Source of the DNA: Escherichia virus TH43 | Sequence record: MT446414.1 | Length of the DNA: 64,000 nucleotides | Strand: one strand, 5' to 3' | Shown: one piece after another, positions 1 to 64,000 of the stretch | Layout: each line of letters opens with the position of its first letter | How positions within the stretch are numbered: position 1 is the first letter of the stretch | Notes under the pieces: generated by a model | What the model saw: only the letters and a program-made list of their open reading frames with translations | Told to the model about the DNA's origin: nothing | Database searches by the model: none | Translations under genes and position numbers: made by a program

Positions 1-2
1 TA

Positions 3-599
3 ATGAGTAAACCATTAGTAGTAATTCTGAATGGACCTCCGGGTTGTGGTAAAGACACAATCGCTAATGCTTGGCTAGAATTCACTAAAGAGAACATCGA
101 ATTTAAGCCACATATAAAGGCTTTTAAGGAGCCTATGTACCGAGTTGCTGCTGCTGCATTAGGTATTCCTATTGACGAGTTCATGGAGCTGTATAGCGAC
201 CGTGAGTGGAAAGAACGAAGCCGTCCTGAATGGGGCGGTAAGTCAGTTCGAGATTTAATGATTGCAACTAGTGAGAGCTACTTGAAGCCAATGTTTGGTG
301 ACACCTGTATGGGTAAATTGGCTGTTAGTAGTATCAAACAACAACTGTTAGGACAGAAAGATGTTATCGTCTTCTCTGATGGTGGATTCAAAGCAGAGGT
401 TTCAGAACTGGAAGAACAATTCCATGTTCAAGTAGTTCAGATTCTTCGTGATGGTTGCACTTTTGAAGGAGACTCTCGTTCTTACATCGAAGGCAGTCAG
501 AGAAACACATATTACCTAGTAAACGATTCTACTGTAGAAGATGCAATAGACTATTTAAATTGGATTGTTGTACGGACACGGAGAGATCTCTATGTCTGA
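3..599 (+). CDS. P-loop kinase, deoxynucleoside monophosphate kinase-like
   Basis: Walker A GPPGCGKDT at residues 11-19 and overall pattern resembling T4-type dNMP kinases; motif-level only. Confidence 0.55.
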   Translation: MSKPLVVILNGPPGCGKDTIANAWLEFTKENIEFKPHIKAFKEPMYRVAAAALGIPIDEFMELYSDREWKERSRPEWGGKSVRDLMIATSESYLKPMFGDTCMGKLAVSSIKQQLLGQKDVIVFSDGGFKAEVSELEEQFHVQVVQILRDGCTFEGDSRSYIEGSQRNTYYLVNDSTVEDAIDYLNWIVVRTRRDLYV

Positions 600-1413
600 T
601 GTAATTTATCCTGAAGTAGCAATTGTGGATGCAGATGTTCTGCGATATGAAGTCGGTGCTCTTACACAAGAGCATCCTTTTCTAGACACAGGTCGTGTTC
701 CAGTTGATTATGGATTCTTGATTGAACGACTTCAACATAAAATAGATGTAATCATTGCAAGGTCTGGTTGCGAGAAAACAATCTTTTACTTCAGCGAAGG
801 TGGTAATTTTCGGTTTGATATTGCTAAGCAGCAAGGTTATAAAGCTAATCGACCACCGGGAGAAAGACCTCACCACTGGCAAAATGTTAGTGATTACATT
901 AAAGAGAATTATGAATTCGTTGAAGTTTTTGGGAGAGAGGCAGATGACGCCTTAGCTGAAAGACAGAGACGTGATAAGAACACTATCATTTGCACCCGTG
1001 ATAAAGATTTGTTAATCACCCCCGGATGGCATTACCGTTGGGCTTGCGGGGAGAGACAGAAAGAAGTACCTCCTCACTATGTACCAGAGGAAGTAGCATG
1101 GCAGAACTTCTTCTATCAGATGTTGATTGGGGACAGTACAGATAACATCCCCGGATGTGGTGAGAAAGTTGAAATGATGTGGGGCGGTAACTTAGTTATG
1201 CGTCGTAAGGGTATTGGTAGCAAAGCTGCTATCAAGCTTATTGAGAAGGTATTCGATAAGTGGACTCTTTATCATATTATACGAATGGAATACTATAAGA
1301 GGTTCGAGGAAGAAGCAGAAGCTAAGATGTTAGAAAATGCTCGATTGCTCTTCGTTGGACAAGCTGAAGGCGACCTCTTTGATTGGTCGTGGTTAGATAA
1401 ATCTTGGGAATAA
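592..1413 (+). CDS. 5'-3' exonuclease / flap endonuclease (FEN family)
   Basis: Motifs GREADDALA and GDSTDNIPG...GIGSKAAIKL (H3TH) typical of T5 D15 / T7 gp6-type FENs; ATG 592 preceded by GGAGAG; track start 565 is TTG. Confidence 0.75.
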   Translation: MSDVIYPEVAIVDADVLRYEVGALTQEHPFLDTGRVPVDYGFLIERLQHKIDVIIARSGCEKTIFYFSEGGNFRFDIAKQQGYKANRPPGERPHHWQNVSDYIKENYEFVEVFGREADDALAERQRRDKNTIICTRDKDLLITPGWHYRWACGERQKEVPPHYVPEEVAWQNFFYQMLIGDSTDNIPGCGEKVEMMWGGNLVMRRKGIGSKAAIKLIEKVFDKWTLYHIIRMEYYKRFEEEAEAKMLENARLLFVGQAEGDLFDWSWLDKSWE

Positions 1414-1423
1414 GGATATTATA

Positions 1424-1615
1424 ATGGGTAAATTTGACTATCGTTCGTATGATGAAAATTCCTCTAATCGTGAGTCTCGTAAAGACCAGAAGATTAAACA
1501 TCAAGCATTTGATCGTCGTACTGGACGTATCCCTCGTGCTGAAAAAGAATCACATCGTATTAACAAACGTATTTGGGAAGATGCTGATATGGATGTAGGT
1601 TATGGCGAAAGCTGA
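1424..1615 (+). CDS. hypothetical basic protein
   Basis: ORF with AAGGA upstream of ATG; no recognisable motif. Confidence 0.35.
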   Translation: MGKFDYRSYDENSSNRESRKDQKIKHQAFDRRTGRIPRAEKESHRINKRIWEDADMDVGYGES

Positions 1616-2006
1616 GAAAACTAGATGCTCCGGTCAGTGGACTGAAGCACGATATAACTCCTTCATCAAATCAGGGATTCGTTCTCTGACTAGAAAATGG
1701 AAGCCTATGTTTGACTCTCTTAAAGAGGCTCAGACAGAGCGTAAGATCAACCCTAAAACTGGCAAGCTGGCAATGCACTATAAGTGTGCCTTGTGTGGTA
1801 ATGACTCTCCTCTGAAAGAGGTAGCTGTCGACCATATAGAACCTATTGTTCCAGTGGACCATGAAGCTACTTGGGATGAAATTATCGAGAGAGCTTTGGT
1901 TGAAGTAGATGGCTTTCAAGTCTTGTGTAAAGAACCTTGTCATAAGATTAAAACTAAGGAAGAGAATGATGCAAGACGAGAATTTAAAAAATCTAGAGAC
2001 TCCTGA
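1602..2006 (+). CDS. HNH endonuclease
   Basis: CxxC ... DHIEP ... H ... N ... LC..CH pattern of the HNH metal finger. Confidence 0.55.
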   Translation: MAKAEKTRCSGQWTEARYNSFIKSGIRSLTRKWKPMFDSLKEAQTERKINPKTGKLAMHYKCALCGNDSPLKEVAVDHIEPIVPVDHEATWDEIIERALVEVDGFQVLCKEPCHKIKTKEENDARREFKKSRDS

Positions 2007-2028
2007 AGAAAGAGAAGTCTTTGAATCT

Positions 2029-2268
2029 ATGAATAAGGAAAACACCTATGATCAAGTATCTACGAAACAAGTTCTTCGCTTTAGCTATCGTAATTGGAGA
2101 GGTGAAATTGCAGACCGCTCCGTTGTTCCTATACGAACCTCAGTTGCTTCTTCCCGTTATCATAATGGGGGCAAACCTTGTTGGATAATGACCGCTTGGG
2201 ACAACGATAAGAATGACATTAGAGAGTTTAAGCTCTCTGATATTATTAAGTATTATGATTTAATCTAG
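2029..2268 (+). CDS. hypothetical protein
   Basis: In-frame ATG at 2029 just after the HNH stop; track ORF 1909-2268 trimmed. Confidence 0.4.
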   Translation: MNKENTYDQVSTKQVLRFSYRNWRGEIADRSVVPIRTSVASSRYHNGGKPCWIMTAWDNDKNDIREFKLSDIIKYYDLI

Positions 2269-2276
2269 GAGAACAA

Positions 2277-2543
2277 ATGGATTTTAGTTCAGCACTTGTT
2301 AAAGTAAAAGAAGGGAAAAAGATCACCCGCTCTGGTTGGAATGGTGCAAACCAGTTCGTCTTTAAAGCAGGTGGTTATGAAGTAGAGGAAGCTCGACCGG
2401 GTTCTCTTTATGAAAAAGCTGATATTGTAGGTCAATTCTATATTGCCCCTCATTTAGTTTTAAAGAATGCTCAAGGTATTATACAGCCCGGATGGGTTCC
2501 ATCTCAAGGCGACCTGTTTGCAAACGATTGGGAGATTTTATGA
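2277..2543 (+). CDS. hypothetical protein
   Basis: ORF with GGAGAA upstream of ATG. Confidence 0.45.
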   Translation: MDFSSALVKVKEGKKITRSGWNGANQFVFKAGGYEVEEARPGSLYEKADIVGQFYIAPHLVLKNAQGIIQPGWVPSQGDLFANDWEIL

Positions 2544-2737
2544 TTGACTTCGAAGAAGAAAATTGGGATGTATGATGAATTCGATGGATTCTAGTAGCCT
2601 TGGGTTTTCTCTTTGTTCTAATAACTTCTATTAAGAGCAAGGACACACCCCTACTGTACAGTAGATATGGCAAGAGAAGTGGAAAAGGTTTGATATTTAA
2701 GTGTCGAATCTTTTCTTATTTATATCTAGAAATAAAG

Positions 2738-2776
2738 AAGCCCCCTTCCTTTTCAGGTTGGGGGCTTTTCTCGTTT
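2738..2776. terminator. bidirectional intrinsic terminator between convergent gene blocks
   Basis: Stem AAGCCCCC / GGGGGCTT with 14-nt loop, T-run downstream on + and T-rich tract on the complement; lies between + genes ending 2543 and - gene ending 2775. Confidence 0.6.
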
Positions 2777-5700
2777 ACTCTTTAGCTCGAACTCTAACCC
2801 GGAGTTTAGCTTGACGCTTACTTCTCTCCAACTTGTCAGACAGAGAACCACGTTTGACTTTCAACTCTCCCTCGTCATTATACTTCTCCAAGAACTGTAA
2901 ATACTCTTGTCGAGTAGTTGTCTTGTAAGAAGGAATCTTAACATCAGGATTCTCTTCAATCACACGTCTAATCTTCGCTACATCATCCCGCCCTAAAAGT
3001 TTCCCTTTAGCTTGTTCAGCAGTAGAACCAAAGATTTTCTCCAGTGCTCTAGATTTGTTACCACCCGCTGAAGCAGCACCAAGTTTCGCAATAGCAGAGT
3101 AATCGTCAGCACTAAACCAAGCCACTGGATTATCTCCATATTGTTTCTTGTTCTCCGCAGCAGTTTGTAAAGCACGCACAAAGCGACGGTTATTACCAGC
3201 TTTGTCAGCACCATGAACCCTATCTAGAACTTCTGCTACACTAGCCAGCTCCTGCAAGTCTTTCCCTTCGATAAAAGCTTTCTCTGCTTTGTTAGCAAAG
3301 TCATCTTCCTGCTTCTTAATACTTTCCAGTATATCAGAGGAGGCTTGAGACCTTTCATCTTCCGGCAACGCCGAACGAACTTTCTCCATTTCCAACTCTT
3401 CATCCTGAAGTTTCTTCAACTCAGAATCTACCTTCCTAGCATCTTCGATAGCTTTCGAAGTATCTGCATCCACCTCTACCTTCCCATCCATATCACCAGT
3501 TGCCTTAGCAATATCTTTCTCGATTGGTGTCATCTTCTCAAAATCCTTAGCAAACTTTGAAATATCCGATTCAATACGAGAACGAGCATTCTGGTGCTCA
3601 GTAGGAGTCATAGGTTTCTCCAGAAGAGAGTAACGGTTATCCATATAAGAACCTGCAAAGATTTCTGCATCTTCTTTAGGAATCCCTTTATCCTCCATAG
3701 AACGCATCAGGCGCTTATGAATGTCATCACGTTGGCGTTGTATTGCCATGCGATCGTTCTCTGCTTCCTGAGCTTCTTTGAGCTTCTTGTCACGTTGTAC
3801 ACGGGAATCAATGTCGTATTTACGGTTCATCTCTTCCGCCTGTTCGTACATCTTATTCCACTTAGCTTCTCGAGCATCTTCTTCCGCTTCAGTGAGACGA
3901 CGCTTACGGTCAATGTAATCACTTTCTGCGTTGTGGATACGTTCGATAATACTACGGAAACGCTCCGGTGGCACAGGAGAGTTCTTATCGTGGTGAGCTG
4001 CTAACTGTTTCAGTGTACGACCTTCCTGAGACTCACGTACCGACTCTGGTAAATCTTTCAACAGGTTCTCCATCTCCGATTTCTGAGCCGCTATAGCTTC
4101 GAGAGACTGTCTTTCTGTCTCTACTGCTGCCTTGGCATCACTACGAGCTTTAGCCCTGTTACGGAGCGTCTCAAGACGTTCTTGACGTGCTTGCAAATGT
4201 TTAGCTGCTGCTTCGTACTGAGAGTTCTTATTAGCTTTGTTGAACATGTTAACTTCACGGTTATATGTGTTAATGAAGCCATCCCATATATCCTTCATCT
4301 GTCCCACTTCCAAAGCATCTTCCCTTCCAGCCTTCTCTGAAGCTTTAAACTTCCCATCTACAAAGTCTTCCATCAACTTACGCATAGCATCTTTTTGAGC
4401 TGGACGTAATGGCTCTGCATCAAGAAGTAAATTGATTTCGCTGTGTAACTCTTTCTTCTGGTCAACCAGCTTAGGAGCATCAGCTTTATCAAGCTTCTTA
4501 TTCTCTGCAAGAGCTTCTTCATACATCCTATTAAATTCATCATCACGTTGTTTCTGATACAGACGTTCAGACCTACGCTTCAGTGAGTCTAGACTAGTCA
4601 CGTTCCCACCAATACCTTTCTCCTCAGCACGTAATGCCTTGGTAGCAATATCAGAAGGTAGACCACGTTCCTTAACCCAATCAGCAAACGAAGAACGAAC
4701 ACGTTGTGACTTAGCAGCAGCAATACCCTGTTGAGAAGCAAGTTGGTTACGAGCCATCTCAGCATGACGTTCAGCATTGTTGGCTTGGTCTTCCTGACGG
4801 ATACGACGCATCAACTCTTTCGGGTCACCTTTATAAGAAAGGAAGTTCTCAGCTGTGGCTTTAGCCTTAGCACCTGCCGTATACAGAGAACGAGCAAAGC
4901 GATCTGCACGATCTTTAGTAGCTTGACGGGCAGCACTTGACATAGCAGCCAGACGCTCTATTCCAGTAGCTGGTTTAACAGGCTCAGGCTCAACCTCAGG
5001 AGCTTTAGGAGCACGGGTAGGTAATGGCTCGGCTTGAACGATAGGCTCCTCAGGAACGCTCTCAGCAGCCTTGCTAGCCTCTTCTGCTTCTTGACGTTTA
5101 CGAGCTTCTGCAACAGCACGACGCTGAGCAACTAAATCCCTTGCGGTAGTAACTGGTTCTTGTGGAACTGGCTCTGGAGTTGGTTCTTCCTGAACCCTGT
5201 TAGCTTCGGCTTCTTGACGTCTAGCTTCAGCTTCCTTCAAAGCACGTCTCTGTGCGACCAAATCACGAGCAGTTAAAGGAGAGGTTTCTGGAGAGGAAAT
5301 TTCTTCCGTCACAGTAGTAGCAGAAGGCTCCCGAACCGGTTCGATTTCCGTGTCATTTTGAGTCTTAAATTTAATGTCATCAACTTCAGGTTCTTTCTCC
5401 ATCGCAGCACGGGCTTCATCAGCCTGAGCACGAGCACGAGTTACTTCCATATCACTACGAGCAAGAGAACGAATAGCTTCACTGTTAGCAGCCTGCTGGC
5501 TTTCACGTTGAGAGCGAGCACGGTCAGAACGGAAACGGTTAAGAACATGCTTAGCAGCACCAAGAGGATTCTTAATCAGAACTGGAGGAGCAGCTTCTTT
5601 AAAACCATCAGCAGTCAGAGAAGTCCAACCACGGTCTTGGTTACTCATTAACTTAGCTGTGTTATTCAGAGTGAAAGCATCTTGGATTGGGTTGAAACCT

Positions 5701-7193
5701 TCAGGCATTCCTTTAAGTTTCTTCAAACCACCAATAGCAGTTTTCATTTCTGGAGATACATTATCAGCCAGTTTCTGAAGCTCTGTAGCTTTCTCTATGA
5801 AGTTATTAAAGTCTTCACCATCACGAGCTTTGAATCGATTAGCTTCGTTATAGAAAGTTTTATAAGCATCAATGAAATCACGATCTGCTTGGGTACGATT
5901 CTTAATGTCCATAGCACTACCAGTAAAATCACCACTGGCACGAGCAGCTGTTAATTCACGATCAAGGTTATCCAGAACATCAGACAAAGATTTAGTGTTG
6001 TCTTTTGTATAATCAGCCATTGCATCTTTCATTGCCACAGCTTGTTTCTGGTTATGTTCGTTGTCTGCGTTAGCTTTACCTTGCTTCTTATTAGGAGCAG
6101 CAAGAGGATTTAAACCCGGAACATTAGAACGATCTTCCAGAATAGTAGCAGCCTTCTCGGCACGACTTTGATCAGTATTAAGGATACGCTGAGCAGCAGG
6201 AGAGTCCATAGCCACAGCATCAGTAACACGGAAACCGTTCTCATCGAGGAGATTAAGAGCAGAAGCTGTGTTAGCGTTATCAGCTTTAGAGTAAGCCTCT
6301 CTTAGTTCGTCTGCATTTTTAGCTGAGCGAATAGCTTCATCTTCAGCGGCAATGTCAGTCTTAACGTGTTCTGGAGTACGGTCAAAGACTTGAGGACTAG
6401 GACGACTTATCAATCCATGAACCCCACCAATAGCCCCACCGTAAGCAGCACCCATCGCACCTTCTTCTACAGCACCTTCAATGATATTAGCAAGAGTAGT
6501 GTCATCACCATATTTGTTCTGTGCTTCAGCAGCACCTACAAGAGCACCACCTTTAGCACCAGCCACTGCGTTAGATGCTACACTCTGACCAACACGACCT
6601 AGGGTAGTAGAAGCAGTGCCTGTCATCCCCGGAAGAATCTTCTGAGCTGCAAAGTTAGCACCACCAACTAAACCAGCATCAAGAACAGACTTCTCTTCAC
6701 CCTCTTCTGGAGTTTGGTCTGCATAAGCTCTACCTGTTTCACGAGCTGCAATAACAGCAGCAGCTACAGCTGGGTTAGCAACCGTAAGACCAATATCAGC
6801 GGCAACGCCAGCATACTGACCTACAGATTTACCTACACCATCTTCGATTTGAGAGAGACGTTCTTCTAGTAAGTTTTTAGAGTTGTCTTGAATACGCTTA
6901 CCGTAACTTGTCTGTGTACCAGCTAGATTTTCTCCAATCTCAACTAATCCACCAATACCTCTAGCAGCACTGGCTGCAATGTTTGCACCACCTGATTGAA
7001 TAGCGTTGGACACACCTTGGGCAAAATCACCAACCAACCCCGGTTGCTCTTCTTGTTTAGGAGCTGGAGCAGCCTCAGGAATCGTTCCACCCGCTGCTTT
7101 ATACTGTTCTCGCATCTGAGACTGTTGCTCAGGGGAGGCATTCAAATACGCAGGGCTTTTAGAAGCTTCTTCCCACGGTTTTAAGTTCGCCAT
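2775..7193 (-). CDS. large virion protein, 1472 aa (tape-measure-like or internal ejection protein)
   Basis: Very long Ala/Glu/Lys/Arg-rich coiled-coil-type protein with internal tandem repeat (ARDLVAQRRA... twice); last gene of the structural operon. Confidence 0.6.
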   Translation of the reverse strand: MANLKPWEEASKSPAYLNASPEQQSQMREQYKAAGGTIPEAAPAPKQEEQPGLVGDFAQGVSNAIQSGGANIAASAARGIGGLVEIGENLAGTQTSYGKRIQDNSKNLLEERLSQIEDGVGKSVGQYAGVAADIGLTVANPAVAAAVIAARETGRAYADQTPEEGEEKSVLDAGLVGGANFAAQKILPGMTGTASTTLGRVGQSVASNAVAGAKGGALVGAAEAQNKYGDDTTLANIIEGAVEEGAMGAAYGGAIGGVHGLISRPSPQVFDRTPEHVKTDIAAEDEAIRSAKNADELREAYSKADNANTASALNLLDENGFRVTDAVAMDSPAAQRILNTDQSRAEKAATILEDRSNVPGLNPLAAPNKKQGKANADNEHNQKQAVAMKDAMADYTKDNTKSLSDVLDNLDRELTAARASGDFTGSAMDIKNRTQADRDFIDAYKTFYNEANRFKARDGEDFNNFIEKATELQKLADNVSPEMKTAIGGLKKLKGMPEGFNPIQDAFTLNNTAKLMSNQDRGWTSLTADGFKEAAPPVLIKNPLGAAKHVLNRFRSDRARSQRESQQAANSEAIRSLARSDMEVTRARAQADEARAAMEKEPEVDDIKFKTQNDTEIEPVREPSATTVTEEISSPETSPLTARDLVAQRRALKEAEARRQEAEANRVQEEPTPEPVPQEPVTTARDLVAQRRAVAEARKRQEAEEASKAAESVPEEPIVQAEPLPTRAPKAPEVEPEPVKPATGIERLAAMSSAARQATKDRADRFARSLYTAGAKAKATAENFLSYKGDPKELMRRIRQEDQANNAERHAEMARNQLASQQGIAAAKSQRVRSSFADWVKERGLPSDIATKALRAEEKGIGGNVTSLDSLKRRSERLYQKQRDDEFNRMYEEALAENKKLDKADAPKLVDQKKELHSEINLLLDAEPLRPAQKDAMRKLMEDFVDGKFKASEKAGREDALEVGQMKDIWDGFINTYNREVNMFNKANKNSQYEAAAKHLQARQERLETLRNRAKARSDAKAAVETERQSLEAIAAQKSEMENLLKDLPESVRESQEGRTLKQLAAHHDKNSPVPPERFRSIIERIHNAESDYIDRKRRLTEAEEDAREAKWNKMYEQAEEMNRKYDIDSRVQRDKKLKEAQEAENDRMAIQRQRDDIHKRLMRSMEDKGIPKEDAEIFAGSYMDNRYSLLEKPMTPTEHQNARSRIESDISKFAKDFEKMTPIEKDIAKATGDMDGKVEVDADTSKAIEDARKVDSELKKLQDEELEMEKVRSALPEDERSQASSDILESIKKQEDDFANKAEKAFIEGKDLQELASVAEVLDRVHGADKAGNNRRFVRALQTAAENKKQYGDNPVAWFSADDYSAIAKLGAASAGGNKSRALEKIFGSTAEQAKGKLLGRDDVAKIRRVIEENPDVKIPSYKTTTRQEYLQFLEKYNDEGELKVKRGSLSDKLERSKRQAKLRVRVRAKE

Positions 7194-7258
7194 AATTTCT
7201 CCTTATAAATAAAAATGTCCTACCTCCTATATACATTATAAGAGATAGGACTTAGGTC

Positions 7259-8890
7259 TTACTGAGTCATCCAATCAGTGTTAGAAGACAAAGCACCGTT
7301 AAGTTTAGGATTGGTTGCTGAACCACCAACAGCTGCTTCAGACTCTGCTTCGAATACACCGAGAGGGTCATAGAAACCAGCAGAAGGAATAGCTCGGTTA
7401 ACAAGAGCAGTTGCACGTTTCTTGTCCATACCAGAACCAACATAAGCTTCAATAGTTGCTTTCTTAGAATCTTTAACACCTTTCTCAGCAGAAGTAGCAC
7501 CGACCGTCGCTTGTTTACGAGCATAAGACAGAGCAGCATCAGATGGACGATAACCAGCTTTAAGAGACCAAGTGTTACCTACCTTAACAAGAATGGATGG
7601 GTCTTCTGCGAAGTGTGACAAGTCATCAGCTTGCAGAGAACGGTTAGCTCCAATCTCAGCTCTTGCGGAGTTCATAATAGCCTGCATGTAAGCAGAACGA
7701 GCAGTCTGATAATCACCATCCTTAACTGCTTTGTCTGCCAAATCCAAATCTTTATGAGACTGGTTAAACAGTCCTGCCTTCTCTGCCCACTGTTTAGCAA
7801 CCGTACCTTCAGCAGTGTTCTGAGCAAGACGAACTTCTTTCGGGTTAAAGTTAAAACTTTGAGCAGCTTGTTCTGCACGGTCTGCCTTAACTTGATCACG
7901 ATAACCAATCAACTCTTTCTGTTTCTCAAACTGAGCATCAGCACGTTGTTCAGCAGCACGACGAGTTTCAGCAGCACGTTCCCGCATCGAATTCTCTTGA
8001 ATCTGTTGACGTCTGTCCCACTCTTGATTAGCACGAGCTTCGTCTTGAGCGGCTAGAGCCATCTTCTCTTGAGGACTAATCTGACGCATCTTCAGAAGAG
8101 AAGGATCACCAGCAGCTACAGCAGCAGCTACAGAATCCTGAGAGTAACCTTGTTCGATCAGGTTATCACGGTTCAGTTCTAATTGTTGTTTAGCTTCATC
8201 CTGAGATGCCATACCAGAGCCAATCTGGAATGCTTCAATCGGAGATTTACCAGACATAATAGAAAGACCCACACCCATCAATCCTGTATAGAAACTAGAG
8301 TTTTGATAGAAAGGTTGTTTCTGCATAGTCTTCCAAGCTTCTGCTGGATTCTTGGACTGTGCAACTTTAAGAATATCCTGATTCACACGTTCCTGATCAG
8401 CAGCACGAGTAGCACCACCCATACCTTCACCCTGAGGAACACCAGAAGCGATAGTATTCATGACACCTTGGGCCTGTTGTACTTGCTCAGGGGCAAACTC
8501 TTTATCTGACTCTTCAATTGGTTTAGCAGGAGCTGTAACCGGAAGAGGGTTAGAAGCAGGAGCTACGTCAGCAGGCATCATAGAGCCTTCATCACCCGGA
8601 TTAATGCCAGCATCAATACCAGCCAAACTAGTAGGAGTAGAAATACCCTGCTGTTCATAAAGACGTTGCTTGAATCCCGGATTCATCATAGCTTCTTGGT
8701 CAGCCTGTGCTTGTTCGACTGTAGCTCCTAAGACAGCAGGAAGAGCTGGACGCTGATACATAGATAAGTCAGCTGCTGGACCAGCAGGTCTGGACATGTA
8801 AGGAGAGGCCGTAACCCCTCTCTGACGATCACCATAAATCTGATTTCGCGGGTCTTGACTACGAAGATACGCGTAAGATGTTTGTTGCAT
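7259..8890 (-). CDS. virion structural protein, 543 aa
   Basis: Long ORF in the structural operon; Ala/Gln-rich; no specific motif. Confidence 0.5.
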   Translation of the reverse strand: MQQTSYAYLRSQDPRNQIYGDRQRGVTASPYMSRPAGPAADLSMYQRPALPAVLGATVEQAQADQEAMMNPGFKQRLYEQQGISTPTSLAGIDAGINPGDEGSMMPADVAPASNPLPVTAPAKPIEESDKEFAPEQVQQAQGVMNTIASGVPQGEGMGGATRAADQERVNQDILKVAQSKNPAEAWKTMQKQPFYQNSSFYTGLMGVGLSIMSGKSPIEAFQIGSGMASQDEAKQQLELNRDNLIEQGYSQDSVAAAVAAGDPSLLKMRQISPQEKMALAAQDEARANQEWDRRQQIQENSMRERAAETRRAAEQRADAQFEKQKELIGYRDQVKADRAEQAAQSFNFNPKEVRLAQNTAEGTVAKQWAEKAGLFNQSHKDLDLADKAVKDGDYQTARSAYMQAIMNSARAEIGANRSLQADDLSHFAEDPSILVKVGNTWSLKAGYRPSDAALSYARKQATVGATSAEKGVKDSKKATIEAYVGSGMDKKRATALVNRAIPSAGFYDPLGVFEAESEAAVGGSATNPKLNGALSSNTDWMTQ

Positions 8891-8904
8891 AATTAATCTC
8901 CTAA

Positions 8905-9873
8905 TTAAGAACTAGCCAACCCACCGATAACCCCACCTGCTAACGCACCCCAAGGTCCGAAGGAAGAGCCTGCTGCTGCGCCACTCATAGCACCACCTAA
9001 GAAACCACTCCCACCACCTGAAACCTTATTAGTAGTTGTAGTACCTAAAGCACCGTTGAGAACACCAGCTGCACCGAGTTGGTTGTTAATGTCTTGCCAG
9101 CCCCAATTGGCTGCATTCTGAGCATTTGTATAAGCATTATCCAGACCAGCTTGTTGCTGTTGCTGTTGCTGCAAACCTGCTGCCCACTGATTCTGCATCT
9201 GCTGCTGGGATAGTTGACCTGCTTGGGTTCCTAGATTAGATAAAGAACTACCAATTCCAGAGAGTCCACTTAGAGCAGAAGCTTGAGATTGTCTATTACC
9301 TGACAGAATGCTTTGAGCTTGATTAAGAGCTGAATCATAAGCACTGTTGGTAATATTGGTTGCTGTGTTCTGCATCTGATTAAGAGCATCACCTTGAGCA
9401 AAAGATTTAGCCATTCTAGCACCTGAACCTTGCTGTCCAGCATATTGCTGAGCCAACTGAGGTAGAGCATTACGAGCCAAATCCTGTTGTGTCTGTTCAT
9501 TGTTAGCTGTAATAGCAGCCTGAACAGCTTCATCGTCATAGAGCTGACCAGCCAAGGCACCAATCTGTTCACCAGTAATTTGACCAGAGTTAGATAGGTT
9601 GTTATATCCTGAATTGGCTTGGTCGAGATACCCCAGACCAGATTGAGCAGCATCCATATATTGAGAAGACAGAGCACCAAGTGCTCCTGATTGAGAAAGG
9701 TTATTCAGAGCCTCAGTTTGGTTCTGATTGAAACCTACATTATCTCTATAAACATAATCGCCTGAACTTGTGTTATTCACCTGATTAACCAGTTGGTCAA
9801 TATAGGATTGAATATATTCAGGTCTTGTCATTTTGGAAGTAGAAGAGCTACTCCCTCCACCGAATAAAGCCAT
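8905..9873 (-). CDS. Gln/Asn/Gly-rich virion protein, paralog 1
   Basis: Low-complexity Q/N/S/G-rich protein with Gly-rich hydrophobic C-terminus; N-terminus MALFGGGSS matches neighbour MSLFGSASK. Confidence 0.5.
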   Translation of the reverse strand: MALFGGGSSSSTSKMTRPEYIQSYIDQLVNQVNNTSSGDYVYRDNVGFNQNQTEALNNLSQSGALGALSSQYMDAAQSGLGYLDQANSGYNNLSNSGQITGEQIGALAGQLYDDEAVQAAITANNEQTQQDLARNALPQLAQQYAGQQGSGARMAKSFAQGDALNQMQNTATNITNSAYDSALNQAQSILSGNRQSQASALSGLSGIGSSLSNLGTQAGQLSQQQMQNQWAAGLQQQQQQQAGLDNAYTNAQNAANWGWQDINNQLGAAGVLNGALGTTTTNKVSGGGSGFLGGAMSGAAAGSSFGPWGALAGGVIGGLASS

Positions 9874-9882
9874 AAACCCTCC

Positions 9883-10932
9883 TTAGTTTGCCCCGAAGGC
9901 ACCTAGAACACCACCCAAAATATTACTCCCAGCTGTAGACAACCAGTTATTCTGATTACTCTGATTGGACAGGTTAGACCCACCGATCATAGGACCAGCC
10001 ATACCAGATTGACCACCCGAAGCATTATAAGAGTTCCAAGCATTCTGAGTTTGTTGACTAGGAGTGAAAGCACCCAATCTACCAGCAATACCTAGACCAG
10101 TCACTCCAGCACCGAGAATTTGCTGGGATGTGTTAGGAGAGGCTCCTTTATTAGTAATTGTATAACCAGCCATAGGGCTTACTGAGTTTAATACATTTAA
10201 TTGGTTGTTGAGTTGATTCCATCCGTACTGTTGACTACCAATAGCATTCTGCCAATTAAGGTCAGCTTGAGTCTGATCTTGCTGCTGCTGTAAGTTACCA
10301 GCAGTAAGTTGATTCTGGATAGCCTGTTGAGCTGCCTGAGTGCCTTGAGAGCCGAGGTTAAGGTTTTGTCCAGCCAACCCTGTTTGTGCGTTCAGAAGGC
10401 CTTGCTGGAAGGAACTGTTAGACCTTAAAGCGTCAACACCTAAGTTCTTACCAGAGATAGTACGAGACAGGTTGGTATTAGCAGAATTCAAAGCAGCACC
10501 CTGAGCAGCAGCCCTACGAAGAGACCCTGAATCAGAACCATTACCAAGAGATACGTTAGATGCAGCCTTTCCTGTTGCCTGAGCCAGTGCAGAACTGTTT
10601 AGACCAGAACTGAACTTGTTAACATCACTAGCACTGATTGAACTATTAGCCAAGTCTTGATATCTCTGAGCCAAAGTGTTCATCTGATCCAGACCTTGTT
10701 GTGTCCGAGGAGTATACATATTACTCAGTTGATTCAAGGTGGAAGAGTTAGCTAAGTTAGATAGAGCAGCTTGTTGGTTAGGGTTAAGGCCAGCTAGTTG
10801 CTGAGAAATAAATCCAGCATCATTGCTGTTCATATTCTGAGCATTAGCCACAATCTGTTTTAACAGAGCATCAACCTGAGAGGATGGAGCCACTGTAGTT
10901 TTAGTCTTAGAAGCAGACCCGAATAAAGACAT
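9883..10932 (-). CDS. Gln/Asn/Gly-rich virion protein, paralog 2
   Basis: Same composition and termini as 8905-9873; tandem paralog. Confidence 0.5.
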   Translation of the reverse strand: MSLFGSASKTKTTVAPSSQVDALLKQIVANAQNMNSNDAGFISQQLAGLNPNQQAALSNLANSSTLNQLSNMYTPRTQQGLDQMNTLAQRYQDLANSSISASDVNKFSSGLNSSALAQATGKAASNVSLGNGSDSGSLRRAAAQGAALNSANTNLSRTISGKNLGVDALRSNSSFQQGLLNAQTGLAGQNLNLGSQGTQAAQQAIQNQLTAGNLQQQQDQTQADLNWQNAIGSQQYGWNQLNNQLNVLNSVSPMAGYTITNKGASPNTSQQILGAGVTGLGIAGRLGAFTPSQQTQNAWNSYNASGGQSGMAGPMIGGSNLSNQSNQNNWLSTAGSNILGGVLGAFGAN

Positions 10933-10944
10933 ACGTCCTCCTTA

Positions 10945-11739
10945 TTATTTAATAACACCAACACTTGCCAAACGTCTAAGAACGGCTTGTGTCTGTGGGC
11001 TGTATTGAGAACCTGCTTGAGTTGGTGCATGTGCTCTCTGAACTGTTTGAGACTTAGGAGCCTTTCCTGCTAACATCGCAGCAGCAGCTAGTGCAGCATT
11101 ACCGAAGTTCTGTTGTGGTTTCTGATCTTCCCCAGCCTCTTCTGCATCGTCAGAATAGAACTCAGCAGGAGAACCTCCTAGAGCGCCTGTCTTAGCAGCA
11201 GCAATCTCAGCTTGAGTAGGAGCATTAGCAGCACCTTCTTTAGTAACCAACTCAGGAGAGAATTGGTTCACTGGCTGTGCTGATTGTAAAGCCCCAACAG
11301 GATTAGCCACCTGACCAGCAGCATCATTAGCTGTATAGAAAGGAAGGAAGTTCTTATTGTTCATAGAATCCAAGGCTTGAGGTGTAAACCCCTTCTTACC
11401 AGCGAACATTTGTTTTGCTCCACCAGTCCCTTCAGAGTATCCCACCATAGCTTTCTTCACATCACCATTAAAAGCTTTCAAATTATCACGAATATATCTA
11501 GCACCCATGTCAATGTTTTTGGCTGGGTCTAAACGATCTTCTAGTTTGTATCCATAGTCTTTAGCCAACCCTTTACTAATTTGCATTAAACCTACTGGCC
11601 CTGTACCTGATGCAACAGAAGGTCTACCACTAGACTCCCTCTGAATGACCGCATGGATAAGAGCAGCAGGAATGCCATACTTCTTAGAAGCTTGCTGGAC
11701 CATAGGGTCAAGCTCGGACACTCCCATGCGTATTGTCAT
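10945..11739 (-). CDS. lytic transglycosylase (SLT domain) virion protein
   Basis: SLT-like motif ESSGRPSVASGTGPVGLMQI near the N-terminus. Confidence 0.65.
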   Translation of the reverse strand: MTIRMGVSELDPMVQQASKKYGIPAALIHAVIQRESSGRPSVASGTGPVGLMQISKGLAKDYGYKLEDRLDPAKNIDMGARYIRDNLKAFNGDVKKAMVGYSEGTGGAKQMFAGKKGFTPQALDSMNNKNFLPFYTANDAAGQVANPVGALQSAQPVNQFSPELVTKEGAANAPTQAEIAAAKTGALGGSPAEFYSDDAEEAGEDQKPQQNFGNAALAAAAMLAGKAPKSQTVQRAHAPTQAGSQYSPQTQAVLRRLASVGVIK

Positions 11740-11751
11740 AAATCCTCCTTA

Positions 11752-12783
11752 TTATAGACCCGCAAAAACTTTAGCCGCATTTATTACCGGAATTGATATA
11801 TTAATGGCAGAGTTAGAACCTAGGTCATAATTGGTAGACCACTGGAACATATACCTACCATAGCCAGTACCTATAGAAGATCCTGTCATTACATGAGATC
11901 TCATTTGCTGATAGTACCAACCACTACCACTACCCCGAATAGCACCTACACCAGAGGAGAGTGGTATCATTGGGTATGCCATACCAGTATCACCTCCAGC
12001 AGAACCTACAAAATTATCAACAGTAAAAGGTGTTCTATTAGTAGAGAACACACACTGAGTTGTTCCGGGAGAATAAATATTTAATCCACCATTGTGCTCA
12101 GGAACTCCTGCTCCATTACAGAATACTGCGACCCTAGCAAATACAGAACCGCCTTCGTTAGAGTTTCCGTTATTATAAGATCTGTTCTGATATACACGGA
12201 TCACTCTATCTCCAGATGTATAAGAAAGGCCAACCCCTCCGTCAGACCAGTTAGCAAAGACTACAGCATTAGGCATATAAAACCCACCAATGTCAGGAAT
12301 CTGTAAAGCGCCGTTTATAGTCCCTTGCCAAGCCCAAATACACTGACCAACAACACCAGCATCAGAGATAGAGAAGTAATCAGCTGTATTAGAGAAGGTA
12401 ATACCATAATTTCTGTCAGCTCTTGGGTAGATTTGGTAAACGTTAAACCCACAATCAAACAGGGGGTTACTTCCGGGATTCTGGTTTAAGTTAACTCTGA
12501 AAGAGGAGTTATTCTCTACATAAATGTTATTAACACAATAAACATCAGGAACCAAGTTAGGAGGAACTTCCCACTGCCAGCACAGAGACCCAGTAGGGAC
12601 GATAATTATCTGACCGCTACCATCCCAACCATTAATAGGGAAAGATCTCCCACCCCCGTTAAAGTTGAAACTCCCACTAATAGAGTTCTTAATCTGAGGG
12701 AATGTACTCCCACTATCAATAAACAAAGGAGCCGGAGAGGCTGGCCCCGGTCCTACAGGTTGACACCATATTCCATATGCCAT
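11752..12783 (-). CDS. structural protein (tail-associated), 343 aa
   Basis: ORF in the tail module; no specific motif. Confidence 0.45.
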   Translation of the reverse strand: MAYGIWCQPVGPGPASPAPLFIDSGSTFPQIKNSISGSFNFNGGGRSFPINGWDGSGQIIIVPTGSLCWQWEVPPNLVPDVYCVNNIYVENNSSFRVNLNQNPGSNPLFDCGFNVYQIYPRADRNYGITFSNTADYFSISDAGVVGQCIWAWQGTINGALQIPDIGGFYMPNAVVFANWSDGGVGLSYTSGDRVIRVYQNRSYNNGNSNEGGSVFARVAVFCNGAGVPEHNGGLNIYSPGTTQCVFSTNRTPFTVDNFVGSAGGDTGMAYPMIPLSSGVGAIRGSGSGWYYQQMRSHVMTGSSIGTGYGRYMFQWSTNYDLGSNSAINISIPVINAAKVFAGL

Positions 12784-12784
12784 A

Positions 12785-13807
12785 TTACCAACTCCCTATT
12801 CTAATTCTCAAAGCACCACCACCGTCATAGAAATCAATCCTGTTACCATTCATCCACAGCTGTGCCCCACCTGTACCACCCATAACAAAATCCCCACCAA
12901 CTGTAAGTCTCCAGTTAGAACCACTCATAGAGCCAGCAGTAATCTTGTTAGCAGTAAGGTTAGCAATCTGTCCATCTTGAATCCACACGTTATCAATCTG
13001 AGCAAACTGGATTCGAGCATTAGCAATCTGAGCAGTTGTAATGTTGACATTCTTGATATCAGCGAATTCCATTCTAGCTCTACCACCTTCAAAAACAAAA
13101 GGAGTATTACCAGAGTTGCCATCACCAACAATAAACTTATTAGCCGTTACTTGGAATTGGCTGTTCGTGCCGTTGTTAGTTAGTTTAACACCAGCGTACT
13201 GACCATTAACAGAAGAGTTGACACCCCATGTAGCTTCGTAACTATCTAGTCTCATGTATTGAGAAAGAGAGTTCTGTACAGTAGTAACCTTACCATCCAC
13301 TTCGGCAATCTGAGTACCTTGAGCAGTAAGTTCTGTCTGAACTAAAGCAATCTCTTGTCCTTGTTCATTCACAATACCTTGTACTGTCTGAATCTTTAAA
13401 TCATTACCTTCAATAGAAGTTTTGAAACCTGCAACTGTACCATCTAGTTTAGTCGGAGGGTTAGTGCTTCTATCCCAAATATCTTCAGTAGAAAGATTAC
13501 CCATCTGTGTTTGGATATCAGCAATAGCTGTTTCAATCTCTGTAGTAATTCGGTTCTCAAGTTCATCAAACTGTAGGTTCATTGCATTAAGAGCTTTAAT
13601 ACGAACATCTATCTCTTCATGAATCTCGTCGATTGCTTGGAACATCTGGTTAGTTGCTGTACTGACTTTCTGTAATTCATCATAAACTGCAACGTTGTAT
13701 TTATCCGTATCCTCTACATTGTTTAGAAACCCAACGTTGTAGGGAAGTGTGGTGTTGTTTCTTCCAGTATTCTTACGAAAACCTCCAGCACCCATAAGTA
13801 CCTCCAA
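12785..13807 (-). CDS. tail fibre-like protein, 340 aa
   Basis: N-terminal coiled-coil segment followed by Gly/Asn-rich C-terminal region; tail-module position. Confidence 0.45.
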   Translation of the reverse strand: MEVLMGAGGFRKNTGRNNTTLPYNVGFLNNVEDTDKYNVAVYDELQKVSTATNQMFQAIDEIHEEIDVRIKALNAMNLQFDELENRITTEIETAIADIQTQMGNLSTEDIWDRSTNPPTKLDGTVAGFKTSIEGNDLKIQTVQGIVNEQGQEIALVQTELTAQGTQIAEVDGKVTTVQNSLSQYMRLDSYEATWGVNSSVNGQYAGVKLTNNGTNSQFQVTANKFIVGDGNSGNTPFVFEGGRARMEFADIKNVNITTAQIANARIQFAQIDNVWIQDGQIANLTANKITAGSMSGSNWRLTVGGDFVMGGTGGAQLWMNGNRIDFYDGGGALRIRIGSW

Positions 13808-13844
13808 TTATAAACAATAAAAGGGAGCCGAAGCTCCCTAGTTG

Positions 13845-16800
13845 TTATCTTCGACCGCCAACAGCAAACTCTATGGTTAAACCATTCATAGACGCATTAC
13901 TGTTAACATCATTATCTATAACATTATAGAATAGGTATGGATGGTTCAGTCTGACTGCTACGTGACGATCTACACCAACCCTAAACTCTTTAGTAGAATG
14001 GTTGTGTCCATACTCGTTAGAGAATTGACTACCACCTGCTTCAAAAGTATAAGTCCCTGTTCCTGTTACTTGAGGTCTAAATCGGTTAATGTGTTTCTGA
14101 TTCCATTCATTAGTGACGTTATCAAAATCAATCCCCGTTCTCTCTAGTCTCATTTCCAGAGGCTTCTCTATAACCACATCATTTGTTCTGTCATAGATAT
14201 AATCCAAAGCTCCTATATCAACTTGGTAGAATCCTTTCAAGAAAGAACCTATGATTGTAACTCTCTGACGGAAGTTAGTTGCATCTTTTCTCCACACCAG
14301 TTTGTCAATCGAAGGGTCATCCCAAGTGATCTCTTGGAAATCAGCCCAGATAGGACCACGTTCCAGAACCGGAGGATCAACCAGACCAATACAGTAAGAG
14401 TAAGGAATCGTACGGAAAGACCAAGTATCGAACTCATAATTCCATACTGCTGCTTTAGTACAGGCAAAACTTTCCTTAGGCTCACCCGGACCTACATAAA
14501 GAACCCATACTTCTTTCTTATCCTGATGAAGATGAACTCGTGTAGCAATTGGGTTCACCAGACAAATCTCATTAATGAGCATGTTCTTCACTCGGTTAGA
14601 AGCAATAGATTTCTTAGAAGCACCATTGTGCAGAATGACGTCGTTCTGAGTTACCACAAAGTGACCACCTTCAACTTCCACCACACACTCAGGAGCAAGT
14701 ATCCCTGAATCATTAAACAGCTTTTTAAACATCAAAGGCTGATATGTGTTGTTAGTAGGAGAGCCGATATAAGTTTCAAACTCAGTGTAAACGAACAGAT
14801 AATCTTTCAGAGGAAGAACATCTAACAAACTACCATTAGAGTCAGCCAAATCAATATATCCTGCATAACCATTCTCAAGAGCTTCTGTCTGTCCTACGAT
14901 GTTAGCTGCTAGGTCAGAACTCACTGCTCGGTCATATGCATAATCATCCCAAAGCTGAGGGGCTTTGTTTTCCTCTGCAAAGTTAGACCAACGCAAACGA
15001 AGAGGGTAGTGAGTAGTAACACCAGAGGCATTAGACTCTCTCATATTCAGAGCAAACAGTCTATTGTTAAAAGCTCTCACTCGTTCACATTTCCAGTTAT
15101 ACTTCTTAACAGAAGGATTACCATCTGCATCAACAACCGTCTGCTCACCCCATCCCGGAAGGTCAGTGAAGTATTCAGAATCGAATTCCTTAACCTGAGG
15201 AGTTTCGTAGTGAGTAGTTGCTACTGCACAGTTAGAGATGATCGCATGATACCAAGGATAATCTTCAAACGCATCATAGTCTTTCTGAACCATCTGGCTT
15301 ACAGTACAAGTCACTTTAACCTCACCCTTACGAATAGCAGTAAGTTTCAAAGTTGAGTTAGTTGTAGAAGTAGTAGAAACATAACCACTCTTATCAACTG
15401 TCCACTTGTAAGTATAGCTTCCAGTAGGAGATGCTGTAGCTGTGATAACAATCTCTTCACCTACATCAAGAGAGGCATCAATAACATCAAGAGTAACTCC
15501 AGTCAAAGGTGGATCATTAGCAAGCATTGCTGCTCTACCAAAACCTTCCAAGTCCATGACGTTAGAGTAGTCGTAGAAGTTGTTTCCTTCCGCCATCCCT
15601 GTTGTATCAATGCCAATTGTATCAGCGTCAAAATAAGTAACTTCTTCTGACTCAACAATTGGTTCTTCTACAGGAGCTTCTGTAGTGATAGTCATTGCTG
15701 ACATAGCCCTACTTGCCAGACGAGAAGATAAATCAACACGTACAGTACAAACTGCTGAACGACCTCCTTCCGCTGTAACTGCTGTAATCTCTGTATACCC
15801 CGCAAGCAATCCAGTTATTGTAGCTTCTGTACCTGTACCACTTACTGTAGCAATGTTGGTGTTAGAAGAAGTCCAAGTGATCGTTTGGTTGGGTGCGTTA
15901 GCTGGACTAACTGTTGCAGTTAAGATGTACTGAGTACCACGACTCATTTGAATATCTGTCTGACTTAATGTGATGCTATCAATTTGAGGTATTGCTGTTA
16001 CTGTACAAGATGCAGTCTTTGTTCCATTATCAGCAGTTATAGTTACCTGTCCTTCTCCAAGAGCTGTAAGAACAACTGTCTTTGTATTAGCATTAGGAGA
16101 AACAGAAACTAAGGATGGGTTAGAGGAAGACCAAGTTACAGACGGTTTGCCTGTAATTGCTGTAAGGGTTGATGTACCACCTTTACGCACAGTCAAAGTG
16201 TCTTGGCTCAAATAGATACCTGAATCACTATCAAGGATGTTAACTGCAATCTGAGCTGAGATAGATTCATCAGATGTGCTCACTGTCACAACTAAATTAC
16301 CTTCAACAGACTTAGAAGTTAGGGTAGCCTTCTTGGAGTCAGTAGGGTCAACTTCAATACTACCATAAGAAGAGTTGCTTACTTCCCAAACTAGATTAGC
16401 ATTTTGAGCATCTGTAGGGGTGACTTCAACTTCGAGAATCTTGGTCTGGTTAAAATTCATAGATACAGAAGTCTCTTTAGGAACAATATTTGAGACTACT
16501 GGATAAATCTTAATTGTCGCTGATGCTTTCTTTGTCGCTGTAGCAACCTTACGGCTGATATCAGTTAAACTCTCGTCGGTAAGTTTATACAGTTTCTTAT
16601 CTGTACCTACCACAAGAAAGCTATTACCTGCGCTATAATAATCGAAAGGCATTGAAAGGAATGAGAGAGGAGTCAGATCTTTATCTTCGTCTACATAAGA
16701 AAGAGGGGCATTGCCCCCCGTCTTAAAGACTCTCTGCTCAACAAACCGAGCATTAATAGCGTTAGTGAAAGCATTTGGTGCTAAGTCAGTAGGTGCTTGG

Positions 16801-16850
16801 TCAGCGATAACCCCAACTGCGCCTAGTGATTTAATTGGATAGAGAGCCAT
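13845..16850 (-). CDS. tail protein with Ig-like (Big_2-type) repeats, 1001 aa
   Basis: Repeated Thr/Ser/Val-rich ~80-aa segments resembling bacterial Ig-like domains. Confidence 0.55.
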   Translation of the reverse strand: MALYPIKSLGAVGVIADQAPTDLAPNAFTNAINARFVEQRVFKTGGNAPLSYVDEDKDLTPLSFLSMPFDYYSAGNSFLVVGTDKKLYKLTDESLTDISRKVATATKKASATIKIYPVVSNIVPKETSVSMNFNQTKILEVEVTPTDAQNANLVWEVSNSSYGSIEVDPTDSKKATLTSKSVEGNLVVTVSTSDESISAQIAVNILDSDSGIYLSQDTLTVRKGGTSTLTAITGKPSVTWSSSNPSLVSVSPNANTKTVVLTALGEGQVTITADNGTKTASCTVTAIPQIDSITLSQTDIQMSRGTQYILTATVSPANAPNQTITWTSSNTNIATVSGTGTEATITGLLAGYTEITAVTAEGGRSAVCTVRVDLSSRLASRAMSAMTITTEAPVEEPIVESEEVTYFDADTIGIDTTGMAEGNNFYDYSNVMDLEGFGRAAMLANDPPLTGVTLDVIDASLDVGEEIVITATASPTGSYTYKWTVDKSGYVSTTSTTNSTLKLTAIRKGEVKVTCTVSQMVQKDYDAFEDYPWYHAIISNCAVATTHYETPQVKEFDSEYFTDLPGWGEQTVVDADGNPSVKKYNWKCERVRAFNNRLFALNMRESNASGVTTHYPLRLRWSNFAEENKAPQLWDDYAYDRAVSSDLAANIVGQTEALENGYAGYIDLADSNGSLLDVLPLKDYLFVYTEFETYIGSPTNNTYQPLMFKKLFNDSGILAPECVVEVEGGHFVVTQNDVILHNGASKKSIASNRVKNMLINEICLVNPIATRVHLHQDKKEVWVLYVGPGEPKESFACTKAAVWNYEFDTWSFRTIPYSYCIGLVDPPVLERGPIWADFQEITWDDPSIDKLVWRKDATNFRQRVTIIGSFLKGFYQVDIGALDYIYDRTNDVVIEKPLEMRLERTGIDFDNVTNEWNQKHINRFRPQVTGTGTYTFEAGGSQFSNEYGHNHSTKEFRVGVDRHVAVRLNHPYLFYNVIDNDVNSNASMNGLTIEFAVGGRR

Positions 16851-16859
16851 GCTACCTCC

Positions 16860-17663
16860 TTAGCTAATACGTCTCCAAATATGTGCTGCTCGGAATGGCG
16901 GTAATGTGTTGATAGGCTGACGAGAAATGTCATCATAACCAAAACTAACAGAACCTGAGATTGAGTGTGAGTGAGTGTTTGTGTCAGTTACTTGAGTATA
17001 ACCACCACCCGGACTATACCAGTTAGGGCTGCTGTTATGACCACTAGCATCCCCTCGGCCCATCGTAATGTTATGTGCGTGAGAGTAGGAGCTAACTTGG
17101 AAACTAGAACCATTGATTGTAGTTAGAGGCATATTCTCAGTACGAACTGTATTAAACACACGACCACCTGTACCGCCTGCTTGGAACTCAACACGCTGGG
17201 CGTTAGGAACAGACCCATCGGGGTTGACAACACCAGTACCCATAACAACACCAGTAACTTTAGCCCAAGAGCCAAAGCCGAGAGAGCTAGAATCACCGGG
17301 GTTGATATCTTCTTCAGTGATGTAGTAAGCACCAATACGATACAGCTTGTTCTGCATCCAATTCAACATGAAAGCTTCCATCTGACCTTTGGTTACAGCG
17401 TCTTTATCACCAGTGCCCGGAGTCAGGTTTTTAATCATCAGATTACCAACATCCATAGCATCGCCAGTAAAAGTGATTTTCTCTGACAAAGCCTTAAAAG
17501 ATTCAGAAGAAAGGTTCACTGGTTCAGTAATGTTAGGGAATGTGTTAATCAAGACTTGTTTGATAAGGCGGAGTTGAGCCGCCCCTTCATAAATATAATC
17601 CCTGTCACGAGGGTACAGGGGGTTTAAATCGGTAGTGACTACCGCTGTAGTTTCAATAGCCAA
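16860..17663 (-). CDS. tail fibre / collar-domain protein
   Basis: Gly-rich C-terminal half with SLGFGSWAK and NTLPPFRAAHIW, reminiscent of tail-collar domains. Confidence 0.45.
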   Translation of the reverse strand: MAIETTAVVTTDLNPLYPRDRDYIYEGAAQLRLIKQVLINTFPNITEPVNLSSESFKALSEKITFTGDAMDVGNLMIKNLTPGTGDKDAVTKGQMEAFMLNWMQNKLYRIGAYYITEEDINPGDSSSLGFGSWAKVTGVVMGTGVVNPDGSVPNAQRVEFQAGGTGGRVFNTVRTENMPLTTINGSSFQVSSYSHAHNITMGRGDASGHNSSPNWYSPGGGYTQVTDTNTHSHSISGSVSFGYDDISRQPINTLPPFRAAHIWRRIS

Positions 17664-17675
17664 AAGGCACCTCCA

Positions 17676-18167
17676 TTAGTATTTACCTGTGGTGTATAGG
17701 TCTGCTTCTGCAACCCTTCGGTTGTGAAGTCCCGGACTCTGTTGTTTTACACCTCTGACTGTTATTTTATCCCAACGGAGGAATTCAGAATAAACATCAC
17801 CCTTCACATCTCCGTTAATAACTTTCCTAAGTTTAGAAGTTGATAAAGCCCCACCACCAACGTTGAAATTGAAAGAGGTGAGAGCATCAAACTCGTGGGT
17901 TAACAAAGGAACCCTAATATTTTTCTGAGTAGCACGAACAGAGTCTTGTGTGTCTCTATCTAGCAGAGCTAGACAATCCTCTATAGAATACGTTAATCCC
18001 TGTCTAACTGGATACCCATTCATATCGCGCGTAGCCCCAACACATATCGTCCAGATACCTGCGGAATCTCGGTAAGCACGAGTTCTCATACCTTCATGCT
18101 TCATGATGAATTCCATCCCTTCTGGGCTTAAGCTCAGTTGTATCGGTGGCAATGCGACATTATCCAT
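17676..18167 (-). CDS. lysozyme (glycoside hydrolase family 24-like endolysin)
   Basis: HEGMRTRAYRDSAGIWTICVGAT matches the catalytic E ... D ... T region of T4-type lysozymes. Confidence 0.75.
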   Translation of the reverse strand: MDNVALPPIQLSLSPEGMEFIMKHEGMRTRAYRDSAGIWTICVGATRDMNGYPVRQGLTYSIEDCLALLDRDTQDSVRATQKNIRVPLLTHEFDALTSFNFNVGGGALSTSKLRKVINGDVKGDVYSEFLRWDKITVRGVKQQSPGLHNRRVAEADLYTTGKY

Positions 18168-18197
18168 TTTTCACCTCCCTTTCCAGTCAGCCCTAAA

Positions 18198-18416
18198 TTA
18201 CTGAAGCATATTTCTCAGAGCACTAGAATCAGAGTCCGGACAAATAACCACAAGATTATTTTGAATTGTACGCTGCTTACATAATGCACTCAATTTCTCA
18301 ATTGGTGCAGGTTGTGTTACCAGAGGATGCACTGCGTTAACAGGAACAGCCACTGACACAGCAAAACCGGTAGCAACACAAGCTAGCCCATAACTGATTT
18401 GTTTCATCATTTTCAT
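18198..18416 (-). CDS. small secreted / membrane-anchored protein (possible lysis accessory)
   Basis: N-terminal hydrophobic signal-like segment; adjacent to the lysozyme gene. Confidence 0.4.
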   Translation of the reverse strand: MKMMKQISYGLACVATGFAVSVAVPVNAVHPLVTQPAPIEKLSALCKQRTIQNNLVVICPDSDSSALRNMLQ

Positions 18417-18487
18417 CTTTGTATCTCCTATGTGTATTCCTTTTGTGATATAGTAGTTTCATTACTTCTTGAACATACTCACTACTA

Positions 18488-18508
18488 AAGCCCCCCGAAG
18501 GGGCTATT
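18488..18508 (-). terminator. GC-rich hairpin (putative terminator or stability element) after the tail-spike gene
   Basis: AGCCCC ... GGGGCT stem with 4-nt loop just 3' of the stop at 18512; weak U-tract. Confidence 0.4.
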
Positions 18509-18511
18509 AGA

Positions 18512-20686
18512 TTACTTCTCTGCTAACTTAGCTTCCAACAACTCAATACGCTTAAGCAAATCTTGAACAACCTGCATGGTATCTAAAAGCATCGGAGTTG
18601 CATCCAACTCTTTCTGTTCCTGCTCTACCCCATCGTTGCCATGGAAGTTACGAGTCTTAACATAAAGAGGTTCAACTTTCTCTGCCTGTTGTGCAATGAT
18701 ACCACGACGAGTTCTTCCTTGTTCATCGTTGTTGTACACAAACGATTTGAAATCCAAACCTTTTATCGCACGAATTGCTTCATCAGGTGAGATATCTTGG
18801 ATGTTATGTTTCAACCTTTCATCAGATACAGGATTCATAGCAAGAGTATAAGTTCCAGCGGAACCGGGCTGCCATGTGTAATAGAAAATCTCATTTCTGT
18901 TTGGTCGAAGGGTTAAACGACAACCGTACTTGTTGTCTTCATTCCCCGAAATATGCCAGCAGGAGTCAGCAAAAGTTCCATTATCATTATGAATCATACC
19001 AATGTGAGTTGAGGTTTTATACCCACCACTAGATGATTGAGCTGCACTCAGTATAGAATTGAAAGAGTAGGTATTTCCTATTGCTTGATTGTCTATAGAG
19101 AAGGTGCCTTTTTTGAATCCAGTCTCATTCCAACCCATCGATGTCCCAAACCGAGCAACATATCTATCAGAGTTCAGGGTTCCAGAATCGTCAAAAGCTA
19201 ATTGCTTAGTAACTCCTTTGGTTTTATTATAAACATTGATAATCCCATAATAAGCTCCGTCGATATAAGCATCAGTTTGGAGCGTAGTAGAAGCCTCTAC
19301 TTCTGAACCAATTTTATATTCAGCAACAACAGAACCACTAGAAGCTCTGGTTCCACCAGCAGGGCGATTTGCATCACTGTTAATAACACTCCAAGAAGTG
19401 TTAGCAGCAGTAAAACCGCCATTAGCACGGATAGTCCAAACACCTATAAAGTTACGAGGTATTACGTTTGATGTAATTCCATATCTACCATAGGTAGGAT
19501 CAGATTGATTAGCATCAAAACGAATGTTAGTATAAAGACCAGCCCCTCCACTAACAGGCCATACACCTTGAGTTGATGTGGTTGAAGTGAAAGCTCCATC
19601 AGTTGCCACCTGTCCTTGAGAGCTCGCCGCTGTTAGCAGGGTATGTGCGGTATAGCCCACGATATTAGGAAGAGCTGCATCATACATCATACCGTTATTA
19701 GAAGAATTACCACCGTCGCCACGGGCAAACAATTCTTTAAGAGACCCTGCTTGTACGCCGTTTCTATCCGGAACCCTGAAAGTGGTTGTACCATCACCAG
19801 TAGAGTATTTACCCCTCTGCTGTGCATCCGCCAACCAAGCAGCGTCACTGATTGGAGTTAAGAGTTGAGCATAAGCCCATAAATCTGGGTAGTCAGCGCG
19901 ATTCAAAAGCTGTCCATCAGAGACTACCTCAAAAGCGGGGATGAAAGCACGACTGTCACGTAGGTGAAAATCACCAATACCAAAGTTAGAAATACCACTC
20001 ATGGTAGGACCACCAGAACCACCACTATTACGAAGCTGTCTCAAAGTTACTGCATCATAATCACCTACAGCATCTGCAACAGTTACTGGTTGAGTGAAGG
20101 TTACTTTCTGAGTCATCTGAGTTATATCAGAGTTAATGCCAGTACGAGTTACACCAATAGTGCGACCCTTGGAATCCTTAACATATGAACCAATAGCTGC
20201 AAAAGGGAGTTCATCAATCTCAGGACGATAGCGTTTGGAGTAGATAGGATATTTAGTTTCTACACCACCGTCATTCAAATCTACAACCTGAAGACGACCA
20301 GCAGTGTGAACTTCTACTCCCTGAACAGAAGAAGCGTAGCTACCGATTTTGATAGTGTTCTCTGGTGTAACTTTAATCATATCGACAGACTCTACACCAT
20401 TAGCCCCAGCAGCGCGGAATGGTACATCGTTAGCTACAAAAGGGTCAGATTTAAACAGAGCACCTTCCATAATAGGAGCAATAGAGTCTGCAACATAAAC
20501 CTTAGTAGCACCTTCAGTTTTTGTCATATAGGTGTTTTCAGCTGCAGTCTTCTGTAAATATTTATTAGTTAGGTCGATAGCGCCAGCAACACCATCAACA
20601 GTTGAGACACCCACCACCGCAGCATCTCGGTTAATAACAACATGAGGCATCATTATGCCAGATTTGGGCATTAATTCTCTAGACAT
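18512..20686 (-). CDS. tail spike / fibre with C-terminal peptidase S74-type chaperone domain
   Basis: C-terminal DERLKHNIQDI ... GLDFKSFVYN segment typical of the self-cleaving chaperone of endosialidase-type tail spikes; start moved to ATG 20686 preceded by AAGGAG. Confidence 0.7.
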   Translation of the reverse strand: MSRELMPKSGIMMPHVVINRDAAVVGVSTVDGVAGAIDLTNKYLQKTAAENTYMTKTEGATKVYVADSIAPIMEGALFKSDPFVANDVPFRAAGANGVESVDMIKVTPENTIKIGSYASSVQGVEVHTAGRLQVVDLNDGGVETKYPIYSKRYRPEIDELPFAAIGSYVKDSKGRTIGVTRTGINSDITQMTQKVTFTQPVTVADAVGDYDAVTLRQLRNSGGSGGPTMSGISNFGIGDFHLRDSRAFIPAFEVVSDGQLLNRADYPDLWAYAQLLTPISDAAWLADAQQRGKYSTGDGTTTFRVPDRNGVQAGSLKELFARGDGGNSSNNGMMYDAALPNIVGYTAHTLLTAASSQGQVATDGAFTSTTSTQGVWPVSGGAGLYTNIRFDANQSDPTYGRYGITSNVIPRNFIGVWTIRANGGFTAANTSWSVINSDANRPAGGTRASSGSVVAEYKIGSEVEASTTLQTDAYIDGAYYGIINVYNKTKGVTKQLAFDDSGTLNSDRYVARFGTSMGWNETGFKKGTFSIDNQAIGNTYSFNSILSAAQSSSGGYKTSTHIGMIHNDNGTFADSCWHISGNEDNKYGCRLTLRPNRNEIFYYTWQPGSAGTYTLAMNPVSDERLKHNIQDISPDEAIRAIKGLDFKSFVYNNDEQGRTRRGIIAQQAEKVEPLYVKTRNFHGNDGVEQEQKELDATPMLLDTMQVVQDLLKRIELLEAKLAEK

Positions 20687-20700
20687 TAAAATCTCCTTAA

Positions 20701-20717
20701 AGCTCCCCGAAGGGAGC
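20701..20717 (-). terminator. hairpin between the tail-fibre and tail-spike genes
   Basis: GCTCCC cgaa GGGAGC stem-loop followed on the - strand by T-run, then RBS and ATG of the spike gene. Confidence 0.45.
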
Positions 20718-20726
20718 ATATATTAT

Positions 20727-23504
20727 TTACTCGGTTGGCATCTCTACACGAAGATCTACCCAACGGCCCTCTGGAATGTCAACAGGTTCTCCATCAACAA
20801 CCCCTTCTTTTTCATTACTAGCAAAAGAAGGAACCTCACTGTGAACTCTGTGGTAAGTCTTAAGGGTTATATCACCAATCTCATCCACTTCATAATCCAC
20901 CCACAGTAAAGGGAGTCCATTAGAGTTTTGAGGAATAGAGAATCCACCCCCATTACCACCCCAAGAAGGGTCGGAGTTAAAACCTAAGACTCCAGAGATC
21001 TTATAAACACCAACATCTAATCTTTCTGTGATTACGCCTTGTGCTTGATCATTAACTTCAGAGGAGCCATCTGGTTTAAGCTTGACAATAGGGGATGCTA
21101 TTTTAACAAAACCGTTAACATCCACAGTTGTGTTTAAGTCTCTGACCAAGAAGTCTCTCCAGTTAGTAATCAAAGCTGGGTCATTAGTTCTTTGACGATA
21201 CCGAGGAGCTTGGTTGGTGATGGTAGAGAAACCAATCTGAGACCAATTCCCACCACGACCTCCTTCAGAGATGGTCATAATCTCTGCATAGGAGTAGGGT
21301 GCTCCATTACCCCCGGGGAACGGGGAAACATCTTGACTGTAGAATCCAATACCTGTTGGCAAATCTTCACTACCATAAAAAGTCGATTGACCATACTGAT
21401 AGTGCATAGCTCCTAGTTTTTCAGAACCCTCGGCTGGAGTCTTCCCTCCTGTACCACCACTTATTACCGGCAAAGCTATTCGAGAAGAATCGGAGTTATT
21501 GAAATACCCCCAATCTGCATCTGTAATAAAGAAGGTGTGTTCTCCAGAACCGTCCAGAAGTTTTGTGTCTGTTGAACTTTGAACAAGCTTATCCACCTTC
21601 AGATTGACACGAGCAGCAGCTTCAGAGGTCGCTCCTGTACCTCCTTGAGCAATATTCAAAGCTACGGTCCCTTTTGATGCACTGTAACACCCCCAAGATA
21701 CGTCATTGATATAGATGTACGATCCGTAGTCAGGAGAAATAACTTTGGTTTCCCCAACCTCTTCCCTAAATCTCCCCAAACCTAAAGAAATACGGGCATC
21801 ATAAGCAGAGGTAGCTCCTGTTCCACCGGAATCTAAAGAAACAGGCACTGTAGAGCCATCAGAAACTTTGATTACTTGAGCAATGCCAGAGTTATTCATC
21901 TTCCACGCATATTGTGTATTCGGGGAATGGAAACTATTATAACTCTCTGGTCCCGTCTGATCGTTACACTCTACACCTTGGACCAAGGTGGCCCTACGGA
22001 GTGCACCAATATCAGTAACACCTGTACCTCCCTGAGCAACAGAAAGAGGGGTAGTCAATCCACTAAGGGATGTGATATCAGAGTTAGCGCCTGAAGATGC
22101 TGCCCCAACATTAGCTGCTGTTAGAATCACATTCCCGTTAGCATCATCAGGAGCTTTACCGTTAACTGTAACAATATAAGGAACCTGAGACAAAACACGA
22201 CCTTTGTAGTTAGCATCTTTATCAGAGTCAGGGGAGCGAATAGCTTCGCCACCTGTCCAATCAGGAAGTCTTATGTTAATAAAATTAGAAGAATCAGCAT
22301 CAGTAATACCATCAGCCAATTTACCCCAAGAAAAATATTGACGAGCACCAGCTTGCCACTCTGTTTCAGAAACTACAGGCAATTGACCACTGACTAAAGA
22401 GGGTCCAAGGTCTGCTGCGGTTGCTTTCGGAACAAGACGACCGTCCGCAGGAAGAACTCCCGGATATGAAACAGTTTTAGCTGGGTCATAAGGGAACATC
22501 ACCATCTCACCTAGATATAAAGATGGGTTTCCTGTTGGAATGGTAATGTCGATGTTACCTGTTGAATCAGGAGCACGAGAGTTAACAGTTAGGATACGGC
22601 CTTCTGTTTTAACTGGAGTGAGGGTCTTATCCGCTGCAACAGTATAGAATTCATACTTCGTTGAGTCCCACACCAAAACCTTTTCCCCTACCTGTCGGTA
22701 TTGAGCATCTAAATCAGCTTCAGCTTTCGATTGGTATGTTTTAGTTGTTTTATCAAACTTATCGTTAATCTCTTGGCGACTATACTGAGCCACGTTCAAA
22801 ACATTACCAAGACCTACAGTTTCTTTGTTGATCGTAAGAGATACTTCACCGTCAAGTGTAGGGCCTCCGTTAACAGAAATAGAACGAACAGATGGTATCA
22901 AGTTGGCAATATCTTCGAGAGTTGTTTTGTGAACAGTATTATCATCTTTGTCAACATAGAAACCAATGTCCCCCAATTCTGGTGTACCGGTAGGAGCAGT
23001 AGATAGGTCAGTAACAGAACCATCTGCACCTTTCTCACCTTCAGGAATACCAAGTTTGATTTCACCAGTTTGGTTATTGAAAGAACCAGTAGCTTCAGAA
23101 CCCGGAGGAAGGGTAGTCACTGTAACTTTCATAGCCAACAGGATATCAAGTTGCTGATCGACTTCAATCAGTTTTTGGTTAATCAAAGCAATAGAGTTGT
23201 TAGCATTAGCAACAGCTGCGTTAGTCTGTGCAATCAGTTGCATCAGTCGAGCATCTTGATCTTTAAAGTCCTGTTTCAGATCTTCAATATCTTGCTGTAA
23301 TAGAATACCTTGCTTATAAAGTTTCTCCACTTCAGCAATAAGATCATCAACTGTACCAAACTTAGACTCAGCTAAAAGTGCCCAATATTTAGAATCAGCA
23401 GCATACTCAGCTGCTTGTTTATAGGCTCCGATAGAGCCTTCTGTTGCACCAAATTGGCCTACATTATTTACTGTAGTAGGTTCTTGGTTGTTATAAACGA
23501 TCAT
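20727..23504 (-). CDS. tail fibre protein, 925 aa
   Basis: N-terminal coiled coil followed by long Gly/Thr/Ser-rich region; adjacent to the spike gene. Confidence 0.6.
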   Translation of the reverse strand: MIVYNNQEPTTVNNVGQFGATEGSIGAYKQAAEYAADSKYWALLAESKFGTVDDLIAEVEKLYKQGILLQQDIEDLKQDFKDQDARLMQLIAQTNAAVANANNSIALINQKLIEVDQQLDILLAMKVTVTTLPPGSEATGSFNNQTGEIKLGIPEGEKGADGSVTDLSTAPTGTPELGDIGFYVDKDDNTVHKTTLEDIANLIPSVRSISVNGGPTLDGEVSLTINKETVGLGNVLNVAQYSRQEINDKFDKTTKTYQSKAEADLDAQYRQVGEKVLVWDSTKYEFYTVAADKTLTPVKTEGRILTVNSRAPDSTGNIDITIPTGNPSLYLGEMVMFPYDPAKTVSYPGVLPADGRLVPKATAADLGPSLVSGQLPVVSETEWQAGARQYFSWGKLADGITDADSSNFINIRLPDWTGGEAIRSPDSDKDANYKGRVLSQVPYIVTVNGKAPDDANGNVILTAANVGAASSGANSDITSLSGLTTPLSVAQGGTGVTDIGALRRATLVQGVECNDQTGPESYNSFHSPNTQYAWKMNNSGIAQVIKVSDGSTVPVSLDSGGTGATSAYDARISLGLGRFREEVGETKVISPDYGSYIYINDVSWGCYSASKGTVALNIAQGGTGATSEAAARVNLKVDKLVQSSTDTKLLDGSGEHTFFITDADWGYFNNSDSSRIALPVISGGTGGKTPAEGSEKLGAMHYQYGQSTFYGSEDLPTGIGFYSQDVSPFPGGNGAPYSYAEIMTISEGGRGGNWSQIGFSTITNQAPRYRQRTNDPALITNWRDFLVRDLNTTVDVNGFVKIASPIVKLKPDGSSEVNDQAQGVITERLDVGVYKISGVLGFNSDPSWGGNGGGFSIPQNSNGLPLLWVDYEVDEIGDITLKTYHRVHSEVPSFASNEKEGVVDGEPVDIPEGRWVDLRVEMPTE

Positions 23505-23513
23505 ATGTTCTCC

Positions 23514-24260
23514 TTATCTGTATCTACGAATGCCGTACACTTCTCGTGAGCTATTAAGACGGCTAATAGTATTAGGGATTACTAGAGGGGAACCTGAGTA
23601 TTCTGCTTTCTTACTCTGCTCCACAATCTCGTCAAGGATTGCTTTACCAAGTGCTGACCACTTTTGAACTCCATTATCATCTTGAACGAATAAAGAAGCA
23701 TGACGCAGCGTAAAATATAGAAGCAGCTCAGGAGCAATAGTTAGAATAGCACTGGTATCTTCATCAGAGTGGAACTCCGGTGGGTCTGCATAATAACTTA
23801 AAACTACAGCATTCTCAGCAGGGATTTCAGGTGCTCCATCATCAGGATAAACAGGAGTATCTGCATCAATTAGAGGGTAGAACATAAACCGACTACCTAA
23901 ACGAGCAAAAACAACTTCCCCTTGATTCCAATTGGATGGGTTGACTGAGTTATTTCTCTTCAACCAGTCAAGTTCTTCAGGAGAGGTTACTCTGAACATC
24001 ATCCCATTTGAAGCTCTCATAATCCATTGTGCTTCTAAAAAGTCAGGAGGGATAAAAGCAATACCATCCTTGATATCTAAATATACTTCTTTTTCCAGAG
24101 GAGGAATTCGTAAGTTACGATAAATTTCCTTCTCTGCAAAGTTGATGAAATTTGGAATTTGATTAACAAATTCGTCGTCATCCCTATCGGCCCAGAGTGA
24201 CACAGCCTTTTTAAGCCAGCCATAGGTGTTGATAGGATACTGAACTTCAGGCATTGCCAT
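23514..24260 (-). CDS. hypothetical structural protein (possible head-tail adaptor)
   Basis: Position between capsid module and tail fibres; no motif. Confidence 0.4.
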   Translation of the reverse strand: MAMPEVQYPINTYGWLKKAVSLWADRDDDEFVNQIPNFINFAEKEIYRNLRIPPLEKEVYLDIKDGIAFIPPDFLEAQWIMRASNGMMFRVTSPEELDWLKRNNSVNPSNWNQGEVVFARLGSRFMFYPLIDADTPVYPDDGAPEIPAENAVVLSYYADPPEFHSDEDTSAILTIAPELLLYFTLRHASLFVQDDNGVQKWSALGKAILDEIVEQSKKAEYSGSPLVIPNTISRLNSSREVYGIRRYR

Positions 24261-24360
24261 AGTGTGTCCTCCTAATTATGTATAGACAAAGAGAGTACAT
24301 TACATATCTCCTTATAAGGGTCTTAAAATGAGAAAAGGCCACCCGAAGGCAGCCTTAGTT

Positions 24361-25479
24361 TTAAGCACCAGATTTAACGGTGTAGGTTTTGAACACTGTA
24401 GAACCTGGGTCAGTTCTCAGGGTTACTTTAGTATCTTCACTAGTGATAGCACCAGAGAGCGTAATTGTTAAAGCATCACCAGAAATGGTAATACTCAATT
24501 TGTCTGCATCTGTGCCTTCTACATCATATACGATAGTTCCTAGTGGAGCACCTTGAGGAACAGAAGCTATGTTAAAAACTCCTGGTTGGCTTGGGTCTGA
24601 GATTGTCAAAGTATCACCAGCTACTGACCCATCAGACACTGCTGAAACAACTAAACCAGTAAGTTTAGGTATTACGTCTTCTATGGTAGAAGTTGCAGTT
24701 ACTGAAGTCTGGGTTTTATGAGTAGCCTTAACAGTTACATTGTCATTCGCTGTATCTGACAAGGTTAACAAGCCAGAGGTAGCATTAACAGAACCGGCAG
24801 CAGTAGGGGTTACTACAAAATTATAGTCACTAGCAGCTGAGCGTTGAACAGTAAACATATCTGTAAAAGCGACACTGTCTCCACCAGATTTTCCAGTAAT
24901 AGCAGCTTTAGCCGCGATAGTTGGAGGCTGAGGGTTGACAACAACGTTAATCACTTTAGTGACAGAAGGTTTAGTAGAAGATTTAACTGTAAGAGTAGTA
25001 CTACCTGCTGCAACAGCAGTTACACGACCAGCAGTTGTTACCGTAGCCTTAGTCGGATCTGCAATTTCCCAAGTAACACCTTGAGGTGCACCAGCAGGAG
25101 ATACAGAAGCAGTCAGATTGGTAGCATCTGGAACAGTTATGGTAAGAGTATCACCAGTTAGACCACCACCAGTTACAGCAATGGAAGCTGGGTCAGGGAT
25201 TGGAGCTTTAATTTCCGAGATAACGGCAGTACCTGATACATCTTTAAGAGTAGCAGTCACTGTAATATCAGCGGTTTGAGGCGAACCCGGAGCAGTGAAC
25301 AGTCCAGAAACAGAAATGGCCCCACCACCGGCTACTGACCAATCGAAGCCTGTAGTAGATGTGGAGCCATCGCTTAGTTCTGCTTCAGCTGTAAACTGTT
25401 GGGTAGCCCCGGTCAGCAGACTAGCCACTGACGCGGGACTAACAGTTACGCTGTCAACTGTTACGCCCCCGCCTTTCCC
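24361..25479 (-). CDS. Ig-like domain ORF, predicted C-terminal extension of the major capsid protein via -1 frameshift
   Basis: Thr/Ser/Val-rich Ig-like repeats; frame overlaps the capsid gene 3' end by 90 nt; no ATG or Shine-Dalgarno near its 5' end; slippery heptamer sits in the overlap. Confidence 0.55.
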   Translation of the reverse strand, partial: GKGGGVTVDSVTVSPASVASLLTGATQQFTAEAELSDGSTSTTGFDWSVAGGGAISVSGLFTAPGSPQTADITVTATLKDVSGTAVISEIKAPIPDPASIAVTGGGLTGDTLTITVPDATNLTASVSPAGAPQGVTWEIADPTKATVTTAGRVTAVAAGSTTLTVKSSTKPSVTKVINVVVNPQPPTIAAKAAITGKSGGDSVAFTDMFTVQRSAASDYNFVVTPTAAGSVNATSGLLTLSDTANDNVTVKATHKTQTSVTATSTIEDVIPKLTGLVVSAVSDGSVAGDTLTISDPSQPGVFNIASVPQGAPLGTIVYDVEGTDADKLSITISGDALTITLSGAITSEDTKVTLRTDPGSTVFKTYTVKSGA

Positions 25480-26519
25480 GCAGCGGTGAACAGTACACCA
25501 GAAGCATACGGGTTGCGGTGACGCAGACCAACTTCCATTTCGATCATCCACTTCTCGTAAGAACCATCTTTAGCCAGTTCAGTACGCTTCGGAGCACGAA
25601 GGACCATCTGAGTCCAGTCAGAGCTGCGGAAGAAGTAAACTGCATCAGTAGGCATCCAACGGTTAACGATGATTTTATAGCTCTGACCCAGCGGGTCGGT
25701 GATGCTGTTAACTTCGTAGATGAATTGTTTAGTGTTCTCAAAGATACGCTGACGAGAACCAACAGAGTTTTCCTGCAGCTTAGCAAAAATGCTAGCGTGA
25801 GCAGGGTTAATCATGATGATATCAGCTTCAGAACCTGCGGTATACAGCTGAAGAGTCATATCAAAGATATCTGCTTCATCAAAGCCTACGTTAGTGGTAG
25901 GGTTAGATGCGTTCTGTGCAACTTTAACAGTTACTGCACCGGTATCCGGGTCAGCAGGGCCGTTCTTAGTCTTATCAACAACGCTACCAGACAGACCACC
26001 ATGAGCACACAGGAACTGGAAAGCACCAGTCTTACGAGCTGCATGAGTATCATTCAGACCAGCCAGAGCAGGATCAGCTGCTGAGTTAGTCAGATACTGG
26101 TCAGCCAGAACGTCGGTACGAGCCTGACCGGACAGCAAGATTTTCTCGAGATCACGTTTAATCTCTTTACCTTTCTTCTCCAGCTGATACATCAGTTCAC
26201 GACCACGACCGTAGTTAGCGGTGGTGTTAGCAGTATCAGAAACACGAACTACTTTACGCAGGATCTGAGTTACGTTAGATTTGATAACAGTCGGTTGCAT
26301 TTCACCGTCATCAGCGCGAGAGCCTTCAACGTGTGCGTTGTTAGCATCAACACTTGCCAGTGCATCGGTCTGCCAGCTGAAAATAGTCTGGTTGATAGAC
26401 TCTTTACCAGTCATAGACACAAACGGAGTATCTTGCGGAGAGAGGACAGAAATCCAGTTAGCAAAAGAAAGTTTTTTACCGTTCTGGTCGTAAGATACAA
26501 ATAAAGTTGGATTTGCCAT
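25461..26519 (-). CDS. major capsid protein
   Basis: 352-aa protein directly downstream of the acidic scaffold gene; GGAG upstream of ATG; order terminase-portal-scaffold-capsid. Confidence 0.65.
   Translation of the reverse strand: MANPTLFVSYDQNGKKLSFANWISVLSPQDTPFVSMTGKESINQTIFSWQTDALASVDANNAHVEGSRADDGEMQPTVIKSNVTQILRKVVRVSDTANTTANYGRGRELMYQLEKKGKEIKRDLEKILLSGQARTDVLADQYLTNSAADPALAGLNDTHAARKTGAFQFLCAHGGLSGSVVDKTKNGPADPDTGAVTVKVAQNASNPTTNVGFDEADIFDMTLQLYTAGSEADIIMINPAHASIFAKLQENSVGSRQRIFENTKQFIYEVNSITDPLGQSYKIIVNRWMPTDAVYFFRSSDWTQMVLRAPKRTELAKDGSYEKWMIEMEVGLRHRNPYASGVLFTAAGKAGA
25473..25479 (-). other. candidate -1 programmed ribosomal frameshift site G_GGA_AAG
   Basis: X_XXY_YYZ heptamer in the capsid frame 4 codons before its stop; the -1 frame continues GKGGGVTVD into the Ig-like ORF; nested hairpin immediately downstream (25432-25472). 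Confidence 0.55.
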
Positions 26520-26559
26520 GTTATGTTAGCTCCTATACTATTTAAAAATAATTTGTCGA

Positions 26560-27639
26560 TTAATCTACGAGATACTTAAATGCATCTTCGTGACGAATGC
26601 GACCCTCTGAAAATGCCTTGGCAACCTTAGCGTTGTCTGGCGTATTGGAAGTACGAGACTTAGAAGAGTCGGACTTCACAACCTTACGTGGAGAACCCGG
26701 ACGTTTAATCTTAGCCATTACCTGTTGCTTACCTTTATCGAATTGGTATGCTTTGTGCAAAGCTAGGAAAATAGACGGACGATTCTCTTTCAAGACTTCT
26801 TCTTCTGTAGCACCGAGATCAATTGCATATTGCATCAGATTCTGATAAACACTGTCATCCCAATTAGGAATTTCACGTTTCAATACATTAACACATTCGG
26901 TACATTTAGCTTGGAAGGCTTGCTGTTCTTTTGCTGCTGCATCTTGCTTGATCTTAACTTGCGCTTGTTCAAGCTGCTGACGACGAGCAGTGTACTTCTC
27001 TAAAAAGCGTTTGTTTTCAACATAGGCTTGTGGATCTTCAACTGCTAGCTTGTCCCAATCAAAACCGTTATAATCTTCAATTACTCGGTCTGCTTCTAAG
27101 GACGCTAATTCTAATACATCCGCTAAACCACCTACACGCTCTTCAAAAGCTTCAACATGACGCTGAAGAACAGCTTCCCGTTCAGTCATATCGGAGCCAG
27201 TAACATAGCCATTTGATAACTCTTCAATAGTCATCTCACGACCATCAGGAAGGGTGATAACAGTTTCATAATCTACGTCGAAAGCATCACCTTCTTCGTA
27301 TTCACTGTCAGTAGAATCATCGTGATCTACATCACTTGGTTCTTCATCTTCAACAACTTCATCAGAGTCGTCGTCTGAATCACCTTCATCGTCTTCTCCT
27401 TCCTCTTCTGAATCATCCCATCCTTCTTCATCTTCGAACGTGAGTTCATCACCCTTACCGAGAAGGTCGGAATCAAAGTCAAAGTTATCTCCAGTATCTT
27501 CTGGAAACTCACTGTCAATGTCCACTTCTGGTTCTTGTTCAGATTCTAATCGACTTAGGTCTTCTTTAAAAGATCCTTTCAAGTCATCAAGTTGGAGGAA
27601 TGATTTAAAATCGTTTGGGTCTAAAAATTCATTTGCCAT
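26560..27639 (-). CDS. scaffolding protein
   Basis: Extremely Asp/Glu-rich protein with coiled-coil C-terminus, between portal and capsid genes. Confidence 0.5.
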   Translation of the reverse strand: MANEFLDPNDFKSFLQLDDLKGSFKEDLSRLESEQEPEVDIDSEFPEDTGDNFDFDSDLLGKGDELTFEDEEGWDDSEEEGEDDEGDSDDDSDEVVEDEEPSDVDHDDSTDSEYEEGDAFDVDYETVITLPDGREMTIEELSNGYVTGSDMTEREAVLQRHVEAFEERVGGLADVLELASLEADRVIEDYNGFDWDKLAVEDPQAYVENKRFLEKYTARRQQLEQAQVKIKQDAAAKEQQAFQAKCTECVNVLKREIPNWDDSVYQNLMQYAIDLGATEEEVLKENRPSIFLALHKAYQFDKGKQQVMAKIKRPGSPRKVVKSDSSKSRTSNTPDNAKVAKAFSEGRIRHEDAFKYLVD

Positions 27640-27875
27640 TAGGAATTATCTCCTGCACTATTGATAGCAGCTTTTATGACCTCTTTTAAGCTACCAACCA
27701 TTTTATACTTTTGATAACACTCTTCGCGTTTCTTTGACTCATGCACATCAGTTAAAACTATGTCTTTCATGAGGGTTTCTTTTAATGCCTCTAATGCTGC
27801 GTCAAGAATGCCGTTATGATTGAGAGCCGCCAAAGCGGCGGCATGCTCTTTATTGAATTGTTGTCTAGTATTCAT
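27639..27875 (-). CDS. hypothetical protein, 78 aa
   Basis: Small ORF between portal and scaffold, stop/start overlap. Confidence 0.4.
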   Translation of the reverse strand: MNTRQQFNKEHAAALAALNHNGILDAALEALKETLMKDIVLTDVHESKKREECYQKYKMVGSLKEVIKAAINSAGDNS

Positions 27876-27884
27876 TTAGTGTCC

Positions 27885-30128
27885 TTATTTTCTACTACCA
27901 AGCTTTCTATTAGGAATCCTAGAATCTTTGAGAGAACTCTGTTGTTCTTTCTTAGTTTCATTTGCTTCTTTCTTTTGGAGTTCCAAAGTCTTATCTTGAA
28001 TTTTAGCTTGCTGGTCTACCTTCTCAAGATCAACCTGATGATTCATGGTCATCTGAAGTTCTTTCAGTATAGATTCATATTGACGAACCTGTTGCTGAAG
28101 GAGAGAAAGCTTATGCTTAGCTTGTTCAAGAGTAGCTGAGTTATCTTCCTTACGATTTTCAAGAGTCATCTGATCAGCAGCATTCTCTTGCTTGAATTGC
28201 AATTCTTCTTGACGTAAGCTGAACTCGTCCGCAGCTTTCTGCTGTTCAAACGTAGTACGTTCACGCTGGTCGAATGCATCAGCAATCATCTTCTGAGAAG
28301 AAGCCTGTACGTTCTCAACCTGAGCTTTAGTCATCTCGAGCTGGAGGATTTCCATCGGAGAAGGCTGAGGAGGTTGATACTGTTCAAGAGGCATAAGATA
28401 TTTATGAGTGTCTTTAATACCCATCAACTCAAAGATCTGTGCAGTCATATAACGATCTTGCTCCAGAGTAAAGAGAGGTGCAAGCTGAGCATCAGCAGCA
28501 ATCAATTGCTTCAGGCTAATCAGTTTCTGTGCACGTTCTGATTTCTCAGTAGGAGAGATAGCTACAACAACTTGTAAATTATGACGAGCTGGTAATTGTT
28601 TAGGATTTACTTCAACCATACCACGAGGGGTTTGAACCTGTAAAGGAACTTCACCATTTTCTCTGATAAGGTTGTAAATACCACGCATTAATTCAACCAT
28701 ACCATTATGAGCAATGTTACGACAGACCATACGGAGACGGTTCTGTGCAGCATTCATCATTAGACCTACGGTTGCATATGCGTTATCATTCTTAAATACA
28801 TCAGGGTTAATACCCATACCAAGTTTAGTAACACCTGTACGAGTTTCTTTCAACTCTTCAGACATTCCTAACAGACCATCAATACCTTGAGGTAGATTGT
28901 GGTAAGGGAAGAGATCAATCGCATCCTGACGCTCCATTTCAACTACACCACCCGGACGGTTGTCTAGTAAAGAACGACGGTCATAGGCTCCTACAATGGC
29001 TTTATATCGACCATAGTTTGCGTTGTTAACGTTATCAATGTAACCACGGACAAGTGCTGTACGTAGGTCTTGAATATCTTTAGTAATGTCATACACGGAT
29101 TGACCATAGAAGGAACCCGGAATAGGATAAGGACAGAAAGTAACAAACGGAATGCTAGTTACTTCTTCACAAGAGAGAATATGCTCACCTGCTTGGATTA
29201 CTTGATAGAGTTTAGATTCTTTGTTATTATCCAATACACCTGTACGGATGTAATGCTCATAAACCCAAACCATGCAAGCCACATCTTCAGTGTCCACACC
29301 AATGTCTGCATCAATGTCCTGTCTCCAGTCAGTACGTGACCAAGCAACTGTAGACTGAGTGGTGTCCATTGTATCAGTCCAGTCGTTAAACGCTTCGATC
29401 TCGTCTTTAGGGAAGCCCATTGCTAATAAATCATCTTTAGATTTACGTGTGCGATGACAGAAATACTGAGCATCTGCAAAAGAGGTAGCATGTTCATCAA
29501 CAAAGATTTGCTCTGAAGGAACATATTCTACTTTAACACGTTTTACTGTTTGTTTGTAAGTTACTTTAACATCCACTGTTCCATCATCGTTTTCAGTGGT
29601 AAAAATTTCTAAATCTTGAAGTCCGCCTGCTTCCATACCTTGTACGTATGCAGCCAAAGCTTCTGGAGGTACGCCCTCAGCCTCTTCTGTTTGAGTGGAG
29701 GTTTGTTCATCCCAATAGTATTTGATAAAAGAGTTACGTGTAACCAAACATTCCTGAGCCGCTGAGGAAATGATGTTATATCCCGGATTATCACGAAGCA
29801 AAATTTGGTTTACCAGCTTAGTTGCTACATCAGCTGCATCAGAATCTGCTTGGTTGTCCGCAACAAACGTCACCGCTTCATCGCCTGAACAGAATACGTT
29901 AATGATATCTTGGAGAGTTCCGTTAACAGACTCCCATACTGTACGGTCTACCCAACTAGAGCTTCCAGCAGTTACTGGAGCTGGTAAGTTTCCGTAGAAA
30001 TATTCCCATGCTTCACGAGAATAGCCTTTTACAGCGAGGTCTACATAACCTTGTGCATAATTGAATCGACGTTGAAGGTCAACGCGTAATTCATCCAAAA
30101 TATCTTCACTAAATTTCTTCTTAGCCAT
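27885..30128 (-). CDS. portal protein
   Basis: 747-aa protein directly downstream of the terminase large subunit; C-terminal coiled coil; assigned by size and synteny. Confidence 0.6.
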   Translation of the reverse strand: MAKKKFSEDILDELRVDLQRRFNYAQGYVDLAVKGYSREAWEYFYGNLPAPVTAGSSSWVDRTVWESVNGTLQDIINVFCSGDEAVTFVADNQADSDAADVATKLVNQILLRDNPGYNIISSAAQECLVTRNSFIKYYWDEQTSTQTEEAEGVPPEALAAYVQGMEAGGLQDLEIFTTENDDGTVDVKVTYKQTVKRVKVEYVPSEQIFVDEHATSFADAQYFCHRTRKSKDDLLAMGFPKDEIEAFNDWTDTMDTTQSTVAWSRTDWRQDIDADIGVDTEDVACMVWVYEHYIRTGVLDNNKESKLYQVIQAGEHILSCEEVTSIPFVTFCPYPIPGSFYGQSVYDITKDIQDLRTALVRGYIDNVNNANYGRYKAIVGAYDRRSLLDNRPGGVVEMERQDAIDLFPYHNLPQGIDGLLGMSEELKETRTGVTKLGMGINPDVFKNDNAYATVGLMMNAAQNRLRMVCRNIAHNGMVELMRGIYNLIRENGEVPLQVQTPRGMVEVNPKQLPARHNLQVVVAISPTEKSERAQKLISLKQLIAADAQLAPLFTLEQDRYMTAQIFELMGIKDTHKYLMPLEQYQPPQPSPMEILQLEMTKAQVENVQASSQKMIADAFDQRERTTFEQQKAADEFSLRQEELQFKQENAADQMTLENRKEDNSATLEQAKHKLSLLQQQVRQYESILKELQMTMNHQVDLEKVDQQAKIQDKTLELQKKEANETKKEQQSSLKDSRIPNRKLGSRK

Positions 30129-30195
30129 CTAATCTCTCCCTCGGTTGATAGCTTGGAGTAAACTACTAAAGGGAGGACTAGCCTCCCCACTATAT

Positions 30196-31737
30196 TTAGT
30201 AGCTTTGATTCCATCTGTTAATATTTTCTTGATAAAGCGACGAGCTACCATAGCTAGCGTCATGCTTAGACCGACCTCTGTGTGTAACAGAACAAGCTGA
30301 ATATCGCATTGCGTCCATAAGGTCATCATGTTCTTTAATAATCTTACCAACTTTTCGATGGTAACGTGCTTTCTCTTCAAAGAGCTTAGCACATGCGGTA
30401 GTATTAAAGACTTTGAATCGACCTGACATCATACGCTCACGAATATCAGTAATTCCTGGCTCCACAAAGAAGTTCTTCTTACCATCCATTCCGATCTTGT
30501 TATGGAAGGTATCATTTTGTACGTTTACTCCTGCATTTTTATAGAATTGTGCTACAGAAGCACCACTTCCCTTCTCAATGTTATCAGCATCGTGAGGAAG
30601 AATGACTGGAATCCACTGACCACGACCATTAATAGCTGGTGCATGATACACTGGAGTAAAGCCACTTTCTTTATAGCAGTCATAAATGTAGATTGTATCG
30701 GTGTTAGCATCATAAGCTGACCATACAGCTGCCGTCGGGTGATCAATACCAATATCAATGGCACAAACACGTTTCCACGTATCAGGAATTTCAAACGGGT
30801 CACACTTAATTGAATCATCAGATACATCATAAATCAAACCTGAACCCAACAGAGGCATACCTTTAGAGCGCATCTCTAGCTGCCATGCCGGAATACCTTC
30901 TGTCATATCCTTTATGTCTTGGTCAGAGATGTGACCACCTAGGTCCACATGAGCATCCCACCAAGAAGCATTTTGGAAATATAGAGAACCTGTGTTCTCG
31001 TCCCCTTCACCTTTCATAAACTTGTCCACCAGCTCTGTTAATCCGTTCTCTGGTGTAGCTGTAATCGTAACTAAACCTTTAGTAGTAAGTGTACGTGTTA
31101 CGCACTGAGAGAAGATTGCCATACTTTCATAAGGATCTTCTTCGTCCAGCCAAATGTAATCCACTGTAGCACCCATTAATGTGTGTTCACCCTGTTGGGT
31201 AGAACGAAACTCTAACGTACTCAGCCCATCAAATTCGCCTCTAGCATTTTGGTGCTTGATTTGTACGATCTGTAATTTGTTTCCATCTCGTTCTATCGTG
31301 TCAATGACGATAGCGTCACGAGGAATAACACCCGTCCCTAATAAGTTTGTATCCTTTCCGATAGGTGTTCCAAATAATTCCTTTTGCAATACCTTTCTTG
31401 TAGAGTCCCCTGTAATCCCTACTGCCCAAGCCAATATGGGTCGATTAAATCTATATCCTGTCCACCAAGTTGGGTAGCGACCTGTGACATGACAAGCAAA
31501 CTCGTATGCCTCGCTGTAAGATTTACCAACACGGTTAGCTGCACACAGGAATCTAAAGCGATGCTTCAGTCCCGCTGCATAAAAGTCTTTCTGAAACTGG
31601 TATGCTTTAAAAGAAAGAATCCTATTATACTTTCTCCATTGATCTCTATCCTTCAGCATTTCAAGCAGAGCCTTCTTCTCCTCTACCGATAGCTTGTCTC
31701 CAGTTAGTGCTTCATATATTTCTTTATCTAATGACAT
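30196..31737 (-). CDS. terminase large subunit
   Basis: N-terminal ATPase region (CAANRVGKS Walker A-like, WLDEED Walker B-like) and C-terminal nuclease-like region with conserved acidic residues. Confidence 0.75.
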   Translation of the reverse strand: MSLDKEIYEALTGDKLSVEEKKALLEMLKDRDQWRKYNRILSFKAYQFQKDFYAAGLKHRFRFLCAANRVGKSYSEAYEFACHVTGRYPTWWTGYRFNRPILAWAVGITGDSTRKVLQKELFGTPIGKDTNLLGTGVIPRDAIVIDTIERDGNKLQIVQIKHQNARGEFDGLSTLEFRSTQQGEHTLMGATVDYIWLDEEDPYESMAIFSQCVTRTLTTKGLVTITATPENGLTELVDKFMKGEGDENTGSLYFQNASWWDAHVDLGGHISDQDIKDMTEGIPAWQLEMRSKGMPLLGSGLIYDVSDDSIKCDPFEIPDTWKRVCAIDIGIDHPTAAVWSAYDANTDTIYIYDCYKESGFTPVYHAPAINGRGQWIPVILPHDADNIEKGSGASVAQFYKNAGVNVQNDTFHNKIGMDGKKNFFVEPGITDIRERMMSGRFKVFNTTACAKLFEEKARYHRKVGKIIKEHDDLMDAMRYSACSVTHRGRSKHDASYGSSSLYQENINRWNQSY

Positions 31738-31803
31738 GTTTCCTCCAATTAAAACAGAAAAGGGAGAGATCCCTCGCGAAAAGAACCCTCCCCTTTATTC
31801 CTA

Positions 31804-32271
31804 TTAACTCTCGTCCGCTTCCTCCTCCTTTTCAGCGTCCTCAGAGTCCTCTGGAGGTAGCACATCTGCACCTAATGCTCCAGCCAAGAAGTCCTTGATT
31901 TGTGCGTTCAATGAATCTTCATTAATTACATTCTCTTCCTCAATCTTAATCTCAACAGAAGCTGCCTTCGGATATACCAGATCTGCAACTTTACTTGCAG
32001 CCTTGAATCTAAGATCAGGTGGAATATTTGGATCTTCATAAATTTGAATCAACACTTCATCAGGGGACAGATGACTTGAAGCAACTCGGTCCAACATGAG
32101 CTGTGTCAACTTACCTCTACTACCTTTGGGTCGTCCGAACTTATTTCCCTTTTGGAACTTCCCTGTGCTTGGCTCCATACCACGGTTTTCCAATTCATCA
32201 GTTACACCGGGCAATCTTCCTGTAACCTCAGCTACCTGTGCAGGCGTGAGTTCTCCTTTTTCTCCAAACAT
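31804..32271 (-). CDS. putative terminase small subunit
   Basis: Small protein immediately upstream of the large subunit with basic central segment and acidic tail; positional inference. Confidence 0.4.
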   Translation of the reverse strand: MFGEKGELTPAQVAEVTGRLPGVTDELENRGMEPSTGKFQKGNKFGRPKGSRGKLTQLMLDRVASSHLSPDEVLIQIYEDPNIPPDLRFKAASKVADLVYPKAASVEIKIEEENVINEDSLNAQIKDFLAGALGADVLPPEDSEDAEKEEEADES

Positions 32272-32336
32272 CTTATACTCCTTCTACATTATCGTTATAA
32301 CAAAAAGCCTCCCACTAGAGGAGGCAACACTTTTTA

Positions 32337-33023
32337 TTAATCTACATTACCTACGTGCAGGTTGAACAAAGTCTGGAGAGCTACGGTTTCACCTTCCCAA
32401 GTCACTGGAACAGATTTGTCATTCTCTACATCAAAAGAAGAGGACGCCAAAAATTTTTTGTATTCTTCAAGCTCGGGGTCCAGAGCTTGTTCACTAGCAT
32501 GTACCCACGTAACTACTTCATTACCTTCTTCATCAATTACTACATTACGTGACCATTGATCTTTTGAATTTAAATAATTATTCAGAGCCTCATACTCGGC
32601 TTCTTCAATCATCTCAATCATCTCACGGGCATAATCCGGTAGGTGTGCATGTTTGTCAGCTACATACGGAACAACTTCTAAATTGGATGGACACTTACGT
32701 TTAACTTCTTTTGCTACAGTGAAATAGTCTTTCACATCTTTAGCTTCTGTACGAGGAATCAAACCTTCCCATAGTTCACGGGTTGAAGGAGCGTGACCAT
32801 ACACAGAACCATGAGCCAATTGTTTTACCATCTCAACTCGGGATTTACCTCCAGTGGTTTCATGAACACGATTCAGATAGAGAGTGTCCTCTGATAAAGG
32901 ACGGAGATTACCATTGTAAACAACCTCACCTTTACATCCCATGTTCTCGTAGATTGCGTTCAGTGTACTAGTTCCTGTCATATTGTTATTCATCATTCTC
33001 TCCTTCAGTGTCAGTGTTATCAC
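32337..33023 (-). CDS. hypothetical protein
   Basis: ORF at the head of the late operon; start uncertain (several in-frame Met). Confidence 0.4.
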   Translation of the reverse strand: MITLTLKERMMNNNMTGTSTLNAIYENMGCKGEVVYNGNLRPLSEDTLYLNRVHETTGGKSRVEMVKQLAHGSVYGHAPSTRELWEGLIPRTEAKDVKDYFTVAKEVKRKCPSNLEVVPYVADKHAHLPDYAREMIEMIEEAEYEALNNYLNSKDQWSRNVVIDEEGNEVVTWVHASEQALDPELEEYKKFLASSSFDVENDKSVPVTWEGETVALQTLFNLHVGNVD

Positions 33024-33252
33024 TATAACGATAGTCTTTATAAGTCTCAGCTTTGTAGGTTACAAAGCATCTCATGTACAACCAGCCCAATGAACTCAGG
33101 TCTATTGTAACATCAAAATCTTCATCATCGTCTAGGTCTACTAATCTACCCAAACAAGTTATTACTTCAGTGTCCCCAACTTCTTCAACTTTAAATGCAC
33201 ATTTTTCAGTGCGGAAGTAAGGAATCAACTCTGATAAAAAGTCTAGAATCAT
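32986..33252 (-). CDS. hypothetical protein, 88 aa
   Basis: Small ORF, weak evidence. Confidence 0.3.
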   Translation of the reverse strand: MILDFLSELIPYFRTEKCAFKVEEVGDTEVITCLGRLVDLDDDEDFDVTIDLSSLGWLYMRCFVTYKAETYKDYRYSDNTDTEGENDE

Positions 33253-33282
33253 TTTTATATCTCCTCTGATAAACGAGAGTGG

Positions 33283-34410
33283 CTAACCCATAAAGGCGTA
33301 TTCATCTAAAGGCCCACCCATGTATGAACCCATGTACGCTGATGTAAAGGGGACTCTATAAAGGCATACCCATAAAGGCCATGTCACATTAAGGCCACCT
33401 CATACCCATGAGCATGTCTCCACTCTACTTCATAATCCTCTTCGGTGAAGCTACCGTAGTCTTCTTCAGTCATGTTAAGGCCTATCCACCCATTTACTAT
33501 TCCTCACCTTACCACAGTCTGCACATCTCCATGTACTCTTGTAATAAGCGTGTAATCGTTCATCACCTCTTGATATCCGGATTGGATAGTACTCGTGATT
33601 ACATTTGAATTGCTTAACTAGTAACTTAATCTTCCACATAAAGTTGTTCCTCACTCTTAAATCCACAACTAACGTTGGGGCATATAGTTATATATAAGGG
33701 TTTTAAATTCTGATTTGACCGAGTGGACCTAGCCCCTCCGAGCGCGTTTCCTAAAAAGGGGGAGTCCTCATTTAAAAAAGGGTTATTACCAATGCAATTG
33801 CCTTTAGGAAATCAATCAGCCTTTAAGCTCTAAGCCTTGCCCTACCTGCTATCAGTGGCATGCCTACCCATAAATACCCTACCCATTAATATAAGCCATC
33901 TATTTAATACCCATGTATATCTAACCAGTGATTTCCTACCCGTATTTCTCTTACTCATATTGAGAAGGGATGAAAGGCTAGACTCTGATGCACTGTTAAG
34001 GGGTTATAATAAGAGGGCTAATAGTAAGGGCTATTATAGTAAGGTTAGTGATGGTAACACCATGCAATTATATCAATCCTCACACTACCCCACGTTTAAT
34101 AGTAATAACCTATGTTAATGTTTCATGAGTGGATTATTGATGTATGTATCATTAGACTGGAAGTAATAACTTTCTTTTATTATTCTCTTTTAATCTTTTC
34201 TTTTTCAGCGTGCTGTTGGTCTTTTTCTTTTGTTGTTTGAGTAAATTATTTGACTGGTAATTAACTCCCGCATGGTCTGGTCTGTCATCTGTAACTAACT
34301 TACATTATACCCTACCCGTTTCCCCTTCCTCGTTAGGCTTCTTACCCATTGGCTAACCTATGCGGCACGTTCTACCCATCTGTCGTTGCCGTTGGTCTGC
34401 TACCCGTTCT
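33283..34410. repeat. array of about 13 short ACCC[AG]T-core motifs in the divergent control region
   Basis: Repeated CTACCCAT / CTACCCGT / ACCCATAAAGG copies around 33285, 33316, 33329, 33368, 33404, 33867, 33880, 33910, 33938, 34312, 34343, 34374, 34401. Confidence 0.6.
33475..33666 (-). CDS. small Cys-rich (zinc-ribbon-like) protein
   Basis: CNHEY ... CADCGK spacing suggests a zinc ribbon. Confidence 0.3.
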   Translation of the reverse strand: MDLRVRNNFMWKIKLLVKQFKCNHEYYPIRISRGDERLHAYYKSTWRCADCGKVRNSKWVDRP

Positions 34411-34524
34411 ATAAGTGTTATAAAGTAACATTCTGTTAGTAAGCTGTACCTCTGAGTAAGAAAGTTTAGTAAATTAAATTCCTTTTAGATTCAATGAGTT
34501 ATGAAATAGTTTGAAAATAAGTGG

Positions 34525-34552
34525 TTGACATGTTTTTCCTTTAATATATAGT
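34525..34552 (+). promoter_or_regulatory. sigma70-like promoter upstream of the first early gene
   Basis: TTGACA, 16-nt spacer, TATAGT, about 40 nt upstream of ATG 34591. Confidence 0.5.
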
Positions 34553-34590
34553 TGCGACTGTAGTTCACATCAACCGAAAGGATTAATGAA

Positions 34591-35454
34591 ATGTCAAAGT
34601 TAGCAATTAAATACTTGAATCAGGCAAATGATGTACTTTCTCTGTTAGGTCTTTCCGTTGGTGTGCCTTCTCAATGGATGGATAACCAGCAAGCTCGTAC
34701 CAGCTTTAAAAACTCTGTCATTCTGGCTTGTCTTATCATAGATTCCGCTGCGAACGCCTTACAGTGTGAAGATGAGCAGTCAATGAAAGAGAATGGTTTT
34801 ACAGATATGCAAGATGCTATCAACTGTTACATTCAGGCTAATTTAGATAGTTGGACTCAGAATGATTGGCCTGAATCTTGCCGCGATGTTAACGCAGTAT
34901 TATCCCGCTTGTCTGCTATGGTTGAAGCTGTTCAGAACAAGAAGAAGAAAGATAGCAAGCCTTCTATTGCAAGTAAGATTATGAAGTCTGTCAACCTTGC
35001 AAGTTATGCACTGGTTGCAGCTATCGGTGTCAGTGCTATCGCTCCCAATGTGCAGGCAAAAGACTCTCTTTCTACTGGTCTGCAATCCTTTGTTAGCACG
35101 TTTAAGAATGCTCCTGATATGGCTTGCCGTGACGTTGGCAGTGATGGTAATGATTCATTCTGGAAGGTGCATTTTAACTCTGTAACCGTAAAAGATGTGC
35201 GTGTCACTCTTACCCCGTTAGGTGAGAAATCAGGCATTCAGTCGGTTATTAATTTAAAGCGTGCTGACAGTGATCATGATATGGTTACTTATTCTCTATA
35301 TCAGAAGATTGAGAAAGAGAAATTACAGTTTGTAACTAATCTCGTTAGTTATGGTGATGTGAGTGAAACTGTACTCGCTACCACTGCTTACAATGACGGT
35401 GTAGCAGTTTATACAACCTTTATTAACTTTGCTAATTGCGAGGCTATCCAGTGA
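34591..35454 (+). CDS. hypothetical early protein, 287 aa
   Basis: ORF with AGGA upstream; one hydrophobic segment. Confidence 0.5.
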   Translation: MSKLAIKYLNQANDVLSLLGLSVGVPSQWMDNQQARTSFKNSVILACLIIDSAANALQCEDEQSMKENGFTDMQDAINCYIQANLDSWTQNDWPESCRDVNAVLSRLSAMVEAVQNKKKKDSKPSIASKIMKSVNLASYALVAAIGVSAIAPNVQAKDSLSTGLQSFVSTFKNAPDMACRDVGSDGNDSFWKVHFNSVTVKDVRVTLTPLGEKSGIQSVINLKRADSDHDMVTYSLYQKIEKEKLQFVTNLVSYGDVSETVLATTAYNDGVAVYTTFINFANCEAIQ

Positions 35455-35699
35455 ACGAATCATTTGCAACCGTAATAAACTCTCATATGTGCATTCAGCA
35501 TGGTGATTTGGTTATCAGCGGTAAATATGGGCTTGTACTGATCCCTATCCGTGCGCTAGTGTCTTTATCTTCATTGCGTGCACGCATGACCATCGCTCAG
35601 TTGTCCGGCCTTGATCCGATGGATGCTAACGAATATCGTGATTTGCTGGTTAAATCTGGTCTATCGCTGGAAGAATTACTAACCATTGAGGATAATTAA
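35451..35699 (+). CDS. hypothetical protein
   Basis: GTG start overlapping the upstream stop (GTGA); track start 35436 is TTG. Confidence 0.4.
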   Translation: MNESFATVINSHMCIQHGDLVISGKYGLVLIPIRALVSLSSLRARMTIAQLSGLDPMDANEYRDLLVKSGLSLEELLTIEDN

Positions 35700-35701
35700 C
35701 G

Positions 35702-35974
35702 ATGGAAACTATTGCCATTATTGAAACACATAATTACGGCGTAGGCATTACACTGAATTATGATGCTATGGCTGACGTTGGTAATTTGTTATTGATCACC
35801 CCTAGCGATATGAAAATTATTGCCTTCACTGGTATTATGCTTATTGGTGCGGATTATCTTGAGCTAGCCCAATTCTTTGCCCGTAATGGCCTACTATTGG
35901 ACGTTGACGAGGTGCAAGCCATTTGTGAAACCTTTGATAACTATCTAGATAAGGTAGTAAGTGGTGAGCAATGA
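35702..35974 (+). CDS. hypothetical protein, 90 aa
   Basis: ATG two nt after the preceding stop. Confidence 0.45.
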   Translation: METIAIIETHNYGVGITLNYDAMADVGNLLLITPSDMKIIAFTGIMLIGADYLELAQFFARNGLLLDVDEVQAICETFDNYLDKVVSGEQ

Positions 35975-36073
35975 TTCATAAATATTTCTTGCATTGCCTG
36001 ATTGCTTTCTGTATCATGTTATTTACCTATGACATGATTTCTTATGTTGCACGTTCCTTGTAAGGGTTGGATT

Positions 36074-36400
36074 ATGAAAATTAAATTAGCTGTATGTGCT
36101 GCCTTGTTCGCTGTTTCTTCCGTGTCACATGCTGCCGTATTCAATGAGGCTAGCCTTGATGGTCTGCAATGCACCTATCTAATGGAAAATTACGACACTG
36201 GCAAAAAGTCTAGCAAGGTAGTATTGATTGACCTGAATGATTATGATCATCGTGTCGTTGATGGCAAGCATGCAATGCTAGTCAATGAAACTACAGGCAA
36301 GCAAATTACTATTGATCACATGATGCGGTCTAGCATGACGTTGTTCGATGAGTCGATGAACGAAATAGCATCAGGTAACGGCACTTGCACCAATCCGTAA
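36074..36400 (+). CDS. secreted protein (N-terminal signal peptide)
   Basis: MKIKLAVCAALFAVSSVSHA is a signal-peptide-like N-terminus; start moved to ATG 36074. Confidence 0.5.
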   Translation: MKIKLAVCAALFAVSSVSHAAVFNEASLDGLQCTYLMENYDTGKKSSKVVLIDLNDYDHRVVDGKHAMLVNETTGKQITIDHMMRSSMTLFDESMNEIASGNGTCTNP

Positions 36401-36419
36401 CCAACCCGTAAGACTCTCT

Positions 36420-36446
36420 AAGCGCCCTTTTGAGGCGCTTTTTTCA
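36420..36446 (+). terminator. intrinsic terminator
   Basis: AGCGCC cttttga GGCGCT stem-loop followed by TTTTTC. Confidence 0.6.
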
Positions 36447-36694
36447 TTTCTAAGGTGATTGCACATCTTGCCCCTGTTTATCTCGTTAGAACGCCTCCTA
36501 CATGCCTAGCTTTTGATTATAATGCTTGTTTTCTTCCTCCCTTGATGTTATTCGTGCGCGTGCTCATCTATACCTAAAAGAAAGTGAAATTATTTTAGAA
36601 AAAGGTATTGCTTTCTTTGCTTGATAGATTTATATTTGAATCTCAGGTTTAGTTATGCAGTCGGTAGCAAGCCTGATAGGCTAGACTTTTAGCC

Positions 36695-36708
36695 TTGCTC
36701 TTTAAAAA
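36695..36708 (+). promoter_or_regulatory. boxA-like element (copy 0)
   Basis: TTGCTCTTTAAAAA compared with rrn boxA GCTCTTTAACAA; preceded by hairpin GCCTgatAGGC. Confidence 0.45.
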
Positions 36709-36723
36709 CTCGATTAGTGTATC

Positions 36724-36750
36724 TTGATAAACTCCCAACCATGCCATAAT
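36724..36750 (+). promoter_or_regulatory. sigma70-like promoter (extended -10 type)
   Basis: TTGATA ... TGcCATAAT with short 15-nt spacer, upstream of ATG 36763. Confidence 0.35.
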
Positions 36751-36762
36751 GAGGATTTATCA

Positions 36763-36963
36763 ATGAACATCTATACCTTCTCAAGCAAAGACACACAAAT
36801 CACTTGCACTAGCATTAACGTTACTAACATGATTATGAGAATAGTCGGTAGTACATTACAGCAAGCGAAAGAAATGGTAGCCGATGCCGATAAAGGTAAA
36901 GCTATCGCGGTCTTATCGCTGGTAAGTACAGATAAAGATTTAACCTTTAAACGTATGAACTAG
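36763..36963 (+). CDS. hypothetical protein, 66 aa
   Basis: ATG with GAGGA upstream; track ORF 36724 trimmed. Confidence 0.35.
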   Translation: MNIYTFSSKDTQITCTSINVTNMIMRIVGSTLQQAKEMVADADKGKAIAVLSLVSTDKDLTFKRMN

Positions 36964-37030
36964 GGTAAGGTAAGGTTAGCGGCCTTAATGGTCGCTAGTT
37001 TATCAAGATGCATTAATCGAAAAATAGTTG

Positions 37031-37058
37031 TTGACACGTCGAATCGTTATGATAAGAT
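37031..37058 (+). promoter_or_regulatory. strong sigma70-like early promoter P1
   Basis: TTGACA (37031-37036), 16-nt spacer, TAAGAT (37053-37058); A-rich tract upstream. Confidence 0.6.
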
Positions 37059-37104
37059 GTGCACATGGTCAGCGATGACATAAAACATCCGGCACTAAGT
37101 GCCC

Positions 37105-37117
37105 CGCTCTTTAATAA
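37105..37117 (+). promoter_or_regulatory. boxA-like antitermination element (copy 1)
   Basis: CGCTCTTTAATAA, one mismatch to rrn boxA core; preceded by hairpin GGCACtaaGTGCC (37091-37103), i.e. rrn-like boxB-then-boxA order. Confidence 0.55.
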
Positions 37118-37192
37118 TTTATCGTCTTGCCCTTTCGCAAAGATTCACGCGAGATAAGGGAAGAGAACAAAAAGAAGACGATAAAAAAAGAG

Positions 37193-37220
37193 TTGACAAG
37201 GTGAAACGTTCTGATAGAAT
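37193..37220 (+). promoter_or_regulatory. strong sigma70-like early promoter P2
   Basis: TTGACA (37193-37198), 16-nt spacer, TAGAAT (37215-37220); A-rich tract upstream. Confidence 0.6.
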
Positions 37221-37243
37221 GTTCACTAAGCAGTAAGAAACAC

Positions 37244-37256
37244 CGCTCTTTAAAAA
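37244..37256 (+). promoter_or_regulatory. boxA-like antitermination element (copy 2)
   Basis: CGCTCTTTAAAAA about 25 nt downstream of the P2 -10. Confidence 0.5.
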
Positions 37257-37360
37257 TATGAATCAGAAAGTTAAGCGCAACCGCTTACAATCTTGTTAAT
37301 CCAATACGTGATTAACTGGTCATTCGAAAGAATAGACGAGAAAAAGATTTAAAAAAGTGG

Positions 37361-37389
37361 TTGACACGCTAAACAGGATGATTCATAAT
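37361..37389 (+). promoter_or_regulatory. strong sigma70-like early promoter P3
   Basis: TTGACA (37361-37366), 17-nt spacer, CATAAT (37384-37389); A-rich tract upstream. Confidence 0.6.
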
Positions 37390-37478
37390 GAGCACTCACT
37401 AAGCAAATCACCGCGAAGTGAACAGCGTAACAACGGCTAACAGTTGCATAGTGTGAGAAAGCACACTGATAGATTTAC

Positions 37479-37491
37479 CGCTCTTTAACAA
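37479..37491 (+). promoter_or_regulatory. boxA-like antitermination element (copy 3)
   Basis: CGCTCTTTAACAA followed by TTTA matches the rrn boxA consensus as recalled; preceded by hairpin GTGTGagaaagCACAC (37451-37466). Confidence 0.6.
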
Positions 37492-38305
37492 TTTAAACAT
37501 TCTCCTATATCGGTTGAATATGCTAGATGATAATAACCATCGGATAGCATACCAGATAAAACGGTGTAAGATTCTCTAAGTTATCAGAGTAAACAATCTC
37601 ACAATCCCTTACTGGAAACGTCACCACTGATAAGCAGATTCATCGAGTGCACGCAAAGACTTAAGCTAATCGCCCACGGTTAAGGGTAGCGGCGGTCATC
37701 GCTAACAAGGCGCTACGGTGAAAGAAGTTAATCAGGGTAGACAAGCCCGACTAATTAACGCTCAATTGAGAGCGGCGGGGAGTGGTTAAAAAGTGGCAAA
37801 TTGCTATTTAACAATAAGGTTTAGTGTGAACGTTTACGAAGTGAATGATTTGAGGCCACTATTGATGGCGTACATAATCAGTTTATGTAGTAAACCTGCT
37901 GAAAGATATAAAACGTCAATGTATCAGGCGGCTAATGACTCTTTCGCAATAACCTCCCGTAGTGGGCGATGGTTAGCGATTGAGAGTTGGTATAAAAGGA
38001 TAGGCGGGAGCGAAAGCAAAGTAAACGATATTACCGACGGTTACAATAAAGTAACTAATTAGAGTCGGGCACACTGCCTTATTGTGATGATTGATCATCG
38101 CTATCAGGTCGGCTTCGTTTATAGCGACTAATTAAAGATACCAGATGAAACATCACGGATAATGGGGCGGCTAGGTTAACTCCTGATAAGACCGCCCCAC
38201 TTACCTATAACTACTTAATAACGAGCGGTTATAGTTAAGTCATTGTGACTTGAATAGCTCATAGAGAGCGGCGCATAGAGCGTTTCAATTAAAAGGTAAA
38301 TTATC

Positions 38306-39208
38306 ATGGCTAAATCTTTCAATCTGGTTAACGAATCTGGCTTTAACGCACTGGCTAACAACATTCGTAGCAACAACGCAGCGATTAAGCAAGATGTTTC
38401 TAACTTCCTGTTAGGTCACTTACAGCACTTCCGTGCTAACGGTAAGAAGTTAGATGTATTGCAGGCGGCAGTAGACTTCCTGTTAACCGAGCGTTACCGT
38501 GATTTAGATGTGATTGCGGTTGCAATCTCTTTCCTCACTCCTATCAAGTACAACAGCGACGGGGCGAACGGTAAAAAGAAATGGATTAATCTGGAAGGTG
38601 AAGCGAAAGCGAAAGAAGACGCTAAGCCGGAACAAGTTAAGGCCAAAATGGAACAAAACCGTGCCCGCTGGTCTAACTCCTTTGAACGCTTTGCGAAAGG
38701 TGAAGACGTGCAGGTTGATAATCCAGCTTTCTATAAAGGTTGCAATGACAACGTGCCAGTTGCCAACCAAATCAACCAGAAAGTTGGCGAAAACTTCAGC
38801 CAGGATATTTACGCCTTAACTGATCGTTTGGCTGCAATCCGTATTGAAGCGGCCTTACTGGCTGATGAGCGCAACGGTGCATCTTCTGATAACACTATCG
38901 CATTGAGTGAAGAGGTAGGCAAAGTTAAGAAAACTTTTGATTCACTCCTTAAGAAAGTAACCGCATCAACTGTATCTATCAGCGATGACTATCTGATCAA
39001 TGCCTCAGCCAAAGAGCTTGAATCTCTGGATTCATACGCTGATGAAATGGAGAAAGCGATCAACGAAATGACTGAAAAATTGTCTAACCTTCGCGGTCGT
39101 ATCTCAAATGCTTCAACTGTCAAAGCGAACGAGAAGGCGGCGGCAGATGAGGAAGAAGTATTGCGCAAAGCTGCCGCAATCATGGCAGCACGCCAACAAG
39201 CTGCATAA
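38306..39208 (+). CDS. hypothetical early protein, 300 aa
   Basis: First substantial ORF downstream of the promoter/boxA block; ATG with AAAGG upstream; Ala/Lys/Glu-rich. Confidence 0.55.
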   Translation: MAKSFNLVNESGFNALANNIRSNNAAIKQDVSNFLLGHLQHFRANGKKLDVLQAAVDFLLTERYRDLDVIAVAISFLTPIKYNSDGANGKKKWINLEGEAKAKEDAKPEQVKAKMEQNRARWSNSFERFAKGEDVQVDNPAFYKGCNDNVPVANQINQKVGENFSQDIYALTDRLAAIRIEAALLADERNGASSDNTIALSEEVGKVKKTFDSLLKKVTASTVSISDDYLINASAKELESLDSYADEMEKAINEMTEKLSNLRGRISNASTVKANEKAAADEEEVLRKAAAIMAARQQAA

Positions 39209-39228
39209 CTTACAATAAAGAACATATA

Positions 39229-39262
39229 AGGCGCTATTCGAAAGGGTAGCGCCTTTTCTTTT
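39229..39262 (+). terminator. intrinsic terminator
   Basis: AGGCGCTA ... TAGCGCC stem with 10-nt loop followed by TTTTCTTTT. Confidence 0.6.
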
Positions 39263-39316
39263 ACTAGTGCATTGATTCAGTGTACTAATCAAAGAAGCTA
39301 AAAAGAGATAAACACC

Positions 39317-39541
39317 ATGCCAAAATTGAAAACAGAAGTTAAGATGTATCGTAATATCTTAAACAACATGACCTATCGTAAAACCGATAAGTATGGAATC
39401 GAGTGTAAATGCATCCTTACCGGTGAATGGTATCCGTCACCGATTCAAGAACAAGCATTGATTGAAAACTCTGTTACTTACACCATCACGCAGGAAACTA
39501 AGCTAGGCCGATTCCTTCGTAAGTTAGGGCTACGCAAATGA
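39317..39541 (+). CDS. hypothetical protein, 74 aa
   Basis: ATG with AAGAGA upstream. Confidence 0.4.
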   Translation: MPKLKTEVKMYRNILNNMTYRKTDKYGIECKCILTGEWYPSPIQEQALIENSVTYTITQETKLGRFLRKLGLRK

Positions 39542-39759
39542 TCTTAACTCAATCCCACCTTTGCCCTATCTGTAAGAAAGCGCGTGCTAATAACAACCAT
39601 CGCAAGTGTAGTAGAATCTTACAACGACGTCGTAATGATGCCGAGATGGATAAGCTGCACAAAAATCAGCATGAGCACGAAAGAAAACAAGCGGCGATTA
39701 GTGCATCTTCTGTAATGTATCGTCGTGTAAGATCACTCCAATATAGGGAGGTTATTTAA
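39538..39759 (+). CDS. hypothetical basic protein, 73 aa
   Basis: ATGA overlap with upstream gene; CPICKK ... HRKC Cys/His cluster. Confidence 0.4.
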   Translation: MILTQSHLCPICKKARANNNHRKCSRILQRRRNDAEMDKLHKNQHEHERKQAAISASSVMYRRVRSLQYREVI

Positions 39760-39968
39760 TGACCAGCTTAAGCACGTTAGAGAAGAAAGCTACTCGTTTG
39801 TTAGGGCGTCGTGTCCGCTATCACTACCTGAATAAAGGCAAGGCATTAACCGGACGTATTACCACGGTATCCAGTTGTCGCGGTAAACTGATCTCTGTAA
39901 GTGTTCTCTTTGATGGCGAACGGGTAGCAATTACGCGTAGCTGGAAGTCGTTTAGTTTGATTGATTAA
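39759..39968 (+). CDS. small protein with SH3/KOW-like barrel signature
   Basis: LGRRVRYHY ... GRITTV ... V.FDGERV pattern; shares the GRRV core with 40039 and 41664 ORFs. Confidence 0.4.
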   Translation: MTSLSTLEKKATRLLGRRVRYHYLNKGKALTGRITTVSSCRGKLISVSVLFDGERVAITRSWKSFSLID

Positions 39969-40038
39969 GTTATTTGGTTAAGCCTTGCTATGTGGTAAGG
40001 CTTGCACGATATAATTTATCAGCGAAAGGAATAAAGCA

Positions 40039-40482
40039 ATGGCTAAATCTAAAATCAGCATGAAAGGCGGGCGTGTGTTCTCGATGAGTGAACTGGAAAA
40101 AGATAAGCCAGTCGCCACTAACCACGTTAGCAAACGTAGCCTTAAACGTAGAGCTATCAAACAAGCCGCTCAAGAACATAAACCGTCTACCGTAGCAAAG
40201 GTGTTAGGGCGTCGTGTTCACCGTGCTGATGCGCTTCTTCTTGCTGATCATAAGCGTTCCTTGTTAACCAACGGTGCAGCGAAAACAGAAGAAGAGAAAC
40301 GTTTAGAAATCTTCTGTAATGGTCGCACTAAGGGTAAGCAAAAGAATAAAGGTAGCACTAAGCCACCGAAAGCTTTCCCTACTACCAGCCAATGTGCACC
40401 TGATGTTTTCTACGCTGACAGTCAGCATAAATGGGGAGTCGAAAAATACATCGACCCCATCAAGGAAGCGAGAGTGAAGTAA
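40039..40482 (+). CDS. basic, probably nucleic-acid-binding protein, 147 aa
   Basis: Lys/Arg-rich; AAAGGA upstream of ATG. Confidence 0.45.
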   Translation: MAKSKISMKGGRVFSMSELEKDKPVATNHVSKRSLKRRAIKQAAQEHKPSTVAKVLGRRVHRADALLLADHKRSLLTNGAAKTEEEKRLEIFCNGRTKGKQKNKGSTKPPKAFPTTSQCAPDVFYADSQHKWGVEKYIDPIKEARVK

Positions 40483-40514
40483 GCCTCTTCTCTGTACCAG
40501 TAGTCAACTACTAT

Positions 40515-40540
40515 GACGCTCTTCTTGAGCGTCTTTGTGT
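40515..40540 (+). terminator. intrinsic terminator 1 of a cluster
   Basis: GACGCTC ttctt GAGCGTC followed by TTTGTGT. Confidence 0.5.
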
Positions 40541-40542
40541 CT

Positions 40543-40564
40543 GCCGCCTTTGTGCGGCTTTTTG
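40543..40564 (+). terminator. intrinsic terminator 2 of a cluster
   Basis: GCCGC ctttgt GCGGC followed by TTTTTG. Confidence 0.5.
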
Positions 40565-40713
40565 CGTAGCTAGTGATGCCTAAAGGGAAAGCCCTTTGTG
40601 AATCATTGGCATGGTTCAATCCCTATTGGATGGTCATTTGACCGGGCCTTTAACGAGGCCGCTTTTTTAAGAGTCTTTACGAGGATTCTTAAATGAGTGA
40701 GGTCATGTTCACT

Positions 40714-40741
40714 CTTTCAGGTCGCCCCGTCTTCGGATGGG
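40714..40741 (+). terminator. intrinsic terminator 3 (strongest)
   Basis: GCCCC gtcttcggat GGGGC followed by TTTTTTAT. Confidence 0.65.
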
Positions 40742-40801
40742 GCTTTTTTATGCCCGTAAAACAGGAGGTAGTAAGTTCTGATAACGACAGCCCAGCTACT
40801 T

Positions 40802-41188
40802 TTGACATTGACTATTTATTATGAGGCAGGGAATCAGCCAACCGCTTGCAAAGCATTAGTAGCGGATACCGTAATAAACAGAATGTCACAACGAAAACTG
40901 ACTGCCGAGCAGGTTATAAACCAACGAAACCAGTTCGAGTGGATACCCGTCTTATTAAAGAAGGAGAAACCTTTCAAACGTTATGTAAAGCTAATTCGTG
41001 ATGATAACCCTCTGACGAAGAAGTCAATCAGGGAGAGCGAGCAGCTTGCAAGACGTGCACTGAAGAAAAGTTATGTGCCTTTGTATAGCGGTACATACTT
41101 TCAGAGTAAGAGCGAAGGGGTGCCAAAGTGGTATACCAATCCAATGTATTGTGGTGATTTAGTGTTCAATAATAGTGCCCGTGACTGA
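40802..41188 (+). CDS. putative SleB-like cell-wall hydrolase domain protein
   Basis: LTIYYEAGNQ ... LVADTVINR ... NQFEW resembles the Hydrolase_2 signature as recalled; strong AGGAGGT at 40762-40768 implies a non-AUG start upstream of the track TTG start. Confidence 0.4.
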   Translation: MTLTIYYEAGNQPTACKALVADTVINRMSQRKLTAEQVINQRNQFEWIPVLLKKEKPFKRYVKLIRDDNPLTKKSIRESEQLARRALKKSYVPLYSGTYFQSKSEGVPKWYTNPMYCGDLVFNNSARD

Positions 41189-41389
41189 TTCATAGGTGCC
41201 AAGATTGACAAACTAAATTCCCTTATAAATCACCTACTTATGATTTTCTCTGCAAAAAGTGGTAGTGATTCGGAACCAGAGGTAATGACTGTATATAGAC
41301 CTCTGAAAATTATTGATAGAAATTAAGTTTAGAAATAATAAATTCTAAATAATATTTCTTATAATATCTTACTTTAAGAGGATAAAGAT

Positions 41390-41695
41390 ATGACTTTAGA
41401 GGTTTATAAGCTCCTTCTCGTACTCACTGTAACGATTTCTACTCTAGGATTTATTGCTTTAAGTAATAAGTCAGCAAGCTGGAAGCGTCGTTATGAGTTC
41501 CTTCTTAAGCAAGAGGAAGTCTTTAATGCTGATATTCGTTCCAAGTTGGTCAAGATGCAGGAGCAAATTGAAGCACGTAATGATCGTTTGGCTTCTTTGG
41601 GTTGGGAGATTAAGCGTATTCAAGATCTCAATAAGCAACTCACTGAAGAAATTAAACGCCAGAATGAGGAAACAGAGGATGCGCTCAAGGGTTAA
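41390..41695 (+). CDS. membrane-anchored coiled-coil protein, 101 aa
   Basis: N-terminal transmembrane segment LLLVLTVTISTLGFIAL then charged coiled coil; AGAGGA upstream. Confidence 0.45.
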   Translation: MTLEVYKLLLVLTVTISTLGFIALSNKSASWKRRYEFLLKQEEVFNADIRSKLVKMQEQIEARNDRLASLGWEIKRIQDLNKQLTEEIKRQNEETEDALKG

Positions 41696-41855
41696 GTTCA
41701 CCACTGGTCACACTGTTCGCCTTGTTGGCGGTACTCAAACAGGTGTTATTCGTCGGAGAACAACGATTGATGGTGTTCTCTGTTATCTTGTTCAGTGGAA
41801 TGGTGAATCCTCTCCTTCCTTCGAACGTCGTACTGATTTGGTGTTAATCAAATGA
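41664..41855 (+). CDS. small SH3/KOW-like protein
   Basis: HTVRLVGGTQTGVIRRRT ... YLVQWNG pattern; start uncertain (ATG 41664 or 41679). Confidence 0.35.
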   Translation: MRKQRMRSRVKFTTGHTVRLVGGTQTGVIRRRTTIDGVLCYLVQWNGESSPSFERRTDLVLIK

Positions 41856-42082
41856 AAATTAATCTCCCATCTTTAGTTGTTACTAAAAAGCTCAGCGATC
41901 TACGTCCGGGTGATGTATTCCGTCTACCAACTAACTCTGAACACCTCTATCTAAAGACAGACACCTGCCTGAATGATATGCATCGTGTGGTTGGTCTTCG
42001 TCAGGGAACACTATTCCAGTTACAGGAACATCATGAAGTTATCCCTGTATTTGATGTTCAAGTGACTAATATTGGTGGTTAA
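41852..42082 (+). CDS. small protein, PGDVF-motif family member 1
   Basis: LSDLRPGDVFRL motif; ATGA overlap with upstream gene. Confidence 0.5.
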   Translation: MKINLPSLVVTKKLSDLRPGDVFRLPTNSEHLYLKTDTCLNDMHRVVGLRQGTLFQLQEHHEVIPVFDVQVTNIGG

Positions 42083-42307
42083 ATGAAGATTGACATTGAT
42101 AGTACGCCAGAGGTTGTAACTCTCGGAGACCTAAATCCGGGTGAAGTCTTCCAGTTTAACTACAATGAAACTCAATACTACATGCGTACTGCGTGTTATG
42201 GTGAAAACAAAAGTTATTTTGTTAACCTTTATACAGGTAAGCGTGATTCTGAGTGTAAATCGACTGTAGTCAGACCTGTACCTAACGCACAACTAACCAA
42301 CAAGTAA
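42083..42307 (+). CDS. small protein, PGDVF-motif family member 2
   Basis: LGDLNPGEVFQF motif; tandem to member 1. Confidence 0.5.
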   Translation: MKIDIDSTPEVVTLGDLNPGEVFQFNYNETQYYMRTACYGENKSYFVNLYTGKRDSECKSTVVRPVPNAQLTNK

Positions 42308-42431
42308 CATCGACTTATAGCCCTTGTGCTTATCAGAGGGCTATGTGAGGATGTTCCTCAATTAACTATAATCTCAATGCCATATGGCTCACCGCTAGGG
42401 CGAGACTTGTCTCAAACATCCGGTGATAGAC
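42308..42431 (+). repeat. conserved structured intergenic element, copy A
   Basis: Hairpin ATAGCCCT-12nt-AGGGCTAT (42317-42344), then GCTAGGG and second hairpin GAGAC..GTCTC, then AACATCCGgtGATAG; near-identical copy at 48221. Confidence 0.6.
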
Positions 42432-42609
42432 TAAAACCTGTTAATTTTCGAATGGCATTCCGATATGTAGGGGTATGTATCGGTTTGGGATAGAGAACAA
42501 TCTAGGGGTAGAAAGTTCTCGACAGTTTGTACAAGCGGAAGCCTTAACGTGTAGGGCTTCCCTTTATATTAACTGGCAATCCTGCCTCCATTAACAAAGA
42601 GAGAACGTT

Positions 42610-42750
42610 ATGAAAAAGACAACCAAACGTATGAACCGTCCTGAACGTATGGATGCAGTAGCAAATGGTGCTCTGAAGATTGAGTCTGCCATGCTCCGTC
42701 TGACAACTAACATCCGTAAACGTCAGGGTGATTGGTTCTATGGCGGCTGA
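42610..42750 (+). CDS. small basic ORF, 46 aa
   Basis: ATG with AGAGAG upstream; below the track length cutoff. Confidence 0.3.
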   Translation: MKKTTKRMNRPERMDAVANGALKIESAMLRLTTNIRKRQGDWFYGG

Positions 42751-42943
42751 GCATGACATTGGTATTCGTGAGATTATTCGTCTTGCGATAATTGACCATC
42801 CTAATAGTCGTGATGGTTTGTTGTTACAGATCTCTAAATGTCTCAATTGCGATCGGGATGTAGCAAAAGAGTTGTTCTATGCATTCCTGTATAATGCAGA
42901 AGATCGCTTCTTGAATAACAAACTGCGTAGTGCTTGCACTTAA
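42740..42943 (+). CDS. hypothetical protein, 67 aa
   Basis: ATG at 42740; track start 42728 is GTG. Confidence 0.35.
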   Translation: MAAEHDIGIREIIRLAIIDHPNSRDGLLLQISKCLNCDRDVAKELFYAFLYNAEDRFLNNKLRSACT

Positions 42944-42949
42944 ATAAGA

Positions 42950-42980
42950 GGCTGCCCTTCGGGGTGGCCTTTGTTGTTTT
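42950..42980 (+). terminator. intrinsic terminator
   Basis: GGCTGCCC ttcg GGGTGGCC followed by TTTGTTGTTTT. Confidence 0.55.
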
Positions 42981-43023
42981 AATTAAGGGGCAACTCTTAC
43001 TTAAACTAACAAGAGAGGTTGGT

Positions 43024-43233
43024 ATGAACATTCGTTTAGTTCGTAAACAAGATGGCAGACAGGTTGTGCTAGGTGAGATTGTTTGTGCTGCACACAACCT
43101 ACTCCCTGAAAAAGATGAAACTATCTGGTTTGATGGAGAACAGCGCCGAGTATTATCGGTTGTTAAATCCTTTGAGCCAAAACGCAACAATGAAAAAGCT
43201 CTTACCTGTTGGTTTGAGGTTGACATTACATAA
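43024..43233 (+). CDS. hypothetical protein, 69 aa
   Basis: ATG with GAGG upstream; track ORF 42934 trimmed. Confidence 0.45.
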   Translation: MNIRLVRKQDGRQVVLGEIVCAAHNLLPEKDETIWFDGEQRRVLSVVKSFEPKRNNEKALTCWFEVDIT

Positions 43234-43242
43234 GGGGTTGAT

Positions 43243-43494
43243 GTGTTCAATCGTTTATTTGACCGTAAAGGTCGCACTGACATACTGATACCTTCTATCG
43301 GTGTGCCAGCTAAGTTCGGTGAGATACGTGCTGGTGACTTCTTCATGGAATCAGGTCGTCTTCATCTGAAGATCAACCTCGATCACGCTGTTGAAATCCT
43401 CAGTGATGATAAGCCAATCATCGGCACTTCGGTGTACAGTGCAAACCATACTGTATTTGTTGTCAATGTTCAGATTGAGATTAAATCACCATGA
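43243..43494 (+). CDS. small protein, PGDVF-motif family member 3 (divergent)
   Basis: GEIRAGDFFME motif; GTG start with AAGGGG upstream. Confidence 0.45.
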   Translation: MFNRLFDRKGRTDILIPSIGVPAKFGEIRAGDFFMESGRLHLKINLDHAVEILSDDKPIIGTSVYSANHTVFVVNVQIEIKSP

Positions 43495-43748
43495 AGACAA
43501 ACTTCCGAGCAGCAGTTATTACGAAAGTAATAGCAGTTGGCGATGTAATGATGCAGGTTCCTCTGAACACTCGTTACATTGCCATTGACCGAATGGGTTA
43601 TGTGTGGGCTTGGAAGTGGAAGCCTACTTATAACGAACTGTTCGACGAATACCAGTGCGCTGGACCTTACATGCCAACCTTAATCGGTGTGTATGAAGAT
43701 GGTCCTTGTCGTACTCCTCAGTTAATCGAACTACCGGCGTGTGCTTAA
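43491..43748 (+). CDS. hypothetical protein, 85 aa
   Basis: ATGA overlap with upstream gene. Confidence 0.45.
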   Translation: MKTNFRAAVITKVIAVGDVMMQVPLNTRYIAIDRMGYVWAWKWKPTYNELFDEYQCAGPYMPTLIGVYEDGPCRTPQLIELPACA

Positions 43749-43749
43749 T

Positions 43750-43911
43750 ATGATTAAGTGGCTAAAGCGTGTCTTCCATTGTCATGATTGGAAGATTATT
43801 AACACCCGTCCTCTGGTCTATACAGATTCAGATGGGAACAATGACAAGGGCACACGTTACGTTATTCAGTGTAAGGTGTGTGGTGATGTTAGTCATCGTG
43901 ATGTAATCTAA
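43750..43911 (+). CDS. small zinc-ribbon-like protein, paralog 1 (53 aa)
   Basis: MIKWLKRVFHCHDW ... CKVCGD; below track cutoff. Confidence 0.45.
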   Translation: MIKWLKRVFHCHDWKIINTRPLVYTDSDGNNDKGTRYVIQCKVCGDVSHRDVI

Positions 43912-43920
43912 GGAATCATT

Positions 43921-44085
43921 ATGATTAAATGGTTCAAACGTCTATTTCATTTCCATGAGTGGGAAGATCTTTCTACTTATGAACTGACGATCACAAATAA
44001 ACTTACTGACAGAGAGCGACAAGGGTTGCGTATCTACTCTCGCTGTAAAGTGTGTGGTCTGCACAAGAAAACAGACCTGATTTAA
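43921..44085 (+). CDS. small zinc-ribbon-like protein, paralog 2 (54 aa)
   Basis: MIKWFKRLFHFHEW ... CKVCGL; AAGGA upstream. Confidence 0.45.
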   Translation: MIKWFKRLFHFHEWEDLSTYELTITNKLTDRERQGLRIYSRCKVCGLHKKTDLI

Positions 44086-44093
44086 GGGGTGTT

Positions 44094-44303
44094 ATGTTCT
44101 TTCGTAAGAAAAAGCCCGAAGATTCTGGATGTAAACACGAGTGGGTGATCACTGAAAACCTTCAAATCACTCACGCTAAAGACACTCCAGTCGAGAGAAA
44201 AGAGTCTCGTGTATCTCGTATCTGTAAACGCTGTTTGAAAATAGAACAGCATAAAGTTCCCGGTCATATCGGTCACGATGTGGCCTTGCGTATCTTCAGT
44301 TAA
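44094..44303 (+). CDS. small zinc-ribbon-like protein, paralog 3 (69 aa)
   Basis: CKHEW ... CKRC; AAGGGG upstream; track start 44052 trimmed. Confidence 0.45.
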   Translation: MFFRKKKPEDSGCKHEWVITENLQITHAKDTPVERKESRVSRICKRCLKIEQHKVPGHIGHDVALRIFS

Positions 44304-44337
44304 ACAAACTCAGCATCCTTAGCTCAATGGAGGGGTT

Positions 44338-44760
44338 TTGAAGATAGAGTTAGAATACCCCTTCGTTAATGACTGGCGATTGGGCTACTTAAGAACAAGC
44401 AGAGACGGTAGGAAGCGTGTTGATTTGTATAATACCGACACGGAGAGGACAACCATTTCTTACGCAAGATATTTAATGTCTTGTCACATAGGCAGGTACC
44501 TAACTGAAGACGAGGAGGTTGATCATATTGACAGAAATAAAACTAATGATGACATATCTAATCTTCAGATACTTTCCATAGAAAATCACAGAAAGAAGTC
44601 AACATTAGAAGCAACTACTGGAAGAACAATGATTTCAGTTGTTTGCTCTTATTGTGGAAGATCTTTTGAAAAAGAAAAGCGAAATGTTAAATATGCAAAT
44701 TCTTTTTGTAACAGATCATGTGCAGGTAAGTATAACGGTTTCAAATCTATCGGGGCGTAG
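44338..44760 (+). CDS. HNH homing endonuclease
   Basis: EVDHIDRNKTNDDISNLQILSIENHRKK is a classic HNH core, plus C-terminal CxxC ... C...C; TTG start with GGAGGGG upstream. Confidence 0.65.
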   Translation: MKIELEYPFVNDWRLGYLRTSRDGRKRVDLYNTDTERTTISYARYLMSCHIGRYLTEDEEVDHIDRNKTNDDISNLQILSIENHRKKSTLEATTGRTMISVVCSYCGRSFEKEKRNVKYANSFCNRSCAGKYNGFKSIGA

Positions 44761-44826
44761 TCTAGTGGAACAGGCAGCGAGCTTCTAACTCGCCTTACGA
44801 GGGTTCGAATCCTTCCGTCCCGACCA
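44751..44826 (+). tRNA. tRNA-Arg (anticodon UCU)
   Basis: Manual cloverleaf: acceptor CGGGGCG/CGTCCCG, D-arm GTCT-AGTGGAAC-AGGC, anticodon arm GCGAG-CTTCTAA-CTCGC, T-arm GAGGG-TTCGAAT-CCTTC, discriminator A, encoded CCA; 76 nt. Confidence 0.8.
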
Positions 44827-44837
44827 ATTTTAAACAA

Positions 44838-44952
44838 GGGCTAGTATGGGTACGGCACCAGAGTTAGTGTATCCCTGTTGAGGCAAGTGCTTTTATAACA
44901 GTGGGAATTGCTTTCTTAGTGAGCTTCTGGTTCGATTCCAGATAGTCCACCA
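44838..44952 (+). ncRNA. tRNA-like element of aberrant length (about 115 nt)
   Basis: Canonical T-arm TCTGG-TTCGATT-CCAGA and CCA end; acceptor pairing GGGCTA/TAGTCC only if the 5' end is at 44838; internal hairpin 44872-44906; no standard cloverleaf found by hand. Confidence 0.35.
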
Positions 44953-44971
44953 AATCAAATAGGAGGTGCTT

Positions 44972-45298
44972 ATGAGTTGGGGTGGTGTAATTACCTTAAC
45001 CTGTATCTTTATCGCCTGTGTAGCTCTTACAGGCTGCGTACAGCATCGTCCTGATGGATGGTGTGCATTATCGGTAGAAGGTGTCTGTGTTTCCCGTTGG
45101 CATAGCGGGGAGAAGATTCCTAGTGGTGAAATTGATATGCGTTATGCTGGTGCTTCTTGTTCCAATGGCGGTGCTGTTGACGAGAAGGCTTATGCAAAGC
45201 GTGATATGGCTACCCAAGGTGATTGGTCACGTTATGACTTCATCTCCCGTGGTGAGCTGTGTGGTGGCTCTGTGACAACAACAGGTAAGGAGTGGTGA
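44972..45298 (+). CDS. putative lipoprotein (Cys-rich)
   Basis: Signal peptide ending in lipobox-like LTGC; AGGAGGT upstream of ATG 44972. Confidence 0.5.
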   Translation: MSWGGVITLTCIFIACVALTGCVQHRPDGWCALSVEGVCVSRWHSGEKIPSGEIDMRYAGASCSNGGAVDEKAYAKRDMATQGDWSRYDFISRGELCGGSVTTTGKEW

Positions 45299-45299
45299 T

Positions 45300-45554
45300 A
45301 TGTCCGGTCATTATTCTGATACGAAAGCTCTACTTGAAACAGCGGCTCAAACTTCATGCCAACAGCAAGTAAAAATGCTGTTGGTTGATATCCGTAATCT
45401 TCGTTGGCTTATTAAAGAAGGTCATCTCGGTAACGCTGCCTATTACAACGTTAAAGATATCCTTCGCCGCCAGCACTTTCTTATCCACGGAAACGTGGTA
45501 ACTCGCAACTATCAATGGAACGGTGAATGGTTACAGCAGCGTATGTCCTCCTGA
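45300..45554 (+). CDS. hypothetical protein, 84 aa
   Basis: ATG two nt after the upstream stop. Confidence 0.4.
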   Translation: MSGHYSDTKALLETAAQTSCQQQVKMLLVDIRNLRWLIKEGHLGNAAYYNVKDILRRQHFLIHGNVVTRNYQWNGEWLQQRMSS

Positions 45555-45781
45555 TTTATGTTATTGGTTGGTGGTTGGCAGCCATTGTAGTTAAATGGTG
45601 CTTCAAAACCAATACACTCTACAACTTCTTCCATTCCTCATGGAGTGGTAAGCCTGATGAATACTCTATTTGGACGGTGATATTCTTCTGGCCTTTTATG
45701 CTGATCTTTATCCTCTTCTTACCTTTACTTATGTTGATAGGCTGGGTAATGGATAAGGTGACAGTCTTTATTACTAAGTAA
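45527..45781 (+). CDS. small integral membrane protein
   Basis: Two or three hydrophobic helices (WWLAAIVV..., IFFWPFMLIFILFLPLLMLIGWV). Confidence 0.4.
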   Translation: MVTAAYVLLIYVIGWWLAAIVVKWCFKTNTLYNFFHSSWSGKPDEYSIWTVIFFWPFMLIFILFLPLLMLIGWVMDKVTVFITK

Positions 45782-45800
45782 TATCATCCTTGGAGTTTTT

Positions 45801-46049
45801 ATGTCTTCTAAAAAGAAAGAACTGTTCAACAAACGCCTTTCTGATGCCCTTCAGTGGCGTCGTGATGTTGCTAATGGCTGCGTAAAAGCAAGCTATGAAA
45901 CATTCAGTGGGTTTGATGAAACCTATGCAGGGTTCAAAGGAAGCATCTCCTGTGATGATCTCGATAAGATTTGTGAAAAGTCTTATGAGATGGAAGATAA
46001 TCTTTGTATTGGCTGGAGCATGGGGGAGCTTCGTCCCAACACTAAGTAA
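45801..46049 (+). CDS. hypothetical protein, 82 aa
   Basis: ATG with GGAG upstream. Confidence 0.45.
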   Translation: MSSKKKELFNKRLSDALQWRRDVANGCVKASYETFSGFDETYAGFKGSISCDDLDKICEKSYEMEDNLCIGWSMGELRPNTK

Positions 46050-46325
46050 TATCGTGAAGGATTCTTACGAGAGTCCTTTGAGATAGGACTTCAGATCTCC
46101 TATCAACTAACCGCTCAATGTTGAGCATTTTAATCACATAAGCCCCTCATGGGCTGGGTTTAATGCCGGTAAGCGTTTTATGCTATCCACTACAGCATCG
46201 GATTGTTAGGTCTTACATGCAACATTAATTAATAGGATATGGGAGGATTCGTCCCCTCCCCCTATTTATGAAAGCATTCTTCCGAGAGTTCTCTCATAAA
46301 TTGGTCCATAACTAAAGGTGGTAAA

Positions 46326-46580
46326 ATGAAAGTTAACATGCCAGCAGGTAAAAATTCAATACCCCTCAGTGCTTTGCGACTTGGGGATTGCTTCATGTAC
46401 CCTAACAGTGAAGATGGTGATTTGTACATCTTACTGTCTACCGAGTTCTCAACTCGCTTGTGCATTAAGGGTGCGGACGAGCACAGACTTGTAGCCTGTC
46501 TTAACACAGGCCGAGCGACAGCGCCTCGTAAAGATGTTGCTGTTATTCCTATTAAAGCTGAAGCAATTATTAAGGAATAA
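46326..46580 (+). CDS. small protein, PGDVF-motif family member 4
   Basis: LSALRLGDCFMY motif; AAGGTGG upstream. Confidence 0.45.
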   Translation: MKVNMPAGKNSIPLSALRLGDCFMYPNSEDGDLYILLSTEFSTRLCIKGADEHRLVACLNTGRATAPRKDVAVIPIKAEAIIKE

Positions 46581-46583
46581 GCA

Positions 46584-46850
46584 ATGACAGTTCTTACTAT
46601 CAATAAGACTCGTGTTGCAGATATCCCTCTGACTGTTCAGGGGATTCTTCCCGGCTCTTTCTTTACCCTTAAAGAAGATAAAGAACAAACCCTTTACATG
46701 AAGGTAAACAAAAGCTCTAACGGTTCTGAATACTCTCGAGCCGTGTCTATGCAGAGTGGGTACGTTCGTAATATGGCACCTAATATGCCAGTTGGTGTTG
46801 TATTTGAATCAGCAACTCTGGATTTAGTGGAGAAGGTTAGTGAAACGTAA
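46584..46850 (+). CDS. small protein, PGDVF-motif family member 5 (divergent)
   Basis: GILPGSFFTL motif; tandem to member 4. Confidence 0.4.
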   Translation: MTVLTINKTRVADIPLTVQGILPGSFFTLKEDKEQTLYMKVNKSSNGSEYSRAVSMQSGYVRNMAPNMPVGVVFESATLDLVEKVSET

Positions 46851-47112
46851 AGATCATCCAAAATATGTGTCACTATTGGATGCAGCCCTTCTCTGCACAT
46901 ATTGGCTCCTCATTGTTGTTGGTGTCGTGCTAATAATATGTGGTGTCGTACAGTTCTTTATGTATCTGCAAAGCGTGTTAGATATCACATTAGCTAACAC
47001 TATAATCCTTGCAATTCTCGGTATTATTGCTTTCTGTGTGATTGTCTTCTTCGTTTGGTTATCTATGAACGACGACTCTACACACCTTCTATTGACAGGA
47101 GAAAATCAGTGA
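46840..47112 (+). CDS. small membrane protein (two transmembrane helices)
   Basis: Two hydrophobic helices; GTG start overlapping upstream gene. Confidence 0.4.
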   Translation: MKRKDHPKYVSLLDAALLCTYWLLIVVGVVLIICGVVQFFMYLQSVLDITLANTIILAILGIIAFCVIVFFVWLSMNDDSTHLLLTGENQ

Positions 47113-47293
47113 GAAAACGTGCCTACTCTGAAGAAGAAATGGTTAACCTGAAAGGCTTTGGTCAGCGACAGCCTGATGGCTCAGTTATCTGGTACATTAA
47201 CGGACAGAAAAAGGCAAGTAAATAAGCCCTCTTCTCTCCTCCCTTTAGCTACTATGACGCCTCTCTTTTCGGCGCTGTTTTGGAGCTTCAAAA

Positions 47294-47707
47294 ATGGCTG
47301 GGAAACTCCCCAACGTAAGCAAGAAATTGGCCTACCTCACGTATAAAGAAAACATTGATCTTCTGGTCAAGCTTTATCCGGCTTCATTCAACAAGCAATT
47401 CCCTCTTCCTTTGGAGCTTAACATCCATAAGGAAATAGCCCGTAAGACCGGTTGGTCAGCGGAGAAAACAAGCATGGTGCTCAACATCTGGACTACTCGT
47501 ATGGAGTATGTGATGATGGCCTGTAGCACTGGTAAACGCTTCAAGCTGCACTCTGTAGCTATGAAGATTCGTAGTCCTATTGACCCTGAGCCAATGGCTG
47601 GGTTCAGCAGCCGTCTGAAATCTTTCCGTGATCGTGGTCGTGTAGTGAAGTTTAAGCACGACTTCTCTTATAAGTTTGGATACGAAGCGTTCCAATTCGT
47701 TGTTTAA
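47294..47707 (+). CDS. FinO/ProQ-like RNA-binding protein
   Basis: LYPASFNKQFPLPLELNIHKEIA ... LNIWTT ... GKRFKLHS parallels the ProQ N-terminal FinO-domain pattern; GGAG upstream of ATG. Confidence 0.5.
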   Translation: MAGKLPNVSKKLAYLTYKENIDLLVKLYPASFNKQFPLPLELNIHKEIARKTGWSAEKTSMVLNIWTTRMEYVMMACSTGKRFKLHSVAMKIRSPIDPEPMAGFSSRLKSFRDRGRVVKFKHDFSYKFGYEAFQFVV

Positions 47708-47735
47708 TCTCTCTTTAATATAAGGTAATAGAAAC

Positions 47736-47969
47736 ATGTCTAAAGTTAGCGCAATTGATGCCATCCGCCAGCCGTTCCAGTTCCAGTCCAAATCAACCCA
47801 AACCTTCAGCGAACCTCGCCAGATTCGTCTGGGCGGCACAGAGAAATCTGTGTTTGATATTGCGAAAAATAAAAGCGTGACCATCGTCGAAGGTGGTGAG
47901 CTGGTTAATGTTTCCCATCGTATCCGCACTGGTAAAACTGCCAAAGATCGTGCTAAGAAAGGTCTGTAA
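47736..47969 (+). CDS. hypothetical protein, 77 aa
   Basis: ATG with AAGGTAA upstream. Confidence 0.45.
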   Translation: MSKVSAIDAIRQPFQFQSKSTQTFSEPRQIRLGGTEKSVFDIAKNKSVTIVEGGELVNVSHRIRTGKTAKDRAKKGL

Positions 47970-48220
47970 TGCAAATTGCTAATAAAACCCCTCCTGAATC
48001 AATTATCCAAGTAAAGGATATGTCACCGGGAGATGTATTTCGTGCAACGGAATATCCGGGGGATTTCTTTATTCGAATCCCCTCAGCATCTGTTGGTGGT
48101 ATCGCTAAACCGGTAACAGCAGTTCAGCTAAGTACGGGTCATCTCTTCCGTTTAGAGATTGATATGATTGTGATTCCTGTTCCAACAGCAATCCTCCGCT
48201 TCGACGGAGCCACAGAGTAA
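47969..48220 (+). CDS. small protein, PGDVF-motif family member 6
   Basis: VKDMSPGDVFRA motif; followed by repeat copy B, as member 2 is followed by copy A. Confidence 0.5.
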   Translation: MQIANKTPPESIIQVKDMSPGDVFRATEYPGDFFIRIPSASVGGIAKPVTAVQLSTGHLFRLEIDMIVIPVPTAILRFDGATE

Positions 48221-48354
48221 CATCTATAGCCCTTGTGAGTATCAGAGGGCTATGTGAGCTATTCTGGCTCAACTAACCTAAACTTAATTTAATCTTACCC
48301 GTATGGGGCCGATGCTAGGGAGAGGAACAGTCCTCGAACATCCGTCGGATAGAA
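48221..48354 (+). repeat. conserved structured intergenic element, copy B
   Basis: Hairpin ATAGCCCT-12nt-AGGGCTAT (48226-48253) nearly identical to copy A; second hairpin GAGGA..TCCTC covaries with GAGAC..GTCTC of copy A. Confidence 0.6.
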
Positions 48355-48461
48355 TATTTTAAGAGCAGGTTATCCACAGATATTGGGTGATATCTATTTA
48401 ATTGGCCTTAAAGCTTGGCTCTCTTAGGAGAGTCCTTTTTTAAGTTCAAAGAAGAGGTTGT

Positions 48462-48629
48462 ATGGATAATAAGTTGAAAGTTAAGTTCTTATTGGCAGCA
48501 ATCTTTATTTGCTTAGCCACCGTGGGGTTTGCCCGTGTGACTTCCTTTGTATCTTGTGAATTAAGCAAGAACAACAGAGGGTCTTATAACTGGCTTACCA
48601 ATCAATGTGATAAACAGGAGAAGTTATGA
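48462..48629 (+). CDS. small secreted protein, 55 aa
   Basis: Signal-peptide-like N-terminus; GAAGAGG upstream; ATGA-type overlap with next gene. Confidence 0.35.
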   Translation: MDNKLKVKFLLAAIFICLATVGFARVTSFVSCELSKNNRGSYNWLTNQCDKQEKL

Positions 48630-48988
48630 ACCTACGCCCCATCAAAGGCCATGTGAACCTGTCTACGCTGCATAAAGTAGCAAATGATTTGGGTGGCATG
48701 GACGAGAATGATTTGGAGCAGCAATTGCTCTGGATTGCTCATGGCATCAAGGCGGCAAAGGCCAAAATGGCTCGTGCACAAAGCAAGTTAAAGGCGAATA
48801 AATATCTTATTCGTCGTCGTAATACCTTACCTCAGGATGTGGTGAGTTTGGCTGTGGCAGGATACAATGCAGCAGAGGTAGAACTTCAGGAAGCAGAATT
48901 CGAAAAAATGCGCTTCCAAGAAAACTACCGAAACTTCCGTAGCATTGCCTACATTCGCAAATCTCTGGGCCTTCTGGTAGCAGAGTAA
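48626..48988 (+). CDS. hypothetical protein, 120 aa
   Basis: ORF with GGAG upstream. Confidence 0.5.
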   Translation: MNLRPIKGHVNLSTLHKVANDLGGMDENDLEQQLLWIAHGIKAAKAKMARAQSKLKANKYLIRRRNTLPQDVVSLAVAGYNAAEVELQEAEFEKMRFQENYRNFRSIAYIRKSLGLLVAE

Positions 48989-48999
48989 AGAGGTAAAAG

Positions 49000-50220
49000 A
49001 TGTTCCCTGTAACACTTCAAAGCTGGAAAGAATCAGAAGATGTTGTAACCGTCTGGCCTCCTTGTTATGGTTTCCTTAAAGCAGGTTACTATCAGGGTGG
49101 TGATTATGATGAAGATGATGAAGACGGTGATCCTGACTACTACAACACGTATGACAGCAACTACGGCTGGAATATCCGCATCAAGGTGTGGAGTACAAAT
49201 ATGATGGTTCGTCAAGGCACTGCTGAAGAGAATGTTCTTGAGAATATGTTGCCTATGTCTGAAATCAAGTATATCTGGAACTCCGGAACACATCTTCCAG
49301 CTCACGGTGTAAGACGTTATGGTGATACTGAATATATCGCTACTCAGTATTTCCGTGAAGGGTTAGAAAATGAAGACCCTCGTCCTCCTTCTCATGTAGA
49401 AACATGGGCAGAAGAAAACAACCGTCCTGACATCACTGATCGTGTTGTTATGGAAACCTTTGCAGCATTTATGGACAAAGACTCTGACTCATGTCTGGTG
49501 TGGCATGAAGTGGGGTTCATGGGTGTTTGCACTGATGGCTGTCCCGCTGATCGTGCTCTGTTCTATCTGATGTTGAATCGCACATTCTATACAGATGATG
49601 AAAAATCTGCTGTGTATGAAATGTTGAACAAGATGTATAAGAAGGGCTGGTCTCCTTTAGCCTCTCTTGCATTCAGCCGACTGATCAACTCTTCAGTGGA
49701 TGTGTTCGGTAACGAACGTGTTGCTTTAACAGGGAATGATTACGATTCCTGTATCTTCCAAGCATCTCTGTATACAGTGGGTGTTGGTAGTACAATGGTT
49801 GAGCCTCGCCAGACCAAATGGCGACAGTGTGAATACACTGAAGGTGAAGGTCATCTTCGTGATGAAGACTTCTCCAGTCTGATCTATCGCAGTGAAGGTG
49901 TTCGTGATTGTCGAGTGAACAACTCGATGTTCTTGCCAATCCTTTTGCCTCAATATTGCCATCTGTCGGAAGATACCCGCCCAATCATCACAGAAAAGTC
50001 ACTCTTGGTTGAATTTATCCGAGAGGTGGCTGAATCTGAAACATCTTTTGCTAAAATTGTGTTCGGTTATAACTGGAACAATGAAACAGCTTCAGCTCGA
50101 AGCTACAACATGTATAACATTATCAGTAGTATGTCCAATGGACTGACAGGTAGTAATTATACAGTACGTCCCTCAGAAGAGTGGGAAAACATTTTGGAAA
50201 AATTATTCTTCAATAAATAG
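49000..50220 (+). CDS. hypothetical protein, 406 aa (first gene of enzyme cluster)
   Basis: Acidic N-terminal stretch; AAAGAGG upstream; no motif recognised. Confidence 0.55.
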   Translation: MFPVTLQSWKESEDVVTVWPPCYGFLKAGYYQGGDYDEDDEDGDPDYYNTYDSNYGWNIRIKVWSTNMMVRQGTAEENVLENMLPMSEIKYIWNSGTHLPAHGVRRYGDTEYIATQYFREGLENEDPRPPSHVETWAEENNRPDITDRVVMETFAAFMDKDSDSCLVWHEVGFMGVCTDGCPADRALFYLMLNRTFYTDDEKSAVYEMLNKMYKKGWSPLASLAFSRLINSSVDVFGNERVALTGNDYDSCIFQASLYTVGVGSTMVEPRQTKWRQCEYTEGEGHLRDEDFSSLIYRSEGVRDCRVNNSMFLPILLPQYCHLSEDTRPIITEKSLLVEFIREVAESETSFAKIVFGYNWNNETASARSYNMYNIISSMSNGLTGSNYTVRPSEEWENILEKLFFNK

Positions 50221-50228
50221 AGGCGAAT

Positions 50229-51179
50229 ATGTCAATCTCCGCATCGACTGCTCCGGTAACACCATCAGAGGACTTTGGTGAGTCAGTGTTCAGAGGGCGA
50301 GCTTGTTTTGGTACTTTCAACTGTCAGCATATGTATGCTGTTACAGACATTAATGGCGACAGTATCAATCTCTCAAGCCTTCGTGATAGAACTTCAGAAG
50401 TTGGAGTTATCAACTTCTGGCCTCACAATTTTTATGGCGTACCAGCTAAAGATATCGAAAGAGCTTTAGTTGAAGCAACAGACATTTTTAACTCAATGTC
50501 TTGCTATAAAAACATGTTCTCTGTCACTTCGGTGAACTCAGTTGCCGTGAACCTTCGAGACCACCCAGCAGACAAGGTGTTTACTGGATTAATGACCCTC
50601 CGTAGTTATCTGGATGGGGATTTTATGGGAATGGAGTTCCTTCAGGAAGGCGTTCAAGACAAGGAAGAGTTACTCAAGCGACAACGAATCGGCTTAGCTT
50701 TACGCTTAGCTGGTTTAAGTCGTAACTTCTTTGGTCGTTGGGATTATTCACATGATGTGGATACTGATGATGAATCAGCAGCGACCTATTTTACTGGCGA
50801 AATGAGTGCAATTGCATTCTTGCCACTGGTCTGTACCACTGACGAATTTTCTGAAAACGTATGGGTTCAGAACGTGTTCGGTGTTGGTGATAACAGAGAT
50901 GGTTATGTACGAAACCATAATGACGGAGTTCTTCGTAGTATGGCTCGTCGTCGTGACCAAGACCCTGACTATTACGAGAGTATGAGTGAGTGGTTGCGTC
51001 TCTGGTCAATGTGTGCAGGCCATAAACGTGAAGTATTAGATCAGCGTATGGACAGAATTACTGTTCGCAGTTTTATTGAACGCTTGATGCAAGCAGTACC
51101 TTCCTCAATGACACCAGAAGAAGCTGGTGCCCGTGTTGTTTCCCTTTTTGATGAACTTGTGGAGTATTACAATGACTAA
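50229..51179 (+). CDS. hypothetical protein, 316 aa
   Basis: Co-linear, tightly spaced with neighbours; no motif. Confidence 0.55.
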   Translation: MSISASTAPVTPSEDFGESVFRGRACFGTFNCQHMYAVTDINGDSINLSSLRDRTSEVGVINFWPHNFYGVPAKDIERALVEATDIFNSMSCYKNMFSVTSVNSVAVNLRDHPADKVFTGLMTLRSYLDGDFMGMEFLQEGVQDKEELLKRQRIGLALRLAGLSRNFFGRWDYSHDVDTDDESAATYFTGEMSAIAFLPLVCTTDEFSENVWVQNVFGVGDNRDGYVRNHNDGVLRSMARRRDQDPDYYESMSEWLRLWSMCAGHKREVLDQRMDRITVRSFIERLMQAVPSSMTPEEAGARVVSLFDELVEYYND

Positions 51180-51978
51180 GCGTGCTTTCCTTATTGGTTC
51201 TGACCCTGAAATGTTTGTTCGTACTGCTTCTGGTGTTATCACCTCTGTGGCTGGTAAGCTGGGCTGTTCTAAAGATAACAAAATTGATCTGGCCCCTGAT
51301 GTTCGTCTTCAAGAAGACAACGTTCTGGCTGAATTCGATATTAACCCACAGAAAGGGTTCGAAGCGTTTGATGATAACATCCAGCGTGGTATTGATCTGA
51401 CCAACAAAGTTCTTAATGAACGTGGTATGGAAGCTGCACTTGGGATTAGTTCTCATGTGTACACTTCTGAAGAGCTGCAATCATTCCATCCATCAGCCTT
51501 TGTGTTTGGCTGTACTCCTGATTTCAACGCCTTCACTGGTCAGAAAAACCCATCTCCGGTAGCGACAGACAAAGGTCTTCGTACTGCTGGCGGTCACGTA
51601 CACCTCGGTGTTGCAGGGTCTTTGGAAGTAACTCGACAGACTCAGATGATGCTGGGTGTTCTGTGTGATTACTTCTTGTCACTTCCAGCGGTAATTATGG
51701 ATAAGGACACTCGTCGTAAAGAGCTTTACGGCAAGGCATCTGCTATTCGTTATAAAGATTATGGTATTGAATACCGTTCTCTGTCGAACTTCTGGATTGG
51801 TGAACAGTCCACTCGTAAGTTTGTTTACGATCAAGTTGATAAGGTTATTCAGGGCTGTGATATGGAAATTCTCATGTCTCTGCACTCCCGTCTGCCTATC
51901 GAAAAGCTTCACAACATCATCAATAGCAACGATGTTAAAGAAGCGGATAAGTTCTCCTCTAAACTCCAGATTATCTAA
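51172..51978 (+). CDS. amidoligase-like protein (GCS2 / glutamine-synthetase-like fold), paralog A
   Basis: N-terminal LIGSDPEMFV and central GGHVHLGV resemble carboxylate-amine ligase metal/ATP motifs; ATG 51172 with GGAG upstream. Confidence 0.45.
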   Translation: MTKRAFLIGSDPEMFVRTASGVITSVAGKLGCSKDNKIDLAPDVRLQEDNVLAEFDINPQKGFEAFDDNIQRGIDLTNKVLNERGMEAALGISSHVYTSEELQSFHPSAFVFGCTPDFNAFTGQKNPSPVATDKGLRTAGGHVHLGVAGSLEVTRQTQMMLGVLCDYFLSLPAVIMDKDTRRKELYGKASAIRYKDYGIEYRSLSNFWIGEQSTRKFVYDQVDKVIQGCDMEILMSLHSRLPIEKLHNIINSNDVKEADKFSSKLQII

Positions 51979-51987
51979 GGTGTTATC

Positions 51988-52614
51988 GTGAGCCTGTTAA
52001 GAGATTTTCAGCATTATTATTGCGGAACATGGATTGCCCAACGTGCAGAACGAGGGATTAATTTACCTCTTTATGTACTCAACGTGAACCAAGCAAACCG
52101 CTTTGGAGAAGATGACTTCTCTCACGAAGCAGAAATGGCCTTAACTTTTGAAGTTGAACGCTGGTCTAAGAACGCCGAAGGGCAGTTTGAACGACAGGTT
52201 GTTCAGGGCATTCCTGTGTTTGATCAAAGCCTTATTCTGGAATCTCCAGATGTGGGATACTTACAACACGGCAACAACATGGTAAGCTGGACTCATATCA
52301 ACCCTGTTCGTCAGCGAGCTAAAGGTCTGATGGGGAACAAATTACGTGGTGCACCTCCTTCAATGGGTCGTTCGATTCCGGGAGAGCTGGTGTATAATCT
52401 GTTTAATCCTGACTTCGAAGGTCTGGTTACTCGCTTCATCTACATCAACCCTGTCGATGGTAAAGTTTATTACAAAGGGGCACTTGTAGGTCAAGTTGAT
52501 CTTTCTGCTGGTTACGGCGACAATGGTCGTCAATCTTTAAATCTTCTGGAGAAGTTCAAGCATATTTCTTCAGATCTGTCATCATATAATGTAGAGTTGG
52601 TGGAAACGTTATGA
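51988..52614 (+). CDS. hypothetical protein, 208 aa
   Basis: GTG start with AAGGTG upstream; stop overlaps next start. Confidence 0.5.
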   Translation: MSLLRDFQHYYCGTWIAQRAERGINLPLYVLNVNQANRFGEDDFSHEAEMALTFEVERWSKNAEGQFERQVVQGIPVFDQSLILESPDVGYLQHGNNMVSWTHINPVRQRAKGLMGNKLRGAPPSMGRSIPGELVYNLFNPDFEGLVTRFIYINPVDGKVYYKGALVGQVDLSAGYGDNGRQSLNLLEKFKHISSDLSSYNVELVETL

Positions 52615-53711
52615 CAACCGTAGCACAAGTTTTTGGATACCGTAATGCTCGTCTGGCTGAGCCGCACCCAAGCATCGCTTTTCAGTGTGGTATTGGCATC
52701 GAGCTGGAAGTTGAAGGAACCTCTGAAATTGATGCAGACCTTTGGGTTTGTACTGAAGATGGTTCACTTCGTGATGGCTGTGAGATGGTTTGTGCACGGC
52801 CTTATAACGGTGTAGAATTGCTTAGTGCTATTAACAATCTGAGTGAAGCAGTACAAGACTCTGAAGCTGAAGGGACTTGGCGCTGCTCTACTCACGTTCA
52901 TATGGATATGCGTGACGCTGATAGTAACATCCTGAAGAAAGTAATTCTTGGATGGACGTTCTATGAAAAGATGATGTTCAAATGTTCTGGATACCATCGC
53001 TATCGTAGCAACTTCTGTCCTGCCTTTGCTGTTGTTCAAGCACAGGTAATGAATGCTTCCGCAGCGTTCAACCGAGATGGTGAAGCCTTCTTCAATACTC
53101 TTGTTAATAGCTGGGACAAGTACACCTCCCTTAACCTATTACCTCTGGCTCAGTTTGGTTCTGTTGAATTTCGTATCTCAGAGCCAAAGTGGAAGAAAAG
53201 CCAACTCCTTAATCTGGTCAACCGCTTCTTGGTTCTCAAGAAACTAGCTGTTGAGTATGCAGATTTGGACAATGAAGCATATGTTGAGAAACTGAATGAG
53301 CTACGCTTCGCTCCTATGATTCAGTATCTGCCTCTGGACTACACACCTAATGATGATGACCTGACTGGCGGTTATCGTTTGGCTCGTGATATTCTGTTCT
53401 GTCGTGAACATTCTGTTACTCTGGTTGGTCGTGTTCGTGTACAGCAGACTGGACCTGATGGTGAAATCCTTATCAACTTGCGTGACATGGGTGACTTCTA
53501 CGGTTTCTTGGGATATGTACGAGGTAATGCTAACTCTGTTTATGAAGAGATCATGACCTATTACACCCCTCAGATTGAAAACACTCGAATCGCAACGGTT
53601 CGTGAAATTCGTCACATGTTTGCTCTGATGCGTGAATCAGGTAGCAGTGATAATAACATCACCGATTACATTCCAGACCATCTGGAAATGCAATTAGAAC
53701 GACTGCTGTAA
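52611..53711 (+). CDS. amidoligase (GCS2-like carboxylate-amine ligase), paralog B
   Basis: GIGIELEVEG near N-terminus and CSTHVHMDM downstream, the E-x-E ... H-V-H arrangement of GCS2-type ligases. Confidence 0.5.
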   Translation: MTTVAQVFGYRNARLAEPHPSIAFQCGIGIELEVEGTSEIDADLWVCTEDGSLRDGCEMVCARPYNGVELLSAINNLSEAVQDSEAEGTWRCSTHVHMDMRDADSNILKKVILGWTFYEKMMFKCSGYHRYRSNFCPAFAVVQAQVMNASAAFNRDGEAFFNTLVNSWDKYTSLNLLPLAQFGSVEFRISEPKWKKSQLLNLVNRFLVLKKLAVEYADLDNEAYVEKLNELRFAPMIQYLPLDYTPNDDDLTGGYRLARDILFCREHSVTLVGRVRVQQTGPDGEILINLRDMGDFYGFLGYVRGNANSVYEEIMTYYTPQIENTRIATVREIRHMFALMRESGSSDNNITDYIPDHLEMQLERLL

Positions 53712-53818
53712 CACAATGGGCGCTCTGATAAAGGGCGCATTTAAAGGTTAATTAGATGAAAGGGTTTACCCTTCAGGTGGATTAGAAAATTTGTGGTATC
53801 GTATTAGCTGGGGGCAAC

Positions 53819-55822
53819 ATGACCTCCACAGACTTAGACGTATTCAACCAGCTTCTGTATGCTGGGGTCTTCCGTGGTCAGCACTCAACTGGTGTGTTCG
53901 GTCAGCGTAAAGGTGATGAAAAAGTATTTTCTTATAAAGAAGCACTTCCTTCCTATGCCTTCATGCTCCAGACAGGGTACACGAATCTTACTAAGGGGCT
54001 TACGAACTATGTAGTTCCTCCATCGTGGATTGTTGGTCATAGCCGACATGCCACACGTGGTGCTGTCAATGCTCGAAATGCTCACCCATTCTCTCATGGT
54101 GACATTACTCTGGTTCATAATGGTACACTGTTAGATCAGGAACTGTTACCAGATCATAAGAATTTCGAAGTTGATAGCGAAAACATCTGTCATTCAATCA
54201 ACACCATCGGCGCAGCAGAGACTATCCAGAAGTTGGATGGTGCGTTCACTTTAATCTGGCATGACGCCAAAGACAATACTCTGCATATCATTCGTAACGA
54301 TGAACGTCCTTTCCATCTGGCCCGTTGTGGTCTGGATTGGTTTGGTGCTTCTGAAGAAGATATGTTGATGTGGATTCTTAATCGTTCCAAGTCACACAAG
54401 AACCGTATCAATGATCACTTTGAGTGTAAAGTGGGAACTGAATACATCTTTGATTTGTCTGGCAACCGTATGACTCTGACTCAAGAGGTGGAGCACAAGC
54501 TTCCGGTTTTTACGGTAACGAGTCGCTGGGGCGGCTATTACTCGAACTCCTCTCTATATCAGAACCAACAGACAAACAAGTCAAGCAGCAGCACAAGCGA
54601 CATTTACGGAAACAAAGACGACAAGCCCGGCGTGACAAGCGGGGACATTCGTCGTCGTAAAGCGATTGAAGATCAGAATAAACTGGCTGCCGATCGTGGT
54701 CTTCCGTATCGTCGTGACGGTCGTGTGGATATCATCCCTCACGAGTTCCACGCTTACAACAACACTGACCGTGGTAAGATGGTTGGTTATATTTATGATG
54801 ATGCTGCTCAAGAGTATGTTGAGGGTGATGTTCATAATGTAGCCAAGAGTGAATACTTGAAGGCTCTCGAAAACCCAAAGGTGGTGTATCGCGGGACGGT
54901 TGCTTGTATCTCCGAAGTGGACAGTATGATTCGCCTCGTACTCACTTCAGGGCTGTTTGTTGATGCTACCGATAAGGAGCCTCAAAGCACCACCGCTGAT
55001 TTTGATGATGATATCCCTTTTGATTTAGAAGACTCCTTCATCACTAAGAATGGTGTGGAAGTCACCCGTAAGTTCTGGGAATCACATTCTCATGGTGATT
55101 GTGGCGGTTGTGACAAGCACATTGAATGGAAAGATGCTAAGAAAGCTGTGTTCGCTTACCAAGCATATTGGCATCCGGCCTGTTTCGAAGCATTGTCCAA
55201 ACCGTCTGAAGAAGATGAAGACATTCCTTTGGGTGTCTGTGCTGTATGTGGCAATGTTAAAACTGATTTCGAGTTTGATAACGAAATGAGTAAACTTCGT
55301 GGTGAAGATATTTGTTATGTCTGTGCCAAAGAGATCAAAGACAAAGTGACTAACACTACATTGTCTGAAGGTTACATTTGGACTAAAGCAGTTGACACAA
55401 CCAACCCACGTCGCCCTGAAGTAGCAGTTCGTGTTGATCAGCGTATGCTTAGCCGAATGACTGTAATGGCTAGTTCAGCTAAACGTTCTGGTGATATTGA
55501 GCTGTCTGATGTTCCAAACTCTTATTTGGAAAAACGTGGTGGCGATACCTATGCCATCTCTGTTTATGGTCCAAAGAATGCCCCAAAGGAGGTGCCCGCT
55601 GAGAAAGCGGAAACATTTCCAGAAAAGCAAACAACTCTCCGAAAAACAGTTGTCAGTTACGACGGACAACGAACAGCTGAGTTCACAAAAGCCCTCTGGA
55701 CTTCAATTGGGTTTTGTGCAGTCTGTTATAAACAAATTCCGTGGCGTGATGCAGAAGTTTGCTCACTAAACAAAGAAAACAGGGTGATCTGTAATTCAGA
55801 TTACTGTAAAGGTAAACATTAA
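53819..55822 (+). CDS. class-II glutamine amidotransferase-like (Ntn fold) domain fused to a Cys-rich C-terminal module
   Basis: FRGQHSTG, GHSRHATRGAVNARNAHPF, VHNGTL, DSENICH align to conserved blocks of GlmS/AsnB-type GATase domains, but no N-terminal Cys; C-terminal half has several CxxC clusters. Confidence 0.55.
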   Translation: MTSTDLDVFNQLLYAGVFRGQHSTGVFGQRKGDEKVFSYKEALPSYAFMLQTGYTNLTKGLTNYVVPPSWIVGHSRHATRGAVNARNAHPFSHGDITLVHNGTLLDQELLPDHKNFEVDSENICHSINTIGAAETIQKLDGAFTLIWHDAKDNTLHIIRNDERPFHLARCGLDWFGASEEDMLMWILNRSKSHKNRINDHFECKVGTEYIFDLSGNRMTLTQEVEHKLPVFTVTSRWGGYYSNSSLYQNQQTNKSSSSTSDIYGNKDDKPGVTSGDIRRRKAIEDQNKLAADRGLPYRRDGRVDIIPHEFHAYNNTDRGKMVGYIYDDAAQEYVEGDVHNVAKSEYLKALENPKVVYRGTVACISEVDSMIRLVLTSGLFVDATDKEPQSTTADFDDDIPFDLEDSFITKNGVEVTRKFWESHSHGDCGGCDKHIEWKDAKKAVFAYQAYWHPACFEALSKPSEEDEDIPLGVCAVCGNVKTDFEFDNEMSKLRGEDICYVCAKEIKDKVTNTTLSEGYIWTKAVDTTNPRRPEVAVRVDQRMLSRMTVMASSAKRSGDIELSDVPNSYLEKRGGDTYAISVYGPKNAPKEVPAEKAETFPEKQTTLRKTVVSYDGQRTAEFTKALWTSIGFCAVCYKQIPWRDAEVCSLNKENRVICNSDYCKGKH

Positions 55823-55833
55823 GAGGTGAAGTT

Positions 55834-56067
55834 ATGGAAGTTCGTAAATTGATGTTGGATAACGTTGTAACCACTCGACGTATCCCAATGACAAGCACAG
55901 GATGTGACAACCTTCGAGCTATTCAGAAATGGATGCAAGAGGGTATTGGGGGACTGGTTAACTCTCCAGTTGAAATCCCTTTCCCAACCGTTATCAACAA
56001 CGTGTTGGCTGACTATGTGAAATTGAAGGGGATTAAAGTTGAGCCTCATGTCAAGCAAGGGAGCTAA
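55834..56067 (+). CDS. hypothetical protein, 77 aa
   Basis: ATG with GAGGTG upstream. Confidence 0.45.
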   Translation: MEVRKLMLDNVVTTRRIPMTSTGCDNLRAIQKWMQEGIGGLVNSPVEIPFPTVINNVLADYVKLKGIKVEPHVKQGS

Positions 56068-56269
56068 GCCTCACCTGACAATGCTGGAGTATCAACAACT
56101 CCGACTTCAACAACTGGTAACGGAGCAGCGAAAGCTGTATCCGTTTGCTTTTAACCTAATTGATTCACCAAGCGATGACCAAGAAGACGAGATGTTCGCC
56201 AAGTATTGGGAAATCGAAGTTAAAATTCAATCCTGTCGTAACGAAATTCTTAAACTAAAAGGTATCTAA
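56048..56269 (+). CDS. hypothetical acidic protein, about 73 aa
   Basis: Overlaps the previous ORF by 20 nt in another frame; start uncertain. Confidence 0.35.
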   Translation: MSSKGAKPHLTMLEYQQLRLQQLVTEQRKLYPFAFNLIDSPSDDQEDEMFAKYWEIEVKIQSCRNEILKLKGI

Positions 56270-56271
56270 AA

Positions 56272-57519
56272 ATGACTACTCGTATCCGTGTTCTTCCGTA
56301 TGGCCCTTCTGATTCTGTTAACGCTCTGGTAACTGCCATTAACGATACTATCCGTGATGAACGTATCAACGCTAACGTAATGGGTCTTCTTTCAGAGAAC
56401 AGTCGCTGGCGTTCTCGTGAGGGTGATGTGGTTGTGAACTACGGGAACCGTCGCTATCCTGAATCCTTCTTTGGTTCTGCAACTGTTCTTAACCGTACCG
56501 CAGCCTTACATATGGCAGCGAACAAACGTCGCGCTTTCAGTGTGATGGACCAAGCAGGTGTTAAAACTGTTGAGTATACAGATGTTCAATCAACTGCTCA
56601 GGAGTGGTCAAACTCTGGCAACATTGTGTATGAACGTCATGAACTGACTGGTCACTCTGGTTCAGGTATCATTGTTGTAGAGCCTCGTGATTCAGTTGGT
56701 CAAGCTGAACTGTACACCAAAGGTATTCTAGGCCCACGTCGTGAATGGCGTGTCCATGTGTTCAAAGGTGCTATCACCTATGTTCAGAAAAAGATTCGTC
56801 GTAACGGTTATCGTGAAGACCCTAACTATCGTGAAGATGTTCGTAACCATCACACTGGTTGGGTTTACTCAAGTTCCTTCACAGACGTTCCGAACGATGC
56901 CTCTCTGATCAACGCAGTGAAAGCTGTTGAATCAATGGGTCTAGATTTCGGTGCAGTTGATATCATCACCAAAGGTCAAGAAGCATGGGTACTGGAAGTT
57001 AATACAGCACCGGGCCTAACTGGCACAACTCTGGATATCTACCGTCACAATATCCTTGAGTTTGTTAAAGCTCAAAACCCTCTCTATACTCCTCAGTATA
57101 AAGTGGTTTATGCAACACCTGTTGAAGCTTCAATCGAAGATGGAGACGGTGAGTTGGTGGATGATATTGAAAGTGCTGGCGATGAAAACTTTGCACTGGA
57201 AGGTCAGACAGCACAACCGGTTGATTCAGTTGATGTGGTTCCTGAAGAAATGCAATTAGAAGGTCAGATGAATACTCAAACTATTCGTAATGCACCTACT
57301 GGTTATACTTTGTCTCGTGGTTACTGGATTGCAAATATTCGTCATGTTCACAACAACCTGCAACCTAATGCAATGTCTGCCAATGTCATTCTGTTCTGCG
57401 ACGGTCGTAACTTCTACCGCAGTGGTTGGAACGTTCCAGTCCATCCAGCACAGATTAATAACCCTCGTAAGTTAGAGTCTGTAACTGTTGAAGGTAGTGA
57501 AGTAGCAGTAACTCTGTAA
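56272..57519 (+). CDS. ATP-grasp ligase (RimK / glutathione-synthetase-like)
   Basis: GNIVYERHELTGHSGSGIIVV, EWRVHVFKG, LDFGAVDII ... WVLEVNTAPGL are the characteristic ATP-grasp blocks. Confidence 0.65.
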   Translation: MTTRIRVLPYGPSDSVNALVTAINDTIRDERINANVMGLLSENSRWRSREGDVVVNYGNRRYPESFFGSATVLNRTAALHMAANKRRAFSVMDQAGVKTVEYTDVQSTAQEWSNSGNIVYERHELTGHSGSGIIVVEPRDSVGQAELYTKGILGPRREWRVHVFKGAITYVQKKIRRNGYREDPNYREDVRNHHTGWVYSSSFTDVPNDASLINAVKAVESMGLDFGAVDIITKGQEAWVLEVNTAPGLTGTTLDIYRHNILEFVKAQNPLYTPQYKVVYATPVEASIEDGDGELVDDIESAGDENFALEGQTAQPVDSVDVVPEEMQLEGQMNTQTIRNAPTGYTLSRGYWIANIRHVHNNLQPNAMSANVILFCDGRNFYRSGWNVPVHPAQINNPRKLESVTVEGSEVAVTL

Positions 57520-57541
57520 TTAAAAACAAAAGGAATTTGTA

Positions 57542-57784
57542 ATGTTGTCTATCGAAGATTTGATCAGTCGTGGAATGACCGAACAAAAAGAACCTCTGAT
57601 TGTCGGTTCTCGTAAAGCTATTAACCAACTCTGTGAAGAGTTTGGAATCACAAACAAGAGAATGATTGGTAATCAGTTCTCTGCAATTATCACCTTCCTT
57701 AAACGAGGTGATAAATATTCAATGGAATGTGTTGAGCGTATCATCGCAATTGCACAAGAAGATAAGGGAGTAACAACTCTGTGA
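57542..57784 (+). CDS. hypothetical protein, 80 aa
   Basis: ATG with AAGGAA upstream. Confidence 0.45.
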   Translation: MLSIEDLISRGMTEQKEPLIVGSRKAINQLCEEFGITNKRMIGNQFSAIITFLKRGDKYSMECVERIIAIAQEDKGVTTL

Positions 57785-57966
57785 ATAAATACACAATCAT
57801 GTTTCGTACAGTAAACTCAGAAGGGAATATTCAATCTCTGGACATTCAAGCAGAACGCTTTGAATCACTTGGAACAAGTGTTAACTTCTTCCGAGGAGTA
57901 GAGTTGGTAGGTACATTCCAATCTGATGTGTTGACTGGTGTGATCAAACACTTCGAAGTAGAATAA
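57781..57966 (+). CDS. hypothetical protein, 61 aa
   Basis: GTG start overlapping upstream stop. Confidence 0.35.
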   Translation: MNKYTIMFRTVNSEGNIQSLDIQAERFESLGTSVNFFRGVELVGTFQSDVLTGVIKHFEVE

Positions 57967-58031
57967 TTTGCTTTAGCCTCTTCGAAAGAGGAGGCTAGTT
58001 CGAATTTAACTGAAACACAAAAGGTAATATA

Positions 58032-58463
58032 ATGTCTGATAAAGTATTAGTTGCAACGTATGGTTCTCTTCGTAAAGGTCAACACAACCACGCTATCAAT
58101 GCTCGTGCCGGTGGTGTGTCTATTGGTGAAGGTTGGACAGTGAACAACTGTAACCTGTATCAGTATTGCACAGCATACTTCCCAAGTGTATCTCTGGAGC
58201 ACGACAGCAATGGTAAGCCTGTTCGTGTGGAAGTGTTTGAAACAACCCAAGCGGGTTTGGAAGGTCCGTATGACGGTCTGGAAGGTTATCGTGGTAAAGA
58301 CAATCCATACACTTTCTACAATCGTACACTGATTCCAGTGGTGCTGGATAGTGGTGAGACTGTGGAAGCATGGATTTATCATATCGACGAAGAACAAGAT
58401 GTTCTGGTTGAATCTGGCGACTGGACAGCGTATCTGGCAGGTGATCAGGATGACAGTAACTGA
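58032..58463 (+). CDS. gamma-glutamyl cyclotransferase-like (AIG2/GGCT fold) protein
   Basis: N-terminal VATYGSLRKGQ (YGSL motif) and central Glu (VEVFE) in GGCT-like arrangement; AAGG upstream. Confidence 0.55.
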   Translation: MSDKVLVATYGSLRKGQHNHAINARAGGVSIGEGWTVNNCNLYQYCTAYFPSVSLEHDSNGKPVRVEVFETTQAGLEGPYDGLEGYRGKDNPYTFYNRTLIPVVLDSGETVEAWIYHIDEEQDVLVESGDWTAYLAGDQDDSN

Positions 58464-58656
58464 GCGACAGAAGCTGAGAAAGCTCGAGTCTGACTACTTA
58501 AAGTTACGGTGGAAGATCAACCGCTATGACAAGTTTGTCAGTATGCTTGACCGCAATAAACATTCTGAAGATTTTATCATGAGAACCCAATCAGCTTTAC
58601 AGGGTTTTAAAAGTCTTCAAGATGATGTGTGGGAAGAAATACGTTCGTTTTATTGA
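58450..58656 (+). CDS. hypothetical protein, 68 aa
   Basis: In-frame ATG inside track ORF 58351; overlaps the end of the GGCT-like gene. Confidence 0.35.
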   Translation: MTVTERQKLRKLESDYLKLRWKINRYDKFVSMLDRNKHSEDFIMRTQSALQGFKSLQDDVWEEIRSFY

Positions 58657-58692
58657 AGAAGTCTGCTCAAGGAATTCCAAGGAGGATAGAGC

Positions 58693-60483
58693 ATGTCAAA
58701 GATCATTTTAGGGGATACAGGTTGTAAAGAATGTATCTCTCATGGTCGTGATAAGACCCACAATCACATGATTCTCTTCCGAAACGAAGAGTCCGGTGAA
58801 GAGTGGGGCAGTTGTAATCGTTGTGGCAGTTATGAAGTTTTCGAAAAGGGAACAACTCCTACACCGAATGAAAAGAAAGAACTATCCCCTGAAGAACTCC
58901 GAGAGATCTTAGACGATTGCTTAGAGCTGCCTCAGGGTGAGCTTACTCGTCGTTTGATTCCTAAAGCTGTCTCTGAACGGTATGAATGCCGTATTGGTTT
59001 GAGTCAGACAGATGGGCAAACTCCTGATAGTTACTTCTTCCCTCGTGAACGTGATGGAAACATTGTTGGTTATGAAGTTAAGCTTCTGGACAGCAAGAAA
59101 TTCTATTACATCGGCAGTGTTAAAGAAGCTGACCTATTCGGTATGGCTCAAGCACAACGTGGTGACGTGTACAACAAGAAGCTCTTCATCTTTGAAGACC
59201 CACTCTCTTGTATGTCTGGCTTCCATGTGCTCACTGCGTTTACGAACGCTACAAACATCAAACCTGCGTGTGTATCTCTACCGTTTGGTGCAGGTTCAAT
59301 CTCTTCCGTTCTCTCACGTAACCGTGACTTCTTGAATGGTTTTGAGGAGATTGTGCTCTGCATGGACAATGATGATGCAGGTGAGATTGCATTAACTAAA
59401 GGTCGTGCATTATATCCCCATGTTAAATTTGCTCGTATTCCGAAAGGAACCTTCACTTACAATGGTCAAGAGAAGGAAATCAAAGATGCAAATGACATGT
59501 TACTCGCTGGTCGAGGTCAAGAGTTATTCAACAATCTGAAATATTCAGCGAAGCGGGAATCACCTGCTGGTGCTGTTACTGTCTTTGATTGTTTAGAAGA
59601 TGCTCTGAAGAAAGCGGAGTGGGGTATTCCTTATCCGTGGAAAACTCTGAATGAAATGACCTTCGGTATTCGTTGGGGAGAGATGGTTGCAATCGGTGGT
59701 GGTGTTGGTTCAGGTAAAACCCTGATCGCACACGAACTGGTAGCATGGCTTTGCCTTGAACATGGGTTTAATGGTGGTGGCTTCTTCTTGGAAGAGAAGG
59801 TAGGCATGTCTGTTAAAAACATTGCAGGTAAGTCAGCATCTGTACCTTTCCACCGACCTGATGTTGAATATGAGGAATCTCAGCTACGTGATGAAGCACT
59901 TCGTTATGCTGATAAATTCTTCTTGTATGATAACTTCGGTCAGAATGAGTGGGATGATATTAAGCAGTGTATTCGCTTTTGGGTAGTTGAGAATCAGTGT
60001 AAGTTTATCATTCTTGATAACATCACTGCATTGGTATCTCACCTAACTCCTTCTGAAGTGAATACAGAAATCAGTAAGATTGCCTCAGAGCTTGCTGGTA
60101 TGTGTAAGGAATTAGACTTCACTGCTTTTGTATTATCTCACTTGAATGCTCCGGCAGGTGGTGCTCCTCACGAAGAAGGTGGACAGGTGAAAGAGGTTCA
60201 GTTCACTGGTTCACGTTCACTGATGCGTTGGTGTCAATGTATCATTGGTTTTGAACGAGATAAGCAAGCAGATGGGTTAGGCAAGAATTTGTCAATCATA
60301 CGACTCCTTAAGGAGCGTAACTATGGTCAGACAGGTGTTTGCTACACCAAATACATCAACGAAACAGGTCGTCTTGTAGAACGAGAAGATCATGAAGTTG
60401 ATGAAGCTAATCCGTTTGTCTTAACCAATGGTGAAGATGCAGCTTCCCTTCTAACACAAGACGGGGAGGCACGACCTTGGTAA
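58693..60483 (+). CDS. DNA primase-helicase (zinc finger, TOPRIM, DnaB-like helicase)
   Basis: N-terminal CxxC ... CxxC; TOPRIM-like [10 protein letters not shown]; Walker [10 protein letters not shown] and Walker B FIILDN; AAGGAGGA upstream. Confidence 0.8.
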
Positions 60484-61025
60484 AGAAAATATTCGCCTTC
60501 GATATTGAGGGTGATAATCTTTATGAGGGTATCCAAAATGTCTGGTGTATCTGGATATTTGATATTCTCTCAGGAGAGCGGTGGGGGTATCGCCCTCACC
60601 AAATTGAAGAAGCTCTTCACAAACTGAAGGAAGCTGATGTAGTTGTAGGACACAATATCATAGATTTTGACCTACCAGCTCTCTTTAAATTCTACTCTCA
60701 TGTAATACCCTTCCGTTTCAATGTTTTCGATACACTTTGCCTGAGTCGTTATCTCAAGCCTGACCGTATTGGAGACAATCCAGAATATCCCAAAGGTGAC
60801 CCAAGACATGGCCCTCGCGGTCATGGCCTCAAGCAATGGGGCGAATTTCTGGGGGAGCTGAAGGGTGACTATGGTGAGCAGGAAGAAGCATGGGATGCGT
60901 TCACTGAAGACATGTTCACATATTGTGAGCAAGACGTTAACTTGACGGTTAAGGTTTACATGTGTCTTTGCCAAATGGCTGGATTTGATTATAAGAATCC
61001 CCCATCTCTCAACTGGAAAATGTAG
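60477..61025 (+). CDS. 3'-5' exonuclease (DnaQ-like, DEDD family)
   Basis: Exo I FDIEGDN, Exo [14 protein letters not shown], Exo III YCEQDV. Confidence 0.65.
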
Positions 61026-61027
61026 AA

Positions 61028-62476
61028 ATGATTAAGATTCCATTGTCTGAATTAAACCTTCAAGAAGGAGAAGCCCTCAGTGTAGGGCTTGACCTGATTC
61101 GTAACCTGATCAGAGATAACGTAGTTCCTGATGGTATCTACCCTGTTATTGCAGGTGGTGCTATTCGTGACACGTTCTTCCAGAACCGAACTCCGAATGA
61201 TGTTGATATCTTCCTAGTTCAAGGAGGGTTTCGTTGGAACACTCGTCAGGAAAACAGCCCTGCTAACGTGGGTAATGCTGCACTGTTCCTTGACAACTTC
61301 TTGTCTTGGACAGAGAGTAAGGGACTTCAAGTAACATCTCGCCTAGTTCAGCCTGTTAGTGGGACAACTTACGCTGAAGCACTTTTCACTTTCCAAGAGA
61401 TTTTGGAAGTGGAGATTGACGAAGTGAAGATTCAGATGATGATTAACCTCCCTCTGGATATGGATACTCTGAGCGGTCGCTTCCCTATGATTTGTCAAGG
61501 GTTTATGACTCTCGATGATATGTATGTGTCGAACGAAGGTATGTTTGCAATGGCATATACTAATGATATCCCTGTGGTGACAAGTCGTGACATGAAGTAT
61601 GTCCACAAAAAGTGGCCTGAAGCAACAGTTGCAGTTTACAGCAGTTCTACTGAGTATATGCACCTTGCAATGGGAGCTTTTGGTGAACCAGAAGTTCATC
61701 TGATCAGTGATTTAGTTGGACCTATGGCTGGTGTAAACTTGTATCAGAATCAACGTCGCCACTACACCTTGAAGATGATGGAAACTGTATTAAATATTCC
61801 TAAGGAAGCGGGTCGTATCTATCTGGATGAAGAAGTTAACCTACAGACAGATTGGTCTAGTGAATTAACCACTATTGGTGTTGAAGCAATTACGCAGCCT
61901 TGGACTCCGGGAACTGACAGACGTGACTCTTGGCAACAGACAAGATTCGCAGCACCTGCTACAGAGGCACCTCGTGATACTTTCACTGGTAGTTTTGGTA
62001 GTGCCCGTTCTTCTGGAATGGGTACTCGTACATGGCACGTCACTCATGATACAGGTGGAGTAACTGTTCGACCTGCTTCTTCTCCATCTATGGGTGATTT
62101 GCAGCGCTCCCGTCGTTCATGGGAAACAGTTAGCTCTGTTGTTCAGGGTCTACGTTCTAGTGATATAGAACGTGTAGAAGTTGGTGATTTGCCAACCCCT
62201 ACGGAAGATCGGGTAGCAGCTATAGCCGCTCGTGAAGCTGCTCGTATTGGTTTTGCATCTTTAGCTAATGATGCTAACAATACTCCTCGACCTGTCGGTC
62301 GTCGTAATGGTCTGGCTCATTCTAACACTGCACTTGGTGCAGAACTCCGAGCAACAGCTCGTGAATTAGTTGGTGAACTTGATAGTAACTTAGCAGGTGT
62401 TACGCTGACTCGTGAAACAGCTCGTAACATGATTAACAATTTGGCATCATCTGTACAAGGAAACAGAAACTCATGA
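61028..62476 (+). CDS. nucleotidyltransferase (Pol-beta superfamily, CCA-adding-enzyme-like head) with long low-complexity C-terminus
   Basis: AGGAIRD ... NDVDIFL matches hG[GS] ... DxD and the GGAVRD head motif of tRNA nucleotidyltransferases. Confidence 0.5.
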   Translation: MIKIPLSELNLQEGEALSVGLDLIRNLIRDNVVPDGIYPVIAGGAIRDTFFQNRTPNDVDIFLVQGGFRWNTRQENSPANVGNAALFLDNFLSWTESKGLQVTSRLVQPVSGTTYAEALFTFQEILEVEIDEVKIQMMINLPLDMDTLSGRFPMICQGFMTLDDMYVSNEGMFAMAYTNDIPVVTSRDMKYVHKKWPEATVAVYSSSTEYMHLAMGAFGEPEVHLISDLVGPMAGVNLYQNQRRHYTLKMMETVLNIPKEAGRIYLDEEVNLQTDWSSELTTIGVEAITQPWTPGTDRRDSWQQTRFAAPATEAPRDTFTGSFGSARSSGMGTRTWHVTHDTGGVTVRPASSPSMGDLQRSRRSWETVSSVVQGLRSSDIERVEVGDLPTPTEDRVAAIAAREAARIGFASLANDANNTPRPVGRRNGLAHSNTALGAELRATARELVGELDSNLAGVTLTRETARNMINNLASSVQGNRNS

Positions 62477-63006
62477 GTCTTTTAGGTTCTCAAGAATTAC
62501 ACAGCGTTATTGATAATGGCTTTTTAGATGCGGAGCATAAATATGTTAACGCTGCTAGTGTGGATATCCGTATTGGTGATACTATCCTTGTTGAAGAACA
62601 GGCTGACGGCATTGTTGACATTGATGCTAAAGAAAACCTCAAGTGGAAAGAGGTGAAAATCCCTGAAGATGGTATTGTCATCACTCCGGGACAATTCTTC
62701 TTAGCGCACTCAATGGAAGAGTTTAACCTTCCAGATAACATCTCAAGTCTGTTTGTACTTCGCTCCTCAATGGCTCGTTGTGGTTTGAACCACTTACATG
62801 CTGGTTGGGCTGATGCAGGGTTTAACAGCAGTAAGCTGACCTTTGAATTCCATAACGTTACCCACAACCACAGCTTACGAGTTCGTGCTGGGATGCGTGT
62901 TGGTCAGATGGTTATGTTTGAACACTCTCACGCTGGTGATGATTCCTATGCAGTGAAGGGTCGTTACAATGGCAGCAATGGGGTAGTTGCATCTAAAGGT
63001 GTATAA
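62473..63006 (+). CDS. dcd: dCTP deaminase
   Basis: Full-length resemblance to bacterial dCTP deaminases (dUTPase fold), conserved SSMARCG and GWAD..F blocks. Confidence 0.7.
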   Translation: MSLLGSQELHSVIDNGFLDAEHKYVNAASVDIRIGDTILVEEQADGIVDIDAKENLKWKEVKIPEDGIVITPGQFFLAHSMEEFNLPDNISSLFVLRSSMARCGLNHLHAGWADAGFNSSKLTFEFHNVTHNHSLRVRAGMRVGQMVMFEHSHAGDDSYAVKGRYNGSNGVVASKGV

Positions 63007-63011
63007 CCAAG

Positions 63012-63203
63012 ATGAAAGAAGAAAAAGCTACTTACTTAGCTATTGGTTTTGTAGTTGGGGCATTTGCTATGGGAGTATTTATATCTAACGTTGGTCCAGA
63101 TTCTAGCGTTAAGATTGAGACGAGAAGAGCCGCTTGTGAAATAAATCTCCCTCGTAATCAGGTCTGTGTAATGCAGTTTGTCCCTAAATCGGTTGACAGA
63201 TAA
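63012..63203 (+). CDS. small membrane protein, 63 aa
   Basis: N-terminal transmembrane helix YLAIGFVVGAFAMGVFI. Confidence 0.4.
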   Translation: MKEEKATYLAIGFVVGAFAMGVFISNVGPDSSVKIETRRAACEINLPRNQVCVMQFVPKSVDR

Positions 63204-63415
63204 TGGAGTTTGGAACAATGAAAAGACGTTGGGTAGTTCGTATTCACTGGAGCAGTGGTACAGAGTCAATGGGTATTAGGAATACCCGTCAAGAAGCTCG
63301 CGCTCATAAGAAGTTCTTGTTAAGTTGTGAAAGCACAATTAATAAGATCACTATCCACAAAGCTCAAGACTTTAAATCAGGTCGTTTCTATATCAGCGGA
63401 AAGGTACATTACTAA
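63203..63415 (+). CDS. small protein, NTRQEAR-motif paralog 1
   Basis: IRNTRQEARAHKK; tandem paralog of next gene. Confidence 0.45.
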   Translation: MEFGTMKRRWVVRIHWSSGTESMGIRNTRQEARAHKKFLLSCESTINKITIHKAQDFKSGRFYISGKVHY

Positions 63416-63630
63416 TGGATAAATTATGGGCAGTTCGTACTAAATGGGCTAACAAAGCTCTTGGTGGTGATTGTATTCAATTATTCAACACAAGACAAGA
63501 GGCTCGTCTTGCTAAGAAAACTATAAAAGCTACAAAAGCTTTAGGAATCGCTGAAAAGGTGGAGATTCATCGTTGGATTGAAAATATCCAGAACAGTGCT
63601 GGATTCATATCCAGCAAGGTTTATTACTAG
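63415..63630 (+). CDS. small protein, NTRQEAR-motif paralog 2
   Basis: FNTRQEARLAKK; both paralogs end in K-V-(H/Y)-Y. Confidence 0.45.
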   Translation: MDKLWAVRTKWANKALGGDCIQLFNTRQEARLAKKTIKATKALGIAEKVEIHRWIENIQNSAGFISSKVYY

Positions 63631-63700
63631 TTGGTAGTAGATATGATAACTCTCAAATGTATATACAGTATAAGAATATTGTATGAAACAGGAGAGAGTT

Positions 63701-64000
63701 ATGTTAGATTTGAGTAAAGTGGCCCCGCCATCTGAAGAGATTAGCAAAGCTAAAGTTATGCAGCAGTTCTATCATCGTGATATGCTTGGTCGTTATATCA
63801 AGAATCGTGATGTTGTTGCATGGTCTATTGGAAATCAAGGTTATCTTCTCAAAGTGTTGCAAGTTACTGGCTCAACAGCCAAGCGTGTTAAGGTGTATGA
63901 CCCTGAAATGGGGCGTTCTAAGTCTGTAGACCCACAGAACTGCCTTGTTATTACCCAGCAGGTCATGGACAACATTGCTCGTAACGTAGCCAATTCAACC
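63701..64000 (+). CDS. hypothetical protein, 3'-truncated by window end
   Basis: ATG with GGAGAGAG upstream; open frame with no stop to the window end. Confidence 0.45.
   Translation, partial: MLDLSKVAPPSEEISKAKVMQQFYHRDMLGRYIKNRDVVAWSIGNQGYLLKVLQVTGSTAKRVKVYDPEMGRSKSVDPQNCLVITQQVMDNIARNVANST

Follow-up and report, generated by a model that had tools for sequence, protein, structure and literature searches.

Genes for tRNAs in phage genomes have lately been recast as weapons against bacterial immunity that cleaves tRNAs. Phage tRNAs can counter tRNA-cleaving defences, for example Septu and retron effectors, other defences cut the tails or the anticodon arms of tRNAs, and a statistical association links SegB-type homing endonucleases to the tRNA genes of phages (PMC13096335, PMC10264068, PMC11555353, PMC12851939, PMC12445682). 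Non-decoding tRNA-like RNAs are also encoded beside phage tRNAs; they have had no assigned function since the 1970s, and species 1 and species 2 of phage T4 are the classic case.

In this study, we analyzed a stretch of 64,000 nt from Escherichia virus TH43 (MT446414.1), hereafter the window, which raises the question of what kind of gene, if any, occupies the 115 nt that follow a tRNA-Arg(UCU) gene. A sequence-only reading had described there a tRNA-like element too long for a normal tRNA, and had offered as explanations a tRNA with an insertion, a tRNA-derived pseudogene damaged by endonuclease-mediated recombination, or a tRNA-like structure acting as a processing signal or decoy. The setting, structure, distribution and conservation of the element were therefore analyzed, and these explanations were weighed together with others.

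Genomic setting of the element

The window is DNA of a Kuravirus-like coliphage (phiEco32 group). A 1-kb query around the element matched 45 phage records, nearly all of them from Escherichia phages of the phiEco32/Kuravirus group (Gordonclarkvirinae). The features of the locus and their coordinates are listed in Table 1. ARAGORN found only one tRNA in the whole window, and both ARAGORN and Rfam upheld the earlier description of it as a canonical tRNA-Arg(UCU). The reading frame upstream, previously read as an HNH homing endonuclease, matched Pfam HNH_3 with 27.5 bits (cut-off 24.8), and its 3' end with the stop codon does overlap the tRNA by the 10 nt claimed (44751-44760). Its counterpart is annotated as "homing endonuclease" or "HNH endonuclease" in Bas91 and YF01.

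Upstream of the HNH gene lies a remnant of the ancestral Kuravirus tRNA-Arg, which ends within the D loop and was truncated by the HNH cassette; in YF01 the remnant is 30 nt long, as against 19 nt in the window. The damage that the sequence-only reading had suspected in the element thus fell on this upstream tRNA-Arg instead. The cassette itself carried in a divergent yet complete tRNA-Arg(UCU). Full-length matches to this cassette-type variant were found in 8 records at 93-100% identity, and an HNH or homing-endonuclease gene lies under the match in every record annotated at the site, with Bas91, O18-011 and YF01 as the cases seen.

The locus is a recombination hot spot: the left junctions of the HNH cassette differ between the window and YF01, the arrangement is scrambled in HC-25922 and TH42, and ECBP2 carries at the same site a 99-nt hairpin insert, which is unrelated to the element and unique to ECBP2.

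In the short spacer that separates the tRNA-Arg from the element, A44837 (the predicted -1 position) is invariant and the other bases differ between the phages of the HNH type and the others. On the other side, the CCA end of the element lies 9 nt from the Shine-Dalgarno sequence AGGAGG (44961-44966) of the lipoprotein gene, whose ATG is at 44972. No promoter-like or terminator-like sites were seen adjoining the element, so it should be co-transcribed with the tRNA-Arg and the small early genes.

Table 1. Coordinates of the features of the locus, numbered from the first letter of the window
Feature	Position	Strand	Evidence
5' remnant of ancestral Kuravirus tRNA-Arg, 19 nt	44314-44332	+	alignment with intact tRNA-Arg of MLP3 and SU10
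HNH homing-endonuclease ORF, 140 aa, TTG start	44338-44760	+	ORF list; Pfam HNH_3
tRNA-Arg(UCU), canonical	44751-44826	+	ARAGORN; Rfam tRNA, 52.9 bits
Spacer from tRNA-Arg to element, 11 nt	44827-44837	+	8-sequence alignment
tRNA-like element, predicted mature RNA, 115 nt	44838-44952	+	conserved block; 29 records
Acceptor stem, 5' strand GGGCUA	44838-44843	+	sequence; all pairs invariant
D-arm-like segment	44847-44860	+	proposed fold S1
Long irregular arm in place of anticodon arm, about 57 nt	44861-44917	+	folds; hairpin scan
T arm, canonical, UCUGG / UUCGAUU / CCAGA	44926-44942	+	sequence; motif statistics; invariant
Acceptor 3' strand UAGUCC, discriminator A, encoded CCA	44943-44948, 44949, 44950-44952	+	sequence
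Variable spacer, Shine-Dalgarno and phage lipoprotein gene	44953-45298	+	Pfam Phage_lipoprotein, 123 bits

Structure of the element

The textbook T arm and the CCA end reported earlier are read directly from the sequence, and the proposed pairing of GGGCTA with TAGTCC (44838-44843 with 44943-44948) holds, giving a start at G44838, immediately after the 11-nt spacer, and a length of about 115 nt. The pairs are G-C, G-C, G.U, C-G, U-A and A-U. The acceptor stem has 6 bp, not 7, G44844 being unable to pair with A44942, and acceptor and T stems together form a stack of 11 bp (6 + 5) as against the canonical 12 (7 + 5). Taking G44838 as position 1, the acceptor end is composed of G1-C72, G2-C71, G3.U70, A73 and CCA, and is invariant in all copies. 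The T arm with its loop of the UUCRANY type, the discriminator and the 3' CCA are those of a tRNA and are all invariant as well. In the whole 64 kb, where 0.02 occurrences of the T-loop motif GGTTCGANTCC would be expected, there are only two, one belonging to the tRNA-Arg and the other to the element. A repeat shared by the tRNA-Arg and the element in 10 of 11 positions (AGCGAGCTTCT and AGTGAGCTTCT, respectively) was found to be within chance expectation and was given no weight.

The tRNA-like parts are confined to about 25 nt at the 5' end and about 27 nt at the 3' end. Between the D-like segment and the T arm, about 63 nt stand in for the anticodon arm and the variable region. An exhaustive scan for anticodon hairpins (5 bp and 7 nt, with U33 and a purine at 37) gave a single candidate, which overlaps the T arm. 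The element thus has the top half of a tRNA but no anticodon.

Folding of the whole element gave as the unconstrained optimum a rod-like fold of -35.9 kcal/mol (z = -1.5), in which the T arm is destroyed and the T-stem strand UCUGG pairs with a second copy of CCAGA (44858-44862). A cloverleaf-like fold, here called S1, reaches -30.4 kcal/mol and falls short of this optimum. Its parts are the acceptor stem, a D-like stem of 3 bp, a long interrupted arm (44861-44917), an 8-nt linker and the T arm. The D-like stem of S1 (U44847-A44860, G44848-C44859 and G44849-C44858) closes an 8-nt loop, GUACGGCA, with a GG dinucleotide, and the D stem of the relaxed ARAGORN model, also of 3 bp, lies one base further in (G44848-C44859, G44849-C44858 and U44850-A44857). 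A 3-bp D-like stem is possible, without thermodynamic preference or covariation support. The internal hairpin of the sequence-only reading (44872-44906) recurred in every fold at about 44872-44905; it forms 13 bp within the long arm and is capped by the tetraloop AAGU (44885-44888).

The fold S1 tolerates all four polymorphisms of the element. Two of them fall in loops, at 44852 in the D-like loop and at 44885 in the tetraloop, and the other two turn wobble pairs into Watson-Crick pairs, the G-to-A change at 44861 giving A-U for G.U and the change at 44910 giving U-A for U.G. The change at 44861, which is found in 2 of 6 sequences, disrupts a G-C pair of the rod-like fold. No double compensatory change was found among the 4 variable columns, a number at which the pair-count controls have no power. 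On thermodynamics alone the choice between the modeled folds is ambiguous.

Searches for a tRNA, a tmRNA or a coding function

A standard tRNA of 74-90 nt, which would make the element an ordinary second tRNA, was not found in the interval with ARAGORN, relaxed and pseudogene settings included. The default, intron and -ps modes returned no tRNA there. Only at a threshold of 80% was a "tRNA-Asn(GUU)" with a 22-nt intron called, and this candidate was rejected as implausible because it appeared at that threshold alone, because its model contains a 26-nt region with hardly any pairing, and because the same run called a false tRNA antisense to the tRNA-Arg. The Rfam tRNA model (RF00005), the other check that had been proposed, gave no match at E ≤ 10, whether 2.5 kb or just the 131-nt interval was searched. 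To our knowledge, there is no bacterial splicing mechanism for so short an insert. Without an anticodon loop and without known splicing of this kind, the element is not a decoding tRNA.

The tmRNA mode of ARAGORN found nothing in the element, even at a threshold of 70%, and the main tmRNA model of Rfam (RF00023) did not match. The only Rfam matches reaching the 3' end of the element were to tmRNA models and were very weak, namely a partial match to beta_tmRNA (8.2 bits, gathering score 84) and one to tmRNA_permuted (7.7 bits, gathering score 47). By inspection, no plausible tag frame with a resume codon was found, the frames either entering the T arm or not being credible, and no pseudoknots were identified in the element.

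A protein-coding function was rejected, as no ORF of at least 30 aa overlaps the element and both polymorphisms within an 11-codon ATG frame (44846-44881) are non-synonymous. A role as antisense RNA or sRNA was also rejected, given that complementarity to the rest of the window does not exceed 11 nt and that no match was found in 5,426 E. coli genomes.

Distribution and conservation among phages

The element was found by blastn in 29 GenBank records at 96-100% identity. No feature lies under the match in any of the annotated carriers; standard annotation overlooks such genes, and the element is unmarked in all annotated GenBank records. The carriers retrieved belong to Kuravirus, Nieuwekanaalvirus (EP335) and Suseptimavirus (101114UKE3), and the position of the element is constant, directly after the tRNA-Arg locus. 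It is absent from phiEco32, EK010, SU7, PAS59 and ECBP2. In the first three of these, the CCA of the tRNA-Arg is directly followed by the ribosome-binding region AATCAA(A/C)(T/G)TAGGAGG. Judged from this distribution, the element is accessory and dispensable, since many relatives are without it.

Conservation was counted in an alignment of 8 sequences, in which the invariant block runs from A44837 to A44952. Variable columns number 4 of 115 in the element, compared with 12 of 76 in the adjacent tRNA-Arg (Fisher p = 0.006) and 10 of 17 in the spacer after the CCA (Fisher p = 5e-8), so the element does not evolve neutrally or at the rate of its flanks as a pseudogene does. The downstream gene is 15-33% divergent between carriers whose elements differ by at most 4 nt, and the sequence of the element is the same before the lipoprotein gene, a 141-nt ORF or a 177-nt ORF. 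In HC-25922 it is 100% identical despite the scrambled upstream tRNA locus, and in MLP3, which has no HNH gene, it is identical too. At the four polymorphic sites all four allele combinations were seen, indicating recombination.

Because variation jumps at the predicted RNA ends and the flanks are far more divergent, the data speak for purifying selection acting on an RNA with the ends G44838 and CCA, and against a decaying pseudogene. The earlier suggestion of a pseudogene damaged by endonuclease-mediated recombination is contradicted by an element that is more conserved than the tRNA-Arg and the flanks and identical in the HNH-less MLP3. Part of the near-identity across genera could stem from horizontal transfer in recent times, with the homing endonuclease driving recombination at this hot spot. 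The element is real, unannotated and not a product of chance, in view of the T-loop motif (2 occurrences, 0.02 expected) and of the island of near-identity in 29 phages.

Searches for related elements

Exact and degenerate searches of IMG/VR yielded no copy of the element, two matches (L020 and L021) being chance matches inside a coding region. No match was found in the 5,426 E. coli genomes, and no description of the element was found in the literature. A broad alanine-type pattern mostly retrieved ordinary tRNA-Ala, tRNA-Tyr and other sequences ending in UCCACCA, and was rejected as too unspecific to define a family. Some of the matches ending in UCCACCA are presumably 3' fragments of tmRNA.

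A gapped pattern made of the acceptor sequence of the element and a T loop, with an overall length of about 100-130 nt, retrieved 8 long tRNA-like genes from 2 viral and 6 metagenomic contigs, and none from 185,579 cellular genomes. All 8 have a paired T stem and a seventh acceptor pair that the pattern does not force, and 6 of the 8 lie inside or adjoin phage tRNA arrays. Three of them (L022, L146 and L148) have cloverleaf folds in which the central arm has no anticodon-type loop, and the others (L023, L144, L145, L147 and L149) have a second T arm inside. L023 could be aligned with the Rfam tmRNA model from one end to the other, apart from a deleted middle, and its 27.4 bits fall short of the gathering score. 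The arrays of these look-alikes also frequently contain orphan T arms that have different acceptor ends. No homology is claimed between the look-alikes and the element, because the pattern itself imposed the shared ends and because such orphan T arms are frequent. These genes are taken to indicate that phage tRNA clusters commonly contain tRNA-like genes without a decoding role; an alanine-type family embracing both the element and the look-alikes is not established.

Alternative explanations

That the element encodes a genuine decoding tRNA of odd shape, carrying for instance a short intron or a lengthened anticodon arm, is most improbable. It would agree with the ARAGORN call of a tRNA-Asn(GUU) with a 22-nt intron at the 80% threshold and with the tRNA-like look of the acceptor, D-like and T regions, but no call was made at normal or mildly relaxed thresholds, the run at 80% also produced the false antisense call, the Rfam tRNA model failed to match at E ≤ 10 even when given the 131-nt interval alone, the sole anticodon-type hairpin overlaps the T arm and the 26-nt region of the ARAGORN model is barely paired; moreover, we know of no machinery in E. 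coli that would splice a 22-nt intron. Very unlikely, too, is a minimal tmRNA-like RNA that has the tRNA-like domain only and would be charged with alanine, bind SmpB and EF-Tu and be admitted to stalled ribosomes, for a rescue without a tag or for a block of host trans-translation. Its acceptor end (G1-C72, G2-C71, G3.U70, A73, CCA) and its T loop UUCGAUU fit the tmRNA consensus, tmRNA models alone reached its 3' end in Rfam, the look-alike L023 aligns with the tmRNA model over its whole length, and PMC3985003 describes tmRNA itself as processed by RNase P and alanylated. Against this stand the score of 8.2 bits where 84 is the gathering score, the lack of a match to the main model, the empty tmRNA mode of ARAGORN, the want of a plausible resume codon or tag frame and of identified pseudoknots, a possible D stem (tmRNA being without one), the 6-bp acceptor stem, and the fact that the search pattern accounts for part of the likeness of L023.

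The remaining explanations grant the released RNA no function. A neutral relic, meaning a defunct tRNA gene that was rearranged (a gene similar to tRNA-Gln, say, from which the anticodon arm has gone) and is nearly identical between phages through recent spread by recombination or gene conversion and not through selection, would suit a recombination hot spot such as this one, with its HNH junctions in the window and YF01, the scrambled HC-25922 and TH42 and the ECBP2 insert; it would suit equally the homology of the 3' end of the element to T4-like tRNA-Gln, the occurrence of all four allele combinations at the polymorphic sites and the dispensability of the element. It is nevertheless unlikely, as the tRNA-Arg lies nearer to the endonuclease site yet is more variable (12/76 versus 4/115), divergence jumps at both predicted RNA ends, where repeated conversion tracts would not all stop, the flanking gene is 15-33% divergent between carriers, and all four changes keep the tRNA-like fold. 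We also regard as improbable a cis-acting tRNA-like punctuation or processing signal, at which RNase P and 3' processing would cut the early transcript and thereby determine where the downstream mRNA begins or how stable it is. The element does lie inside an operon with no adjacent promoter-like or terminator-like site, its CCA end is only 9 nt from the next Shine-Dalgarno sequence, and tRNA-like ends are what processing enzymes recognize. However, the CCA of the tRNA-Arg in phiEco32, EK010 and SU7 is equally distant from AATCAA(A/C)(T/G)TAGGAGG, and the element would add no new cleavage site; such a signal needs the acceptor and the T arm alone, yet the 63-nt interior is equally invariant, and the element is unchanged before three different downstream genes. 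As regards the "processing signal or decoy" of the sequence-only reading, the evidence favors this option over the other two but leaves its pure processing part unlikely, because in the phages without the element the tRNA-Arg is equally near the same ribosome-binding site.

Origin, maturation and possible action

On balance, we think it probable, with some room for doubt, that the element represents an accessory gene of the phage, encoding a stable tRNA-like RNA that is derived from a tRNA, has no anticodon and mimics the top half of a tRNA. The gene is probably derived from a tRNA gene, and sequence comparison points to a tRNA-Gln of the Jiaodavirus type (T4-like Klebsiella phages) as the probable evolutionary source of its ends. 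The 3' 33 nt of the element, comprising the T arm, the acceptor 3' strand and the first trailer bases, are 91% identical to this tRNA-Gln, and the 5' strand AGGGCUA resembles its UGGACUA. Relative to the tRNA-Gln, the discriminator G is deleted in the element, the old A72 is the new discriminator and the acceptor stem is shorter; the fourth pair, A-U, has become G.U and is now the third pair; and the anticodon arm CCGGC-CUUUGAC-UCCGG is absent. The "tRNA with an insertion" proposed earlier therefore stands as an account of origin, given the tRNA-like ends and the 91% match to tRNA-Gln, but not as a decoding tRNA, since about 63 nt replace the anticodon arm.

From its position, the element would be transcribed together with the tRNA-Arg on one early polycistronic transcript. 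By analogy with the biogenesis of E. coli tRNAs, the ACCA end and the T arm would direct RNase P to the bond between A44837 and G44838, and on the 3' side an endonuclease would cut in the A/U-rich spacer, with exonucleases trimming back to the CCA. The predicted product is a stable RNA of about 115 nt, which would accumulate. It may then mimic that half of a tRNA which comprises acceptor, T arm and elbow, without decoding, this being the least certain step, and may act as a competitor or decoy for host proteins that recognize the acceptor ends or the elbows of tRNAs. Candidate targets would be the tail-cleaving Cas12a3, which is a published example, and other tRNA-targeting defence nucleases.

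The RNA is also a plausible substrate of alanyl-tRNA synthetase, because three of five alanine identity elements are present and because minihelices are charged. The bacterial alanine identity set consists of A73, G2-C71, G3.U70, G4-C69 and G20 (PMC9976931), of which the element has the first three and lacks G4-C69 and G20. Minihelices that consist of nothing but acceptor stem and T arm are described as substrates of AlaRS (PMC11392972). More specifically, and as a tentative and rather unlikely proposal, the product could be an anticodon-less mimic chargeable with alanine that, as a decoy or competitor, counters host factors or immune nucleases reading the acceptor end or the elbow, or that acts like a tag-less tmRNA on stalled ribosomes, and could belong to a largely unannotated class of non-decoding tRNA-like genes in phage tRNA clusters that includes rnaC and rnaD of T4.

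Comparison with known systems

The aminoacylatable tRNA-like structures in which the genomes of plant RNA viruses terminate and the tRNA-like modules of the bacterial Y RNAs (YrlA) mimic parts of tRNAs to engage the tRNA enzymes of the host (PMC8127992, PMC7749636, PMC4201824). The former are 3' genome ends built with pseudoknots, and the latter are internal modules of an RNA whose termini form a Ro-binding stem, whereas the element is a separate small gene of a DNA phage with a conventional acceptor helix. It did not match the plant-virus tRNA-like or the YrlA families of Rfam. Closer in form is the tRNA-like domain of tmRNA, an RNA that undergoes maturation by RNase P and is loaded with alanine (PMC3985003); both share the restriction to the top half of a tRNA, G1-C72, G2-C71, G3.U70, A73, CCA, the loop UUCGAUU and the absence of an anticodon. 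In contrast, tmRNA has about 360 nt and an mRNA-like frame, while the element has 115 nt, no such frame, no identified pseudoknots and a 6-bp acceptor stem.

The closest analogue of the element is the pair rnaC and rnaD of T4, with which it shares the position after a tRNA-Arg(UCU) by a homing endonuclease gene. The order in T4, all on the same strand, is segB homing endonuclease, tRNA-Arg(UCU), rnaD and rnaC, and that in the window is HNH gene, tRNA-Arg(UCU) and element. The T4 RNAs are 139 nt (rnaC, species 1) and 119 nt (rnaD, species 2) long, compared with the 115 nt of the element. Like the element, rnaC combines a canonical T arm (CCGGG-UUCGAAU-CCCGG) with an imperfect acceptor-like pairing and is missed by tRNA finders, and neither rnaC nor rnaD has an Rfam family. 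The two systems differ in that annotated rnaC has no terminal CCA, whereas the element ends in ACCA and carries G3.U70, in that the window has one RNA and T4 two, and in the families of their endonucleases. Homology to rnaC or rnaD was not detected, a "distant" blastn search of 50,697 phage records returning only Kuravirus-like copies and the 3' ends of tRNA-Gln. The function of rnaC and rnaD is still unknown (PMC3014915). The element thus joins the known, unexplained small stable tRNA-like RNAs of phages, and what is new is this conserved coliphage example, which is small, has sharp boundaries and strong conservation, and occurs in E. coli phages that are easy to work with. With natural carriers at hand (SU10 and the BASEL phages Bas90 and Bas91) as well as close relatives that have no such element (phiEco32 and SU7), its role is directly testable.

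Alternative pairing within the tRNA-like element

The anticodon-less tRNA-like element of TH43 contains two copies of CCAGA (window 44858-44862 and 44938-44942), and the T-stem strand UCUGG (44926-44930) is therefore able to pair with either of them. Pairing with the alternative copy produces the minimum-energy fold, which is rod-like. A natural variant, G44861A, found in phages EP335 and 101114UKE3, destabilizes the alternative pairing only. From these predicted folds, it is conceivable that the element could act as a conformational switch between the two pairings.

Organization of the tRNA-Arg locus in related phages

In the window and in phage YF01, most of an ancestral tRNA-Arg has been replaced by a cassette in which an HNH gene is accompanied by a divergent tRNA-Arg(UCU) of its own. 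The 5' remnant of the ancestral gene is 19 nt long in the window and 30 nt in YF01, and the left cassette junctions thus differ. The cassette-type tRNA-Arg was matched over its full length in 8 records, and an HNH or homing-endonuclease gene occurred at the site in all those with annotation covering it. It looks as if the homing endonuclease brings a replacement copy of the very gene disrupted by its insertion.

In phage HC-25922, the normal tRNA-Arg place is occupied by a 102-nt structure (z = -4.5), in which a 10-bp outer stem surrounds a cloverleaf. This cloverleaf has an acceptor stem of 7 bp, an anticodon loop of canonical form (CUUCUAA, anticodon UCU) and a T arm, and lacks both a D stem and CCA; the structure was not called by ARAGORN. 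Downstream of it, the usual ribosome-binding sequence is joined to a fragment from the 3' part of the HNH-type tRNA-Arg; the element, itself intact, comes next. TH42 probably shares this arrangement.

Phage ECBP2 carries an unrelated 99-nt insert after the tRNA-Arg CCA, at the site of the element in carriers. The insert has GGGGCUACCA at its 3' end and is predicted to form a long hairpin of very high stability (-44.4 kcal/mol, z = -5.0); no copy was found in other phage records.

Upstream in the window lies a row of small early ORFs that have in common CxxC...CxxC-like motifs and alike N-termini (MIKWFKRLFH.. / MLNMIKWLKRVFH..). Judged by sequence, their products seem to be small paralogous proteins of the zinc-ribbon type; a Pfam search with one of these ORFs returned no match.

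Coordinates of features at the locus and in viral or metagenomic contigs (L numbers)
Feature	Location	Strand
HNH/tRNA-Arg cassette region	window 44314-44826; YF01 counterpart L014 70-110	
Small early ORFs upstream	window 44094-44303, 43921-44085, 43741-43911	
102-nt structure and downstream region, HC-25922	L019 606-707 and 723-748	
99-nt insert, ECBP2	L003 1258-1356	
105-nt tRNA-like gene and upstream signals	L022 7140-7360	
Double T-arm tRNA-like gene	L023 7523-7637	-
Double T-arm tRNA-like gene	L149 221-337	
Double T-arm tRNA-like gene	L147 1515-1627	-
Double T-arm tRNA-like gene	L145 7109-7224	-
Double T-arm tRNA-like gene	L144 1684-1805	
tRNAs with large insertions	L023 7646-7792 and 6006-6136	-
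Suppressor-type tRNA, anticodon UUA ('tRNA-Stop')	L145 9870-9944	-
Suppressor-type tRNA, anticodon CUA (called tRNA-Pyl)	L149 910-985	

Non-canonical tRNA-like genes in phage tRNA arrays

Phage tRNA arrays hold tRNAs with large insertions, such as one of 86 nt within the T-arm region (L023), and many orphan T arms with NCCA-type ends, not called by ARAGORN, were present in L023, L144, L145, L147 and L148; together these suggest widespread under-annotation of non-canonical phage tRNA-like genes. Suppressor-type tRNAs in two metagenomic arrays hint at stop-codon recoding in the phages concerned (L145 and L149).

The 105-nt gene of L022 has a 7-bp acceptor stem with G3.U70, lacks an anticodon-type loop and scores right at the Rfam tRNA threshold (29.4 vs 29). 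Upstream lie its own promoter-like TTGACT..GATAAT and two repeats of the palindrome TGTCTAGACA.

Five metagenomic double T-arm genes of 113-122 nt were located inside or adjoining phage tRNA arrays, each with an outer acceptor stem carrying G3.U70 and an ACCA, ends that were imposed by the search pattern. A second, internal T arm is followed by a 6-7-bp stem, the loop of which is often ACCA. The Rfam tmRNA model, less its middle part, aligns with the L023 gene at 27.4 bits, a score below threshold.

Follow-up and report, generated by a model that had tools for sequence, protein, structure and literature searches.

Identification of a predicted prolipoprotein gene

The 64,000-nucleotide stretch of DNA analyzed here (the window) contains on its plus strand, at 44972–45298, a short gene whose 108-residue product is a predicted prolipoprotein of the family described by Pfam PF24052 and phrog_4281 (the Rtp45 family). 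The limits of the reading frame can be read directly from the sequence, with an ATG at 44972 and a TGA at 45296–45298, and a Shine-Dalgarno sequence, AGGAGG, lies on the same strand at 44961–44966, 5 nt 5′ of the ATG. An in-frame TAG at 44960–44962 leaves a GTG at 44966 as the sole possible earlier start, and this GTG has zero spacing to the Shine-Dalgarno sequence. The open reading frame is real and located exactly as the first-pass annotation had placed it.

Residues 1–21 (MSWGGVITLTCIFIACVALTG; 44972–45034, plus strand) are a putative signal peptide, recognized from hydropathy and the lipobox pattern, and there are several features of note. First, the leader is strongly hydrophobic and runs into a lipobox, L19-T20-G21-C22, in a pattern test; cleavage by signal peptidase II is predicted before Cys22, whose TGC codon (45035–45037, plus strand) would specify the site of lipid attachment. 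Second, when the 64-kb window is scanned in all six frames for [LVI][ASTVI][GAS]C following a hydrophobic stretch, this reading frame alone is recovered (at two alternative starts), and because it is the only such frame the lipobox is not a chance pattern. Third, the +2 residue is Val and not Asp; it is the +2 residue that decides the membrane destination of a lipoprotein under the Lol sorting rule, and the Val therefore predicts sorting to the outer membrane. Finally, the n-region contains neither Lys nor Arg, an unusual composition for a Sec/SPII signal, and its sequence MSWGGVI is invariant throughout the clade. A long-loop relative (P0061), found on contigs of only ~640 bp, has a canonical basic leader.

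The protein contains seven cysteines, at positions 11, 16, 22, 31, 39, 63 and 97. Two of these are in the leader, and the 87-residue mature part has five, the predicted lipid-attachment residue Cys22 together with C31, C39, C63 and C97. The signal peptide ending in LTGC that had been noted from the sequence is thus borne out by hydropathy and pattern, as the only one of its kind in the window; the accompanying count of nine cysteines in about 90 residues is wrong, and the argument built on cysteine richness was overstated. Comparison with the 93-residue homologs of phiEco32, SU10, Bas91 and Bas92 gives dN/dS values of 0.22–0.27, from which we conclude that the gene is under purifying selection. 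It differs from its ECBP2 counterpart by two synonymous changes only, and those two proteins are 100% identical.

Genomic location and expression

The DNA around the lipoprotein gene matches about 96 genomes of Escherichia and Shigella podoviruses, 70–79 kb in length, including ECBP2 (whose record is classified as Suseptimavirus), SU7, EK010, TH34 and the BASEL phages Bas86–91. By these nucleotide matches the window is from a podovirus of the Gordonclarkvirinae (phiEco32/ECBP2-like, C3 morphotype). The late structural genes occupy the region between about 2.8 and 33 kb and are on the minus strand, and small plus-strand genes run from about 34.6 kb and lead into the replication genes, a layout that mirrors those published for phiEco32 and SU10, in which the early and middle genes are read in one direction and the late genes in the other.

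Orthologs of the lipoprotein gene are present in all six Gordonclarkvirinae genomes examined, including the reduced genome of Bas92, and those identified are phi32_106, SU10_0104, ECBP2_0100, Bas91_0098 and Bas92_0078. Two of them are already annotated in these terms, phi32_106 as a 'putative phage lipoprotein' and SU10_0104 as a 'putative lipoprotein'. The surroundings of the gene are also shared. In the five annotated genomes with a listed tRNA, a tRNA-Arg gene is located just upstream, separated from the lipoprotein gene by a gap of about 20 nt in the shortest case (phiEco32) and about 250 nt in the longest (ECBP2); no tRNA is annotated at this place in the SU10 record, where the lipoprotein gene is at the syntenic position. 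A candidate second tRNA between the tRNA-Arg and lipoprotein genes was not supported by Rfam, relaxed ARAGORN or folding. The gene immediately downstream encodes an 84-residue phrog_13462 protein.

Synteny suggests that the lipoprotein is expressed early. The homolog in SU10 is SU10_0104, and the SU10 paper assigns CDS 69–125 to the early genes by analogy with phiEco32, whose genome was classified by experiment; we base the timing on synteny because promoter and terminator scans of the window gave nothing. For the phiEco32 middle/late element TAATGTATA, 16 sites were counted in the window against 18.8 expected, which is no enrichment, and the closest site, with one mismatch, is at 45747, beyond the 3′ end of the lipoprotein gene. 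Shuffled sequences contain more sigma-70-like sites than the window does. One 'terminator-like' match, at 44976–45000, is within the reading frame and is taken to be a chance occurrence.

Membership of the Rtp45 family

From its database matches the protein is clearly a full-length member of the Rtp45 family. It scores 123.4 bits against PF24052 ('Phage_lipoprotein'; cut-off 27) across model positions 1–80 of 80, and it falls within phrog_4281 (E 2.3e-34), which also holds the Rtp45-like gp40 of ACG-M12. A phmmer search of the PDB aligns residues 6–70 with chain D of 9RPS (E 1.4e-15), and since the only other matches at E<=10 are two lysozymes, 9RPS chain D is the sole solved relative. NCBIfam has no match for the lipoprotein, for the gene downstream of it, or for the gp19 homolog described below.

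The similarity is strongest in a family core at residues 26–60 (45047–45151, plus strand; RPDGWC31...C39...GEIDMRY.G), as defined by HMMER alignment with 9RPS chain D, and a hand count on the phmmer alignment gives 19 of the 33 positions from 26 to 58 as identical to Rtp45. C31 and C39 align with C30 and C38 of Rtp45 and are invariant in 24 family members; they are the equivalent of the Rtp45 Cys30-Cys38 disulfide pair, with disulfide formation presumed from the homolog. The core also takes in the strand and hairpin through which Rtp45 touches LptD in 9RPS. An alignment of these 24 sequences, from podoviruses and siphophages, contains 15 invariant positions (G21, C22, D28, G29, W30, C31, C39, G46, G52, D55, R57, G60, G99, E107 and W108). 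The last three lie in the C-terminal strand GGSVTTTGKEW (45263–45295, plus strand), which has the family motif G-S...KEW. Overall identity to the siphophage members is 42–51%.

Structural modeling adds little to these comparisons. An AF2 model built from the 24-sequence alignment has a pLDDT of 57.8, too weak for structural claims, and the single PDB match that Foldseek returns for this weak model is again 9RPS chain D (E 4.6e-3, probability 1.00, TM 0.33/0.57). According to the authors of 9RPS, AF3 likewise mispredicts Rtp45 (PMC12685063).

A profile search of 1.84 billion proteins recovers just 18 representative clusters, from which we conclude that the family is small and phage-restricted. 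Three of these clusters (P0063, P0075 and P0076) are long proteins that match in multiple stretches, and the one inspected, P0063, is repetitive and judged to be a spurious member. A word-indexed search with the protein from the window found nine matches, all in the podovirus clade, and a siphophage query was needed to reach the rest of the family. The window protein is a new member of this known family, set apart by a variant form of one loop and by the unusual place of its gene in the genome.

The loop is bounded by the cysteines at positions 63 and 97 (45158–45262, plus strand) and is defined by alignments, as model confidence is low in this segment. The two cysteines are separated by 33 residues in the window and in ECBP2 and by 18 residues in phiEco32, SU10, Bas91 and Bas92, and two metagenomic forms have loops of other lengths. 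The C63/C97 pair is present in all Gordonclarkvirinae members of the alignment; siphophage members lack the loop, with no more than a few residues in its place. The natural reading of this pattern is that Cys63 and Cys97 would form a second disulfide that closes a variable loop. The insertion flanked by these cysteines falls outside the conserved core, and as judged from the alignment it is a clade-specific decoration.

Association of the family with LptD-dependent siphophages

The structural relative 9RPS is a cryo-EM structure of Shigella LptDE-LptM in complex with Rtp45 of coliphage Rtp, and its published account (PMC12685063) describes how the lipoprotein acts on its target. Rtp45 occupies the periplasmic, outer-membrane-proximal side of LptD at strands 5–8, between LptE and LptM. 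It carries the Cys30-Cys38 disulfide and contacts LptD through a strand and a β-hairpin; the hairpin enters the LptD lumen and the extracellular loop EL4 is displaced by up to 20 Å, a displacement that is incompatible with binding of the receptor binding protein (RBP) (PMC12685063). In the part of the report considered here we found no plating assay with Rtp45-expressing cells.

Three observations connect the lipoprotein family with RBPs of this type. First, in the genomes of T1-like phages and of Dhillonvirus the lipoprotein gene is directly upstream of the gene for an LptD-binding RBP of ~320 residues (Rtp44 or the Oekolampad RBP), with the J tail-tip gene in convergent orientation to both. 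Second, resistance mutations in lptD led the BASEL study to link this RBP locus with LptD (PMC8594841). Third, among IMG/VR sequences a DUF6453 gene starts just downstream of the lipoprotein gene in 25 of 25 T1-like/Dhillonvirus loci, and at three Webervirus-like loci there is a DUF6453 gene about 10 kb from the lipoprotein gene. From these loci we conclude that the PF24052 family is specifically tied to RBPs of the LptD type.

A DUF6453 protein and a tail needle encoded in the window

A DUF6453 gene is also present in the window. It is on the minus strand at 11752–12783 and encodes a 343-residue DUF6453/phrog_1265 protein that is orthologous to gp19 of SU10 and homologous to Rtp44 and the Oekolampad RBP. 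The relationship is evident in several comparisons: the gp19 homolog matches the RBPs of small siphophages in tblastn (E 3e-15), Pfam DUF6453 at 89.9 bits (cut-off 25), and in phmmer chain C of 9RPT (E 1e-12), which is the Oekolampad RBP on LptDE. Its AF2 model (pLDDT 82, pTM 0.84) has 9RPT chain C as its only significant PDB match in Foldseek (E 2.7e-13, TM 0.80). It belongs to phrog_1265 (351 bits), and this membership explains the misleading 'membrane protein' annotations. Across the subfamily gp19 is conserved yet variable, with identities of 45–100%, and RBPs are typically conserved yet highly variable.

The gp19 homolog gene directly follows the tail-needle gene (12785–13807, minus strand; the homolog of SU10 gp18), in the gp18-gp19 gene order of SU10. 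The needle protein has a C-terminal PF09327 'tail tip' domain (residues 178–322; 89.9 bits in Pfam), and PF09327 is also the domain that ends the J proteins of LptD-targeting siphophages, as seen in those of ACG-M12 and Bas85. In BLASTP, needle residues 210–340 align with J residues 1009–1138, and the alignment extends to the last residue of both proteins. We propose that the needle C-terminus would be the docking site for the DUF6453 protein, and that the gp19 homolog would be the cognate RBP, its receptor being the one that the lipoprotein would mask. With a J-type needle tip, a DUF6453 homolog and the lipoprotein, this podovirus has each of the three components of the siphophage LptD module, in dispersed form. 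Our literature search, which was incomplete and could have missed an earlier mention, found no paper that connects the Gordonclarkvirinae with LptD, with DUF6453 or with an exclusion protein of the Rtp45 type.

A proposed role in blocking LptDE

By analogy with Rtp45, the most likely role of the protein is that of a superinfection-exclusion lipoprotein acting on LptDE. We propose that it would be made early, exported, lipidated and sorted to the outer membrane, as expected from its homolog, and would there bind LptDE, with a β-hairpin entering the LptD lumen in the manner of Rtp45. The hairpin would push the extracellular loop EL4 outward, DUF6453-type RBPs could then no longer bind LptD, and LptD-dependent phages would cease to be adsorbed by the infected cell and, after lysis, by the debris it leaves. 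That an early outer-membrane lipoprotein of the Rtp45 family blocks LptDE in this way, and that the LptD-dependent phages it excludes include its own, is in our estimate somewhat better than an even prospect. LptD as the receptor of the phage itself is inferred from genome content. During adsorption the long fibers would bind O-antigen first, and the needle tip and gp19 would then recognize LptDE as the terminal receptor. If the needle-gp19 complex does use LptDE, the lipoprotein would provide true superinfection exclusion and would shield progeny from debris.

A broader version of this proposal is that in the Gordonclarkvirinae (Kuravirus, Suseptimavirus and relatives) the whole siphophage LptD module has been grafted onto a podovirus, with a J-type tip on a P22-like needle (gp18), a docked gp19 and an early lipoprotein. 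LptDE would be the terminal receptor, binding of the needle-gp19 complex would trigger release of the needle and formation of the nozzle, and later genomes would be shut out by the lipoprotein. We put this forward tentatively and lean slightly against it as a whole.

As a first alternative, the lipoprotein could bind LptDE to exclude competing siphophages only, with the podovirus itself not depending on LptD and gp19 having another role, as an assembly factor, a non-virion protein or an RBP for some other receptor. Several findings are consistent with this. Mass spectrometry of SU10 particles identified 34 proteins, among which gp16–18 and gp20–24 were all detected and gp19 was absent, and the SU10 cryo-EM paper assigns no density to gp19 and makes no mention of it; this absence from both counts against the idea that gp19 is an RBP, with the proviso that a single-copy tip protein could be missed where the needle is resolved at only 15 Å under imposed threefold symmetry. 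BASEL phenotyping reported O-antigen dependence as the only requirement of these phages. The lipoprotein gene is not beside the DUF6453 gene, the two being 33 kb apart on opposite strands, and their alleles do not co-vary: the ECBP2 lipoprotein is 100% identical to that of the window and its gp19 only 46%. The lack of co-variation is compatible with the lipoprotein and gp19 binding opposite faces of LptDE, and gives that arrangement no positive support. Counting against exclusion of competitors only are the co-occurrence of PF24052 and DUF6453 in every genome checked, the position of gp19 directly after a needle gene whose tip domain carries the RBP in siphophages, and the RBP-like combination of conservation and 45–100% identity across the subfamily. 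We therefore regard it as unlikely, while giving it real weight.

A second possibility concerns the target itself, the specificity of which could have drifted, given the 42–51% identity and the 33-residue insertion. Under this explanation the family fold would be kept while another outer-membrane protein is bound through the Cys63-Cys97 loop, and gp19 would recognize that same protein. The modest identity to LptD-associated members, the insertions of 15–33 residues within the clade, and the fact that the gp19 homolog is only 23–27% identical to RBPs validated on LptD all allow for such a change, and according to a 2023 review the SU10 receptors have yet to be identified (PMC10743462). However, the region corresponding to the LptD contacts (residues 26–58) is the best conserved part of the protein, with all of its invariant positions kept, and the insertion is outside that core. 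Moreover, siphophage RBPs with only 33% mutual identity still share LptD, according to the structural report (PMC12685063). A change of target thus appears quite improbable.

It could also be that the lipoprotein plugs LptDE mainly to stop export of LPS and O-antigen, and so to remodel or weaken the outer membrane, with exclusion as a side effect. The gene is, by synteny, in the early host-takeover block, and Rtp45, which sits between LptE and LptM in the LptD lumen (PMC12685063), might in principle hinder transport. Against this, the genes to which the family is tightly linked are those for RBPs and not genes of lysis or metabolism, and LPS already at the surface would be expected to outlast a short lytic cycle, so that host takeover as the main function is very improbable.

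A lysis function, as an o-spanin (Rz1-like) or unimolecular spanin, has next to no chance of being correct. The protein is a small outer-membrane lipoprotein with cysteines and the homolog in T1-like Chapo is labeled 'u-spanin', but it has no C-terminal transmembrane segment, there is no adjacent or overlapping i-spanin gene (the 84-residue downstream protein has no N-terminal transmembrane domain), and the solved homolog Rtp45 binds LptDE (PMC12685063). The spanin pair of ECBP2, phiEco32, NJ01 and KBNP1711 corresponds to other genes of the middle region, ECBP2_0034/0033 and their homologs (Kongari 2018 supplement), which by coordinate arithmetic are outside the window; Bas92_0029 is annotated as 'Rz-like spanin'. 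The spanin identity is rejected on these three grounds, the missing transmembrane domain, the missing i-spanin neighbor and the assignment of the spanins of this group to other genes.

Finally, homology to Llp of T5 or Cor of T1 and phi80, which block FhuA, is scarcely credible: these are lipoproteins of the same general type, small and encoded by early or moron genes, and Rtp45 was reportedly likened to Cor in the original Rtp paper, but the relationship is contradicted at the sequence level by the absence of any Llp chain in the PDB phmmer search at E<=10, by the 17.7 bits of T1 Cor against PF24052 (cut-off 27), by an hhalign match confined to 18 signal-peptide columns, and by the placement of Cor in a separate PHROG, phrog_1119. 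The general category suggested by the first-pass annotation, an early receptor-masking or superinfection-exclusion lipoprotein, is supported by homology to the Rtp45 family (PF24052, 9RPS chain D). T5 Llp, which it gave as an example, stands as a functional analog and not as a homolog. As the homolog is Rtp45, and neither Llp nor Cor, the implied target is LptDE rather than FhuA.

Blocking of LptDE would have several consequences. A protein so far annotated as a 'putative phage lipoprotein' can now be assigned a structure-backed predicted role as an LptDE blocker, and together the lipoprotein, the DUF6453 homolog and the J-type needle tip make LptDE a concrete and testable receptor candidate for podoviruses of the SU10 type. 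LptD is essential and conserved, and Gordonclarkvirinae are often considered for therapy against APEC/ExPEC; the targeting of LptD by virions of a second, unrelated architecture would thus matter for the design of phage therapy. It would also bear on predictions of cross-resistance and cross-exclusion between siphophages and podoviruses, and would show how receptor modules move between tail types.

Comparison with other phage lipoproteins

The closest known systems are two superinfection-exclusion lipoproteins of small siphophages that target LptD, Rtp45 of coliphage Rtp (UniProt Q333D9; 9RPS chain D) and Bas18_0026 of Oekolampad, which share with the window protein PF24052, phrog_4281 and a lipobox leader, along with the RPDGWC...C...GE(V/I)D.RY core, its disulfide cysteine pair and the C-terminal KEW. 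Siphophages of the Rtp45 type and the phage represented by the window alike encode a DUF6453 RBP or its homolog in the same genome. There are two sets of differences. The gene in the window is from a podovirus and is in an early block beside tRNA-Arg, 33 kb from the RBP homolog; and its product has the extra 33-residue Cys63-Cys97 loop, a leader with no basic residue, and an identity to siphophage members of 42–51%.

Llp of T5 operates by the same logic as is proposed here, as an early outer-membrane lipoprotein on the periplasmic face of its own phage's receptor, FhuA, where it prevents RBP binding (PMC9586334, as summarized in PMC12685063), and has no detectable sequence relationship with the window protein. 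The two mechanisms differ in that Llp acts on FhuA by long-range allostery, whereas Rtp45 physically displaces a loop (PMC12685063). Cor of T1, phi80 and N15 (phrog_1119) is likewise a small lipoprotein, has its gene next to the RBP locus and goes by the name of superinfection-exclusion protein; it differs in scoring below the family threshold, in having similarity in the signal peptide only, and in its linkage to RBP loci of the FhuA type.

The lipoproteins of the Webervirus group (Klebsiella T1-like phages; for example QZE50886 of vB_KpnS-VAC8) belong to the same family and have the same ...TTTGKEW end. Their gene is located among DNA-metabolism genes, about 10 kb from the DUF6453 gene, and offers a precedent for the uncoupling of the two genes seen in the window. 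In contrast to the phage represented by the window, these are siphoviruses of another host genus, and their lipoproteins do not have the Cys-flanked insertion.

Receptor-binding protein locus and its annotation

The homolog of SU10 gp19, a DUF6453 protein proposed as the cognate receptor-binding protein (RBP), is encoded on the reverse strand at window positions 11752–12783 and resembles the Oekolampad RBP that binds LptD (9RPT_C) as a homolog in both sequence and fold. It is preceded by the tail-needle gene (12785–13807, reverse strand), the C-terminal end of whose product is the J-protein tip domain PF09327. SU10 gp19 itself is absent both from the SU10 virion proteome and from the cryo-EM description of SU10, and public records label gp19 either 'membrane protein' or 'hypothetical protein'. 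Among LptD-type RBPs the label 'membrane protein; moron' is widespread, via phrog_1265. The public labels of lipoprotein-family members disagree among phages: the Escherichia phage Chapo member F10C_0048 (locus L004, 4992–5222) is labelled 'u-spanin', and in the Webervirus loci L005 and L019–L021 the family matches overlap features named either 'transcriptional regulator' or 'PDDEXK-like family protein'. Such labelling masks the RBP/exclusion module.

Genomic context of the lipoprotein gene

Upstream of the lipoprotein gene (44972–45298, forward strand) lie an HNH homing endonuclease gene (44338–44760, forward strand; phrog_14913, Pfam HNH_3) and a tRNA-Arg gene (44751–44826), the 3′ end of the former reaching 10 nt into the latter. 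The endonuclease gene is present in Bas91 and missing at the same site in ECBP2, whose match to the window begins only at 44961, and it looks like a mobile insertion adjoining tRNA-Arg.

Between tRNA-Arg and the lipoprotein gene is a tRNA-like segment (44838–44953, forward strand), perhaps a tRNA that has decayed or been interrupted. Its 3′ end is a perfect T-arm, 3′ acceptor strand and CCA (TCTGGTTCGATTCCAGATAGTCCACCA), and the complementary 5′ strand, GGGCTA, is found about 110 nt upstream. Neither Rfam nor ARAGORN, relaxed settings included, calls a tRNA here, and the folding of the segment is not unusual (z = −1.4). Some relatives have the segment in common with the window; phiEco32 lacks it.

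On the other side, the ATG of the next gene (45300–45554, forward strand; phrog_13462) is 1 nt past the lipoprotein stop codon (TGATATG). Its 84-aa product has no match in Pfam or NCBIfam, and in each of the five relatives compared, by position alone, a small ORF lies directly 3′ of the lipoprotein gene. The ORF that follows (45527–45781, forward strand) encodes another 84-aa protein, with hydrophobic segments.

Families of small early genes

Six early forward-strand ORFs (41852–42082, 42083–42307, 43243–43494, 46326–46580, 46584–46850 and 47969–48220) form a family of diverged paralogs of 74–88 aa (identity 23–32%), with an L-x-P-G-D-V-F motif near residue 20 and V-I-P-V near the C-terminus common to them. 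Multi-copy early gene families of this type often have roles in host takeover or anti-defence. Three further small forward-strand ORFs, arranged in tandem (43741–43911, 43921–44085 and 44052–44303), have a common H-x-W ... C-K-x-C pattern, and their products have the look of small zinc-ribbon-like proteins that arose by duplication. The first two both begin MIKW(L/F)KR.FH.H(D/E)W; the third, from its putative start, overlaps the second in a different frame.

Follow-up and report, generated by a model that had tools for sequence, protein, structure and literature searches.

A basic FinO/ProQ-domain protein of Suseptimavirus coliphages and its candidate RNA ligands

The locus

The sequence analyzed here, referred to throughout as the window, is a 64,000-nucleotide stretch of Escherichia virus TH43 DNA (MT446414.1). 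It belongs to an ECBP2/SU7-like (Suseptimavirus) coliphage, a ∼77-kb podophage of the phiEco32 group (Gordonclarkvirinae). An ORF at 47294..47707 on the plus strand runs from ATG to TAA and encodes 137 amino acids; the ORF list, dN/dS, Pfam family PF04352 and PHROG 18901 support its annotation as the coding sequence of a FinO/ProQ-domain protein. A Shine-Dalgarno sequence, GGAG, can be read on the same strand at 47283..47286, 8 nt before the ATG, and phage SU7 has an annotated ribosome-binding site at the equivalent position. The encoded protein has a pI of 10.0 and a net charge of +12.8, of which +4 falls in residues 98–137. Every GenBank record labels the gene “hypothetical protein.”

Over the 3.5 kb around the gene, identity is 97.6% to Escherichia phage StefiGeyer_Bas88 and 96% to ECBP2. 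Using tblastn, we found near-identical copies (95–99% amino acid identity) in ∼20 Escherichia phage records, of ∼100 that share the region; several of these gene-bearing ECBP2/SU7-like records are filed under Kuravirus in GenBank. For most of the group's remaining Escherichia phage records, tblastn did not detect the gene; an example is the Kuravirus 4E8, where different small ORFs occupy its place. Thus, the gene is accessory within the subfamily.

The gene is under strong purifying selection. Comparison of eight orthologues by the Nei-Gojobori method gave dN/dS values of 0.04–0.15 at a dS of ∼0.25; the orthologues differ at 2–7% of nucleotides, yet just 14 of the 137 residues vary. Residues 6–87 are invariant except for I44V, and the variable positions fall in residues 88–125. 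The sequence-only reading that preceded this analysis had called a 137-codon gene at 47294–47707; with these dN/dS values the gene is real, and its coordinates are exact. A 172-aa ORF on the opposite strand was rejected as a shadow of this frame.

The gene lies within a run of co-oriented small ORFs (46326–48220, then 48462–48988) situated downstream of a tRNA-Arg and upstream of amidoligase, glutamine-amidotransferase and DnaB-like genes. The neighboring small ORFs contain no Pfam domains pointing to a functional module. A terminator scan found terminator-like hairpins bounding the run, at 46241 and 48417, and an enrichment of such sites in the 40–50 kb interval (17 versus 7.2±2.7). The hairpin at 48417 is part of the intrinsic terminator that closes the operon of the gene (48417..48442, plus strand), in which the stem GGCTCTC/GAGAGTC is followed by T6; this terminator is annotated in SU7 and 4E8, and its stem is invariant in nine phages. 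The same scan reported a minus-strand terminator-like hairpin, 47314–47297, overlapping the start codon. We dropped this candidate; codons 2 and 5 vary within its stem and loop among orthologues, and it is therefore probably fortuitous.

The gp36-type promoter motif TAATGTATA was not enriched and was absent near the gene. Two near-consensus sigma-70 promoters lie ∼10 kb upstream, at 37020–37230 on the plus strand (TTGACA-17-TAAGAT near 37034–37062 and TTGACA-17-TAGAAT near 37194–37222), with short hairpins after each. These promoters probably mark the early promoter region of the phage and could yield short transcripts. Also on the plus strand, 51127–55822 carries a phiEco32-type COOH-NH2 ligase, amidoligase and glutamine-amidotransferase cluster, a module that is known in this phage group and is poorly understood.

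Family membership and predicted fold

The sequence-only reading had proposed a FinO/ProQ-like RNA chaperone and had named an HMM search with the ProQ/FinO model as one check. The protein matched PF04352 with 27.2 bits against a gathering score of 27.0 (E = 4.1e-6), over residues 18–87 and model positions 5–78 of 109. Taken on its own, this direct score is significant but borderline, at 0.2 bits over the curated threshold. The PF04352 label had also been precomputed on a 96%-identical cluster (P0001), and in PHROGs the protein falls in phrog_18901 (E = 1.6e-62), a function-unknown family. There was no match at cutoff in NCBIfam and none for the protein in PADLOC, and a word-indexed homologue search returned the near-identical cluster only. 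Pfam DUF7343 (20 bits versus 27.6) and L31 were rejected as chance matches, as was L31 in NCBIfam (E = 0.007, 16.5 bits versus a cutoff of 38).

We searched 1.84 billion representatives exhaustively with phmmer, which yielded 45 proteins at E ≤ 1e-3; the family statistics given below refer to the 40 of these homologues that were aligned. All 40 match Pfam ProQ individually, the best at 1.7e-20. When the single protein was compared with PDB sequences by phmmer, it gave noise only; PDB matches by sequence required a profile of homologues. This profile matched the ProQ N-terminal domain (5nb9, 2.7e-14) and RocC (7rgu, 1.8e-9), and also NMB1681 (3mw6) and FinO (1dvo). A six-frame hmmsearch of the window with family profiles found no second FinO-like ORF.

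From the 40-sequence alignment, AlphaFold2 predicted a structure with a mean pLDDT of 90.9 and a pTM of 0.85, with helices at residues 10–27, 44–52, 56–66, 70–79, 98–110 and 114–128 and a β-hairpin at 81–95. In a Foldseek comparison with the PDB, the first 26 matches were all FinO-domain structures at a probability of 1.00 (RocC, NMB1681, FinO, Lpp1663), after which the E-value leaps above 1; structural comparison, the other computational check proposed, thus agrees with the original suggestion. The top structural match in BFVD is the SU7 orthologue, which bears the UniProt name “ProQ/FinO domain-containing protein.” In the predicted model, the FinO-domain fold, a helical core with a β-hairpin, is present. 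The input to this model was itself a FinO-family alignment, so its support is not wholly separate from that of the sequences.

The FinO-domain core comprises residues 10–97 (47321..47584, plus strand), that is, the first four helices and the β-hairpin, which has a 3-residue insertion (VAMKIRS) relative to the family. Residues 98–110 (47585..47623, plus strand) form, according to the model and the ProQ/RocC alignment, the last FinO-domain helix, equivalent to RocC α7. They are followed by a clade-specific basic C-terminal helix (114–128) and tail, residues 111–137 (47624..47704, plus strand), delimited from the model and the alignment. This end is predicted with a pLDDT of 96–97, and nothing corresponding to it is present in the ProQ N-terminal-domain and RocC FinO-domain sequences that were aligned; the solved structures align over ∼97–98 residues only. 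Some of the phage homologues conserve the C-terminal helix, and the positions of F120, F124 and F128 are aromatic in most homologues having the C-terminal region. Pfam revealed no second domain at E up to 10, and the model shows a two-helix C-terminal end only. The architecture is therefore that of a “minimal” FinO-domain protein, like NMB1681 or Lpp1663.

A skeptical view would hold that the resemblance to ProQ is due to chance, or that the ORF is not a real gene: the direct Pfam score barely passes (27.2 versus 27.0), the single-sequence phmmer search of the PDB and the NCBIfam search were both empty, and the GenBank records say hypothetical. The computations reject this view and leave it practically no likelihood. 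Sequence profile, transitive homology and predicted structure all support the FinO/ProQ family reading, and the protein is almost certainly a member of the FinO-domain family.

RNA-contact residues

We mapped onto the protein, by alignment, the contact residues described in the RocC-RocR crystal structure (PMC9674577) and in ProQ genetics (PMC7192607). Two residues of the 3′-nucleotide pocket defined in those studies are kept, Y72 (codon 47507..47509, plus strand; ProQ Y70, RocC Y87) and, at the base of the pocket, R82 (codon 47537..47539, plus strand; ProQ R80, RocC R97). Both are invariant in 40 of 40 family members, and in RocC the substitution R97M cuts binding >200-fold (PMC9674577). Also kept are T67 (ProQ T65, RocC T82), the helix N-cap S55 (ProQ S53, RocC S70) and R69 (RocC R84), the last again invariant in 40/40, and E47 occupies the position of ProQ D41.

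Other contacts are changed. Relative to ProQ, K35 is replaced by E41, K54 by A56 and R58 (RocC R75) by S60, and further changes are G37 (RocC G52) to N43, L71 to V73, D82 to K84 and G85 to S87. Mutation of residues at these positions cripples RNA binding by ProQ or RocC (PMC9674577, PMC7192607); RocC R75D, for example, causes a >100-fold binding loss (PMC9674577). Three of the four conserved basic residues on the RNA face of ProQ are lost, one of them by charge reversal (K35→E41). In the N-cap helix motif, the capping S55 is present, S60 replaces the Arg, and the equivalent of ProQ K54 is A56.

The β-turn Gly (ProQ G37, RocC G52) has been described as “nearly completely conserved” (PMC9674577). 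At this position the window protein has N43, and its 40 relatives have Gly in 35 cases and Asn in 4. Asn commonly stands in for Gly in turns, and the effect of N43 on the fold is probably small.

Among the 40 relatives, the R58 position is Ser in 13, Arg in 6 and Lys in 1, and at the K35 position 17 have Ala, 8 Lys and 5 Glu. Judging from this alignment, some of the changes (those at the R58 and K35 positions) are traits of the whole phage-type relative set. Others are peculiar to the Suseptimavirus protein, falling where relatives keep the β-turn Gly (35/40), the post-Arg Asp (23/40) and the hairpin Gly (32/40). As aligned, the RNA-contact surface is partly conserved, with the 3′-end pocket kept and the basic hairpin contacts replaced. 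A kept pocket combined with the loss of three basic residues suggests that RNA binding is likely and that its mode may differ.

The same substitutions could instead mean that a FinO scaffold has been repurposed, having lost canonical hairpin binding and acquired as its target a host protein, DNA, or competition with host ProQ function. K35→E41, K54→A56 and R58→S60 are losses from the RNA-binding face of ProQ, the near-universal β-turn Gly is Asn, and an extra conserved C-terminal helix is present. However, the two most conserved RNA-contact residues of the family (pocket Tyr and Arg) and the N-cap Ser are kept, invariant and strongly selected, and the protein is very basic (+12.8). Moreover, since the R58 position is Arg in just 6 of 40 relatives, all of which match Pfam ProQ, the change there is a clade trait and not decay. 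We consider repurposing unlikely, though not negligibly so.

Comparison with other FinO-domain proteins

The N-terminal FinO domain of E. coli ProQ can be aligned with the phage protein at ∼20% identity over the blocks quoted in the sequence-only reading, and alignment to ProQ and RocC reproduced those block pairings exactly. The description “ProQ-like” holds for the FinO domain and fails for the rest of the molecule: ProQ has a linker and a Tudor-like C-terminal domain, whereas the phage protein has neither, with PF04352 as its only Pfam domain, and K35, K54 and R58 of ProQ are not conserved in it. The phage protein is neither an orthologue of ProQ nor a recent host capture.

In RocC, whose structures 7rgu/7rgt include the RocR terminator, residues G52, K71 and R75 correspond to N43, A56 and S60 of the phage protein, and N115 and K119 correspond to M101 and S105. 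RocC, in addition, has a long C-terminal region and works with a single dedicated sRNA. The minimal ProQ proteins NMB1681 (Neisseria meningitidis, 3mw6) and Lpp1663 (Legionella, 6s10) are also ∼20% identical to the phage protein. Relative to them, the phage protein has the 3-residue insertion in the β-hairpin and the conserved C-terminal helix (residues 114–128), is without the conserved Arg on the N-cap helix, and is encoded by a virulent phage. Plasmid FinO (1dvo) has a long N-terminal helix that is absent from the phage protein, and FinO and FopA act in plasmid copy-number or transfer control, in contrast to the lytic phage setting here. We found no cognate antisense RNA of the FinO/FopA partner type for this gene, and the minus-strand hairpin at the start codon is not conserved.

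Homologues detected by tblastn (E = 4e-11 to 3e-5) occur in Salmonella 7-11-like phages, Erwinia and Hafnia Kolesnikvirus, Aeromonas Lahexavirus and Shewanella phage KASIA (KASIA_p031). Several depositors have labeled such proteins “ProQ/FinO family protein” or “RNA chaperone” and, in Erwinia Kolesnikvirus, “proQ” or “sRNA-binding protein.” They are 28–41% identical to the window protein, share with it the motifs YPxxFNK and W-x-x-R-x-E-Y and the β-hairpin Arg, and reach a TM of up to 0.78 in BFVD. Four of them score 37–69 bits on Pfam ProQ, versus 27 for the window protein, and most retain the β-turn Gly and the post-Arg Asp, unlike the window protein. The 7-11-type proteins have an additional C-terminal domain of ∼100 aa.

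This extra domain of the ∼230-aa homologues (P0012, P0014, P0018, P0027 and P0030; for example, 7-11 AEK82037) contains the motifs GNHPFRDG and HTSxVV and recalls the two-domain layout of ProQ. Phage 7-11 also has a second FinO-fold protein in BFVD, G0X575. In Salmonella phage 7-11 (2483–3187) and Hafnia phage SPARTY (2501–2962), the FinO-like gene adjoins NAD-salvage genes, encoding nicotinamide phosphoribosyltransferase and ribose-phosphate pyrophosphokinase; none lie near the gene in the window. The two phage groups are unrelated, and the adjacency may be coincidental or may mark a module that they share.

Structured RNAs near the gene

Two hairpins, at 42317 and 48226, had been put forward in the sequence-only reading as possible ligands. 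Both are present and they are nearly identical to each other, but they are not isolated: each is helix 1 of a larger conserved structured RNA. These RNAs, A and B, are paralogous, covarying and ∼230–260 nt long, and Rfam contains no family for either. In each of them, the feature typical of FinO-type ligands, a terminator with a U-tail, is at the opposite end from the cited hairpin.

Copy B is a structured non-coding element on the plus strand (48218–48445) that extends from the stop codon of the ORF at 47969..48220, the last of the operon of the FinO gene, to the terminator at 48417–48434 plus T6. Compared with shuffled sequences, it folds with z = −3.1. It was found in 101 phage records, which cover all Gordonclarkvirinae genera at 84–100% identity and, at ∼70% identity, the Salmonella 7-11/SE131 group, which belongs to another family; among phages whose adjacent FinO genes have a dS of ∼0.25, it is 97–100% identical. 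RNAalifold, applied to nine sequences, gave 59 pairs in nine helices with 99.2% of cells paired. Eleven pairs are double-compensatory, versus 4.9±1.5 in shuffled alignments (0/500) and 0–2 in slid controls, and every helix contains at least one.

No conserved promoter was found upstream of copy B, and it is thus probably made as the 3′ end of the operon. In its terminator, which lies in an mRNA 3′ region, an A-rich 5′ flank pairs with the U6 tail. Such an arrangement has been reported as the signature of ProQ-specific ligands (PMC7367173).

Copy A, the paralogous RNA, extends on the plus strand from ∼42305 to 42565, that is, from the stop codon of the ORF at 42083..42307 to a terminator-like hairpin at 42537–42561. 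Its first ∼50 nt are nearly identical to copy B, with helix 1 at 42318–42345; the remainder has diverged, and its helices are compensated relative to copy B (TCACCG/CGGTGA, GAGAC/GTCTC, AATTAAC/GTTAATT). Copy A has a folding z of −3.35 and is conserved across 98 phage records; a profile made from copy B recovers it at E = 6.8e-12. Matches to AACATCCG at 37084 and 42709 were rejected as RNA copies; one lies among the sigma-70-type promoters and the other within an ORF.

Could the protein be the dedicated partner of RNAs A and B, with a hairpin-recognition surface adapted to them? Copy B belongs to the operon of the gene and ends 0.7 kb downstream of it, and both Suseptimavirus and the distantly related Salmonella 7-11 group carry the protein gene and RNA B on the same strand, spaced by 0.5 kb in the window and 5.6 kb in 7-11. 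RNA B, however, is far more widespread than the gene (∼100 records versus ∼20) and is present in 4E8 without it, and the two are therefore not strictly coupled. A search for related loci with a 10-sequence alignment returned ECBP2 and 7-11 themselves only. We regard a dedicated partnership as doubtful; were it to hold, it would give virulent phages their first FinO-protein/RNA system.

Discussion

Fold, family membership, selection and pocket conservation are findings of the present analysis, and the role is inferred from the family. The explanation that we favor, with moderate confidence, is that the gene encodes a basic single-domain FinO/ProQ RNA-binding protein acting on terminator-ended RNAs. 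During infection, the protein would bind RNAs that end in an intrinsic-terminator hairpin and a 3′-OH oligo-U tail; by analogy within the family, such terminator and 3′-end binding is reasonably probable. Capping of these ends would shield the RNAs from 3′ exonucleases and polyadenylation, and the protein might also aid RNA-RNA pairing, as FinO, FopA, RocC and ProQ do. Since the residues that contact the hairpin backbone in ProQ and RocC are replaced (E41, A56, S60), hairpin contacts would probably come from other basic residues, with R69, K46/R50/K51, K91/R93 in the enlarged β-hairpin and the basic C-terminal helix as candidates. Among candidate ligands, transcripts of the phage itself that end in a terminator are the most obvious, and they include the conserved structured RNA that closes the operon of the gene.

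Loss of these Lys and Arg residues points to a different way of holding the hairpin; if so, the ligand set need not match that of host ProQ. This bears on an alternative with the same biochemistry, in which the ligands are host RNAs and the phage protein substitutes for or competes with host ProQ. For example, it might keep ProQ-dependent type I antitoxin sRNAs stable after sigma-70 shut-off, which would prevent an abortive-infection-like release of toxin, or it might reprogram host mRNA stability. An accessory distribution (∼20 records) is typical of host-interaction genes, and phiEco32-type phages shut off host transcription via gp79 (PMC12276001). The ligands of ProQ include RNAs of toxin-antitoxin loci and prophages (PMC9977716), and ProQ has been described as guarding 3′ ends against poly(A) polymerase (PMC12086684). 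PADLOC, on the other hand, gave no match for the phage protein, and with ∼20% identity to the ProQ N-terminal domain and without the hairpin-binding residues, it need not share the client list of ProQ. We find a role centered on host RNAs improbable and continue to favor the binding of terminator-ended RNAs in general.

In Proteobacteria, three major classes of sRNA-associated proteins are recognized, and FinO/ProQ proteins form one of them; they are known mainly from chromosomes and plasmids. The transcription program of phiEco32-family relatives has been characterized. Homologues on bacteriophages were mentioned in a 2023 review (PMC9977716), and the paper on Shewanella phage KASIA noted its FinO/ProQ homologue as found “rarely in phage genomes” (PMC8541194). 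Our literature search found no experimental study of any phage FinO-domain protein. Since the SU7 orthologue already carries a “ProQ/FinO domain-containing” label in UniProt, the assignment of the domain cannot count as new; it is public in UniProt and not in GenBank. As an annotation, the window protein is an ordinary, database-level case, a somewhat divergent member of the FinO/ProQ family.

Its interest lies in what it lacks and what it keeps. Without the hairpin-binding Arg and Lys residues of ProQ and RocC and with the 3′-end pocket in place, the protein offers a natural test of the contacts that the domain requires. The unannotated structured RNAs nearby provide concrete candidate partners for it. 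If the protein binds the 3′ ends of phage or host RNAs in infection, the hijacking or provision of an RNA chaperone would be an added mechanism of phage takeover.

Follow-up and report, generated by a model that had tools for sequence, protein, structure and literature searches.

Two intergenic segments of the window (the whole stretch of DNA that was analysed, 64,000 nucleotides), called here copies A and B, are paralogues that belong to a new family of structured RNAs of phiEco32-like phages. Our favoured explanation, proposed tentatively and at a little short of an even chance, is that both copies are the scaffold domains of early non-coding RNAs of the 3'-UTR type, and that the RNA carrying copy B pairs with the nrdD mRNA of the host.

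Two copies of the element in the window

The duplication had been proposed from the letters of the sequence, and both copies proved to be real, each being an element of about 130 nt on the + strand; the limits given at that time, 48221-48354 and 42308-42431, were right to within about 4 nt. A block of 34 nt, TATAGCCCTTGTGNNTATCAGAGGGCTATGTGAG, has exactly two occurrences in the 64 kb (42316-42349 and 48225-48258), where 100 shuffles led us to expect 0. In pairwise alignment, the similarity of A and B begins at AGTAAC, which contains the stop codon, and ends just past ...AACATCCG..G. It is therefore not confined to a hairpin, since the collinear part spans about 130 nt and all five helices. We built a covariance model (R1) from an alignment (A4) of 13 B-type copies of other phages, with no A copy included, and it detected both cores:

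48217-48357, + strand: copy B core, helices P1-P5 (covariance-model match of 139 bits, E 4e-33)
42304-42434, + strand: copy A core, helices P1-P5 (covariance-model match of 68 bits, E 6e-15)

The same model recovered all the A copies of the relatives, with E values of 1e-10 to 1e-15 and always on the + strand, and it found no third copy in the 64-kb window. The RNA cores of A and B are about 76% identical. We found no mention of the element in the literature searched. A comparison with Rfam release 15, at the gathering threshold and at E up to 10, returned only a tRNA-Arg and terminator look-alikes; the known ribozyme, riboswitch and processing-site families gave no match even at E up to 10, and the best sub-threshold matches near B (STnc100, TarB) cover the terminator region only. 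A tRNA or tmRNA identity of the element was discarded as well, the tRNA-Arg at 44751-44826 being the sole tRNA detected and also the sole Rfam hit above threshold.

Core fold and covariation

From 5' to 3', the core runs through P1 and P2, then an A/U-rich linker, P3 and finally the P4-P5 arm, whose 7x7 internal loop is invariant. In copy B, these parts are:

48226-48253, + strand: helix P1 (AUAGCCCU...AGGGCUAU), with a UUCG or CCGG loop in Kuravirus versions
48256-48270, + strand: helix P2 (GAGCU-AUUCU-GGCUC), with compensatory C-G to U-A and G-C changes
48298-48307, + strand: helix P3 (CCC-GUAU-GGG), with variants GCC/GGC, GGC/GCC and CCC/GGG
48309-48348, + strand: helices P4 and P5 with the 7x7 internal loop
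48315-48321 and 48336-48342, + strand: the two strands of this loop, CUAGGGA and GAACAUC

P3 is a 3-bp stem around (A/G)UAU, and the P4-loop-P5 arm comprises only about 18 stacked pairs. The consensus of the 7x7 loop is CUAGGGN / NAACAUC, which, apart from the covarying position, does not vary in any of the 31 copies. By inspection, the loop fits neither a K-turn nor a loop E or sarcin-ricin motif.

Covariation was measured on 31 copies, 28 of them distinct, and a separate count was made on 26 distinct sequences. Standard pairs occupy 98.3% of the cells in the 31 copies versus 83.9% in column shuffles, and sliding the partner by 1-3 columns as a control lowers pairing to 37-51%. Compensatory changes on both sides affect 16 of the 28 pairs, and none of 500 shuffles attains any of five structure measures. 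This alignment was fitted to the model and so favours structure; the compensatory changes are visible in plain MAFFT alignments too. The nucleotides that close P5 covary in a non-Watson-Crick manner (A:G in 17 cases, C:A in 11, A:A in 1, never C:G). The A:G and C:A states are each found among the A copies, the Kuravirus B copies and the Salmonella-phage B copies, and the switch between them thus arose at least three times. We infer a specific non-canonical pair at this position, for example of the sheared Hoogsteen/sugar-edge type. Altogether, the G-U pairs, the UUCG loop and the scoring of the model on the + strand only indicate that the + strand RNA is the selected molecule.

Distribution of the element

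By sequence matches, the window region belongs to the phiEco32-like podophages (Gordonclarkvirinae), the nearest relatives being HC-25922, Bas88, ECBP2 and SU7-type phages (92-95% identity across 6.7 kb). Every one of about 100 Escherichia/Shigella phage records carries the element in two places. Copy-number variation among relatives, which the original prediction had proposed to look for, is thus absent from these records, and the presence of both copies throughout argues for an old, fixed duplication rather than a recent mobilisation. The Salmonella phages 7-11, SE131, SeKF_80 and pSal-SNUABM-01 (Grimontviridae) have one B-type copy in a syntenic position, about 70% identical across 213 nt and with different flanking genes. 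In phage GAP52, no copy was found in the part searched (40000-76631). A divergent A-like copy (56.8 bits, E 2e-13) is present in a 48.7-kb phage-like contig (L026) binned as a Flavobacterium MAG; its P1 and P4 are wholly replaced with compensation, and its internal loop and P3 are unchanged. This contig also carries an Srd-like sigma70-decoy gene.

Other candidates did not hold: a 'Raoultella' match was gone at E 1e-3, and pattern matches in IMG/VR (L004, L012 and L014) look like chance occurrences inside unrelated sequence. Regarding the records themselves, 'hypothetical protein' features overlie the B element in many GenBank entries. The ORFs annotated in the element, such as CPT_Paul_095 of phage Paul (L018 9033-9128), are probably spurious gene calls. 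We also observed that AGRM01000005.1, part of a phage collection, is a 501-kb chromosomal contig of Salmonella houtenae, and that JBOFGJ010000684.1 and CALKAR010000070.1 are, respectively, a Kuravirus fragment in a Peptococcaceae MAG and the 48.7-kb phage-like contig in the Flavobacterium MAG.

Early transcription of the region

The genes from about 34.5 kb onwards lie on the + strand and are the counterpart of the phiEco32 early region. Strong sigma70 promoters are found there at 34525, 37031, 37193 and 37361. The literature on SU10, phiEco32 (at second hand) and 7-11 places the early promoters at the corresponding position and the next class far downstream, starting only at P68 or CDS68 in these relatives. 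Past the early promoters, the + strand carries terminators at 39228, 40515-40743, 42537, 42947, 46241 and 48417. Given such early promoters and so distant a next class, the early polymerase must cross these terminators. Lavysh et al. (2022) indeed postulated antitermination in 7-11 and its relatives, whose early transcripts span half a genome, and consider it probable in 7-11, by a strategy that 'remains to be defined'.

Near the early promoters, the sequence contains four boxA sites that resemble those of rrn operons and lambda nut (CGCTCTTTAA; YGCTCTTTAA):

36696-36705, + strand: boxA, with no mapped promoter directly upstream
37105-37114, + strand: boxA
37244-37253, + strand: boxA
37479-37488, + strand: boxA, reading CCGCUCUUUAACAAUUUAAAC

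These four are the sole exact matches in 64 kb, and they are kept on the early strand in phiEco32, KBNP1711, LAMP and Bas94. Strong sigma70 early promoters at 37031-37389 precede three of them by 20-90 nt, and three of the four have a hairpin before them. Judged from the motif, the boxA sites suggest processive antitermination of early transcription with Nus factors, a link to phiEco32 that we did not find in the literature searched. As for other transcription signals, the promoter motif of the phage sigma factor gp36, TAATGTATA, is not enriched and has no site at either element, and CTAGGGAGA was dropped as a T7-like promoter, its upstream part not being conserved.

Elsewhere in the early region, an ORF for an HNH-type endonuclease (140 aa, 44338-44760) ends within the start of the tRNA-Arg(UCU) gene at 44751-44826. 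In relatives, the HNH gene is on the opposite side of the tRNA or absent, which suggests a mobile homing endonuclease.

Sequences downstream of the two cores

We folded the B locus from the stop codon to the terminator with RNAalifold and as single-sequence MFE structures for the window, phiEco32, 7-11 and pSal. One architecture is predicted in all four phages: P1 and P2 are followed by a junction that is closed by two further helices, alpha and beta, and holds P3 and P4-P5. Helix alpha (UAACCU/AGGUUA) has predicted pair probabilities of 0.6-1.0 in the four phages, and helix beta is predicted as UCUUAA/UUAAGA in E. coli phages and as UCUUU/AAAGA in 7-11. On the 3' side of the junction, UCCAC(AG) is predicted to be single-stranded; a small hairpin comes next, then a U-rich stretch, and last the terminator. 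The corresponding features are:

48274-48287, + strand: 5' strands of alpha (UAACCU) and beta (CUUAA), from RNAalifold and MFE
48354-48387, + strand: segment antisense to the nrdD leader, with the 3' strands of beta and alpha and the single-stranded UCCAC
48370-48378, + strand: perfect DnaA box TTATCCACA (9-mer), the sole exact one in 64 kb
48378-48395, + strand: hairpin AGAUAUU-GGGU-GAUAUCU, then a U/A-rich stretch, in E. coli phages only
48417-48441, + strand: intrinsic terminator GGCUCUCUUAGGAGAGUC followed by CUUUUUU, kept in all B loci

The DnaA box is kept in all B copies, including those of 7-11 and pSal-SNUABM-01. The B RNA probably ends at the terminator, which is annotated as such in the records of 7-11 and SU7. 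This terminator is followed by the gp90-gp88 / amidoligase operon, and together they form the fixed downstream neighbour of B.

Copy A is followed by other structures:

42460-42483, + strand: hairpin P6 with a GGGG loop (CCGAUAUGUA-GGGG-UAUGUAUCGG), with compensatory variants in phiEco32 and EP335
42493-42520, + strand: hairpin P7 with the apex CUA-GGGG-UAG, its stem replaced in Kuravirus (GGAGACUUCCUA...UAGGGAGUCUUC)
42537-42570, + strand: terminator-like hairpin with a weak U-tract, its sequence varying among phages

Between 42460 and 42520, the apices of P6 and P7 both read UA-GGGG-UA (GUAGGGGUAC and CUAGGGGUAG) and echo the CUAGGG of the core loop; hairpins with similar G-rich loops are present in the L026 copy (3150-3225). 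The GGGG loops were rejected as CsrA sites, as they are without the GGA motif. Copy A has no detectable match in E. coli genomes.

Complementarity to the nrdD leader of the host

The segment at 48354-48387 of copy B matches 5423 of 5426 complete E. coli genomes, in one place each and over 29-32 of 31-34 nt. This place is in the nrdD-treC spacer, where the match directly precedes the start codon of nrdD and runs on the opposite strand. The + strand RNA of the phage is thus antisense to nrdD, covering its leader from about -47 to -13 and ending beside the GGAG Shine-Dalgarno sequence. The duplex of 34 nt has a predicted energy of -51 kcal/mol, the only duplex energy used here, since RNAduplex gave meaningless long-loop hybrids on long sequences. 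From the promoter elements readable in the sequence and the positions of the FNR sites of the nrdD promoter, which we take to be -33.5 and -64.5, we infer that the matched part of the spacer is transcribed.

We then compared 56 distinct enterobacterial nrdD leaders from metagenomes (L029-L148). The matched flank CCCAAUUU is E. coli-specific and the core CUGUGGAUAACCUGUU is universal; in the leader, the universal core is CTGTGGATAACCTGTT(C/T)T, and the 5' flank matched by the E. coli phages, CCCAATTT, is E. coli-specific. In Enterobacteriaceae, CTGTGGATAACCTGTT(C/T)T sits 13-30 nt upstream of the nrdD Shine-Dalgarno sequence, and a second DnaA box is located about 85-95 nt further upstream (L028 1500-1610 in E. 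coli, L149 385-505 in Salmonella houtenae). Such conservation would imply an unreported or little-known regulatory site in the nrdD leader itself.

For the Salmonella phages, the leader was taken from the Salmonella houtenae contig. Phage 7-11 is complementary to it over 18 nt with one G.U, and pSal over about 31 nt with 4 mismatches and 1 gap; neither shows an adaptation of the flanks to the Salmonella leader. A Salmonella-specific target sequence predicted from 7-11, CCTATTC (TGTGGATAACCTATTC upstream of nrdD), was not found in the metagenomes, and the Salmonella houtenae leader did not bear it out. The unadapted flanks fit an old capture of E. coli-like DNA of which only the DnaA-box core was retained.

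Three of the four phage-host differences are wobble-compatible (U.G in E. coli phages, A-to-G in Paul, G.U in 7-11), and the fourth, U.U in E. coli phages, is not G.U-compatible; with a chance expectation of about 1 in 8, this is weak evidence. Across 14 E. coli-phage B sequences, the 34 nt contain one substitution (in Paul), and the cores differ by about 14%. However, the antisense segment is predicted to be largely sequestered in helices alpha and beta and the hairpin, so that its near-invariance could stem from intramolecular structure. The linker strand that pairs with the antisense segment resembles the sense strand of the nrdD leader (UAACCU-AA-UCUUAAUAUAU vs UAACCU-GU-UCUUAAAAUAU). In the predicted fold, copy B is thus structurally coupled to a host-derived or host-directed nrdD-antisense segment. 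No NrdD homologue is encoded in the window.

Another resemblance to the same host locus concerns the core. The invariant core string TC(A/G)AACATCC, at 48336-48345 and 42411-42420 of the window, recurs in the nrdD promoter of E. coli, where it reads TTCAAACATCC and falls between the two FNR sites (L028 1709-1718, - strand); its Salmonella counterpart is CAAACATCC. This match of 10 nt (E about 0.8-0.9) is probably due to chance.

A model for the function of the element

We propose that non-coding RNAs are made from the 3' ends of early operons, each with one of the elements as its 5' scaffold domain; the B RNA would be about 225 nt long. The conserved core would confer stability or give both RNAs a shared platform for binding or processing, and the variable 3' part would perform a task specific to each. 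In the case of B, this task would be base-pairing with the nrdD mRNA, starting from the unpaired UCCAC(AG) as a toehold and possibly after a cut by RNase E in the AU-rich AUAGAUAUUUUAAG. Pairing would alter the translation or the stability of the mRNA of the anaerobic ribonucleotide reductase, in a direction that the model leaves unspecified. As A has the shared core together with no host match and a weak terminator, it is B that carries the scaffold idea.

Alternatively, the element could be a signal for RNA processing or stability, that is, an RNase III or RNase E site, a barrier protecting RNA ends, or a self-cleaving ribozyme. We regard this as unlikely. The element does lie at operon boundaries and starts within a few nt of the gene end at A(G/A)U(A/G)AC, whatever the upstream gene, and its invariant loop nucleotides between covarying helices recall catalytic cores and the early RNase III sites of T7. 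However, no ribozyme or processing-site family matched in the Rfam search described above, the P4-loop-P5 arm with its few stacked pairs is short, and a simple barrier needs neither a conserved 7x7 loop nor a covarying non-Watson-Crick pair.

A cis-acting role is also conceivable, in which an RNA similar to put modifies the RNA polymerase and lets it read through the terminator that follows each copy; we consider it improbable. Each copy is indeed located 60-110 nt upstream of a terminator-like hairpin within the early transcription unit, and polymerase coming from the promoters at 34.5 and 37.0-37.4 kb must pass these terminators. The antitermination strategy of 7-11 was left undefined by its authors, and, as with put, each genome holds two similar copies in which several stem-loops stand side by side and non-canonical pairs are conserved. 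However, a search of HK022 with model R1, filters off, gave no score better than 6.6 bits (E 0.9); it covered positions 22000-32000, from IS903 to gene O, the expected place of nun-cI-cro. The element, at about 130-165 nt, is about twice the size of a put site of about 70 nt, and its copies are arranged in series on one transcription unit instead of behind two promoters. The strong terminators at 39228 and 40515-40743 precede copy A and would go unserved, the rrn-like boxA sites after the early promoters already suggest antitermination by Nus factors, and the nrdD-antisense segment would be left unexplained. A related scenario, in which the shared core is a new fold, unrelated to put, that acts on the host RNA polymerase and to which B adds a host-directed antisense arm, seems to us improbable too. 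If it were true, the core would supply the antitermination mechanism postulated for 7-11 and its relatives.

The selected molecule might also be DNA. According to this proposal, which we judge quite improbable, TTATCCACA and its nrdD-like flanks bind DnaA or a regulator of nrdD. The roles that such a site could play, as a roadblock, a component of an origin or a decoy titrating the regulator, with hairpins that are incidental or act in single-stranded DNA, appear just as improbable. The DnaA box is the only exact one in the 64 kb and is kept from Kuravirus to 7-11, the Salmonella phages keep the box core only, and the two DnaA boxes of the host leader are conserved across Enterobacteriaceae, so that a protein probably binds there. 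On the other hand, compensatory changes, G-U pairs and the strand-specific score point to selection on the fold of the + strand RNA, and copy A has the core and is without the DnaA box. In addition, the flanks in the E. coli phages, which extend well past the 9 bp of the box, contain a single substitution, and the phage-host differences are mostly wobble-compatible.

Upstream genes and the unit of conservation

The original prediction read each small gene and the element behind it as a cassette that had been copied or mobilised. In the window, both copies follow a member of a family of small proteins, xGDVF/xGEVF (early proteins of 74-88 aa; PHROGs 6570, 9955, 16423 and 7832), for which no Pfam match was found. 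Its five members are encoded at:

41852-42082: family member
42083-42307: family member, directly upstream of copy A
46326-46580: family member
46584-46850: family member
47969-48220: family member, directly upstream of copy B

The paralogy claimed for the proteins of 42083-42307 and 47969-48220 was borne out, as they are distant paralogues (29% identity, E 2e-6). The adjacency of gene and element also stands in this window, but it has no cassette behind it at the DNA level: in the pairwise alignment, nucleotide similarity starts at AGTAAC and never enters the genes. Outside the window, the association is seen again, as the gene before A is of the gp113 type in most relatives and the gene before B belongs to the xGDVF family in SU7, EP335, 7-11 and pSal-SNUABM-01. 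However, B is found after gp91 in phiEco32, Paul and MN05, after the 154-aa membrane protein gp92 in 172-1, SU10 and IMEP8, and after gp93 in LAMP and Bas94; A follows gp116 in LAMP and Bas94. In phiEco32, the conserved GTAAC is retained though the stop codon of gp91 lies 12 nt earlier. With unrelated genes upstream and a constant downstream side, the unit of conservation is the non-coding element, and its association with xGDVF genes is frequent but dispensable.

Joint copying or mobilisation of the small gene with the downstream element is thus very doubtful. The presence of xGDVF genes before A and B in the window, and before the element in several other phages, those of Salmonella among them, is in its favour, as is the fact that five family members among about 45-50 early genes make a double adjacency by chance unlikely. 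However, the genes have no DNA similarity and their proteins are far more diverged than the RNA cores, other phages keep the element although the gene before it is one of four unrelated ones, neither flanking repeats nor mobility genes were seen around the copies, and both copies are fixed in every relative. A recent cassette event is therefore largely refuted, and an ancient joint origin of an xGDVF gene and the element is still conceivable.

Finally, a riboswitch or attenuator with an aptamer core that controls the amidoligase / glutamine amidotransferase / ATP-grasp operon would suit the complex junction fold, the invariant unpaired nucleotides and the position upstream of an intrinsic terminator and a metabolic operon, but it is highly improbable. 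We found no conserved antiterminator that would pair with the terminator: the one candidate, GGGAGAG with CUCUCU, cannot form in the GGGCGAG variants or in 7-11. In addition, the small genes downstream of copy A are unrelated to that operon, and Rfam gave no match.

Significance and comparison with known systems

If our favoured model of 3'-UTR-type RNAs is correct, phages without their own reductase would control the anaerobic ribonucleotide reductase during infection in the gut, and the B RNA may be a phage small RNA aimed at the host supply of DNA precursors. To our knowledge, few virulent coliphages have trans-acting regulatory RNAs, and we know of none aimed at host deoxynucleotide synthesis. 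Whatever its function, the core can be put forward with good support as a candidate RNA motif of a new kind that may bind a protein or the polymerase, because the loop is invariant and a non-Watson-Crick pair covaries across about 100 phages of several lineages. It also sits where an as yet unexplained read-through of terminators is needed in this phage group, a question on which the boxA sites bear as well.

The early RNase III sites of T7 are repeated intergenic hairpins with a conserved internal loop in a long early transcript. The element is likewise repeated, intergenic and part of an early transcript, and it has a conserved internal loop, but it comprises five helices and a long-range pairing, and its P4-loop-P5 arm does not reach the usual length of an RNase III substrate. 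With putL and putR of HK022 it shares the presence of two related early copies upstream of terminators, the adjacent stem-loops and the non-canonical pairs. The put RNAs act by binding the zinc-binding domain of the beta' subunit of RNA polymerase, and they suppress pausing and termination with no need of protein factors. However, the put sites have about 70 nt and two stems, there is no similarity in sequence or structure, and copies A and B are not placed behind divergent promoters.

The B RNA also resembles the trans-acting, Hfq-type small RNAs that enterobacteria derive from 3' UTRs, such as CpxQ and SroC, and those small RNAs of phages and prophages that target host mRNAs, such as DicF. 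As in Hfq-type RNAs, B follows the stop codon directly and closes an operon on the 3' side; a hairpin and a U-rich stretch lead up to its Rho-independent terminator, which has a U-tail, and it carries a conserved complementarity to an mRNA leader beside the ribosome-binding site. It differs from them by its large 5' domain, which is conserved over about 140 nt, folds into a junction and contains the invariant internal loop, by a seed that is predicted to be partly paired to an internal mimic of the target, by a complementarity that is unusually long (31-34 nt), and by being encoded in a virulent phage.
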